A stretch of 36,664 bases of DNA from a bacterium. Lineage in GTDB: Bacteria; Hydrothermota; Tepidihabitantia; Tepidihabitantales; Tepidihabitantaceae. Below the pieces are notes generated by a model. The model was not told the origin of the DNA. It was given only the letters and a program-made list of their open reading frames with translations, and ran no database searches. This document shows positions 1-36,664 of this stretch, in pieces; the first letter of the stretch is position 1; the number at the start of each line of letters is the position of its first letter. The stretch is from contig JAWOIB010000015.1 in the NCBI GenBank assembly GCA_046484845.1, positions 1 through 36,664 on the forward strand. The letters run 5' to 3'. Position numbers and translations under genes: made by a program.

Positions 1-75
1 TCTTAACAGGGCACTGCCGCTGTTCGGATCAGTTTCAGGCCACAGTTCTTCGATCAACCGTTCCTTGTTAACCGG
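1..75 (-). pseudogene. Fragment resembling the winged-helix of a SARP/BTAD-type transcriptional regulator (probable chimeric edge)
   Basis: The reverse complement translates PVNKERLIEELWPETDPNSGSALLR, matching the 'V.re.L.e.LWP' SARP/OmpR-like wHTH pattern. It abuts the divIVA fragment at palindrome CCGGTGCACCGG (72-83). Confidence 0.4.
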
Positions 76-281
76 TGCACCGGGCCGCCCGGGCCGAGGC
101 CGAACAGCAGGCCAGGGAAATCCTCGACAAGGCCCGGACCGAAGCGGAGCGCCTGCGCGCCGAGCTGGAGCGCCTGTGCGCCGAGCGCGACGCGCTGCTG
201 GGGCAGATTCGCGGTATCGCCACCTCGTTCCAGTCTCTGGTCGAGCGATGGGAGAAGTCGACCGGGGCCGGCCCAGCGTGA
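75..281 (+). CDS. DivIVA/GpsB-like coiled-coil protein, 3' fragment only
   Basis: Coiled-coil A..EAE..A..I...AR.EAE pattern directly upstream of PNP with GTGA overlap. An in-frame TAA at 69-71 means the N-terminus is missing. Confidence 0.6.
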   Translation: MHRAARAEAEQQAREILDKARTEAERLRAELERLCAERDALLGQIRGIATSFQSLVERWEKSTGAGPA

Positions 282-1090
282 AATCCCGGGTTCTCGAGAG
301 CGTCGCCGCCATTCGCGCCCGGACCGGGCTGGTTCCGGCCTGCGGCATTATCCTCGGCACCGGCCTCAACCGGCTCGCCGACGAAATCGAGGACGCCTGC
401 GCCCTCCCCTACGCCGAGATTCCCCACTTCCCCGAGCCAACCGTCACCAGTCACAGGGGCCGGCTGCTGCTGGGCAAGCTGAACGGCCTGCCGGTGGTGC
501 TAATGCAGGGTCGGTTCCATTACTACGAAGGCTACAACCTCGAGGTGGTGACCCACCCGGTCCGGGTGATGAAGGAACTGGGCGTCGAAACCCTGCTTGT
601 GTCCAACGCCTCCGGCGGGGTCAACCCGCAGTTCCGCGCCGGTGACATTTGCATCATCACCGACCACATCAACCTGACCGGACATAATCCCCTGCGCGGT
701 CCCAACGACGACACGCTCGGGCCCCGTTTCCCGGACATGCACGCCGTGTACACCCCTGAACTGGTTGAGCTCGCGGCCCGCACCGCGCTCGAACTGGGCC
801 TGCCGGTCCAGCGGGGAGTTTACGCCTGGGTGACCGGCCCGAACCTCGAAACCGGGGCGGAGTACCGCTGGATCCGCATTATCGGGGCGGACCTGGTCGG
901 GATGTCGACCGTGCCGGAGGTGGTCGTTGCCCGCCACGCCGGGTTGAAGGTATTGGGTTTGTCGGTCGTAACCGACATGGGCCTGCCCGACGCGATGCGG
1001 CCGGTTGACCTGCCCGAAGTCCTGCGGGTGGCCGCCGAGGCTGAGCCCAGGCTGACCCGGCTGGTCGTCGAACTGGCGGGGCGGATGTGA
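278..1090 (+). CDS. punA: Purine nucleoside phosphorylase I (trimeric type)
   Basis: Motifs GIILGTGL, YAEIPHFP, QGRFHYYEG, NASGG, DHIN, GPRFPDM, GPNLET, GADLVGMSTVPE. The GTG start at 278 overlaps the upstream TGA. Confidence 0.93.
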   Translation: MKSRVLESVAAIRARTGLVPACGIILGTGLNRLADEIEDACALPYAEIPHFPEPTVTSHRGRLLLGKLNGLPVVLMQGRFHYYEGYNLEVVTHPVRVMKELGVETLLVSNASGGVNPQFRAGDICIITDHINLTGHNPLRGPNDDTLGPRFPDMHAVYTPELVELAARTALELGLPVQRGVYAWVTGPNLETGAEYRWIRIIGADLVGMSTVPEVVVARHAGLKVLGLSVVTDMGLPDAMRPVDLPEVLRVAAEAEPRLTRLVVELAGRM

Positions 1091-1890
1091 GCCGCCACCG
1101 AAGTCTGCGGTGCCGCCCCACCCCGGGCACCGGGGTGCGGACGATCATTCCCGGTGTGGCAATTGCGCTGATCGCGCTCGCGGTGCTGGCCGTGGCCGGC
1201 TGCCCGAAGCGGGCTGCGTTCAAGGGCCCGGATACCGCTCCGGTCGCGCTCGATGCCGCGCTGGCCGCGCTCGAGGCAAAACGCCACGGCCGGGCCGAGG
1301 AGGCGCTCAACTGGGTCATCTTCAATTTCCCGGGAAGCCGCGAGGCGGCCGACGCCCAGTACTGGCTGGCCGAGAGCTACTTCCGCCGGGGTGATTTCCA
1401 CCAGGCGCAGACCGAGTTCGAGTTCTACATCCGGAGCTTCTCCTACGGCCGGTACCAGGAGGAGGCAAGCTACAAGCTCGGCCTGGCCTGGCTCCGCTCC
1501 GCGCCGGCAGGCACCCGCGACCGCGCCCCGCTGCTCAAGGCGGAGGAAATCCTGACCGACTTCCTGCTCAGTTACCCGGAGTCCACGCTCCGTCCCCAGG
1601 TCGAGGAGGCCCTCGGCGAAATCGAGCTGCGCAAGACCGGGCGTGACCTCTCGACCGCCCGGCTCTACCACCGTGCGGGCGAGTACCGGTCCGCGCTGGT
1701 GTATTACCGCTACATTGCCGAGTCACTGCCGCTGGAACGATGGGAACCGGAGGACCGGTTGCGCTTCGCGGTCTGCCACGCCGAGATCGGTAATGCCGAT
1801 ACCGCCCGGACAGTCCTCGAGTCGCTCCTGACCGGCGACAGCCCGGACGACCTGCGCCGACAGGCCCGGCGGCTGCTGGACCGGCTCTGA
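1087..1890 (+). CDS. bamD: Outer membrane protein assembly lipoprotein BamD (TPR)
   Basis: Lipobox VAGC, TPR repeats (FPGSREAADAQYWLAESYF; YPES), and ARLY...YRSALVYY C-terminal motif. The start could instead be GTG 1135. Confidence 0.8.
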   Translation: MSRHRSLRCRPTPGTGVRTIIPGVAIALIALAVLAVAGCPKRAAFKGPDTAPVALDAALAALEAKRHGRAEEALNWVIFNFPGSREAADAQYWLAESYFRRGDFHQAQTEFEFYIRSFSYGRYQEEASYKLGLAWLRSAPAGTRDRAPLLKAEEILTDFLLSYPESTLRPQVEEALGEIELRKTGRDLSTARLYHRAGEYRSALVYYRYIAESLPLERWEPEDRLRFAVCHAEIGNADTARTVLESLLTGDSPDDLRRQARRLLDRL

Positions 1891-1911
1891 GGGACCGGAC
1901 ACTCGGACTCG

Positions 1912-2550
1912 ATGAGCAGGACTGCGCGTACCGGGGTTTTCGGCGGAAGCTTCAACCCGCTCCACTTGGGTCACCTGCTGGTGGCGGAGGATGTGCGCCG
2001 GCGCTGCCGGCTGGACCGGGTGCTCTTCTTGGCCGGCCCGCGCCCCCCGCACAAGCCGGCCCGCGCGCTCGCGCCCTGGCCCCGACGCCAGGCGATGCTC
2101 AGGCTCGGACTGACCGACTGGCCGCAACTCGAACTCACGACCATTGAAGAACGGCTGGCCGGCCCGGCCTACACCGTTGACGCGCTGGCGGCACTCCGCC
2201 GCGACCGCCCCGGCGAATCGCTCTACCTGCTGCTCGGCGCGGACCAGTACCGGACGATGGCCGGCTGGCACGAGCCGACCCGGCTCACCGAGCTGACCCG
2301 GCTGGTGGTAATGTCAAGGCCCGGCTCCCCGAGGCCCCGGCTGTTTCCCGGGCACCCCGCCCGCCGGGTCCGGTTCATCCCGGTCATCGAGGTGGACCTG
2401 GCCGGCTCGGACATTCGCGCCCGGCTTGCCAGGGGCCAGTCTATCCGGTATATGTTACCAACGTCCGTCCAGCGTTACCTCAGGCGTCACGGCCTGTACG
2501 GCAGTACCGTAGAACCCGCGGGCAGGCGACCGCGCCCCGGGAGGAATTGA
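1912..2550 (+). CDS. nadD: Nicotinate-nucleotide adenylyltransferase
   Basis: GVFGGSFNPLHLGHL (HxGH), PPHK, YTVDAL, LLGAD. Confidence 0.93.
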   Translation: MSRTARTGVFGGSFNPLHLGHLLVAEDVRRRCRLDRVLFLAGPRPPHKPARALAPWPRRQAMLRLGLTDWPQLELTTIEERLAGPAYTVDALAALRRDRPGESLYLLLGADQYRTMAGWHEPTRLTELTRLVVMSRPGSPRPRLFPGHPARRVRFIPVIEVDLAGSDIRARLARGQSIRYMLPTSVQRYLRRHGLYGSTVEPAGRRPRPGRN

Positions 2551-2604
2551 ACGCAAAGCACGACCGGGTCCGGCCCGGGTACCGCTACAACCACAGGAGG
2601 ACCG

Positions 2605-2922
2605 ATGACAGGTGTCGCAATCGCACAGGAAGCCACGGCTGCCCCGGCCGGCGGCGGTATGAATTCGATTCTCGGGTTCCTGCCCATCATCCTGATTTTC
2701 GTGGTGCTCTACTTCCTGATGATCCTGCCCCAGCAGCGGCGTCAGAAGAAGCACCAGCAGATGCTCGAAGCGCTGAAGCGCGGTGACCGGGTCGTGCTTT
2801 CCTCCGGCATCCACGGGATCATCACGAATGTCCGTGACAGCACCTTCACGGTCAAGGTCGCGGAAGGCACCGAGCTCGAAGTCGACCGGGGCTCGGTCGG
2901 CGCCAAGGTCGGCGGCCAGTAG
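2605..2922 (+). CDS. yajC: Preprotein translocase subunit YajC
   Basis: Single TM helix, YFLMILPQQRRQKK, LKRGDRVVLSSGIHG; SD AGGAGG upstream. Confidence 0.93.
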   Translation: MTGVAIAQEATAAPAGGGMNSILGFLPIILIFVVLYFLMILPQQRRQKKHQQMLEALKRGDRVVLSSGIHGIITNVRDSTFTVKVAEGTELEVDRGSVGAKVGGQ

Positions 2923-2930
2923 GGACACAG

Positions 2931-3485
2931 ATGACCGGCAGCAGCGAGCCGGCACCGCCGGGCCGCAACCGGCGCGTGGTGCTCTACGGCAACCCGGTGT
3001 TGCGCCAGCCCGCGGCCCCGGTCCGTGAGCTCGATGCCCGCATCCGGCAGTTTCTCGCCGACCTCAAGACGACCATGCTCGAGCAGGACGGACTCGGCCT
3101 GGCCGGCAACCAGCTCGGCGAGCCGGTGGCTGCGTTCGCCTTCGACCCGCGCACGACCGGCCTCGACGAACCCCCGACGTGCATGATTAATCCCCGGGTT
3201 GTCGCAACGGAGGGCGAGCTCGAACGGGAAGAAGGCTGCCTGTCGCTGCCCGGCATCTACGAGGTCATCCCCCGGCCCGAGCTGGTCCGCATCGCCGGCA
3301 TTGACGAAACGGGCCGGCCCGTGGAACGCGAGGCGACCGGCCTGCTCGCCCGGGCGTTTATGCACGAGACGGACCACCTGGCCGGCCGGCTGTTCATCGA
3401 CTACCTGAGCGAGCTCCGGCGCAGCCTGCTTGCGCGCCGGCTGGTAGAGTTCGAGGAACGGGAAGTGAAGGCAACAACCGAATGA
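2931..3485 (+). CDS. def: Peptide deformylase
   Basis: GLGLAGNQ, EGCLS and HETDH motifs; adjacent to fmt. Confidence 0.95.
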   Translation: MTGSSEPAPPGRNRRVVLYGNPVLRQPAAPVRELDARIRQFLADLKTTMLEQDGLGLAGNQLGEPVAAFAFDPRTTGLDEPPTCMINPRVVATEGELEREEGCLSLPGIYEVIPRPELVRIAGIDETGRPVEREATGLLARAFMHETDHLAGRLFIDYLSELRRSLLARRLVEFEEREVKATTE

Positions 3486-4408
3486 AGTTGGTATTCCTCG
3501 GCGCGTCCGGGTTCGCGGTACCGTCGCTGAAGGCACTGGCCAGCTCCAGCCACGAGCTGGTCGCTGTCGTGGTACCCCCGGCCGCCCCGGCCGGCCGCGG
3601 CCGTCGGCCCCGGCGCACCCCGGTCGAGGACGCGGCCCGGGCGGCCGGGCTCACCGTGCTCGACCCAACCGCCCCCAACGACCCGGCCTTCGTCGCCGCG
3701 CTCGCCGAGCTCAGACCCGACCTCGGCGTGCTGGTCGCGTTCGGCTGCATCCTGCGCCCGGACCTGCTCGCGGCCCCTGCCCGGGGGTTCCTGAACCTCC
3801 ATCCCTCGCTTCTGCCCCGCTGGCGTGGGGCCGCACCCATCCCCCGCGCGCTGATGGCCGGCGACACCCGTACCGGAGTTACCGTCATCCGGCTGAACGA
3901 ACGGGTCGACGCTGGCGACATCCTCGCGCAGGAGCCGGTGCCGATCGGCCCGGACGAGACCGCCGGTGAACTCAGTGACCGACTGGCCGCGGCAGGTGCC
4001 AACCTGCTGCTCACGACGTTTGACCGGCTGGCCCGGCAGGAACTCCCGGGTGCGACGCAGGATCCGGCGCTGGTCACCCCGGCCCCGAAGCTGCGCCCGC
4101 CGGACCGGGTGCTTGACTGGACCCGGCCCGCCACGGAGCTCCACAACCGGGTGCGCGCTCTCTCCCCGGAACCGGGCGCGGTAGCCGGGTTCCGTGACCG
4201 CCGCCTGCTGGTGCTCCGGTCGCATCCTTCCCCTGCCGACGGTTCCGCGCCGCCCGGCAGCATCCTAGCTGACCGACCCGGTTTCGTCGCTGCAACCGGA
4301 AACGGCACGCTGGAGATACTCGAACTTCGACCCGAAGGCGGCCGCCGCCAGTCCGGCCGCGACTTCCGCAATGGCGCCCGGCTCAGCCCGGGAGAAAGGT
4401 TGACCTGA
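3482..4408 (+). CDS. fmt: Methionyl-tRNA formyltransferase
   Basis: NLHPSLLPRWRGAAPI, TGVT, DAGDIL; ATGA overlap with def. Confidence 0.95.
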   Translation: MKLVFLGASGFAVPSLKALASSSHELVAVVVPPAAPAGRGRRPRRTPVEDAARAAGLTVLDPTAPNDPAFVAALAELRPDLGVLVAFGCILRPDLLAAPARGFLNLHPSLLPRWRGAAPIPRALMAGDTRTGVTVIRLNERVDAGDILAQEPVPIGPDETAGELSDRLAAAGANLLLTTFDRLARQELPGATQDPALVTPAPKLRPPDRVLDWTRPATELHNRVRALSPEPGAVAGFRDRRLLVLRSHPSPADGSAPPGSILADRPGFVAATGNGTLEILELRPEGGRRQSGRDFRNGARLSPGERLT

Positions 4409-4409
4409 A

Positions 4410-5189
4410 ATGCCCCGGCAACGCAAACCGCGCGGCAAGACCCGGCGCCGGACCGGGCTGCTCTTCGGACTGCTCGTCGGCATCCCGGCTGTTATGCTGC
4501 TGCTGCTCGCCGGCCTGAACTGGGTGGTGATGCCGCTGTTCACCCGGATGGGCCGCGAACTCGAAGTCCCGGACCTGACCGGCCTCGCCCGCGAGGAAGC
4601 CGAGAAGGTCGTCGAACGCAGCGGCCTGCGGCTCGGCGAGGTCCGCGTGATCGGGGACACGCTCCAGCCGCCTGGCCACGTCGTCACCCAGTCACCACCG
4701 GGCGGACGCCGGGTGAAGCCAGGCCGCATTGTTCACCTCGATGTCAGCCGCGGTTCGGACCGGGTGCTGGTTCCGGAACTGGTCGGCACTCGGCTCGAGC
4801 AGGCTCTCGCCGAGTTGGAGGCCTGCGGCCTGCGGCCCGCCGAGGTCGAATCGCTCCGCACCCCTGATGTCGCCCCCGGGCTGGTGATGGCGGTCCGCCC
4901 CGCTCCCGGCACCGAACTCGACCGTAACGCCACGGTCATCCTCGCGGTGTCGGCCGCGGCCGGCAAGTTCCCGATGCCCAACCTGGTCGGCACGAATATC
5001 GAAACCGCGACCGGCATCATCGCCAACCAGCGCCTTGTTCTCGGCACCGTTCGGGAGGCGGCCCTCGACGAGCCGGTCGGGATGGTGATGCTCCAGTACC
5101 CTGAAGAAGGCACGTCGGTCATGGACGGCGACACCGTCACCCTGATCATCGCGGTGCCCGAGACTGACACCCCCGGTAACAACCGATGA
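4410..5189 (+). CDS. Membrane-anchored protein with three PASTA domains
   Basis: N-terminal TM helix followed by repeats VPDLTG, VPELVG, MPNLVG; no kinase domain. Confidence 0.85.
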   Translation: MPRQRKPRGKTRRRTGLLFGLLVGIPAVMLLLLAGLNWVVMPLFTRMGRELEVPDLTGLAREEAEKVVERSGLRLGEVRVIGDTLQPPGHVVTQSPPGGRRVKPGRIVHLDVSRGSDRVLVPELVGTRLEQALAELEACGLRPAEVESLRTPDVAPGLVMAVRPAPGTELDRNATVILAVSAAAGKFPMPNLVGTNIETATGIIANQRLVLGTVREAALDEPVGMVMLQYPEEGTSVMDGDTVTLIIAVPETDTPGNNR

Positions 5190-5833
5190 GACTCTCGGTC
5201 TCGATCCTGGACTGCGATTTCCTGCATCTCGGCACCGAGCTCGAGGCGGTGGAAACCGCCGGTGCTGACTGCATCCACCTCGACGTGATGGACGGCCGGT
5301 TCGTCCGCGGCATCAGCTTCGGCAGGCCGCTGGGCGCGGCCGTGCGACGGGGAACCAGGCTGCCGGTTCACTCACACCTGATGGTCGTCGAACCGGAACG
5401 TCAGCTGGACGAATACCTGCCCTTCTCAGAGCTGGTCGAGTTCCATGTCGAAGCCTCACCAGACCCGGGCCGCTGCATCGAGCACATCCGACGCGCCGGG
5501 GTGAAACCCGGCATCTCGCTGAACCCGGATACTCCTGTCCAGAAGCTCGAGCCCTGGCTGGATCAGCTCGACGACGTGCTGGTGATGAGTGTCTTCCCGG
5601 GCCGCGGAGGTCAGCAGTTCATGCCCGACGCGCTGAGCCGGGTAGCAGAGATCAAACACCTGCTGGCAGTCGCCGGTAGTCGGGCCACCGTTTCCGTCGA
5701 CGGCGGCGTCAACCCCGGCAACTGCCGCCTGCTCGCGGCCGCCGGCGCTGACCTGCTGATTGCCGGCAGCGCGATATTCAGTAGCGACGACTACGCCCGG
5801 GTCATCGCCGAGCTGAAATGCGGAAGCGCCTGA
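5186..5833 (+). CDS. rpe: Ribulose-phosphate 3-epimerase
   Basis: IHLDVMDGRFV, HLMV, FHVE, LVMSVFPG, VDGG, AGSAIF. Confidence 0.95.
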   Translation: MRLSVSILDCDFLHLGTELEAVETAGADCIHLDVMDGRFVRGISFGRPLGAAVRRGTRLPVHSHLMVVEPERQLDEYLPFSELVEFHVEASPDPGRCIEHIRRAGVKPGISLNPDTPVQKLEPWLDQLDDVLVMSVFPGRGGQQFMPDALSRVAEIKHLLAVAGSRATVSVDGGVNPGNCRLLAAAGADLLIAGSAIFSSDDYARVIAELKCGSA

Positions 5834-5864
5834 CGACCGCTCATCGGCGCACGCGCCGAAGCTG

Positions 5865-7202
5865 ATGTTTGAAGGCCTGACCGACAAGTTCGTCAAGCTG
5901 CAGCGACGCCTGCTGGGCCACGGCAGTCTTTCCGACAAGGAGATCGCCGACGCCCTGCGCGAGATCCGCACCCTCCTGCTCGATGCCGACGTCAACTACA
6001 GAGTTGTCGGCCATTTCGTCCGCGGTCTCAAGGCCCGCCTCGAAGAGGAAGCGGTGGTCAAGTCGCTCCGACCCGGCGAGGTGGTAACCGTCGCGCTCTA
6101 CGAAGAGCTCACCGCCCTGCTCGGCGGCAAGCCCGCGAAGTTGGACCTGCCCGCCAGTCCCTCCATCATCAGCCTGGTCGGGCTTCAGGGCGTAGGCAAA
6201 ACCACCTTCGCCGGCAAGCTCGCCCGGCGGCTCACCAACCGCCGGCCGCTGCTCGTCGCCTGCGACCCGAAACGCCCGGCGGCCGAGCAACAGCTCAGGA
6301 ACGTCGCCGAGCGCGCCGGCGCCGCCTTCCATCCATCCAGCCCGGACGTGGTCGGCAACTGCCTCCTCGCGCTCAGGCGCGCCCGGGACGCGAGCCACGG
6401 CATCGTCCTGTTTGACACCGCCGGCCGGCTTCACCTTGACGAGGAACTGATGGCCGAGCTCGGCGCCATCCAGCAACGGGCCGAGCCGCACGCCACCCTG
6501 CTCGTGCTCGACGGACTCGTCGGTCAGGACGCGCTCAACCAGGCCGAACAGTTCAGCGCCCGGCTCAGGCTCACCGGGGTATGCATCACCAAACTCGACG
6601 GCGACTCACGCGGAGGCGCGGTCGTCTCGGTCCGGCACGCCACCGGCCTGCCGATATACTACATCGGAACCGGCGAGCGAATCGACGACATCGAGGAATT
6701 CCGACCGGACCGCATCGCCGCCCGCATTCTCGGCAAGGGCGACCTCCAGAGTCTGATCGAGAAGGTCGAAGCCGCCACCTCGCCCGAACAGCAGCAGGAA
6801 ATCGCCGGCAAGTTCCTCAAGGGCCGGTTCGACTTCGAGGACTTTCTCGGACAGCTCCGTAACATCAAGAAGATGGGGAGTCTGTCGAAGCTGATGGCAA
6901 TGCTCCCTGGCGCGGCCGACATGGAGGTGGATGACCGGGAACTAGTCCGGGTGGAGGCCATGATCCAGAGCATGACCCCGCGTGAGAGGTCCGAACCGGA
7001 TATCATCGACGGGTCTCGCCGCCGCCGGATCGCGGACGGTTCGGGCACTTCGGTCCAGGACGTCAACCGACTGCTAAAGGAATTCCAGCAGACCCGGCAA
7101 CTGGCCCAACAGATGTCCGGCGCCGGCCCCGGCCGGCTGCCGAAAGGGCTGGTGCCGGGCGTCGGCCCGGGCTTCCGCCCCGGCCGACGACGGCGGCGCT
7201 GA
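5865..7202 (+). CDS. ffh: Signal recognition particle protein Ffh
   Basis: LLDADV, GLQGVGKTT, DTAGR, TKLDGDSRGG, M-domain SMTPRER and SRRRRIADGSG. Confidence 0.96.
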   Translation: MFEGLTDKFVKLQRRLLGHGSLSDKEIADALREIRTLLLDADVNYRVVGHFVRGLKARLEEEAVVKSLRPGEVVTVALYEELTALLGGKPAKLDLPASPSIISLVGLQGVGKTTFAGKLARRLTNRRPLLVACDPKRPAAEQQLRNVAERAGAAFHPSSPDVVGNCLLALRRARDASHGIVLFDTAGRLHLDEELMAELGAIQQRAEPHATLLVLDGLVGQDALNQAEQFSARLRLTGVCITKLDGDSRGGAVVSVRHATGLPIYYIGTGERIDDIEEFRPDRIAARILGKGDLQSLIEKVEAATSPEQQQEIAGKFLKGRFDFEDFLGQLRNIKKMGSLSKLMAMLPGAADMEVDDRELVRVEAMIQSMTPRERSEPDIIDGSRRRRIADGSGTSVQDVNRLLKEFQQTRQLAQQMSGAGPGRLPKGLVPGVGPGFRPGRRRRR

Positions 7203-7215
7203 CGCCTCAACCTTC

Positions 7216-7244
7216 TTGACCCGCGCGCCCGGTGCGGCTAGACT
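7216..7244 (+). promoter_or_regulatory. Sigma70-like promoter TTGACC-N17-TAGACT, 7 nt before the GTG start (leaderless)
   Basis: Near-consensus hexamers; no SD before GTG 7252. Confidence 0.6.
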
Positions 7245-7251
7245 GGCCTCG

Positions 7252-8931
7252 GTGAAACTCCTCTGCCTATTGCTGGGTCTCATCCCGCTCGCAGCCTTCG
7301 CGGCCATCCCTTTGCCCGCGACCCCGGACTGGCGGTCCGATGACAGCGACTACTCCACCGGGGGTACCTGGTGCGACGTCAACGGCAACGGCTGGCTCGA
7401 CCTCGTCGTGTCGAACGGCAACGACATGGCCCACAACCACAACGCGGTCTACCTGAACCTCGGCGGCAGCCTCGAAACCAATGCCTCCTGGCGCTCGGAC
7501 GATCGGGGCATGTTCGGCCACTGTTACTCCGGCGATGTCACCGGCAACGGCTGGTCCGACCTGGCGGTCGTATCGCTCGGCCCGGAATCGACCCACACAA
7601 AACTGGTCGCCCGGCTGTATCGGAACACCGGGTTGGCGTTCGAACCGCTGCCTGGCTGGAAGGCAACGGACCGTCATTCGTCATTCGACTGCACGCTCGG
7701 CGACTTCGACCTCGACGGCCGCCTCGACCTCGCGGTCTCGGCTGGTGACGCCTACCGGCACGAACGCGACCCGGCCCGGCTGTACCGTAACCTCGGTGCC
7801 GCCTTTGACACGCTCCCGGCCTGGTCGGCAGCGTTCGACACCGCCTCTGACGCCATCCGATTCTGCGACATCGACAACGACGGAGACCTCGACCTTTTCG
7901 TGGGCCACCGCCGGCAGGTTTCGATGTTCCGCAACAACCGAGGCATACTCGCCGAGTCTCCTGACTGGAAGGTGCGCCGCGGCATCGGCTGGGTGCTCCG
8001 GCTGGCGTTCGGAGACTTCGACCAAGACGGCTGGCCGGACCTGGCGGTCGCATCGAATAGCCAACTCGGGGACTCAAACAGCATCAGGGTCTATCGCAAC
8101 AACAATGGTCTGCTCGACACGGTTCCCACCTTCGTGATGCTCCGCAGCAACCGCTACTCGTCCAGCGTAGCCTGGGGCGACGCTGACGGCGACGGCTACC
8201 CGGAACTCGCGGCCGGCGGTTGGTGGGAGCCTGTTGTCGTCTTCGGCAACAACTCCGGCGCGCTGAGCCTCACCCCGGACTGGAGCTGGTGGCCGGCGAA
8301 CATCCAACATCTTGTCTGTGAGGCGGTAGTTTGGGCTGACGCCGGAAATCGGCACCTTGAGAACCAGGGCGACGAGTTCGTCGGCAACGGTACGCGAAAG
8401 CTTTGGAGCCTTGCCCGGACCCCGGTGCAGTTTCTGGACAGCGTACTCGTGGATGGTGAGCGGCTGCCGGTCGGCAGCTACTGCTTCGACCCGCTCGCCG
8501 CCTGGTTCAGCCTCTCCGAAGCCCCTGCACCTGGCGCAAACGTCGCCTGCCACTACCGCTACTCGCCCAGGCTCGACCTCGCGGTGACGAACTGGGCGAC
8601 GAACTCCGGCACCCGCAACCTGTTGTTCCTCAACACCAGCCCGACGGGCAGTCAGGAAGAGGTTCGCGCCCCGAAACTCGCCCGGCTTGAAGCTCGGCCC
8701 AATCCCACAGCCGGTCCGGTAACCTTCCACTCCCCGGACCGCGGTGCCGCTTCCGGGCTTCTCCATATCTACTCGAGTAACGGCCGGCTGGTCCGCTACC
8801 TCGCGCCGGGAACCGACGGCTGGTACTGGGACGGCCGGGACGCTCATGGCACGACCATCTCCCCGGGCAGCTACTTCGCCCGCCCGGCAACCGAGAGCGA
8901 ACCCGCCATGAAGCTGGTTGTCGCCCGCTGA
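7252..8931 (+). CDS. Secreted FG-GAP/VCBS beta-propeller protein with C-terminal FlgD-Ig/T9SS-like domain
   Basis: Signal peptide MKLLCLLLGLIPLAAFA; repeated D.[DN].DG..DL.V motifs; C-terminus PNP...IYSSNGRLVR...WDGRD..G...PGSYF...KLVV. Confidence 0.8.
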   Translation: MKLLCLLLGLIPLAAFAAIPLPATPDWRSDDSDYSTGGTWCDVNGNGWLDLVVSNGNDMAHNHNAVYLNLGGSLETNASWRSDDRGMFGHCYSGDVTGNGWSDLAVVSLGPESTHTKLVARLYRNTGLAFEPLPGWKATDRHSSFDCTLGDFDLDGRLDLAVSAGDAYRHERDPARLYRNLGAAFDTLPAWSAAFDTASDAIRFCDIDNDGDLDLFVGHRRQVSMFRNNRGILAESPDWKVRRGIGWVLRLAFGDFDQDGWPDLAVASNSQLGDSNSIRVYRNNNGLLDTVPTFVMLRSNRYSSSVAWGDADGDGYPELAAGGWWEPVVVFGNNSGALSLTPDWSWWPANIQHLVCEAVVWADAGNRHLENQGDEFVGNGTRKLWSLARTPVQFLDSVLVDGERLPVGSYCFDPLAAWFSLSEAPAPGANVACHYRYSPRLDLAVTNWATNSGTRNLLFLNTSPTGSQEEVRAPKLARLEARPNPTAGPVTFHSPDRGAASGLLHIYSSNGRLVRYLAPGTDGWYWDGRDAHGTTISPGSYFARPATESEPAMKLVVAR

Positions 8932-8933
8932 CC

Positions 8934-9728
8934 ATGACGGAAAGCCGGGTCGAAATCTCCGGTGAGCTGCTGGCCCGGCTCACCCGTTACGGCCGCGTTC
9001 ATCTTCGCGAGCAAGTCAGTTCGACCAACGACTACGCGTTTGCCCTCGCCGCGGAACAGGCCGGAGATGCCGCGTCGCCGGTGCCGGCGCTTGTCCTTGC
9101 CCGGCGCCAGACCGCGGCCCGGGGCCGGTTCCGACGGCGTTGGTACTCGGACGACGACAGCCTGACATTCTCACTCCTGTTGTTTCCCGGGGCCGAAGAC
9201 CCGCCGCTACCCACCGGTCAGCTCACCTTGCTGGCCGGTTTGGCGGTCTGCCGTGGAGTCGAGGAACTGACCGGCGCCCAGCCGCTCATCCGCTGGCCCA
9301 ACGACGTGATGCTCAGTGACCGGAAAGTGTGCGGTATTCTCTGCGAGCAGCGCAAGGAAGCACTCGTGGTCGGGGTCGGCATCAACGTCAACCAGGCCGC
9401 CTTCCCGGAGGAGGAGCCGGGACTGGCCGAGGCCGGCTCCATCCGGCAGGCAACCGACCGGGAATGGGAGAAGCTCGAACTGCTTGAAGCAGTCCTGCGC
9501 CGGTTCTTCGCTTGCCTTGAGCAGGTCAGAGCAGGAAACCTCCCGGCGCTGATCGAGGAGTTCAAGACCCGCTCGGCAGTCCTCCACCGCCGCGTCGAGG
9601 CCAAGACGATGTTCCGCCGCCATTACGGCACGGTGGTGGACATCGACGCCGAAGGCCAGCTGATCATCCGCCGCAGCAATGGTAGCATCGTCAAGGTGAA
9701 TTCCGGCCAGGTCCGGCGCCTCCGGTAG
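8934..9728 (+). CDS. birA: Biotin--[acetyl-CoA-carboxylase] ligase (no HTH domain)
   Basis: SSTND, QTAARGR..R.W, WPND, RKVCGILCE, GVGINV. Confidence 0.9.
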   Translation: MTESRVEISGELLARLTRYGRVHLREQVSSTNDYAFALAAEQAGDAASPVPALVLARRQTAARGRFRRRWYSDDDSLTFSLLLFPGAEDPPLPTGQLTLLAGLAVCRGVEELTGAQPLIRWPNDVMLSDRKVCGILCEQRKEALVVGVGINVNQAAFPEEEPGLAEAGSIRQATDREWEKLELLEAVLRRFFACLEQVRAGNLPALIEEFKTRSAVLHRRVEAKTMFRRHYGTVVDIDAEGQLIIRRSNGSIVKVNSGQVRRLR

Positions 9729-9735
9729 CTTCCCG

Positions 9736-10476
9736 GTGCCGGGAATCATCCTGCTCGTCGCTGGCAACACCAACTGCCGGCTGGCGCTCGCCAAAGGCAG
9801 CCTGGTGCTCGCGGTCCGAACCCTGAGCACCGGCCGTGCGCTCGCAGACCCGGCCGGCCTGCTGGCCGGGATCGAGGCCCGAGACGCCGCACTCGCCTCG
9901 GTCGTGCCCGGAGCGACCAGGCCGCTGGCCCGGGGCTTGTCCCGCCTGACCAACCGCGCCCCGCTGGTCATCAGCACCCGAACACTCACCAGCCTCCGCA
10001 TCCGCTACGAACGCAGCACGCTCGGCGCGGACCGGCTCTGCGTCGCCGAAGGCGCCCGCGCGCACTGGCCCGGAGACCTGGCTGTGGCTGATTTCGGCAC
10101 CGCGGTCACGCTCAATTTCGTGAGCGCAGCAGGTGTGTTCGAAGGCGGCCCGATAATGCCCGGGCCGGACCTGATGCTGACCGCACTCGGCCGGGGCACA
10201 GCTCGACTCCCGGTTGCCGGTCTCCGCTCGCCTTCTGGGCTGTTCCCACGCACCACGAGGTCTGCGCTTTCGGCCGGCGCGCTGGCCGCGGTTGCAGGGG
10301 GCGTCACCCACGCTGTCGAACAGGTATGCCGCCGCACCGGGCGGAACTGGCGGCTGGTCGGCACAGGCGGACGGGCACCGCTGATGTCCCGTCACCTGCC
10401 CCAGTTAACCGCCATCGACCCGCTGCTGGCCTGTCGTGGACTCCACCAGCTCTATCTCCGCAACCGTGGTGGCTGA
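9736..10476 (+). CDS. coaX: Type III pantothenate kinase
   Basis: GNTN, ASVVP, LGADR, DFGTAVT, GG.I.PG, TGG; follows birA. The first-motif Asp is replaced by Val. Confidence 0.85.
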   Translation: MPGIILLVAGNTNCRLALAKGSLVLAVRTLSTGRALADPAGLLAGIEARDAALASVVPGATRPLARGLSRLTNRAPLVISTRTLTSLRIRYERSTLGADRLCVAEGARAHWPGDLAVADFGTAVTLNFVSAAGVFEGGPIMPGPDLMLTALGRGTARLPVAGLRSPSGLFPRTTRSALSAGALAAVAGGVTHAVEQVCRRTGRNWRLVGTGGRAPLMSRHLPQLTAIDPLLACRGLHQLYLRNRGG

Positions 10477-11179
10477 GTTGGCCGGCTCGTTCGTCCTGGG
10501 CATCGAAACCTCCGGACCGCGCTCGGCGGTCGCGCTGACGCGGGAAGATCGACTGCTGATCGAAACCGCTCGACTCGGCACCAGCCACAACGAGGTACTG
10601 CTGGAGATGGTCGACGAACTGCTTGCCCGGACCGGCAGAAGCCTGGATGAGCTTTCTGCCATCGGGGTCACGGCCGGCCCCGGCATGTTCACTGCCCTCC
10701 GGGTCGGACTGGCCACTGCGGTCGGCCTCGCCTTGCCTCGGGGGCTGCCCGTCAAGTCCGTCGGCACGCTGACCGCCATCGCCGAAACCTGCAGCCCGGC
10801 CCGCCGGGTACTCACGCTGGTCGATGCCCGTCGCGGCCAGGTCTACTTCGGTTTCTACGACAACGGTCAGGCACTGATCGAACCGAGGCTGGCCGACCCC
10901 GCGGAGGTCGCGGCCGCACTGCCTGCACTTGTCGGTACCCCGGCTGTGATGGCCGGTTCCGGAGTGGAATCCTGTCGTGAGAGCTTCGCCGGCTTCGACG
11001 TGATCGATACTGGCATCCGCTCGCCATCGGCCCTCGCGGTCGCGGTTCTGGCTGGGCGGGAACTGGCCCGAACCGGCCCGGACAAGCCAGAAGCCGTCGT
11101 GCCCAGGTACTTGCGCCGGACCGACGCAGAACTCAACCGCGACGCAACCGTCGACTCCGACCGCCCGGCCGGAAGCTGA
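10469..11179 (+). CDS. tsaB: tRNA threonylcarbamoyladenosine biosynthesis protein TsaB
   Basis: LGIETS, GPGMFTALRVG, DARRGQVY, P.YLR. Start approximate (GTG 10466 or 10469). Confidence 0.9.
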   Translation: MAELAGSFVLGIETSGPRSAVALTREDRLLIETARLGTSHNEVLLEMVDELLARTGRSLDELSAIGVTAGPGMFTALRVGLATAVGLALPRGLPVKSVGTLTAIAETCSPARRVLTLVDARRGQVYFGFYDNGQALIEPRLADPAEVAAALPALVGTPAVMAGSGVESCRESFAGFDVIDTGIRSPSALAVAVLAGRELARTGPDKPEAVVPRYLRRTDAELNRDATVDSDRPAGS

Positions 11180-11215
11180 GCGGCCGGCCCGGGGCCGGCC
11201 GCCGGCACTCAATCC

Positions 11216-11310
11216 TGGCGGAGGCGTGTAGGAATCGAACCTACCGGCCCGCTTTTCGCAGGCCACACGGATTTGAAGTCCGCCAGGCACACCAGCACCC
11301 ATCCGCCTCC
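11216..11310 (-). tRNA. selC: tRNA-Sec (anticodon UCA)
   Basis: 95 nt with anticodon arm GCGGA-CTTCAAA-TCCGT, extended acceptor stem GGAGGCG/CGCCTCC, long D-stem with TGGT loop, long variable arm, GGTTCGATTCC T-arm and GCCA 3' end. Confidence 0.95.
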
Positions 11311-11319
11311 ATGAATCTC

Positions 11320-11383
11320 ATACTAGTCCGGCCGGCGGCCCTGTCAATCGGCGGCTTGACCGAGCAGGACCGCCCGGTAGGCT
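11320..11383. promoter_or_regulatory. Back-to-back promoters: selC (- strand, TTGACA-N16-TAGTAT) and xerC (+ strand, TTGACC-N16-TAGGCT)
   Basis: Minus strand: -35 at 11342-11347, -10 at 11320-11325. Plus strand: -35 at 11356-11361, -10 at 11378-11383, ATG 6 nt later. Confidence 0.65.
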
Positions 11384-11389
11384 CAGTTG

Positions 11390-12283
11390 ATGTCGGGCTA
11401 CGATACTGAACTGGCCGAGTACCTTACCACGCTTGAGCGGGAGCGCCACAGCTCACCGGCAACCATCCGGAGCTACCGCGTTGACCTCCGGCAGTTCTTC
11501 GACTTCCTCACGGATCGCCACGACGCGCCCCCGCTCGAACGAGTGACTCGCGAGCAGGCTCGGGACTGGCTCGGCGCCGTCCTCAGGGGCGGGTACGAAA
11601 GACGTAGCGCAGCCCGCAAGCTCTCCGCGGTCCGGGGGTTCTTCCGCCACCTCGTGATCGTCGGACGGCTGCCCGGCAACCCGGTCGCCGGCCTGCGCGC
11701 TCCCCGCGCCCGGAGGCAACTGCCCGGCTTCCTCAGCCAGTTTGAGGTTAGACAGGCACTCGAAGTCGAGGCATCGGATGAACGCACCGCTCGGGACCGT
11801 GCCATCGTTGAGACCCTCTACGGCTCCGGACTGCGCGCGGCTGAGTTGACCGGGCTCAACGTCAACTATGTTGATTTCGCCGGCGAGACGATCCGGGTAT
11901 TGGGCAAGGGACGGAAGGAACGCATCCTACCACTCGGTCGACACGAAGCCGAAGCCATCCGCAGCTATCTTGACCGGCGACGGAACCGGACAGCCGACGC
12001 GCTGTTCCTGAACCTGCAGGGAAAACGCCTCACAACCCGTTCGGTCCAGAACATCGTCCGCCGCCTACTCGGCCAGATCGCCGGCGCCGCCGCGACCAAC
12101 CCACACGCCCTGCGCCACGCGTTTGCGACTCACCTGCTCGAACGCGGCGCTGACCTCAAGGCGGTCCAGGAACTCCTCGGACATAGCACGCTCAGCACCA
12201 CCCAGGTCTACACCCATGTCTCGCTTGAACGCCTGCGCCGCACCTACGACCACGCTCACCCTCGCTCCGGGTCTAGCGACTGA
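11390..12283 (+). CDS. xerC: Tyrosine recombinase XerC
   Basis: SAM-like N-domain, LYGSGLRAAEL, GKGRKER, HALRHAFATHLL, VQELLGH, TQVYTH, HPR C-terminus. Confidence 0.88.
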   Translation: MSGYDTELAEYLTTLERERHSSPATIRSYRVDLRQFFDFLTDRHDAPPLERVTREQARDWLGAVLRGGYERRSAARKLSAVRGFFRHLVIVGRLPGNPVAGLRAPRARRQLPGFLSQFEVRQALEVEASDERTARDRAIVETLYGSGLRAAELTGLNVNYVDFAGETIRVLGKGRKERILPLGRHEAEAIRSYLDRRRNRTADALFLNLQGKRLTTRSVQNIVRRLLGQIAGAAATNPHALRHAFATHLLERGADLKAVQELLGHSTLSTTQVYTHVSLERLRRTYDHAHPRSGSSD

Positions 12284-12294
12284 CAAGAACCGAT

Positions 12295-12320
12295 GCGGGG
12301 CGCGGTCTCCCGCGCCCCGC
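12295..12320. terminator. GC hairpin between convergent xerC and M14 genes
   Basis: 11-bp stem GCGGGGCGCGG/CCGCGCCCCGC with 4-nt loop; no clear U-tract. Confidence 0.5.
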
Positions 12321-12336
12321 TGGTCAGGACCCCGGG

Positions 12337-14589
12337 TCAGCGCGCTCGCACGATCCGAACGGTATGTTGCGTGTCCGCGCTCAACCGGCAGTAGTACACC
12401 CCGGCCGGCAGGCGGCGCCCCACGTCGTCACGGCCGTCCCAGTGCAGGTCGTAGCTCCCGGCCGGCCGGACTCCGTCAGTCAACACTCGGACCTCACGGC
12501 CGGCCGCGTCGAACATCGCAACCCGCGCCGGCCCGGTGCTAGCAATGCCGTAACGGATTGCCGCTCTACCGCCTGACGGATTCGGCCCGACCAACGTAAG
12601 GCCGGTCGATACCGACTGCCGCACCGGGCCGGCCACCCCGGTTCCGGTAACCAGCACATCCTCGATCGGACCGTGGTTACTCCAGTGCCGGGTCGCGTTG
12701 TAGCCGCGCACGCGGTACCAATATCGCCCCGGCGTCCTGCCCGTGACCTGGTAGAGGGTATCGGTCACGTTGTCAGAGAGGACGCTGCGGCTGTCGAATA
12801 GCGGCACCGGGCAGACATCATCCACATACACCCCGTTACGCAGGGTGTTATCGTCGGTCATCGCCCGCAGGCGAATGTAGACCGAGCGACCGACCCAGCG
12901 TTCAAGGGGAAAGATCTTGCGTTGCCAGCCGGAGGAATTGCCGGTGTACCGGTCGTGCAGCTGGGACCACTCCAGCCCGTTCTCCGACACCTCGGCCACG
13001 AAGACATCGTAGTTGTTCTCCAAGTCATACCAGACCCAGAACGTCAGCGAGTCGCCGCTCCCGACCGGGTACGGGTCCCGGGTCACCATGTAGTTCGAGA
13101 TGTTGTTCGCGGAGCCGGAGTACAGCGAGTACGCACCGGAACGCCTCTGCGTCGTGCTCAGGCTGAACCCGCCCAGGTCCCAGAGTCCGGTCCCGGACTC
13201 GAAGTCGTCCTCGATCACCGACAGCCCGCTCAGCTCCTCGACCTCCCACTTGAGTGGTCGGTTGTACGCAGACCGGACCGGCCTCCAGTGCAGGATGAAC
13301 TCACCGGTCACGGAGCTGTCCAGCGGAGTCAGCACCGGCGGCGGGACCCTTCCCTCCAGTGCGTTGATGATCGAGTCCGCCCGGCTGAACAGGTAGAACG
13401 AGCCCTTGAAGCAGGCGGTCTGGATGGCCGGGAGCTGGCTCGTGTTCTGGTAGAAGGTCGTCCCGAGTTCGATCGTGTAGCTCATACACGGGAACCCGCC
13501 GACGTTGTGCGCCCAGCCGTACATCCAGTCCTTGGAAGACCCCGCGCTCGGGTACAGGTAATTGGCCTGCTGAGGCGTGTAGGTACCGCCCGAAAGCCGG
13601 GACATCTGCGCCGCCATACCCTGCCCCAGCGACGCGATCGTCTGATCGTAAGGCGCGACTCCGGAACTGAACGGCCAGATTACCAGTTCGCCGTAGGAGT
13701 GGAGCGTGACATCAGCCACGAACGTACGCTCCCGGAAGAACTGCTGCAAGGCATCCACGCACTCGGCCCAGTCCGAACGCGCTCCGAACCAGGTTTCGTG
13801 CCCGGGATAGTGAGTCGAACGCGAACCTCGAACCAGCGCGCCCCAGGCGTGCATCCGGGTCGTATCACAGCTACCATTGTAGTCGCGATTCGGGTCACAG
13901 CCAATCGCGCTGCCGAAGGGTTTGCGGTTGAGCCGCCACATCCGTTGCTGGGGGTAGTCGTAATCGTAACCGTCAACGTTGACGACCGGGATGATCCAGA
14001 GTTGGTGGTTGTCAACGAAATCGGTGATGGCCGGGTCACTGCCGTAGCTCGTCAGCAGGCTGTCGCCGAAATGCCGCGCCGCCTGCGGCGCCGCCCACTC
14101 GCGGGCGTGGTGCGTCGCCTCCATCAGGACTTCGGGCTCATCCTCCTCGAGATGGACATTGTCCGATATCTTGACCGCGTAAATCCAGCGGCCGAGGAAG
14201 GTCTGACCGATGGAGTCGAACCGGCAGATGGTCGGGTAGGTCGCGGCCCAGTTGCGCATTATCCGCACCAGCGAGTCGTAGTCGCAATAGTAACCGAAAC
14301 TCCAGGCATCAGCGGCCTGCGTGTCCAGGTCGTCGGTCACCACGCTCCAGGGCAGGCCGCTCGACCGCACGCGATCGAGGTCTTCACGTTCCAGCACCAG
14401 GTCGTAGCTCTCGCCCGGCACCGCGCCGGCGATGGTTACCGAACTGCCCTTGAACTCGATATGGTCGTAGAGTTCCTGGTAGTCGGCAGCCGCCACCCTC
14501 ACAAGTATGGGTCCGGCCACCGCACCGCCGACAGCAAGCAGAATCGCCGCGACCAGCGCCGGCAATCTGCCACAGCACAAGACCGTCAT
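12337..14589 (-). CDS. Secreted M14 zinc carboxypeptidase with carbohydrate-binding-like/FN3 region and FlgD-Ig CTD (paralogue A)
   Basis: HHAREW, DPNRDY, LHSY, YPSAGSSKDW, IELG; signal peptide; SD GGAGG before ATG 14589; WDGRD..GRRLPAGVYY CTD. Confidence 0.88.
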   Translation of the reverse strand: MTVLCCGRLPALVAAILLAVGGAVAGPILVRVAAADYQELYDHIEFKGSSVTIAGAVPGESYDLVLEREDLDRVRSSGLPWSVVTDDLDTQAADAWSFGYYCDYDSLVRIMRNWAATYPTICRFDSIGQTFLGRWIYAVKISDNVHLEEDEPEVLMEATHHAREWAAPQAARHFGDSLLTSYGSDPAITDFVDNHQLWIIPVVNVDGYDYDYPQQRMWRLNRKPFGSAIGCDPNRDYNGSCDTTRMHAWGALVRGSRSTHYPGHETWFGARSDWAECVDALQQFFRERTFVADVTLHSYGELVIWPFSSGVAPYDQTIASLGQGMAAQMSRLSGGTYTPQQANYLYPSAGSSKDWMYGWAHNVGGFPCMSYTIELGTTFYQNTSQLPAIQTACFKGSFYLFSRADSIINALEGRVPPPVLTPLDSSVTGEFILHWRPVRSAYNRPLKWEVEELSGLSVIEDDFESGTGLWDLGGFSLSTTQRRSGAYSLYSGSANNISNYMVTRDPYPVGSGDSLTFWVWYDLENNYDVFVAEVSENGLEWSQLHDRYTGNSSGWQRKIFPLERWVGRSVYIRLRAMTDDNTLRNGVYVDDVCPVPLFDSRSVLSDNVTDTLYQVTGRTPGRYWYRVRGYNATRHWSNHGPIEDVLVTGTGVAGPVRQSVSTGLTLVGPNPSGGRAAIRYGIASTGPARVAMFDAAGREVRVLTDGVRPAGSYDLHWDGRDDVGRRLPAGVYYCRLSADTQHTVRIVRAR

Positions 14590-14689
14590 CGTTCCTCCAT
14601 CTGCACGTCTTCCGACCACACCCACATTCGGTCTTCCGGTGTGAACCCCACACTCCTGCGTGCAAGGTCGGACCCGTCGGTCAAAGCGC

Positions 14690-14717
14690 GGCCGGGGCGG
14701 CCTCCCGCCCGCCCCGG
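14690..14717 (-). terminator. Hairpin downstream of M14 paralogue B
   Basis: GCCGGGGCGG/CCGCCCCGGC stem about 20 nt after the stop codon. Confidence 0.4.
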
Positions 14718-14736
14718 CACCAGCTTAGGCGAACGC

Positions 14737-16989
14737 TCAGTCCAACAGTACAACACGGACACTCGCCGTCTCGTCCGCATCCAGCCGGCAGAAGAAGACC
14801 CCGGTCGCCACTCTCCGGCCCGAGTCATCCCGACCGTCCCAGCGCACGGAATGGCGCCCCGGGCCGCTAATGCCTGACACGAGGGTACGCACCTTCCTGC
14901 CACTCGCGTCCATCACGACGAGGCTGGCGTTACCCGCCCTGGCCAGCGTGTAGTTGAGATCAACCGGGCCTGCCGACGGGTTGCGCCCCGCGGTCAGGCC
15001 GGTCCTGAGCCGCTCGACACCCGGTCTCTCCGCCACCCCGACCCCGGTGACGATGACTTCCTTGAGCGGGCCCTGGTTGTTCCAGCCCCAGGCCGCGTTG
15101 CGGCCCCGGCCCCGGAACCAGTAGGTTCCGACTTCAAGGTCGCTGACCTCGTACAACGTATCGGTGATGACATCGGACAACACCTGCCGCTCCGCGAATG
15201 CCGGCACCGGCCAGACATCGTCCACGTAGACCCCGGCGCCCAGCGTATTGTCGTCGGTCATATAGCGGAACCGGATGTAGACCGAACTGCCGACCCAGGG
15301 CGCGAGGGAGAAGGCACGGCGCACCCAGCCACTGGAGTTGCCGGTGTAGCGGTCGTGAAGCTGGAACCACTCCAGCCCGTCCTCGGACACCTCGGCCACC
15401 GTCACGTCGTAGTTGCTCTCGATGTTGTACCAGAGCCAGTAGCGCAGTGAGTCACCGGCTTGAACAGGGTACGGGTCGCTGGTCATCGCGTAGTTGGAGA
15501 CATTGTTGCCGGTACCCAGATATACCGAGTAGCTGCCCGAGCGCTTCTGGGTCGTCGAAAGCGAGGCGCCGCCGAGAGTCCAACGACCGGAACCGGATTC
15601 AAAGTTGTCCTCGATCACCGACAGCCCGTTGAGTTCCTCGATCTCCCAGCGTTCCGGCTCGTTGTAGTCTGGCCTGACCGGGGACCAGTGCAGAGTCACA
15701 TCGCCGGTCTCTGAAGAATCCGGCCCGAGGAGTCTGGGCGGCGGCACCCGGCCGCGCAACGCGTTCCGAATCGAATCCGCCCGCTGGAACAGGAAGTAGG
15801 CGCCCCGGAAGTTCGCGGTCTGGATGGCCGGGAGATGACTGGTGTTCTGGTAGAAGGTCGTACCCAGCTCAAACACGTAGGACATGCAGGGGAACCCGCC
15901 CGAGTAATGAGCCCAACCAAGCATCCAGTCGCATGACCCACCTGAAGTCGGGTAGAGCGTATTCGACTGACCCGGCGAGTAGGTCCCGCTGCCCAGCTTC
16001 GGCATCAAGGCCGCCATCCGCTGACCCAGACTGGCCAGCGTCGCATTGTAGGGCGCGGTCCGGCCGTCGCCGTACGGCCACAGTACCAGTTCGGAGTAGG
16101 AATGCAGCGTGATGTCGGCAACGAAGTTCCGGGTCTTGAAGAAATCGGCCAGCACGTTGACCTCGCTGGCCCACCGCCCGTGAGCGCCCATCCAGATGTC
16201 GCTGCCCGGCCGATGGTCGGAACGCGATCCGCGCACCAACGAACCCCAGTCGGCGATGGCATCGCCGTCACCCACCCCGTTGTAGCTTCGGTTCGGGTCA
16301 CTGCCGATGGACGAACCGAAAGGCTGACGGTTTCGGCGCCAAGAACGCTGGGCCGGGTAATCATAGAGGTAGCCGTCCACGTTGATTATCGGGAACACCC
16401 ACGTCTGGGTGTTGTCGATGTAGTCTCGGAAACCCTGGTTGGTCGCATAGTTGGTCAGCAGGGTGTCCACGAAATGCCTGGCCGCCTCTGGCGCCGCCCA
16501 TTCTCGAGCGTGATGCATCGACTCGAGCAGGACCTCGGGCCGGTTGTCATCGACCTGGACGTTACCACTGATCTTGACGCCATATATCCAGTTACCCTGG
16601 TGAGTCTGGCCGATGCTGTCGAGCCGGCAGATGTCCGGGTAGCTGGCGGCCCAGTTGCGCATCAACGCGACATGGTCGGCGTAGGAACGGTACTGGCCGT
16701 CCACGAACGCCTCATCTCGCCGCGTGTCGATATCATCAACGAGTACCTGCCAGCCGAGACCGCTGCCAGCGACGAGACCCATCTCGCTCCGGTCAACCAC
16801 GAGATCGTAGCTCTCACCGGGAACCGCCCCGGCGATCTCGACCGAACTGCCCTTGAACGGAATGTGGTCGTACAAATCCCAGTAGTCCCGGGCCTCGACC
16901 CGCACCATAGTCCTGCCCGCCGTGGCCACGCTCGCCGCGACGAACAACGCAAGCAGCAACGGTGCTGCTACACCGCGTTCCGGCTTCAC
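14737..16989 (-). CDS. Secreted M14 zinc carboxypeptidase, same architecture (paralogue B)
   Basis: HHAREW, DPNRSY, LHSY, YPTSGGSCDW, FELG; SD GGAGGT before GTG 16989; same length as paralogue A. Confidence 0.88.
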   Translation of the reverse strand: MKPERGVAAPLLLALFVAASVATAGRTMVRVEARDYWDLYDHIPFKGSSVEIAGAVPGESYDLVVDRSEMGLVAGSGLGWQVLVDDIDTRRDEAFVDGQYRSYADHVALMRNWAASYPDICRLDSIGQTHQGNWIYGVKISGNVQVDDNRPEVLLESMHHAREWAAPEAARHFVDTLLTNYATNQGFRDYIDNTQTWVFPIINVDGYLYDYPAQRSWRRNRQPFGSSIGSDPNRSYNGVGDGDAIADWGSLVRGSRSDHRPGSDIWMGAHGRWASEVNVLADFFKTRNFVADITLHSYSELVLWPYGDGRTAPYNATLASLGQRMAALMPKLGSGTYSPGQSNTLYPTSGGSCDWMLGWAHYSGGFPCMSYVFELGTTFYQNTSHLPAIQTANFRGAYFLFQRADSIRNALRGRVPPPRLLGPDSSETGDVTLHWSPVRPDYNEPERWEIEELNGLSVIEDNFESGSGRWTLGGASLSTTQKRSGSYSVYLGTGNNVSNYAMTSDPYPVQAGDSLRYWLWYNIESNYDVTVAEVSEDGLEWFQLHDRYTGNSSGWVRRAFSLAPWVGSSVYIRFRYMTDDNTLGAGVYVDDVWPVPAFAERQVLSDVITDTLYEVSDLEVGTYWFRGRGRNAAWGWNNQGPLKEVIVTGVGVAERPGVERLRTGLTAGRNPSAGPVDLNYTLARAGNASLVVMDASGRKVRTLVSGISGPGRHSVRWDGRDDSGRRVATGVFFCRLDADETASVRVVLLD

Positions 16990-17113
16990 TCTTACCTCCG
17001 TTTTGCGCGCCGGAGTCGGGCCCTGCGATTGCAGGGGTGAATACCGCTCACTATCCCGGCGACAGCGCAATTCGACGGTCTAAATACTCACCAGCCTCCT
17101 TACCCAGTATCTA

Positions 17114-17179
17114 ATTCTAACGCACGCGCTTCGGACGTCAATATCCCAGCTTGACGAGCCATCGCGCTCACGTTATAAC
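17114..17179. promoter_or_regulatory. Back-to-back promoters: M14 genes (- strand, TTGACG-N16-TAGAAT) and histidine kinase (+ strand, TTGACG-N17-TATAAC)
   Basis: CGTCAA at 17136-17141 and TTGACG at 17151-17156; -10 boxes at 17114-17119 and 17174-17179. Confidence 0.6.
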
Positions 17180-17184
17180 CGGGT

Positions 17185-19509
17185 GTGAATAATCAGCGCC
17201 CAAGGCGTCAGGTCCGGATCGGTCTCAGAGCACAACTGGTATTCTGGTTGCTGATGTTCGGAATACTCCCGGTCATCGGCACCTCCCTGCTGGGTCACTG
17301 GGCATTGACCCGGAATGTCACCCAAACCGCCGGCAACCGTCTGGTAGCTGTGGCCGAACGACTCGCCAGCAGTATCGATGCCGAGGTTCGTTTGCTGGTC
17401 GCAAACCTCGGGGGTCCAGATCCAACCACAGTCAGGCTGGTCCGAACCCTCTCTGAAGCTGATCGGCCCTCCCGCAACCCGGACGGGACTGCTGAACAGC
17501 TATCCGCTGTGCTTTCCCATCCCGCCGCTGCCGAACTCGAGGCCATCCGTGTCAGTGACTCGGCACGCTACCTCCAGTTGTCCCTTGCTGACGCATACGG
17601 ACAGCTCGTGGCCGCGACTCACCCGGTCACCAACATCGATGTCCAGAACGAGGACTGGTGGAGCACCGCCTGGAATCGAGGCGCAGGCACAACCTACATC
17701 AGCCGGTTGCTGCGAGCAGAAGGCAGGTGGGTCTTGACGGTTGCCATCCCGGTTCGGGACAAGGAAGGAACAACAGCCGGTGTCCTGCGACTTCTCGCTG
17801 ATCTATCGAGAATCGCGGATGTGATAGACGAAGGCGCGGTCGGCACCACGGGAGTCGCGACTGTTACCTCCGGGTACGGAGACATCCTGATGGCGTCGGG
17901 CGCGGGCGGCGGCCCGCTCCCCCCCGTAACCGTTGGCCGCCACCATCGCTTCGCGGTCGGGATTCCGGACTGGTTTCGCGGCCGAGGGCTGAGCGGCCGC
18001 GACGCAATCGTTGCGTATGCACCGGTCAAGGTGACGGCTGGTCGTGGCCAGGCTACTTTCGGTGGCACGATCTGGTACGTCACCACAGAACAGGACCGAG
18101 CCGAGATACTCCACCCAACCCGCCAGTTCAGTCAGCTTGCGCTCGTACTCACGTTGGTCGTGACTGGCATAGTAGTGGTTGTCGGGGTCTTGCTTGGCCG
18201 GCGCGTGGCTCGGCCGCTGCTTAGCCTCCGGGACGGCGCGCGCCGCATAGGCGAGGGACAACTCAAACACCGTCTGAACCTCCCGACTGGCGACGAAATC
18301 GAAGAGGTGGCCGCCGAGTTCAACACCATGGCCGAGCAACTCGCGGCCTCAAGGCGGGGACTCGAAGAACGCGTACGTACCGCCACCGCTGAGCTTGCCC
18401 GGGAACACAACTCGCTGCAGGCAATCGTCTCGGCGCTCGGCGAGGGGCTAGTGGTCCTTGACCTTGACCTGCGCGTGGTGCTCTGGAACCGTGCGGCCGA
18501 GAAGATGACCGGCTTCCCCGCCGAGGAAGTCATCGGCCGGCACTGCCGCTCAATACTGCGGACCGAGGCAAACGGAATCAGGCTCTGTCAAGGAGAGTGC
18601 CCTGCCACCGCTGCGATGGACAGCCAGAAGACCATCATCGCTCATGGCATGTCAGCTACAATCGCTCGTTGGGATGGACAAAGGCTGCCGGCAACCTACA
18701 CCACCTCGCCGCTAGTTGATGCCTCGGGCAGTATCCGGGGCTGCGTCGTCGTACTCCGCGATGTAGCGCGGGAAAAGGAAATTGACCGCCTGAAGTCTGA
18801 GGTGGTATCAACGGTATCCCATGAGCTCCGCTCACCACTGACCTCGATCATCGGGTTCGCCGACCTGCTTGACACACCTGGGCTTGCCAGGGAGAAACGC
18901 CGTCAGTACACCCGGTTCATCGTCGCTGAGGGCCGCCGGATCGAGAGAATCGTGGATGATTTCCTGACCCTGTCGCGCCTCGAATCCGGACAGTTTGAGC
19001 TCAAGCTGGAAGAGATCGACCTGCAACAACTGGTCTTAGAGGTCTTCGCGGCTGAAGCTCACGCTTCTCCGCATCATGACCTCAGGTGCCAGATCCCCCC
19101 AGGTCTTCCATCGATTCGAGCGGACCGCGATCGCATACGCCGCGCCCTGCAGAATCTGGTCAACAACGCTGTCAAGTACTCGCCCGACGGCGGCCTGGTC
19201 GAGGTCTCTGCCAAAGCCCACGGCGAGGTGGTCGAAATCTCGGTCATGGACAATGGTATCGGCATCAGAACGCAGGATCTGGAGAAGCTCTTCCACCGCT
19301 TCCAGCGGGTCAACCGCCGGGACCGGCCGGATATTCCGGGCACAGGTCTCGGCCTGGCTATCGTTGCGAGCATAGCGCGGGAGCACGGCGGCGAGGTCAG
19401 GGTTGAATCGGTTCACGGCAAAGGCTCGGTCTTCACCCTCCGACTGCCCCTGGCCGATAGACGCGGGTATGACGAAACACACGCTACTCAACGGCCCACC
19501 CCCGCCTGA
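17185..19509 (+). CDS. Membrane sensor histidine kinase (TM-Cache-TM-HAMP-PAS-HisKA-HATPase)
   Basis: Two TM helices, Cache-like WW..AW/YIS/VAIPV, HAMP DEIEEVAAEFNTM, PAS WNRAAEKMTGF, H-box SHELRSPL, NLVNNAVKY, DNGIGI, GTGLGL. Confidence 0.92.
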   Translation: MNNQRPRRQVRIGLRAQLVFWLLMFGILPVIGTSLLGHWALTRNVTQTAGNRLVAVAERLASSIDAEVRLLVANLGGPDPTTVRLVRTLSEADRPSRNPDGTAEQLSAVLSHPAAAELEAIRVSDSARYLQLSLADAYGQLVAATHPVTNIDVQNEDWWSTAWNRGAGTTYISRLLRAEGRWVLTVAIPVRDKEGTTAGVLRLLADLSRIADVIDEGAVGTTGVATVTSGYGDILMASGAGGGPLPPVTVGRHHRFAVGIPDWFRGRGLSGRDAIVAYAPVKVTAGRGQATFGGTIWYVTTEQDRAEILHPTRQFSQLALVLTLVVTGIVVVVGVLLGRRVARPLLSLRDGARRIGEGQLKHRLNLPTGDEIEEVAAEFNTMAEQLAASRRGLEERVRTATAELAREHNSLQAIVSALGEGLVVLDLDLRVVLWNRAAEKMTGFPAEEVIGRHCRSILRTEANGIRLCQGECPATAAMDSQKTIIAHGMSATIARWDGQRLPATYTTSPLVDASGSIRGCVVVLRDVAREKEIDRLKSEVVSTVSHELRSPLTSIIGFADLLDTPGLAREKRRQYTRFIVAEGRRIERIVDDFLTLSRLESGQFELKLEEIDLQQLVLEVFAAEAHASPHHDLRCQIPPGLPSIRADRDRIRRALQNLVNNAVKYSPDGGLVEVSAKAHGEVVEISVMDNGIGIRTQDLEKLFHRFQRVNRRDRPDIPGTGLGLAIVASIAREHGGEVRVESVHGKGSVFTLRLPLADRRGYDETHATQRPTPA

Positions 19510-19534
19510 CCGACCACGGCCTGCGACTCCGCAT

Positions 19535-19562
19535 TTGACAGCCCGGTTTCCTCGGCTATCTT
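19535..19562 (+). promoter_or_regulatory. Promoter TTGACA-N16-TATCTT of the thiolase-like/DUF35 operon
   Basis: Perfect -35 and TAnnnT -10 about 85 nt upstream of ATG 19647. Confidence 0.6.
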
Positions 19563-19646
19563 CGCTTGGTCGCGGACAACAAAACGGTCCGGGCGGGAGC
19601 CGCTCGGCCGGCCTGCGCCAGAATGACCGACTCTTTAGGAGGTCCA

Positions 19647-20798
19647 ATGCCTGAACGGATTGCCATCGTCGGCATCGGAGCCACGCAGTTTCGGACGATA
19701 TCGCCCGACGTCTCCTACAAGGAGCTGATGTTCGAGGCTGCGACCAAGGCCTACCGTGATGCCGGAATCGACCCGCGCAAGGACGTGGGTACTTTCATCA
19801 CCTGCGCCGAAGACTACATCGAGGGTGTCAGCATCTTCGATGAGTACGTCCCGGACCAGCTCGGCGCGATTCTCCGGCCGATGCAGACCATCACCGGCGA
19901 CGGCCTGCACGGTATCGCCGTCGCGAAGATGCTGCTCCTCACCGGGCAGTTCGACATCGCGGTGGTCGAGGCCCACGTCAAGGCCTCGAACATGCGGACC
20001 CCGGCCGGCATCGCCGCCTTCGCCCAGGACCCGGTCTTCACACGGCCGCTCGGGCTCAACACGCTCTTCGTCGCCGGGCTGGAGATGAACCGCTACTGCC
20101 AGGAGACCGGCGTGACGCTTGAGCAGTGCGGCCGGGTCGCGGTCAAGAACCGGGGCAACGCGCTTGAGAACGCGCTTGCCGCCCGGGCCGCCGAGCTGAC
20201 GCTGGCCGACCACGCCGGCAGCCGGCCGGTCGCGGCACCGCTCGCCGAGCTCGACATCGCCGAGCCGGCCGACGGCGCCATTGTCGTCGTGCTCGCCACC
20301 GAGTCCCGCGCCCGCTCGCTCAACCGCGAGCCGATCTGGCTCACCGGCATCGGCTGGTGCAACGGCTCATCGGACCTCGAAGCGCGCGACTGGGCGATGC
20401 CCGAGTACGTCGCCCGTGCCGGTGAAATGGCCTGCGCGATGTCGGGCATCAGCAACCCGCGCACCGGTTTCGACTTCGCCGAGATTGACGACACCTACAC
20501 CTACAAGGAACTGCAGCACCTGGCCGCGCTCCGTATCTGCCCGGCCGAGACGGTCGGCGAGTGGACCGCCGGCGGCGCGACCGAGGCCGACGGCGAGTTC
20601 CCGGTCAACGTCTCCGGCGGCGCACTCGGCATGGGCCACCTGCACGAGGCGATGGGCCTGGCCCGGCTCTACTGCGCAGTCGAGCAACTGCGCGGCGAAG
20701 CCGGCTCGGCCCAGCTCCCGGAAATCGAGCGCTGCCTGATCCAGTCCTGGCGCGGCATCCCGACCGCCAGCGCGGCCGCGGCGGTGCTGGAAGTCTAA
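19647..20798 (+). CDS. SCP2/archaeal-type thiolase-superfamily protein lacking the nucleophilic Cys (Ltp4-like)
   Basis: IAIVGIG, VAVKNRGNA, DGA.VVVL, EIDD.Y, VNVSGGALGMGH, QLRGEAG; the Cys loop reads QTITGDG; SD AGGAGG. Confidence 0.85.
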   Translation: MPERIAIVGIGATQFRTISPDVSYKELMFEAATKAYRDAGIDPRKDVGTFITCAEDYIEGVSIFDEYVPDQLGAILRPMQTITGDGLHGIAVAKMLLLTGQFDIAVVEAHVKASNMRTPAGIAAFAQDPVFTRPLGLNTLFVAGLEMNRYCQETGVTLEQCGRVAVKNRGNALENALAARAAELTLADHAGSRPVAAPLAELDIAEPADGAIVVVLATESRARSLNREPIWLTGIGWCNGSSDLEARDWAMPEYVARAGEMACAMSGISNPRTGFDFAEIDDTYTYKELQHLAALRICPAETVGEWTAGGATEADGEFPVNVSGGALGMGHLHEAMGLARLYCAVEQLRGEAGSAQLPEIERCLIQSWRGIPTASAAAAVLEV

Positions 20799-20807
20799 GG
20801 AGGAGAA

Positions 20808-21968
20808 ATGGGACAGAGAGTTGCAATGGTCGGCGCCGGGATGACCAAGTTCGTGCGCCGGGCCCAGGAGACCGGCAAGGAGATGAGCTACAACGCCGCC
20901 CGGATGGCGCTTGACTCCTGCGGCCTGACGCTCGACCAGGTCGAGATGGTCTGCCTCGGCACCGCGCCCGACAGCTTCGACGGCGTACACATGAAGGGCG
21001 AGTACCTCGCCGACGGCGCGGGCGCGTGGGGCAAGCCCTACATGCGCAGTTACGTCGGCGGCGGCACCGGTGTCTTCTCGGTCATCCAGGGCTGGTACCA
21101 CATCGCCTCCGGGCTCTGCGACATCGCCCTCGTCATCTGCGAGGAGAAGATGTCGTCGTTCCAGCCCCATGCCCAGGCCGCCTTCCTCACCATCTTCGAC
21201 CACATCACTGAGCGCCCGCTCAAGCCCAACCTCCTCTGGATCTTCGCGATGGAGATGAACCGCTACATGAATACCTACGGGCTCCGCAAGGAGGACATCG
21301 CCCGGGTAGCGGTCAAGAACAAGAACAACGCGCTCGACCACCCCTGCGCCCAGATTGCCAGCCCGGTCACGGTCGAGGACATCCTCGCCTCCGAGACCCT
21401 GGCCTGGCCGGTCCAGCGGCTCGACGTCAGCCCGGTCTCGGATGGGGCGGTCGCGGTCGTCCTCGCCGGCGAGAGCATCGCCCGCAAGATCACCGACAAG
21501 CCGGTCTGGATCGAGGGCGTCGGCTGGTCGCTGGATACCGCCTACTGGACCAACCGCGACCTGTGCTACCCGCGCTACGTCGAGGAAGCGGCCCGGATGG
21601 CCTATAAGATGGCCGGGGTCACCGACCCCCGTCACCAGATCCACATCGCCGAACCCTACGACCCCTTCGACTACAAGGAACTGCACCACCTCGAGGGCCT
21701 GATGCTCGCCGGCCGGGGCGAAGCCCCGCAGATGACCGTGGACGGCATCACCGCCCGCGACGGCGAACTGCCGGTCTGCCCGTCGGGCGGCCTGCTCGGC
21801 GTCGGCAACCCGATCGCCGCGGCCGGGCTGATGAAGGTCGCCGAGCTCTTCTGGCAGTTGCGCGGCGAGGCCGGCAAGCGCCAGGTCGCGCGCAAGGTCC
21901 GCCGCGGCGTCGCCCAGGCCTGGGGCGACCTGATGCAGGTCGGCACGGTCGTCGTGGTCGGAATCTAG
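20808..21968 (+). CDS. SCP2/archaeal-type thiolase-superfamily protein lacking the nucleophilic Cys (Ltp3-like)
   Basis: APDSFDGV, GKPYMRSYVGGGTG, SPVSDGAVAVVL, EPYDPF, PSGGLLGVGNPIAAAG, QLRGEAGKRQV. Confidence 0.87.
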   Translation: MGQRVAMVGAGMTKFVRRAQETGKEMSYNAARMALDSCGLTLDQVEMVCLGTAPDSFDGVHMKGEYLADGAGAWGKPYMRSYVGGGTGVFSVIQGWYHIASGLCDIALVICEEKMSSFQPHAQAAFLTIFDHITERPLKPNLLWIFAMEMNRYMNTYGLRKEDIARVAVKNKNNALDHPCAQIASPVTVEDILASETLAWPVQRLDVSPVSDGAVAVVLAGESIARKITDKPVWIEGVGWSLDTAYWTNRDLCYPRYVEEAARMAYKMAGVTDPRHQIHIAEPYDPFDYKELHHLEGLMLAGRGEAPQMTVDGITARDGELPVCPSGGLLGVGNPIAAAGLMKVAELFWQLRGEAGKRQVARKVRRGVAQAWGDLMQVGTVVVVGI

Positions 21969-21973
21969 GAGGC

Positions 21974-22528
21974 ATGATGCCAGCCAAGATGAAGAAGACG
22001 AAGAGCCGCCCGGCCGCCGCCAAGGCCGCCCCTGCCCCGCTCTACCGCGGTACCGGGCTCGCCGACAAGGACTTTGGAACCGGCAAGGTGCTCACCGAGC
22101 GCTGGACCGCGGACGCGAAGTACGCCTGGGATGCGGGCATCGCCATCAGCCGCTACCTCGAAGGCCTGAAGGAAGGCCGGCTCGTGGCGGTCCGCTGTCA
22201 CGAATGCGGCCGGACCATGATTCCGCCCCGCGCGTTCTGCGAATGGTGCTTCCGCCCGGTGGATGACTGGGTCGAGGTCAAGGACACCGGCCGGGTCAAC
22301 ACCTTCTCGCTCTGCTACGTGACCTGGGACGTCCGGCGTATCAAAGAACCCGAACTGCCCGCGGTCATCGAGATAGACGGCGCGTCGCCCGGGATGGGCA
22401 TCATGCACCACCTCGGTGAGGTCGCGCCGGACAAGATCAAGATCGGGATGCGCGTCAAGGCGGTCTGGAAGCCGGCCGCCGAGCGTGAAGGCGCAATCAC
22501 CGACATCAAGTACTGGAAGCCGTACTAG
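21974..22528 (+). CDS. DUF35 Zn-ribbon/OB-fold protein
   Basis: CHECG...PPRAFCEWC Zn ribbon, G.V.TF, IKIGMRVKAVW. Confidence 0.9.
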   Translation: MMPAKMKKTKSRPAAAKAAPAPLYRGTGLADKDFGTGKVLTERWTADAKYAWDAGIAISRYLEGLKEGRLVAVRCHECGRTMIPPRAFCEWCFRPVDDWVEVKDTGRVNTFSLCYVTWDVRRIKEPELPAVIEIDGASPGMGIMHHLGEVAPDKIKIGMRVKAVWKPAAEREGAITDIKYWKPY

Positions 22529-22538
22529 GGAGGTTGCC

Positions 22539-23021
22539 ATGGCGCTGAAACACCGAATCGAACAGCCTGAGCGGGCCCGGTCCTGGTACGGTGAGATGCC
22601 GGTTCAGCATCTCTACACCGCCGGCATCGCGGGCGAGACGTTCCTCCGCGAGCTCAAGGACAAGGGCCGCTTCATCGGCACCGCCTGCCCGGACTGCGAC
22701 GAAGTCTACGTCCCGGGCAAGGCGTTCTGCCAGAAGTGCTTCGCCCGGCTCGAAGACTGGGTGCCGGTCGGCCCCAAGGGCACGGTCGAAAGCTGGACCG
22801 TCGTCCTCGTCGGGCTCGACGGCAAGCCCCTCAAACACCCGGAAGTGGTCGGGCTCATCAACCTCGACGGCGCGACGACGAACATCGTCCACCGCCTCGG
22901 CGAGGTTGACCTCGAAGAGCTCTGCATCGGGATGCGCGTCGAACCGGTCCTCAAGCCCCGCGCCCGGCGGGCCGGCTCGGTCAACGACATCCTGCACTTC
23001 AAACCCGCGAGCCTCAAGTAG
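22539..23021 (+). CDS. Second DUF35 Zn-ribbon/OB-fold protein
   Basis: YTAGIAGETF, CPDC...FCQKC, GTVESWT, IGMRVEPV; SD GGGAGG. Confidence 0.9.
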   Translation: MALKHRIEQPERARSWYGEMPVQHLYTAGIAGETFLRELKDKGRFIGTACPDCDEVYVPGKAFCQKCFARLEDWVPVGPKGTVESWTVVLVGLDGKPLKHPEVVGLINLDGATTNIVHRLGEVDLEELCIGMRVEPVLKPRARRAGSVNDILHFKPASLK

Positions 23022-23033
23022 GCGGGTACCTTC

Positions 23034-23070
23034 GCGGCGGGGCGGCGCTGGCCGCCCCGCCGCTTGCCTT
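23034..23070 (+). terminator. Intrinsic terminator-like hairpin of the thiolase/DUF35 operon
   Basis: 13-bp stem GCGGCGGGGCGGC/GCCGCCCCGCCGC followed by TTGCCTT. Confidence 0.6.
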
Positions 23071-23092
23071 GCGCCCGACATCCGGCTATCAT
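23064..23092 (+). promoter_or_regulatory. Promoter TTGCCT-N17-TATCAT, 6 nt before ATG (leaderless)
   Basis: Hexamers read directly; no SD before ATG 23099. Confidence 0.55.
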
Positions 23093-23098
23093 CCGAAG

Positions 23099-23695
23099 AT
23101 GAAGAAGCGACCCGAGGCCCGCACCGAGGTGACCTGGTTCGCCCGGCCCGGCCGGGCCTGCACCGCCCGAACCCTGGCACTCGCCCTCGCCCGCGGCCGG
23201 GAACTGGGACTGCGCCACTACGTCGTCGCCTCGTCCACCGGCGCGACCGCGCTCAAGCTCGCGCGCCTGCTCCGGGACGGTGAACGGGCGGTCTGTGTCG
23301 GCCATCACTTCGGCTTCCGCGAGCCCGGCCGCTCCGAGCTCTCCACCGTGGCCGCACGCAGGCTCGCCGCGACCGGAATCCCGGTCCTGCGCACGACCCA
23401 CGCCCTGTCCGGCGTCGAACGCGCCAACCGGCTCAGGTTCGGCGGGCTCGGCCCGGCCGAGACCATCGCCTGGACCTACCGCACCTTCGGGGAAGGCACC
23501 AAGGTCGCGGTCGAAGTCGCAGTGATGGCGCTTGACGCCGGTCTCATCCCGCACGGCGTGGAAGTGACGGGCATCGGCGGCACCAGCTCGGGCGCGGACA
23601 CCGCCCTTGTCATTCGACCCGCCCACACACGCCTGTTCTACGACACCGTCATCAGTGAGATAATCTGCAAGCCCCGCACCCGGGGCGCCGACTAG
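23099..23695 (+). CDS. Stand-alone pyruvate kinase C-terminal (alpha/beta)-like protein, COG1751-like
   Basis: F..PG...T..TL, VVASSTGATA, HHFGF..PG, THALSGVER, FGEGTKVAVEVAVMALDAG, GGTSSGADTA, EIICKP. Confidence 0.8.
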   Translation: MKKRPEARTEVTWFARPGRACTARTLALALARGRELGLRHYVVASSTGATALKLARLLRDGERAVCVGHHFGFREPGRSELSTVAARRLAATGIPVLRTTHALSGVERANRLRFGGLGPAETIAWTYRTFGEGTKVAVEVAVMALDAGLIPHGVEVTGIGGTSSGADTALVIRPAHTRLFYDTVISEIICKPRTRGAD

Positions 23696-23705
23696 GAGGA
23701 ACCTT

Positions 23706-24152
23706 ATGCCTGACTGCCCGTTCTGCGACATCATCGCCGGCAAGGCACCCGCGCGCAGGGTCCACGAAGACGCGACCACCGTCGCCATCCTCGACCTCTA
23801 CCCGGTCGTGCCCGGTCACACGCTGGTGCTGACCCACCGGCACATTCCCCTGCTGACCGACGCCGACCCGTCCCTCTGGGCGGAAACCGTGATGCCCTTC
23901 TTCAAGACGGTCTACGCCGTCTCCCGGAAGATGAAGAAGGCCCTCGGCTGCAGCCACGTCACGCTCCTGCTCCGCGGCCAGCGCGTGCCCCACGTACACA
24001 TGCACCTCGTCCCGAGCTGGCCGGACCGCAAACACCTGCTCGACTTGAACCTCCAGCTCCAGGACTACTGCCAGCCCCGTCTGAAGCCGCAGGCAGCCGA
24101 CGCCGAGCTTGACGCCTTGGCAGAGAGAATCAAGGCCGCGCCGGTGAAGTAG
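23706..24152 (+). CDS. HIT family nucleotide hydrolase
   Basis: CPFC, D.YP..PGHTLV, VPHVHMHLVP histidine triad; SD AGGAGG. Confidence 0.9.
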   Translation: MPDCPFCDIIAGKAPARRVHEDATTVAILDLYPVVPGHTLVLTHRHIPLLTDADPSLWAETVMPFFKTVYAVSRKMKKALGCSHVTLLLRGQRVPHVHMHLVPSWPDRKHLLDLNLQLQDYCQPRLKPQAADAELDALAERIKAAPVK

Positions 24153-24239
24153 CAGGAGCGGGGCATGGCCAAACGACTCATACTCCTAACTCCCGGAGGT
24201 TCGATTGGCCCATAAAACCATCCCGCCCCGCTCCTGTTG
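24150..24239. repeat. Long imperfect inverted repeat (about 90-nt hairpin)
   Basis: CAGGAGCGGGGC (24153-24164) pairs with GCCCCGCTCCTG (24225-24236); inner GGCCAA/TTGGCC, CGA/TCG and CTC/GAG stems. Confidence 0.6.
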
Positions 24240-24264
24240 ACGCACGTCCTCATTCCGCTAGCAT
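24237..24264 (+). promoter_or_regulatory. Promoter TTGACG-N16-TAGCAT, 8 nt before the EF-G ATG
   Basis: Hexamers read directly; no SD. Confidence 0.6.
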
Positions 24265-24272
24265 AGCAGCCT

Positions 24273-26357
24273 ATGTCTGAACCTGCGCAACGCGACGTCC
24301 CGCTTGAGCGGGTACGCAACATCGGTATCGCGGCGCACATCGACGCAGGCAAGACGACCACCACCGAACGTTTCCTTTACTATACCGGCCGCATCCATCG
24401 CATCGGAGAGATTGACGAAGGCACCACCCAGATGGACTGGATGATCCAGGAACGCGAACGCGGCATCACCATTACCTCGGCTGCAGCCACCGTTCACTGG
24501 CGCAACCACCGCATTAACGTAATCGACACCCCGGGACACGTTGACTTCACAATCGAGGTGGAACGCTGCCTCAAGGTCCTTGACGGCGCGGTGATCGTCC
24601 TCTGCGCAGTCGGTGGTGTCGAACCCCAGACCGAGATGGTCTGGCGGCAGGCTGACCGGTACCACATTCCCCGGCTCGCCTTCGTCAACAAACTCGACCG
24701 CAACGGGGCTGACTTCTACCGGGTCATCAAGATGATGGCCGAGACCTTCAGCCAACAGCCATTGCCAGTCCAGCTGCCGATCGGAACTGAGGACGAACAC
24801 ACCGGCGTAATCGACCTGGTCGAGAATGTCGCCTGCATTTGGCAGTCAGCAGATCTCGGGGCTGCCTACCGTACCGAACCGGTCCCAGAAGAGCGCCGGG
24901 CCGAGGTCGACGACTACCGGCACAGACTGATTGACACGCTCAGTATGTTCGACGAGAACCTGCTCGAGAAGTACCTCGGTGGCGTCGAAATCACCCCGAA
25001 CGACCTCAAGGCTGCCCTGCGCCGGGGAACCATTCAACTCAAGGTTGTTCCGGTCTTCTGCGGCAGCGCCTTCCGCAACAAGGGCATTCAGAAACTGATT
25101 GACGGGGTAGTCGACTATCTGCCCTCTCCGCTCGACGTGCCGCCAATCAAGGGCACGAACCCGAAGACCGGCGAGACAGAAACTCGGCAGGCAGACCCGA
25201 AAGCACCGTTCTCGGCCCTGCTCTTCAAGCTCGCCACCGACCCTCACCGTGGCATGCTCAGCTACATCCGGGTCTACTCCGGCCGCGTGAAACCGGGCGA
25301 AGTCGTGTGGTCTGTACCGGAGATGAAACGGGTCAGGATGACCCGGCTACTCATGATGCACGCCAACCGCCAAGAGGAAGTCCCCGAGCTGTCGGCTGGG
25401 GAGATCGGTGCGGTGGTCGGCCTGAAGGATAGCCACACCGGCCAGACCTTGGCCAATCTCGCCCATCCGATTGCCTATGAGAACATTGAAGTGCCCGAGC
25501 CGGTGGTCTTCATCGCCATCGAACCCAGCACCAGGGCTGAGGAAGAGAAGCTCCAGTCGGCGCTTGCCACCTTGGCGCTCGAAGACCCCACCTTCCGACG
25601 CAAGGTGGACGAGGAGACCGGTCAACTCGTGCTCTCTGGTATGGGCGAACTTCATCTAGATATCCTGCTCGACCGGCTCAAACGCGACTTCAAGGTTGGT
25701 GTCCGCTCCGGCCGGCCCCAGGTAAGCTACCGCGAGACGATATTCGGCCGGGCAGTAGCCGAAGGTCGGTTCATCCGTCAAACCGGCGGCTCAGGCCATT
25801 TCGCGGTCGTCACGCTGGCGGTCGAATCGAGCCCCGAGGGAAATGAAGTGGCCAGCAAGCTACCAGGTGGAACTCTACCCGAGCCGTTCGTCAAGGCGAT
25901 CGCCGAAAGCGTCCGCGACGGCTTCGAGTCCGGGGTACTGGCCGGGTTCGAGGTCATCAACACCCGGGTGCGCATTCTCGAAGGCCGGTTCCATGATACC
26001 GACTCGAGCGACGTCGATTTCAAGGTTGCGGCCAGCTCCGCCTTCCGCGACGCCTTCCTCCAAGCCCGGCCGACCTTCCTGGAGCCGATAATGGAGCTCG
26101 AAATCGTTACCCCGGAACAGTACCTCGGTGGCGTGTTGGGCGACGTCACCTCGCGCGACGGCCGCATCACACACATCGAGCCGGTCAAGGGTCACCAGAT
26201 CGTCAAAGCCGAGATTCCCCTGGCCAACACCTTCGGGTACGCAACCACTCTTCGAAGTCTGTCCCAGGGACGCGCCTCGAGTTCGATGCAGTTCAAAACC
26301 TTCCGACCAGTCGACCAAGAGACCCGGGTTCGGCTCTACCCGCTCTTCGCTGACTGA
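24273..26357 (+). CDS. fusA: Elongation factor G (stand-alone, probably a second paralogue)
   Basis: AHIDAGKTT, ERERGITI, DTPGHVDF, NKLD, GMGELHL, PQVSYRETI, LEPIM, LRSLSQGR; no rpsL/rpsG/tuf neighbours. Confidence 0.93.
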   Translation: MSEPAQRDVPLERVRNIGIAAHIDAGKTTTTERFLYYTGRIHRIGEIDEGTTQMDWMIQERERGITITSAAATVHWRNHRINVIDTPGHVDFTIEVERCLKVLDGAVIVLCAVGGVEPQTEMVWRQADRYHIPRLAFVNKLDRNGADFYRVIKMMAETFSQQPLPVQLPIGTEDEHTGVIDLVENVACIWQSADLGAAYRTEPVPEERRAEVDDYRHRLIDTLSMFDENLLEKYLGGVEITPNDLKAALRRGTIQLKVVPVFCGSAFRNKGIQKLIDGVVDYLPSPLDVPPIKGTNPKTGETETRQADPKAPFSALLFKLATDPHRGMLSYIRVYSGRVKPGEVVWSVPEMKRVRMTRLLMMHANRQEEVPELSAGEIGAVVGLKDSHTGQTLANLAHPIAYENIEVPEPVVFIAIEPSTRAEEEKLQSALATLALEDPTFRRKVDEETGQLVLSGMGELHLDILLDRLKRDFKVGVRSGRPQVSYRETIFGRAVAEGRFIRQTGGSGHFAVVTLAVESSPEGNEVASKLPGGTLPEPFVKAIAESVRDGFESGVLAGFEVINTRVRILEGRFHDTDSSDVDFKVAASSAFRDAFLQARPTFLEPIMELEIVTPEQYLGGVLGDVTSRDGRITHIEPVKGHQIVKAEIPLANTFGYATTLRSLSQGRASSSMQFKTFRPVDQETRVRLYPLFAD

Positions 26358-26428
26358 CCTCGCTCACTCCAGGAATGACCGGCAACAGACCCGGACTCAG
26401 CCCCGCGCAGCTGGAAGCGCGGCCGGCG

Positions 26429-26875
26429 CTACCGGATATTCTCAACCGCCTCAAACCACGGGTGAATCCACCCCGGCTCACCCCAGTCGTCCTCATCGTA
26501 GGAGCCGGGCACGACGTACTCCCGCCCGTTCTCGTTGCGCACCCGAAACGTCAATCGGTGGGCGCCCCCGTCTTCGAACAGGAGTTCGACCGTGACCAAC
26601 TCGCCCTTTGCGCCGGTAACGACATAACCGGTCGGGTGGTAGCCATTGATGAGGTAGTCATCCTCCACTAGGTCTATTCCCTGCTCAACCAACCAGGCAG
26701 GAGATATCGCCGCCGCCTGCGCGGCTTCGTCATCCAGCATCATCGCGTCCACGAACGACTCGACTGCATCCACTGCCGGGCTTCCTGGCCTGGTCGCGTG
26801 CCGACCCGGACAACCGGCAACGAGCAGAACCGACATCAGCGCAACCGACGTCAGGACCATCCGCTTACGAAGCAT
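26429..26875 (-). CDS. Hypothetical acidic lipoprotein
   Basis: SD AAGGAGG, basic N-terminus, hydrophobic stretch and LVAGC lipobox; own promoter TTGACA(26919-26924)-N16-TAGCTT(26897-26902). Confidence 0.7.
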   Translation of the reverse strand: MLRKRMVLTSVALMSVLLVAGCPGRHATRPGSPAVDAVESFVDAMMLDDEAAQAAAISPAWLVEQGIDLVEDDYLINGYHPTGYVVTGAKGELVTVELLFEDGGAHRLTFRVRNENGREYVVPGSYDEDDWGEPGWIHPWFEAVENIR

Positions 26876-27400
26876 ATGCCTCCTTTCAGGCGCAAGAAGC
26901 TAGCTCAGCCAGTCGGGCTGTCAACCCGAGCCAGACCGCGCAGGCCGAGCATGGTCGAATCCCGTCCGCCCAGTCGAAACCTGACGCTTCCCGACCGCCC
27001 AGAACTGCTGGCTCGGTTGTTCGCAGGGCAGAAACGAACCATCTGTGCCTGCACGGCATGGAACCCGGTGAACACTACATTCGTGGCGGCGCAGTAACCG
27101 CCCGGCTGCAGACGCCGGCCGATGGGCAGTCATCTCCTGGACGTTGCCGGGATGCTGAACACCTGTCGGGAAACGCATCGTGCCGTGCATGCATTCCCGG
27201 CCACGGCTGCCTGGGGCAAGCCAGACAGGGCGACCGCACTCAAAGACCGGTGTTGCTGGGACATGAGCGTCGGGATGAGGACCGGCACTCATGTTGTTCA
27301 GAACCTTCCCTAAACTGCGGAACAACCGGCATTTGAATCACGGCGTCCCTATGGCCAAGACTGTATGAGTTAGAACAGGCTGCCTCCTTGCCCCTGACTG

Positions 27401-27424
27401 CGAAGCGGGCAGCTGCCCGCTTCG
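27401..27424. repeat. Perfect 24-bp palindrome
   Basis: CGAAGCGGGCAGCTGCCCGCTTCG equals its own reverse complement. Confidence 0.8.
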
Positions 27425-27548
27425 TGCTGTCATCCCATGCCCGTCCACGACCACTTGCTTCTCCGGACAACCATCTCTGCCCTCGGAGCGTCACACTCAT
27501 TGAACGCGACTGGGGAGCCGTTGCCACGACTCCCGACTGCTTACTCCT

Positions 27549-27579
27549 CAGCAAAGGGCGGCCTCGCCGCCCTTTGCTG
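27549..27579 (-). terminator. Terminator-like hairpin after fabG
   Basis: 14-bp stem CAGCAAAGGGCGGC/GCCGCCCTTTGCTG with 3-nt loop, about 30 nt past the fabG stop. Confidence 0.65.
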
Positions 27580-27610
27580 TTGTCTTGGCAGACTTAACGC
27601 CCGGCCGAAA

Positions 27611-28354
27611 CTACATCAGCATTCCACCATCGACCCGGATAACCTGGCCGGTGATGTACGCAGCGGCATCTGAGCAAAGGAACAGACAGGCCTCCGCCAC
27701 GTCTCCCGGGGTGCCGAACCTGCCCAACGGGATTGTCTTCGCGTATGCCTCCCGTGTCGGCTCATCCAGCCTCTGCGTCATCGCGGTCTCGATGAACCCG
27801 GGTGCGACCGCATTGACGGTGATCGCGCGTGCGGCAAGCTCGCGGGCCGCGCTCTTGGTCAGCCCGATCATCCCAGCCTTCGCCGCCGAGTAGTTGGCCT
27901 GCCCGGCATTCCCCATCTGGCCGACAACCGAGGCAATATTGACAACCCGACCCCAACGCGCCTTCATCATCGGACGGGCGCAGGCCTTGATGAAGTTAAA
28001 CGCGCCCTTGAGATTCACCGCCAGCACCGCGTTCCAGTCCTGCTCGCTCATCCGCAGCAGCAGACCGTCGCGCGTAATACCGGCATTGTTGATGAGGATA
28101 TCCGGTCCGCCCAGCTCGGAGGTCACCCTGCCGCAGAGATCCTGGACCGCGGCCGTGTCGCTGACGTCGTTAGCATAGCCGCGCGCCACGCCGCCCGCGG
28201 CGGCTATCGCTGTCGCGCACTGCTCGGCGGCGGTCCCTACCACATCGCACACCGCCAGCCTGGCACCCGCCGCGGCCAGCCGCGATGCGATTTCCCGCCC
28301 GATACCGGCGCCGCCGCCGGTAACAATCGCCACCCTGCCATCAATCCCTTTCAT
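27611..28354 (-). CDS. fabG: 3-oxoacyl-[ACP] reductase
   Basis: TGGGAGIG, NNAGITRD, GNAGQANYSAAKAG, VAPGFIET, VDGG. Confidence 0.95.
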   Translation of the reverse strand: MKGIDGRVAIVTGGGAGIGREIASRLAAAGARLAVCDVVGTAAEQCATAIAAAGGVARGYANDVSDTAAVQDLCGRVTSELGGPDILINNAGITRDGLLLRMSEQDWNAVLAVNLKGAFNFIKACARPMMKARWGRVVNIASVVGQMGNAGQANYSAAKAGMIGLTKSAARELAARAITVNAVAPGFIETAMTQRLDEPTREAYAKTIPLGRFGTPGDVAEACLFLCSDAAAYITGQVIRVDGGMLM

Positions 28355-28377
28355 CTGTCCTCCCGCCCCAACCGACG

Positions 28378-28743
28378 TTATGAACCGGCCCCGGGCTCGG
28401 ACGCCCGCGCGGACATCGTGCAGTTGCCCTCGAAAAAGCTGTCGCGCTGGATGATCAGTCCCTTGCAGCTTATGTTACCGACCACCCGCGCGCCGCTCTG
28501 CAGCTCGACCGTCTCGGCAGCATAGATGTTACCCTCGACCCGCCCGGCTATGATCGCCTCCCGACAGCGGATCTCGCCCTTGATCAGCGACTTCGGCCCG
28601 GCCAGGACCGCATCTGAGATATCGAGCTTGCCCTCGACGGTGCCGTCCATCTGCAGGCTCGCGCCAACCCGCAGGTCGCCGTTGATGGTCGTTTCCGGAC
28701 CGATCGCGGTATCCAAGTTACCTTCGGAATTCTTCCTGGTCAT
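28378..28743 (-). CDS. Bactofilin (polymer-forming cytoskeletal protein)
   Basis: T.IG..T.I.GD, DG.VEG, I.G.V.GNI.A...VEL, FEGNC.M beta-helix pattern. Confidence 0.88.
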   Translation of the reverse strand: MTRKNSEGNLDTAIGPETTINGDLRVGASLQMDGTVEGKLDISDAVLAGPKSLIKGEIRCREAIIAGRVEGNIYAAETVELQSGARVVGNISCKGLIIQRDSFFEGNCTMSARASEPGAGS

Positions 28744-28800
28744 CAGCACTCCCTTCTCTGCTCCAACCGCTGACTGCGACGTGTCGTGAAACGCATCGCG

Positions 28801-30108
28801 TCACTTGCTCAAACGGGCGATCACCCGCTCACTCGGTCGCGGAGCGGCACGTCCGATCGTGAAAGCCGCCAGTGCTGCCCGCCCTGCTTCCTCGGCCTTG
28901 CCGCGGGAAGCTGCATGCACCTCGACCAGCAACCCGCCCTCCTCGACCGGCTCGCCGACCTTGCGTCCGAACACGAACCCGACCGACGGGTCAACCCGAG
29001 CGCCCACCCGCTTCCGGCCCGCGCCGATTTCAACGCCCAACAGGCCGAACCTGAGAGCGTCAATCTGGCGCACATGGCCCGCCGACGGCGACCGAACCTC
29101 GAAAACGTGCTTCGCTCTGGGCAGCAGCGACGGGTCGTCGATCACCCTCGGGTCGCCACCCTGGGCCTCGATCAGCTTCCTGAAGACCTCCAACGCCCGG
29201 CCATCCTTCAACGCCCGCAGCAGCCGCCGACGCGCCTGGGCCGGACTGCGTGACAACCCGGCCAGCAACAGCATCTCCTCGCCCAGCGCCAGAGTCACCT
29301 CCTCGAGGTCCAGGGACCAGCTCCCCTTGAGCGCCTCGATTGCCTCGACGACCTCGAGCGCATTCCCAACCGCGCTGCCGAGCGGTTCGGACATCCCCGT
29401 GATTACCGCCACCACCCGCTTGTGCATCCGCGCCCCGATTCGCAGCATCGTGCGGGCGAGCTGGCGCGCGCGGGACAGCCGGCTCATGAAGGCCCCGGTG
29501 CCCGTCTTCACGTCCAGCACGAGGCCATCGATTCCTTCGGCCAGCTTCTTGGCCATGATGCTTGCGGCAATCAGCGGGATAGAATCCACGGTTGCGGTAA
29601 CGTCCCGCAGCGCGTACATCTTGCGATCCGCCGGGCAGAGCCCGTCGGTCTGGCCCATGATGCTCACCCCGACCCGGCGCAGATTGCGCTCAAACTCCTG
29701 CCGGCTGAGGTCGGTCCGGAACCCCGGAATCGCCTCGAGCTTGTCGAGCGTACCGCCGGTGTGCCCAAGGCTGCGACCGGAAACCATCGGCACCACCACG
29801 CCGCAGGCCGCGGCCAGCGGGGCAAGAATCAAAGAGACCTTGTCGCCCACGCCGCCGGTCGAATGCTTGTCCACTGCCGGCCCGGGCAGGTCGGAAAAGC
29901 TGAACGTCTCGCCGGAATTCAGCAGCGCCAGCGTCAACGCGGTGGTCTCCTCGACACTCATCCCACGGAAGTAGACCGCCATCAGCAGCGCCGCCACCTG
30001 GTAATCCGGGATCGCGCCGCTGGTGAATCCCTCCACCAGGACGTCGATTTCCTGCGGGGTCAACCTGCCACGGTTGCGCTTGCGGAGGATGAGTTCGTAA
30101 GGGTTCAC
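28801..30108 (-). CDS. pdp: Pyrimidine-nucleoside/thymidine phosphorylase
   Basis: IPDYQ, DKHSTGGVGDK, SGRSLGHTGGTLDKLE, YALRDVT, SIMAKK, DVKTGTGAFM, GNALE. Confidence 0.95.
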   Translation of the reverse strand: MNPYELILRKRNRGRLTPQEIDVLVEGFTSGAIPDYQVAALLMAVYFRGMSVEETTALTLALLNSGETFSFSDLPGPAVDKHSTGGVGDKVSLILAPLAAACGVVVPMVSGRSLGHTGGTLDKLEAIPGFRTDLSRQEFERNLRRVGVSIMGQTDGLCPADRKMYALRDVTATVDSIPLIAASIMAKKLAEGIDGLVLDVKTGTGAFMSRLSRARQLARTMLRIGARMHKRVVAVITGMSEPLGSAVGNALEVVEAIEALKGSWSLDLEEVTLALGEEMLLLAGLSRSPAQARRRLLRALKDGRALEVFRKLIEAQGGDPRVIDDPSLLPRAKHVFEVRSPSAGHVRQIDALRFGLLGVEIGAGRKRVGARVDPSVGFVFGRKVGEPVEEGGLLVEVHAASRGKAEEAGRAALAAFTIGRAAPRPSERVIARLSK

Positions 30109-30120
30109 AAGTCTGCTGCC

Positions 30121-30148
30121 ATCATAACCCGGGCGGCCCGGCTGTCAA
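30121..30148 (-). promoter_or_regulatory. Promoter TTGACA-N16-TATGAT of pdp-bactofilin-fabG
   Basis: -35 at 30143-30148 and -10 at 30121-30126, 12 nt before the GTG start. Confidence 0.65.
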
Positions 30149-30172
30149 CGCCCGGAAGCGCGGCCCGGGACG

Positions 30173-30667
30173 TCAGCCGAGCTTAACCAGAAATACGCTC
30201 AGCACCATCCCGAGGCCGATGAGGAGGGTCCAGCCGACGAAGGTGGTGAGCATCCCGGAAGAATCTCGGTGGTAGGTCGCGCTGACCTCGGCAGCGGAAA
30301 GCCGGACATCGAGCGTCTCATCCGGCACCACATAAACCCACTTGGTGCCGACCCGCACCGCCCCACGCTCGTAGCTCGACACCAACCGGTCGCGGTCGGC
30401 GTCGGTGACCAGGCCCTGGGCGAACAACCGCTCCCAGAACGCCTCGGGCGCGCCATCGTTGTAGGCCCGGTAGACCTGTCGCGGCTCGAACAGGCTCACG
30501 AAGTGCCGGCCCGGGCTCAGCTCGAAGGTAGTCGGCGACGCCAGTGAGCGCAGCTCGCCGTCCAGGTAAACTCTGGCCGGCAGGCTGTCGACCTCGACCG
30601 CCAGCCATCCGACCGGCTGGCCGGCTGCCGCGGCCGCAAGCAGAACCAGTAACAGACATATACGCAC
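30173..30667 (-). CDS. Hypothetical exported protein with PEGA-like domain and C-terminal TM anchor
   Basis: Signal peptide, G.L.V......A.VYLDG, LSPGRH.V motif, hydrophobic C-terminus. Confidence 0.6.
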   Translation of the reverse strand: MRICLLLVLLAAAAAGQPVGWLAVEVDSLPARVYLDGELRSLASPTTFELSPGRHFVSLFEPRQVYRAYNDGAPEAFWERLFAQGLVTDADRDRLVSSYERGAVRVGTKWVYVVPDETLDVRLSAAEVSATYHRDSSGMLTTFVGWTLLIGLGMVLSVFLVKLG

Positions 30668-30673
30668 CAGAGA

Positions 30674-30744
30674 AGCCTACCGCACTGGAAGCGCCAGTCA
30701 AACCGCGTCCCGGCGGTTGACCGAAACCTGAACGTCCCTAAGAT
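30674..30744. promoter_or_regulatory. Back-to-back promoters: PEGA-like gene (- strand, TTGACT-N16-TAGGCT) and fabD (+ strand, TTGACC-N16-TAAGAT)
   Basis: Minus strand: 30696-30701 and 30674-30679. Plus strand: 30717-30722 and 30739-30744. Confidence 0.6.
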
Positions 30745-30824
30745 GAAGATGGTGTTACACAGCCGGCCGGGACCAGCGGGACTGCTCGGCCCGGCCGCCT
30801 ATCAAGATTGGAGCACGAGATAAC

Positions 30825-31742
30825 ATGAAGGTCGACTACGGCTTACTTTTCCCCGGGCAGGGCTCACAGTTCGTCGGCATGGGCGCGGACCTCTACGAGC
30901 GCTTCCCGGAATCGCGCGCGGTGTACGACCGTGCGGTCGAACTGCTCGAGTTCGACCTCCGCGAGGTCTCGTTCGCGGGCCCGGAAGAACGGCTGCGCCA
31001 GACCCGTTTCACCCAGCCCGCGATCCTCGTCCATTCGCTGGCGGCGCTTGCCGCGCTCCCCGGTCTTACGCCAGCCGCGGTCGCCGGCCACTCGCTGGGC
31101 GAGTACTCCGCACTCCACGCCGCCGGCGCGCTCGATTTCAAATCCGCAGTCCGGCTCGTCCGACGTCGGGCCGAGTTGATGGCCGAGGAAGGCGACCGAC
31201 AGCCGGGCACGATGGCCGCGCTGCTGGGACTCGAAGCCGCGAAGGTCGAAGAACTATGCGCCTCGGTGGATGGCGTCGTGGTCCCTGCAAACTACAACGA
31301 ACCGCTCCAGACCGTCATCTCCGGCGCGCCGGAAGCGGTGCGACGGGCTGTTGAGCTCGCTCCCGGAATGGGAGCGCGCAAGGCGGTCATGCTACCGGTG
31401 TCCGGTGCGTTCCACTCCCCGCTGCTGGCGGAATCCGCCGCCGCCTTCGCCGAGTTCCTCGCCGGGTTCGAAATCCGTGCTCCCCGCTGCCCGGTCATCG
31501 TCAACGTCTCCGGCATACCGGTGCGGACCGCGGATGAAATCCGGGACGCGCTCGCCCACCAACTCACCAGCCCGGTGCGCTGGGTCGAGACGATGAGAAG
31601 CTGCCTCGCGCTCGGCATCAACGAATTCCTCGAACCCGGGCCGGGCCGGGTACTGGCCGGGCTGGCCCGACGGGTTGACCGCTCGCTGACCGTGACCGCG
31701 GCCGGCACCGCCGACGAAATCGCCGCCCTGCGCGCGAGCTGA
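30825..31742 (+). CDS. fabD: Malonyl CoA-ACP transacylase
   Basis: FPGQGSQ, TQPA, GHSLGEY, ANYN, LPVSGAFHS, PVRW, GPGRVL. Confidence 0.95.
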   Translation: MKVDYGLLFPGQGSQFVGMGADLYERFPESRAVYDRAVELLEFDLREVSFAGPEERLRQTRFTQPAILVHSLAALAALPGLTPAAVAGHSLGEYSALHAAGALDFKSAVRLVRRRAELMAEEGDRQPGTMAALLGLEAAKVEELCASVDGVVVPANYNEPLQTVISGAPEAVRRAVELAPGMGARKAVMLPVSGAFHSPLLAESAAAFAEFLAGFEIRAPRCPVIVNVSGIPVRTADEIRDALAHQLTSPVRWVETMRSCLALGINEFLEPGPGRVLAGLARRVDRSLTVTAAGTADEIAALRAS

Positions 31743-31747
31743 GCAGG

Positions 31748-32899
31748 GTGAAGCTCAAGGCTCGGCCCGACGACTTCCGGGTCGAAGAGCGACTGAGTCT
31801 GCGGCCGGGCCGGCGCGGCCGGTACGCGGTCTACCGGCTGGAGAAGCAGTTCTGGAACACCCTCGACGTCATCCGCGAACTCGAACGCCGGCATGGCTTT
31901 CGAGGCATCGGCCGGGCCGGTCTCAAGGACCGCTACGCCCGCTCGGTCCAGTTCCTCTCCACTCGAACCGCTGGCCCGCCGACCATCCGCGAGAAGAACT
32001 GGCAGGTCACCCTCGTCGGGCGCAGTGACGAACCGGTTTCACGTGACGTCCTGCTCGGCAACCGTTTCACTGTCACGCTCCGGGCGCTGACCGAACCGGA
32101 ACTGGCGGCGGTCCGGCGGGCCTGGCCGGACGCCTGCCGCGGCGGCATTCCCAACTACTACGACGAACAGCGGCTCGGCTCTGCCCGGCACGGCGAAGGC
32201 TTCATCGCCCGGCGGCTGATTGCCGGCCATTACAACGGTGCCCTGAAGCTCTGGCTGGCGACCTCGTCCGCGACCGACGACCCCGCGACCCGGCGCCGCA
32301 AGCAGGCAATGCTTGAGCACTGGGGCGACTGGCGACGCTGTCGGTCGCTGGTCCTGCCCGAAGCCCGGGACGCGCTCGACCGGCTGGTCGCCGACCCCGA
32401 CGATCTCGAGGGAGCGGTCCGGGCCATCGACCGGCCGCTGCTCGAACTGTTCCTCAACGCCTGGCAGGCCTGGGTCTGGAACGAAACCCTGGCGCTGGTG
32501 CTCCAGCGCAGCGGGCTCAGCCTGCGCCGGCTCGAGTACCGCCTCGGCAGCTTCGCGTTCTACGACCGGCTCCAGGGCGGCCAGTTTCGCTACCTCTCGA
32601 AACTGGTCATCCCAACGCCCGGCCAGCATGCCCGGTTCGCCAGCGACCGGGTCGAACAGGCCCTGACCGAAGTTCTCGCCCGCGACGGGCTTGACCTGTC
32701 CCGGGTCAAACTGCGCTTCCGGGTCCGGGGGCTGTTCTTCAAGTCCTGGGACCGGCCCGCCATCGTCATCCCGAAGAACCCGGTGCTCTCCCGGCCCGGG
32801 CCGGACGAGCTCTACCCCGGCCGCTCCCGGCTCACCGCCGGGTTCTTCCTGCCTGCCGGCTCGTACGCCACGATGCTGGTCAAGAGGCTGCTGCTATGA
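31748..32899 (+). CDS. truD: tRNA pseudouridine(13) synthase
   Basis: PDDFRVEE, AGLKD, GNRF.VTLR, PNYY.EQR.G, F.LP.GSYAT. Confidence 0.9.
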   Translation: MKLKARPDDFRVEERLSLRPGRRGRYAVYRLEKQFWNTLDVIRELERRHGFRGIGRAGLKDRYARSVQFLSTRTAGPPTIREKNWQVTLVGRSDEPVSRDVLLGNRFTVTLRALTEPELAAVRRAWPDACRGGIPNYYDEQRLGSARHGEGFIARRLIAGHYNGALKLWLATSSATDDPATRRRKQAMLEHWGDWRRCRSLVLPEARDALDRLVADPDDLEGAVRAIDRPLLELFLNAWQAWVWNETLALVLQRSGLSLRRLEYRLGSFAFYDRLQGGQFRYLSKLVIPTPGQHARFASDRVEQALTEVLARDGLDLSRVKLRFRVRGLFFKSWDRPAIVIPKNPVLSRPGPDELYPGRSRLTAGFFLPAGSYATMLVKRLLL

Positions 32900-35715
32900 C
32901 CTCGCTGCTGCTCGTCCTCGCGCTCGCCGGGCAGGTCCCGGGTTCAATCCCGATTGACCCGGCCCTCCGCTGGTACACCATCGAAACCCCCAGCTTCTCG
33001 GTTCACTTCTCCAGCCCGGACCGCGGTCAGCCCGACTCAAGCTCGGAACAGCTCGCCCGCCGGGTAGCCTTCCTCTGCGAGGAAGCCCACGCGCTGCTTG
33101 TCCCGGTCGCGGGCTGGACGCCCCGGGGCCCGACCGATGTCGTCATCGCCGACTTCTTCGACTACGCCAACGGCTGGGCCGCGCCTCTCCCCCGCAACAC
33201 CATCACCATCATCCCGACCCTGCCCGCGGGCAGTCGCACCGGGTTCGATGACTGGCTCCGCACGCTCATCATCCACGAATACGCCCACACCCTGCAACTG
33301 GACATGGTCCGGGGCGTACCCGGCTTCCTGCGCCGGGTGTTCGGCCGAGTCATCATCACCAACCCGTTGATGCCCTTCTGGCTGATCGAAGGCTGGGCGC
33401 TCAAGGCCGAAACCGACCACACCGGCTACGGCCGCCTCCGCGGCACCGAGTACGACATGATGCTGCGCGCGGCCGCGGACTCCGGCCGGCTGCTGCCGGT
33501 CGACCGAGCCGGCCATTACAGCCTCGAGCAATTCCCCGCCGGCAACGCCCCTTACCTTTACGGCGGTCCGTTCTACCGCTGGGTTGAGAGCGCGCACGGT
33601 GACACCGCCTGGCCCCGCTATCACCGCCGCCGTTCCGGCGGGGTGCCCTTCTTCGAAGAACCCCACGCCCGCCGGCTGTTCGGGCGCGGCTTCCCCGGGC
33701 TCTGGCGCGACTGGCTGACGGACGTCCGACGTCACGCCGACACCGTCGGCCGGAGAATCGAGGCCGACGGCCTCACCCCGCTACTACCGGCCACCGACGA
33801 AGGCTTCGCCACCGGCTCTGCCTGCTGGTCCCGCTCCGGCCGCGAGCTCTACTACTACTCCCGCGACGGCACCGAGTACCCGGCCATCAAGTCCGTCGAG
33901 ACCGCGACCGGCGTGCGCCGGGTGCTTCACCGGGGACCGGTCACCGGCGGGATGAGCCTCTCCCCGGACGGTCGGCGACTGGTCTTCGCCCGGCGCGACA
34001 TCTGGCGCAGCTACTACGAATTTTCCGACCTCTGGACGCTCGACCCGGCCGATGGCTCGGTCGAGCGGCTCACGCACGGACTGCGCGCCACGGACCCGGA
34101 CTGGTCGCCTGACGGCCGGCGCGTCCTGTTCGTCCTCAACCACGGCGCGACCAGCGACCTCTGCCTCCTCGACCTGCGCGACCGCACCGTCGAGAACCTG
34201 ACCAGAACCGCCGACCCGACCGGCTACAGCCGGCCGCGCTTCTCCCCGGACGGCCGGTACATCGCGGTCAGCGTCAACCGGCCGGACGGGCAGAGCGACA
34301 TCGAGGTCCTCGACACCCGCACCGGCTGGACCATCCCGGTCACCAACGACCGGGCGGTGGACCTCGCCCCGGAATGGTCGCCCACCGGCCAGTGGCTCTA
34401 CTACGCCTCGGACCGGTCGGGCGTGTTCAATATCCACGCCTGGTCGCCGGACCGCGACGCCGGCTACCGCTGCACCAACACCCGCTGGGGCCTGTTCGAG
34501 CCGGCGGTCTCGCCCGACAACCGCTACCTCGCGGTGACCGCCTTCGGCCCGCGCGGCAACGACATTGCCCTGGTCCGGCTCGACCCGGAGGCATGGCTGC
34601 CGGATGGCGGTTACGCCGACACTCTGCCGCCCCCGGTCGCACCCGGGCCGGGACTGTCCGACGCCACCCTCTACTACTACAGACCGACCACCTCGCTCGC
34701 CCCCGCACTCTGGTTTCCCCTGCCCGTGCCCACGGCCGACGGCTGGTTCCTCGGCGGCATGACCTTCGGTTGGGACGCGCTCCAGCTTCACCGCTACGCT
34801 CTCGCGGCCGGCTGGCAGACCGGCGACCGGCCCGGGCCCAGGCTCCAAGGTGAGTACCGCTACTCCGGCGTGCGGCCGGAGCTCGCGCTCGAAACGGACC
34901 TCGCGCTCGACCGTCAGGAACTCGGCCTGCTCGCACGGCTGCCCTTCCGCCGCACCCGCAGCGTAACCGTGGTCAGCCTCGGCTCCCGCCTCACGGCCGA
35001 ACACCCTGAAACCGGATCCCTGGCCCGGCTGCGCTGGCTCGCCGGCTTCGGCCGCTCAACCGCACTGCGCTACCGGTTCGGGGTCGCGCCGGTCGAAGGC
35101 GGAACCGCGAACGTCTCGGCCGCGTTCGAGCACCGCTCCGCGCTCGGGGCGCGCAACCGGCTGAGCGTCTTCCATGACTTCCGACACTGGTACCGGCTGC
35201 CGGCCCATGCCTCGCTCCGGGCCCGGGTCGCCTTCGGGGTTTCGCTCGGCGACGCCTCGGCCGACTCCACCTGGCAGCTCCAGCCCGGCCCGGCCGCGCT
35301 CGGGGTGCGCGGGTTCACGAACTCGTCCGACCCCGCGGGCCGCGCCCTGCTCGCGGGCGCGGAATGCCGCCTGCCACTCCTCCACGTCGAGCGAGGCCTC
35401 GGCACCGCACCCCTGTTCCTTTCCAACCTCAACGCGGCCGCGTTCGCGGAAGCGGGCATGCTCTGGAACGGACTGCTCCCGGATGCCACTGAACTGGAAT
35501 CCAGCCGGCTCGGTGCCGGGCTCGAACTCTGCGCCGACCTCATCCTCGGCCACATGGTCCCGGCCCGGCTCACCATCGGGGCCGCGCTCGGCACCCGACC
35601 GGGAGACTGGCGACGGTCGCACCAGCTATACGCCGGAATCGAAAGTTCGATGATTGCTGGTCTGCTCGGCCGCAGTCGCCGGGACCGCGACTTCTTCCCG
35701 GTCCCGGCGCAGTAA
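32896..35715 (+). CDS. Zincin (HEXXH) + PD40/TolB-like beta-propeller + Omp85-type beta-barrel protein (WD40-Omp85-like)
   Basis: Signal peptide; IIHEYAH...WLIEGWA; repeats SPDG/WSPDG/FSPDG/WSPTG/SPDN; barrel motifs VRGF, E.RLPL, F.EAG, GAGLE. Confidence 0.72.
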   Translation: MTSLLLVLALAGQVPGSIPIDPALRWYTIETPSFSVHFSSPDRGQPDSSSEQLARRVAFLCEEAHALLVPVAGWTPRGPTDVVIADFFDYANGWAAPLPRNTITIIPTLPAGSRTGFDDWLRTLIIHEYAHTLQLDMVRGVPGFLRRVFGRVIITNPLMPFWLIEGWALKAETDHTGYGRLRGTEYDMMLRAAADSGRLLPVDRAGHYSLEQFPAGNAPYLYGGPFYRWVESAHGDTAWPRYHRRRSGGVPFFEEPHARRLFGRGFPGLWRDWLTDVRRHADTVGRRIEADGLTPLLPATDEGFATGSACWSRSGRELYYYSRDGTEYPAIKSVETATGVRRVLHRGPVTGGMSLSPDGRRLVFARRDIWRSYYEFSDLWTLDPADGSVERLTHGLRATDPDWSPDGRRVLFVLNHGATSDLCLLDLRDRTVENLTRTADPTGYSRPRFSPDGRYIAVSVNRPDGQSDIEVLDTRTGWTIPVTNDRAVDLAPEWSPTGQWLYYASDRSGVFNIHAWSPDRDAGYRCTNTRWGLFEPAVSPDNRYLAVTAFGPRGNDIALVRLDPEAWLPDGGYADTLPPPVAPGPGLSDATLYYYRPTTSLAPALWFPLPVPTADGWFLGGMTFGWDALQLHRYALAAGWQTGDRPGPRLQGEYRYSGVRPELALETDLALDRQELGLLARLPFRRTRSVTVVSLGSRLTAEHPETGSLARLRWLAGFGRSTALRYRFGVAPVEGGTANVSAAFEHRSALGARNRLSVFHDFRHWYRLPAHASLRARVAFGVSLGDASADSTWQLQPGPAALGVRGFTNSSDPAGRALLAGAECRLPLLHVERGLGTAPLFLSNLNAAAFAEAGMLWNGLLPDATELESSRLGAGLELCADLILGHMVPARLTIGAALGTRPGDWRRSHQLYAGIESSMIAGLLGRSRRDRDFFPVPAQ

Positions 35716-35751
35716 CCCCGGGCCGGCGACTGCCGGCCCGCCGTCAGCCGG

Positions 35752-36072
35752 TTACCTGCCGCAGACCGGGCACTTCTCGTCCACGCCCGCCGGCGCGGCC
35801 GGGTGCTCGCTCGCATCCAGCCCGCCGTTGCTCAAGAGCCGGTGGTACTGCTGGCAAACCCGGGAGTAGCCATCGCGCGGAGACAGACAGGTCTGGAACC
35901 AGAAGAACTCGTACTTGTTCCAATGGGACTTGATCGCCTCGCGCAGGTTACGGTCAGCCTGGCCGACGAGACGGACGTGGCGTGAGTCCTTACCCAGTCC
36001 AAACACCCCGCCTACACGGCAGGGCACGGACATATCCACCTGTAACGGTCTCAGCATATAAGGACCACGCAT
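35752..36072 (-). CDS. Small hypothetical protein resembling a degenerate GIY-YIG fold, with C-terminal C/H/CxxC motif
   Basis: SD AGGAGGT before ATG 36072; GVFGLG...LVGQADRNL...IKSH; C..YH...HP...CPVC. Confidence 0.65.
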   Translation of the reverse strand: MRGPYMLRPLQVDMSVPCRVGGVFGLGKDSRHVRLVGQADRNLREAIKSHWNKYEFFWFQTCLSPRDGYSRVCQQYHRLLSNGGLDASEHPAAPAGVDEKCPVCGR

Positions 36073-36190
36073 TTGACCTCCTACAAACAAAGAAGCGAGA
36101 CGCGCTTCGTCTCGCCCTTGTCTTGTCCGACGCAACCCTGTCGGTTCTCTGTGCCCGGTCGGCACCGCGCGTATCGCGCTAATGTAACCA
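36073..36190 (-). promoter_or_regulatory. Structured 5' leader with a terminator hairpin and U-rich tract before the SD (candidate attenuator/riboswitch)
   Basis: Four hairpins; the last, GCGAGACG/CGTCTCGC, is followed by TTCTTTGTTTGT and then AGGAGG. Promoter TTGACA(36217-36222)-N16-TAGGCT(36195-36200). Confidence 0.5.
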
Positions 36191-36352
36191 ACATAGCCTA
36201 CCCCCTGGGGCCTGGATGTCAACCTGAACGTTGAACTCCCCGGGTGGTGTGCAACCACCAGCCGACCTCCCGTATGGCGCCCCGCCGTGACGCTCACGGC
36301 CAGGGGCAGAGTAACGCCGATCTGTCCGCCGCTACCGCTGGACTATGACCCT

Positions 36353-36664
36353 ATGGACGAAAAGGAACTGTGGGACCAGCACGCGGTCTGGAGACCACTC
36401 CCACAGGAACACCGGGGCCGAAGGAAAGGGCAGCCGACCCTCACCCGCAGTTCCTGCGTGACCGGGGCGTTGACCGGGAGGTTGACCGGGCCTGTTACCG
36501 GGCGGGTGAGCGGGCGGTTTGCCGGGCCGGTGACCGGGCCGGTGAGAGGCTCGATTACCGGCCGGGTGATGCGCCGGATGATATGCCGGGTGACTCGGGG
36601 AATGACCGGCCGGGTCGCTCTCCGGGTTACCGGCCCGATGACCGGGGGGATGACCCGGGGGGTA
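36353..36664 (+). CDS. Partial hypothetical protein with tetrapeptide repeats, running off the window
   Basis: Open frame MDEKELWDQHAVW... continues into [VLIMF]-T-G-[RP] repeats; start uncertain (GTG 36287 is also in frame). Confidence 0.4.
   Translation, partial: MDEKELWDQHAVWRPLPQEHRGRRKGQPTLTRSSCVTGALTGRLTGPVTGRVSGRFAGPVTGPVRGSITGRVMRRMICRVTRGMTGRVALRVTGPMTGGMTRGV
36458..36664 (+). repeat. Degenerate 12-bp tandem repeat, at least 17 units (consensus about GTGACCGGGCGG)
   Basis: 17 full units plus GTA counted in register with no indels up to the window end. Confidence 0.85.

Follow-up and report, generated by a model that had tools for sequence, protein, structure and literature searches.

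The four-gene operon and its distribution

Within the analysed window, a contig stretch of 36,664 nucleotides from a WOR-3 genome (2.2 Mb, 97% complete), an operon of four genes occupies positions 19647–23021 of the forward strand, with the open reading frames located exactly as first described. As judged from the reading frames and from Pfam, the first gene (alpha, 19647–20798) codes for an SCP2-type thiolase-fold protein of 383 aa and the second (beta, 20808–21968) for a thiolase-fold protein of 386 aa, both devoid of the nucleophilic Cys; Thiolase_C_1 is found in both proteins and Thiolase_N additionally in beta. The following genes, DUF35A (21974–22528, 184 aa) and DUF35B (22539–23021, 160 aa), each code for a Cys4 zinc ribbon plus an OB fold (zf-ChsH2 and OB_ChsH2_C, scoring 3.6e-8 and 1.6e-12 in DUF35A and 6.2e-8 and 4.7e-14 in DUF35B). 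The Pfam matches, together with the ribbon residues C75, C78, C89, and C92 of DUF35A, which are invariant in 31 sequences, bear out the earlier proposal that two separate Cys4/OB proteins follow the thiolase-like pair. The start codon of DUF35A is uncertain (ATG at 21974, 21977, or 21989) and its first ∼25 residues are not conserved. DUF35B is the least conserved subunit, as 13 of its 160 positions, the ribbon Cys included, are conserved at 97% or more among 74 sequences.

The sequence-only reading had claimed that each stop codon overlaps the next Shine–Dalgarno sequence. All three overlaps are present, TAAGGAGG at 20796, TAGGAGG at 21966, and TAGGGAGG at 22526, so that the genes appear translationally coupled, and an AGGAGG precedes the ATG of alpha. 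The operon was also supposed to have its own promoter and terminator, which holds in part. A sigma-70-like promoter candidate (TTGACA-16 nt-TATCTT, 19535–19562, forward strand, 10 of 12 consensus positions) precedes the ATG of alpha by ∼85 nt. It agrees with the consensus, which by itself does not demonstrate function; two promoter-like sites occur in the region, where shuffled sequences predict 0.3. Folding predicts, immediately behind the stop codon of DUF35B, a GC-rich hairpin of 13 bp (23034–23063, forward strand, −42.7 kcal/mol, z −2.70), and 2 of 200 shuffled sequences were equally stable. However, no T run follows this hairpin and a terminator scan of the forward strand of the region did not call any terminator. 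The hairpin could possibly mark the transcript end or act as a stabiliser. Among the RNA runs listed none covers this stretch.

Among 80 related loci fetched, the order alpha–beta–DUF35A–DUF35B is retained in all 70 complete ones, and the remaining 10 are cut by contig ends but contain the expected parts in unchanged order. Such a constant arrangement in every complete locus suggests that the gene set is more than chance. The carriers, many of them uncultured, belong to WOR-3, Chloroflexota, Actinomycetota, Bacillota, and Thermoplasmata and are mostly anaerobic lineages and archaea; loci from Thermoplasmata and Methanomassiliicoccales confirm the earlier statement that similar clusters exist in archaea. 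In the family of the source genome, 7 of 22 genomes lack the module, including one genus-mate of carriers. No neighbouring gene is common to all 80 loci, in agreement with the view of the operon as self-contained. An acyl-CoA dehydrogenase (ACAD) is nearby in 17 of the 80 loci from several phyla, a B12 acyl-CoA mutase (large subunit and B12 subunit) in 15, and MeaB in 14. In one locus (L085) the module is flanked by the mutase small subunit on one side and MeaB on the other, as part of a co-directional run with HBD, ACAD, and CobO; in two others an ACAD (L078) or a crotonase (L072) accompanies it, and in a fourth (L034) a VOC-fold protein is encoded between alpha and beta. A co-occurrence test was negative, as an orthologue of the ICM-like mutase (81–82% identity) is retained in 6 of the 7 module-less genomes of the same family.

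The fixed gene order and the stop/Shine–Dalgarno overlaps suggest that the four proteins form one heteromeric enzyme. Two naturally occurring proteins in which beta is fused to a pair of DUF35 OB stretches (P0125, 731 aa, and P0138) point in the same direction, as does the finding that the solved DUF35-partnered proteins of the thiolase/HMGCS, BbsB, PhlC, Ltp2, and Sal systems are all among the structural matches of the alpha and beta models. The core of this complex would be an alpha/beta heterodimer of SCP2-type thiolase-fold proteins flanked by the two different DUF35 proteins, probably with one DUF35 protein per protomer.

Active-site positions of alpha and beta

The motifs QTITGDG, RSYVGGGTG, YDPF, and GNP, to which attention had been drawn before, are all present, and HMMER alignments to solved thiolases as well as the orthologue columns corroborate that the nucleophilic Cys is missing in both thiolase-like proteins. 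In beta the nucleophilic Cys of 7yvy is replaced by Gly85, the HDAF motif by YDPF, and GHP by GNP. Thus Tyr284 occupies the site of the HDCF His of SCP2-thiolases and Asn334 the site of the GHP His, and both thiolase His positions are lost. These replacements are fixed: G85, Y284, D285, P286, F287, H293, H294, and N334 are found in 80 of 80 orthologues, and C324 in the motif CPSGG, the sole conserved Cys of the alpha/beta core, in 79. From bacteria to archaea 137 of the 386 beta positions are conserved at 97% or more, with a concentration in the active-site motifs GGGTG, EPYDPFDYK, CPSGGLLGVGNPIAA, and AWGDLMQ. The same signature is retained in a sister clade of beta-like proteins, and Tyr is present in 28 of the 32 rows of the beta-like clade in the tree. 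Beta is predicted to have a thiolase fold and is a member of the family PRK06065 (663.2 bits, cut-off 455).

Alpha is likewise predicted to have a thiolase fold (pLDDT 88.7, TM 0.82–0.93 to solved thiolase-like chains), but its best NCBIfam model, PRK06066, is matched below the cut-off (428.5 versus 516 bits). Alignment to the solved thiolases places no Cys at its nucleophile position, and no Cys is conserved anywhere among its orthologues. In 71 orthologues the nucleophile-equivalent position is occupied by Ser (23), Thr (16), Gly (11), Ala (10), Pro (9), or Cys (2), and the position of the GHP His by Asn (26), His (23), Tyr (9), Asp (6), or Ser (5); 58 of 383 positions are conserved at 97% or more. 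Because its active-site-equivalent positions drift, alpha looks like a non-catalytic partner. The sequence-only reading had treated both thiolase-like proteins alike, yet a fixed active-site signature is confined to beta. Judged from these conservation patterns, beta is likely the catalytic subunit and alpha likely a degenerate partner with a structural or substrate-shaping role.

Relation to known thiolase–DUF35 systems

The steroid side-chain retro-aldolases Ltp2–ChsH2 of Thermomonospora curvata (6ok1) and Sal–Shy of Comamonas testosteroni (9myr) share with beta the SCP2-type thiolase fold, the Gly at the nucleophile site, and the Tyr of a Y-D-x-F/Y motif, and all three systems have a DUF35 zinc-ribbon/OB partner. 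In these aldolases the Tyr of Y294DHF (Ltp2) and of Y302DCY (Sal) acts as catalytic base, and the place of the nucleophile is taken by a Gly (PMC12329534). By a chain of alignments Tyr284 of beta corresponds to Tyr294 of Ltp2. The general acids, however, are not retained, as Tyr344 of Ltp2 aligns with Asn334 and Cys304 of Sal with Pro286 of beta; thus neither mechanism can simply be copied. Furthermore, Ltp2 and Sal form homodimers, and their DUF35 domains are of a single kind that is fused to a hydratase, whereas the module has two different thiolase-like subunits, two different free-standing DUF35 proteins, and no hydratase. The similarity to Ltp2 is weak (6ok1 versus beta 3.6e-18, versus alpha 1.4e-24), and, unlike the setting of Ltp2 and Sal, the genome has no steroid pathway as far as MaoC and KshA_C are concerned. 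HMG_CoA_synt_C is unmatched as well, and the genes near the operon include none for sterol metabolism, HMG-CoA synthase, or MaoC hydratase. The earlier statement that such genes are absent nearby is borne out, and the absence extends to the 97%-complete genome.

The module had been called Ltp4/Ltp3-like. In sterol-degrading actinobacteria Ltp3 and Ltp4 are also encoded by two adjacent genes for Cys-less thiolase-like proteins, and they are designated aldol lyases, acting on C24-branched side chains, on genetic evidence (Wilbrink 2012, cited in PMC6593523). The comparison holds for the architecture but not for the family, since beta and alpha remain below the cut-offs of the “lipid-transfer protein” models (beta 175.6 versus 424 bits for PRK06059, alpha 101.2 versus 419 bits for PRK07937), which, judging from model name and length, probably represent Ltp3 and Ltp4. 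Instead beta falls inside PRK06065 and alpha near PRK06066, and both are name-only families (“thiolase domain-containing protein”). A single PRK07937-type representative (P0221) is placed inside the alpha-like clade. The module differs further by the absence of a sterol regulon or sterol genes, by its carriers (WOR-3, Chloroflexota, Thermoplasmata), which are not sterol degraders, and presumably by its gene order.

The best superposition of both alpha and beta is obtained with the thiolase/HMGCS–DUF35 system (TMq 0.92–0.93), in which a compact operon, like that of the module, encodes a thiolase dimer bridged by a DUF35 protein. In contrast to the module, these thiolases catalyse Claisen condensations with a retained Cys, and only one thiolase and one DUF35 gene are present; the source genome, moreover, has no HMG-CoA synthase match. 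Outside steroid metabolism thiolase-like and DUF35 proteins also cooperate in the benzoylsuccinyl-CoA thiolase BbsAB, the acyltransferases PhlABC/MucABC, and IpfDE. In PhlABC one thiolase-superfamily protein is active and its partner inactive (PMC2954200), and IpfDE of ibuprofen degradation reportedly releases propionyl-CoA from ring-hydroxylated ibuprofen-CoA (PMC11347016). Unlike beta, BbsB and PhlC retain the catalytic Cys; none of these systems has two DUF35 proteins, and all serve catabolism or secondary metabolism within restricted lineages, whereas the module spans many phyla of both prokaryotic domains. With its architecture and its Tyr base the module is similar to Ltp2, Sal, and Ltp3/Ltp4, but it lacks their known general acids and does not belong to those families.

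Possible reactions of the complex

Since no Cys is available for acyl-enzyme formation, the complex cannot act as a thiolase. We tentatively suggest, at slightly less than even chances, that it is a heteromeric, non-thiolytic acyl-CoA C–C lyase or aldolase which would carry out non-covalent aldol-type cleavage or formation of a C–C bond. Tyr284 of beta would deprotonate the 3-hydroxyl group, whereupon the C2–C3 bond would break; the acyl-CoA enolate would be held in the oxyanion hole of the thiolase fold and then be protonated by some other acid, yielding acetyl- or propionyl-CoA and an aldehyde or ketone. The occasional neighbours ACAD, ICM-like B12 acyl-CoA mutase, 3-hydroxyacyl-CoA dehydrogenase, and crotonase point to a probable substrate among the short or branched 3-hydroxyacyl-CoAs, which might derive from amino-acid or short-chain fatty-acid fermentation. 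The source genome encodes a canonical thiolase beside a crotonase as well as HBD and ACADs, and therefore no pathway hole indicates the reaction. In overall sequence, true thiolases resemble beta more than the aldolases do (7yvy 1.1e-45 versus 6ok1 3.6e-18 and 9myr 2e-18) and the same applies to the fold, where 6ok1 ranks 19th and 9myr 29th among the matches. Neither as a fusion nor as a regular neighbour is a hydratase present, in contrast to ChsH1/ChsH2–Ltp2 and Shy–Sal, which also counts against an aldolase. The lack of a universal neighbour and the negative co-occurrence test count against it too.

Other non-covalent enolate chemistry on an acyl-CoA is a distinctly less probable alternative. 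Candidates are the biotin-independent decarboxylation of (methyl)malonyl-CoA, epimerisation at C2 or isomerisation, and Claisen or aldol addition in the synthetic direction, with a carbanion stabilised by the oxyanion holes and the Tyr/Asn pair. Condensing enzymes with a replaced Cys such as KS-CLF/KSQ are decarboxylases, methylmalonyl-CoA epimerase has the VOC fold found between alpha and beta in L034, and beta lacks the known aldolase acids. The mutase and MeaB near 14–15 of the 80 loci would fit methylmalonyl- or acyl-CoA mutase chemistry, but the module-adjacent mutases carry a Gln where the MCM-type copy of the genome, beside the mmdA carboxyltransferase, has Arg, and we take this Gln to mark mutases of the isobutyryl/hydroxyisobutyryl type rather than methylmalonyl-CoA mutases. 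Whereas the Cys-less relative TbSLP decarboxylates malonyl-CoA very slowly, no such activity was found for CtSal (PMC12329534), and decarboxylation does not require an invariant Tyr at the site of the aldolase base.

It is improbable that the complex is still a thiolase or acyltransferase with a relocated nucleophile, for example, C324 of beta. This residue is almost invariant, true thiolases are nearest in overall sequence and fold, and in a few loci (L085, L078, L072) the module is placed as a thiolase completing a set of beta-oxidation genes would be. However, C324 corresponds to the Asn site of the N-x-x-G-G motif, no known catalytic position; P0124 (66% identical, 600 bits on PRK06065) has Ser instead, and P0133 has Asn, as do most members of the sister clade; moreover, both thiolase His positions are gone and the genome already has its canonical thiolase. 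A non-catalytic scaffold or regulatory complex of dead enzymes binding acyl-CoA or lipids appears similarly improbable. The canonical catalytic residues are all lost in alpha and beta, the module is dispensable within the family, and a scaffold role of DUF35 proteins is known from other complexes (Schmerling preprint), but the clustering of the conserved beta positions in active-site motifs is typical of an enzyme, and the replacement Tyr and Asn are invariant instead of drifting. An orthologue of the Ltp3/Ltp4 aldol lyases acting on sterol-like substrates is highly improbable in spite of the shared Cys-less pair and the genetic evidence for Ltp3/Ltp4, as the model scores lie far below the cut-offs, KshA_C and MaoC are unmatched, and the carriers are mainly anaerobes and archaea.

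Aldolase-type C–C chemistry remains the tentatively preferred reading. Nevertheless, the identity of beta across the loci amounts to 62–88% and extends across both domains, which would be uncommon for a lyase of peripheral catabolism, and the module may have a different, more constrained role.

Gene organization and distribution of the module

The four genes of the module lie on the + strand exactly where the sequence-only reading had placed them: alpha at 19647–20798 (383 aa), beta at 20808–21968 (386 aa), DUF35A at 21974–22528 (184 aa) and DUF35B at 22539–23021 (160 aa). The start of DUF35A is uncertain, with ATG codons at 21974, 21977 and 21989, and its first ~25 residues show no conservation. 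An AGGAGG is found upstream of the ATG of the first gene, alpha, and at all three junctions the stop codon overlaps the Shine–Dalgarno sequence of the next gene (TAAGGAGG, TAGGAGG, and TAGGGAGG), as had been noticed before. The operon had also been credited with its own promoter and terminator. The promoter stands as a consensus match, namely a promoter-like site at 19535–19562 (+; TTGACA-16-TATCTT), and a promoter scan of 19300–23300 found two such sites where 0.3 are expected. The terminator is weaker: the 13-bp GC hairpin 3′ of the last stop codon (23034–23063, +; −42.7 kcal/mol, z −2.7) has no T run behind it, and the terminator scan made no call there. Among the 20 sequencing runs listed as matching the stretch none is an RNA run, all being DNA or of unknown type.

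A word-indexed search scored 8000 candidates, of which 5190 reached E ≤ 0.001. Identity to beta is 76–92% in the 120 entries listed after the window's own, and the named matches among them are from WOR-3, Anaerolineae, and Chloroflexi MAGs. A library of representatives at 50% identity holds very few full-length members of the orthogroup (P0124, 66% identical; P0125, 59%), and the next full-length relatives in this library are 43–40% identical. In GTDB species genomes at least 600 stretches came up as encoding a relative, and 591 of these were confirmed. The best 80 loci of these, in which beta is 62–88% identical, belong to WOR-3, Anaerolineae, Chloroflexia, Dehalococcoidales, Actinomycetota, Planctomycetota, Syntrophomonadaceae and other Bacillota, one Deltaproteobacteria MAG, Thermoplasmata, and Methanomassiliicoccales; the last two groups bear out the earlier statement that similar clusters occur in archaea. 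When the four window proteins are searched by tblastn, the order alpha–beta–DUF35A–DUF35B is found in 70 of the 80 loci, and the remaining 10 are cut by contig ends and show the expected parts in unchanged order. In some Anaerolineae loci (L014, L015, L017, L019, L021, L026, L031, L032) gaps within the operon are filled with small, apparently selfish genes, which by inspection are GxxExxY-like, PIN-toxin/antitoxin-like, nucleotidyltransferase-like, of the IVS four-helix type and, once, an IS transposase on the opposite strand. A VOC-like protein is encoded between alpha and beta in an actinomycetotal locus (L034).

Of 201 genomes sampled from the phylum WOR-3, 42 have a beta that scores over the family cut-off, and alpha adjoins beta among the matches listed. 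One full-length beta match of this sample (G156:C4:5448-6611) contains a single in-frame TAG. The window's own family has 15 carriers over the cut-off among 22 genomes, the window's genome (G000) included; G099, a genome of 7 contigs and 96% completeness, is a non-carrier, and the other four sampled members of its genus all are carriers. This patchy carriage shows that the module is dispensable, although it is under very strong constraint where it is present.

Active sites of alpha and beta

Beta matches Pfam Thiolase_N and Thiolase_C_1 and is a member of NCBIfam PRK06065 (663.2 bits, cut-off 455). Its best solved-structure match is the thiolase 7yvy from Pyrococcus furiosus (1.1e-45). In this alignment the nucleophilic cysteine of 7yvy corresponds to Gly85 of beta, the HDAF motif to Y284-D-P-F and the GHP motif to G-N334-P. 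In thiolases this cysteine lies in an active-site loop of the N-terminal domain and forms the acyl-enzyme. Its absence, which had been read from the single sequence, extends to all 80 orthologues, each with Gly at this position. Likewise, neither the histidine of HDCF nor that of GHP, which serve SCP2-thiolases as acid/base and in the oxyanion hole, is present in beta (YDPF, GNP). The residues G84, G85, Y284, D285, P286, F287, H293, H294, and N334 are found in 80 of 80 sequences.

Across bacteria and archaea the mean column identity of beta is 78%, compared with 65% for alpha and 55% for DUF35A, in 31-row alignments. Positions conserved to at least 97% number 137 of 386 in beta (80 sequences), 58 of 383 in alpha (71 sequences), 31 of 184 in DUF35A (71 sequences) and 13 of 160 in DUF35B (74 sequences). 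In the monomer model of beta the only segments with pLDDT below 50 are residues 120–133 and 330–333 (window about 21165–21206 and 21795–21806), which are two of its most conserved loops, around P120-H121 and G333-N334; assembly of the complex or binding of substrate may be needed to order them.

Alpha matches Pfam Thiolase_C_1, and its best NCBIfam model, PRK06066, is hit below the cut-off (428.5 bits, cut-off 516). Its best solved-structure matches are 4u4e and Ltp2 (6ok1, 1.4e-24), a steroid side-chain retro-aldolase with a DUF35 partner. Aligned to the latter, Y294-D-H-F of Ltp2 corresponds to D281-D-T-Y of alpha and Tyr344 of Ltp2 to His331. The nucleophilic cysteine is missing from alpha as well, in agreement with the earlier reading: T/G/D/G is found there in the window, and among 71 sequences the equivalent position is occupied by S (23), T (16), G (11), A (10), P (9), and C (2). 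The equivalent of the GHP histidine, GHL in the window, drifts in the same set (N 26, H 23, Y 9, D 6, S 5). In place of HDCF alpha has DDTY, with D281 in 65 of 71 sequences, and no cysteine is conserved among the 71 sequences. From these patterns we read beta as the putative catalytic subunit and alpha as a probable structural or substrate-shaping partner.

When alpha and beta are aligned with each other, D281 of alpha stands opposite Y284 of beta and H331 of alpha opposite N334 of beta. By transitivity with the Ltp2–alpha alignment, Tyr284 of beta occupies the position of Tyr294 of Ltp2, of Tyr302 of Sal (9myr, a second retro-aldolase of this kind) and of the HDCF histidine. According to PMC12329534, Tyr294 of Ltp2 and Tyr302 of Sal are the catalytic base, Gly takes the place of the nucleophile in both enzymes, and as general acid Ltp2 uses Tyr344 and Sal Cys304 of its YDCY motif. 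Beta thus shares with Ltp2 the Tyr base (YDHF in Ltp2, Y284-D-P-F in beta) and the Gly at the former nucleophile site (G85). In contrast, the position of Tyr344, which is that of the GHP histidine, is Asn334 in 80 of 80 orthologues, and that of Cys304 in Sal is Pro286, again in 80 of 80; in alpha the latter position is Thr, Arg, Lys and others. Judged from these alignments, beta has the base of Ltp2 and Sal and neither of their known acids.

As both alpha and beta have lost the nucleophile, an ordinary thiolase mechanism is excluded. The invariant Tyr at the aldolase base site, the invariant Gly at the nucleophile site and the invariant GVGNP and CPSGG loops of beta argue for a working active site and for non-covalent enolate chemistry. 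The best-supported reading is that the module encodes an aldol-type lyase, in which the acyl-CoA enolate would be stabilized as in Ltp2 and Sal. The first rival is that the complex carries out a decarboxylation or an isomerization; the lack of the Ltp2/Sal acids in beta speaks for it, and the invariant Tyr, which a decarboxylation would not need, speaks against it. A second rival is a relocated nucleophile. C324 is the sole conserved cysteine of beta (79 of 80 sequences); its position is the Asn of N-x-x-G-G in other family members, including most of the sister clade of beta, and the representatives P0124 and P0133 have Ser and Asn there, respectively. The last rival, a scaffold of dead enzymes, suits the loss of the canonical catalytic residues in both subunits and conflicts with the invariance of the replacing Tyr and Asn in beta.

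Relation to known thiolase-fold systems

Both proteins have the five-layered thiolase superfamily fold of about 380 aa according to Pfam, AlphaFold (pLDDT 84.9 for beta and 88.7 for alpha), and Foldseek. The models reach TM values of 0.8–0.93 to DUF35-partnered thiolase-like proteins and SCP2-thiolases; of the aldolases, Ltp2 comes 19th and Sal 29th in the search with beta, and 6th and 41st, respectively, in that with alpha. Overall, beta is nearer to true thiolases than to the aldolases, and its likeness to the latter is limited to the active-site signature.

A FastTree phylogeny of 106 rows, midpoint-rooted and with local support only, was built from both window proteins, seven alpha and seven beta orthologues, and 90 full-length representatives (only those of 360–430 aa were admitted, and five fragmentary ones were removed); no named Ltp2/3/4, BbsB, or PhlC rows are included. 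Three groups are seen. The canonical group of 27 rows (support 98) holds 14 of the 15 Cys-bearing rows. The beta-like group of 32 rows has the Tyr in 28 and contains the beta orthogroup (support 99–100) beside 22 PRK08313-type proteins. The alpha-like group of 47 rows comprises the alpha orthogroup (support 96–97) and 29 other Cys-less proteins; P0221, the sole representative of the PRK07937 "lipid-transfer protein" type, falls into this group. Both proteins score far below the cut-offs of the Ltp3/Ltp4 families (beta 175.6 against 424 for PRK06059, alpha 101.2 against 419 for PRK07937), where the equation of these two models with Ltp3 and Ltp4 is our own.

DUF35A and DUF35B each match both Pfam zf-ChsH2 and OB_ChsH2_C over the cut-offs and both are free-standing, so that the earlier view of two separate Cys4/OB-fold proteins is borne out. 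The four cysteines of the rubredoxin-like zinc ribbon are invariant in DUF35A and conserved in DUF35B. That the products form one complex is supported by two natural fusion proteins, P0125 (731 aa) and P0138, in which beta is joined to two DUF35 OB stretches; together with the fixed gene order and the translational coupling these give indirect support to a putative heteromeric alpha/beta/DUF35A/DUF35B complex. A predicted complex of alpha, beta, and DUF35A scored 0.89–0.91 and both partner-replaced controls 0.00, but the beta-replaced control still 0.73, so that the prediction counts neither for nor against the complex. A heterodimer would offer two non-equivalent docking sites, which would account for the two different DUF35 genes.

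The module differs from the Ltp2 and Sal systems in its free-standing DUF35 proteins, as in those systems DUF35 is fused to a MaoC hydratase and the genes lie in a steroid context, neither of which is found here. It also differs from the archaeal thiolase/HMGCS/DUF35 complex, which combines a Cys-bearing thiolase with HMG-CoA synthase, whereas the module has no such Cys and the genome no HMG_CoA_synt_C match. A reading as archaeal fatty-acid synthase was rejected because its KT/DUF35 core is a true Cys-thiolase according to the Schmerling preprint. A full-text literature search, with most subscription journals outside its coverage, found no paper on the four-gene module.

Genomic context and the putative reaction

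The neighbours in the window are housekeeping or unrelated genes, with a histidine kinase upstream and a PK_C-like protein, a HIT protein, and EF-G downstream. The stand-alone PK_C-like gene (23099–23695, +) lies just 3′ of the operon behind its own promoter-like site (23064–23092); its product has no Pfam match at 1e-5, and a 58%-identical homologue in the WOR-3 locus L010 matches PK_C. We rejected it as a member of the module, since a homologue stands beside the module in only two of 80 loci (L010, L045). The distance from the module is 4.6 kb to a FabG homologue (27611–28354, −) and 7.8 kb to a FabD homologue (30825–31742, +); within 7 kb FabG is found in 13 and FabD in 8 of 80 loci, all Anaerolineae save one Syntrophomonadaceae locus with FabG, and the annotated locus L010 has neither. 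This proximity is probably lineage synteny, though repeated in two phyla. Immediately 3′ of FabD is a gene for a TruD-family pseudouridine synthase (31748–32899, +). Further upstream, 12337–17070 (−) encodes two tandem paralogues of 762 and 777 aa with an M14 zinc carboxypeptidase, an InhA-like MAM and a C-terminal FlgD Ig-like domain, which a peptide-fermenting organism probably secretes as peptidases.

When all ORFs of the 80 loci were clustered no universal neighbour of the module was found. Acyl-CoA dehydrogenase (ACAD) is nearby in 17 of 80 loci (Anaerolineae, Actinomycetota, Thermoplasmata, Bacillota, Deltaproteobacteria), for example immediately upstream in L078, and in L072 the upstream genes include those for a family III CoA-transferase and a crotonase. 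The large and B12 subunits of an acyl-CoA mutase are close in 15 loci and MeaB in 14, from Thermoplasmata and one Deltaproteobacteria MAG. In the latter (L085:340-10099, +) a single co-directional run reads 3-hydroxyacyl-CoA dehydrogenase (HBD), TetR, ACAD, CobO, mutase large subunit, B12-binding small subunit, alpha, beta, DUF35A, DUF35B, MeaB, so that the module sits between the small subunit and the MeaB GTPase. The module-side mutases of L085 and L067 and one of the two mutases of G000 (contig C27) have the motif K-E-Y-[IQ]-A-Q-K; the other mutase of G000 has K-E-Y-V-A-R and stands beside an mmdA-type carboxyltransferase. We take Arg in this motif to mark methylmalonyl-CoA mutases and Gln the isobutyryl/hydroxyisobutyryl type (ICM-like). 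Next to this second, MCM-type mutase (contig C33; L090:471-6088, −) also lie genes for a GxxExxY protein and a homologue of the LarA-family (nickel-pincer) 2-hydroxyacid racemases.

The genome G000 (2.2 Mb, 196 contigs, 96.96% complete) has no DUF35 genes other than the two of the module. An ordinary thiolase lies beside a crotonase on contig C10; the genome also encodes an HBD, has four matches to ACAD and contains the two mutases along with MeaB and CobO. An active-site Cys or a sterol pathway elsewhere in the genome had been named as grounds against the sequence-only reading; the former is absent from alpha and beta, the latter was not found, and at this completeness G000 has no match to KshA_C, MaoC_dehydratas, HMG_CoA_synt_C, or AFOR_N. 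Among aldehyde-handling genes it has three aldehyde dehydrogenases and no AOR match, which is non-discriminating. An ICM-like mutase orthologue is present in three of three carriers tested and, at 81–82% identity, in six of the seven own-family genomes lacking the module, the seventh, G126, having none. The mutase is therefore not dependent on the module, and co-loss gives no functional link. Neighbours that occur here and there (ACAD, HBD, crotonase, ICM-like mutase) weakly suggest short or branched C4–C5 acyl-CoAs from amino-acid or fatty-acid fermentation.

A more specific proposal, which we consider rather unlikely, is that the module represents a third, hitherto unrecognized type of thiolase-fold aldolase with a Tyr/Asn site, a degenerate partner, and one DUF35 staple per protomer, which would reversibly split short 3-hydroxyacyl-CoAs. 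Candidate substrates would be 3-hydroxybutyryl-, 2-methyl-3-hydroxybutyryl-, and 3-hydroxyisovaleryl-CoA, giving an aldehyde or ketone and acetyl- or propionyl-CoA. If true, many uncultured anaerobes among bacteria and archaea would have a redox-neutral shunt that bypasses thiolase and 3-hydroxyacyl-CoA dehydrogenase when they ferment amino acids and short-chain fatty acids.

We place the module, as a putative member, among the thiolase-fold/DUF35 C–C lyases. In public annotation its genes are called "acetyl-CoA C-acetyltransferase" or "thiolase domain-containing protein". The annotated "thiolase" is almost certainly no thiolase, and with such labels a false one may enter the metabolism reconstructed for WOR-3, Anaerolineae, soil Actinomycetota, and Thermoplasmata. 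Should the module prove to be an acyl-CoA aldolase, biocatalysis would gain a soluble aldolase scaffold that needs no cofactor, and abundant uncultured anaerobes would have a new C–C bond reaction in their core carbon metabolism. It would also be a natural case of a homodimeric enzyme split into a catalytic and a non-catalytic paralogue with an adaptor of its own for each.
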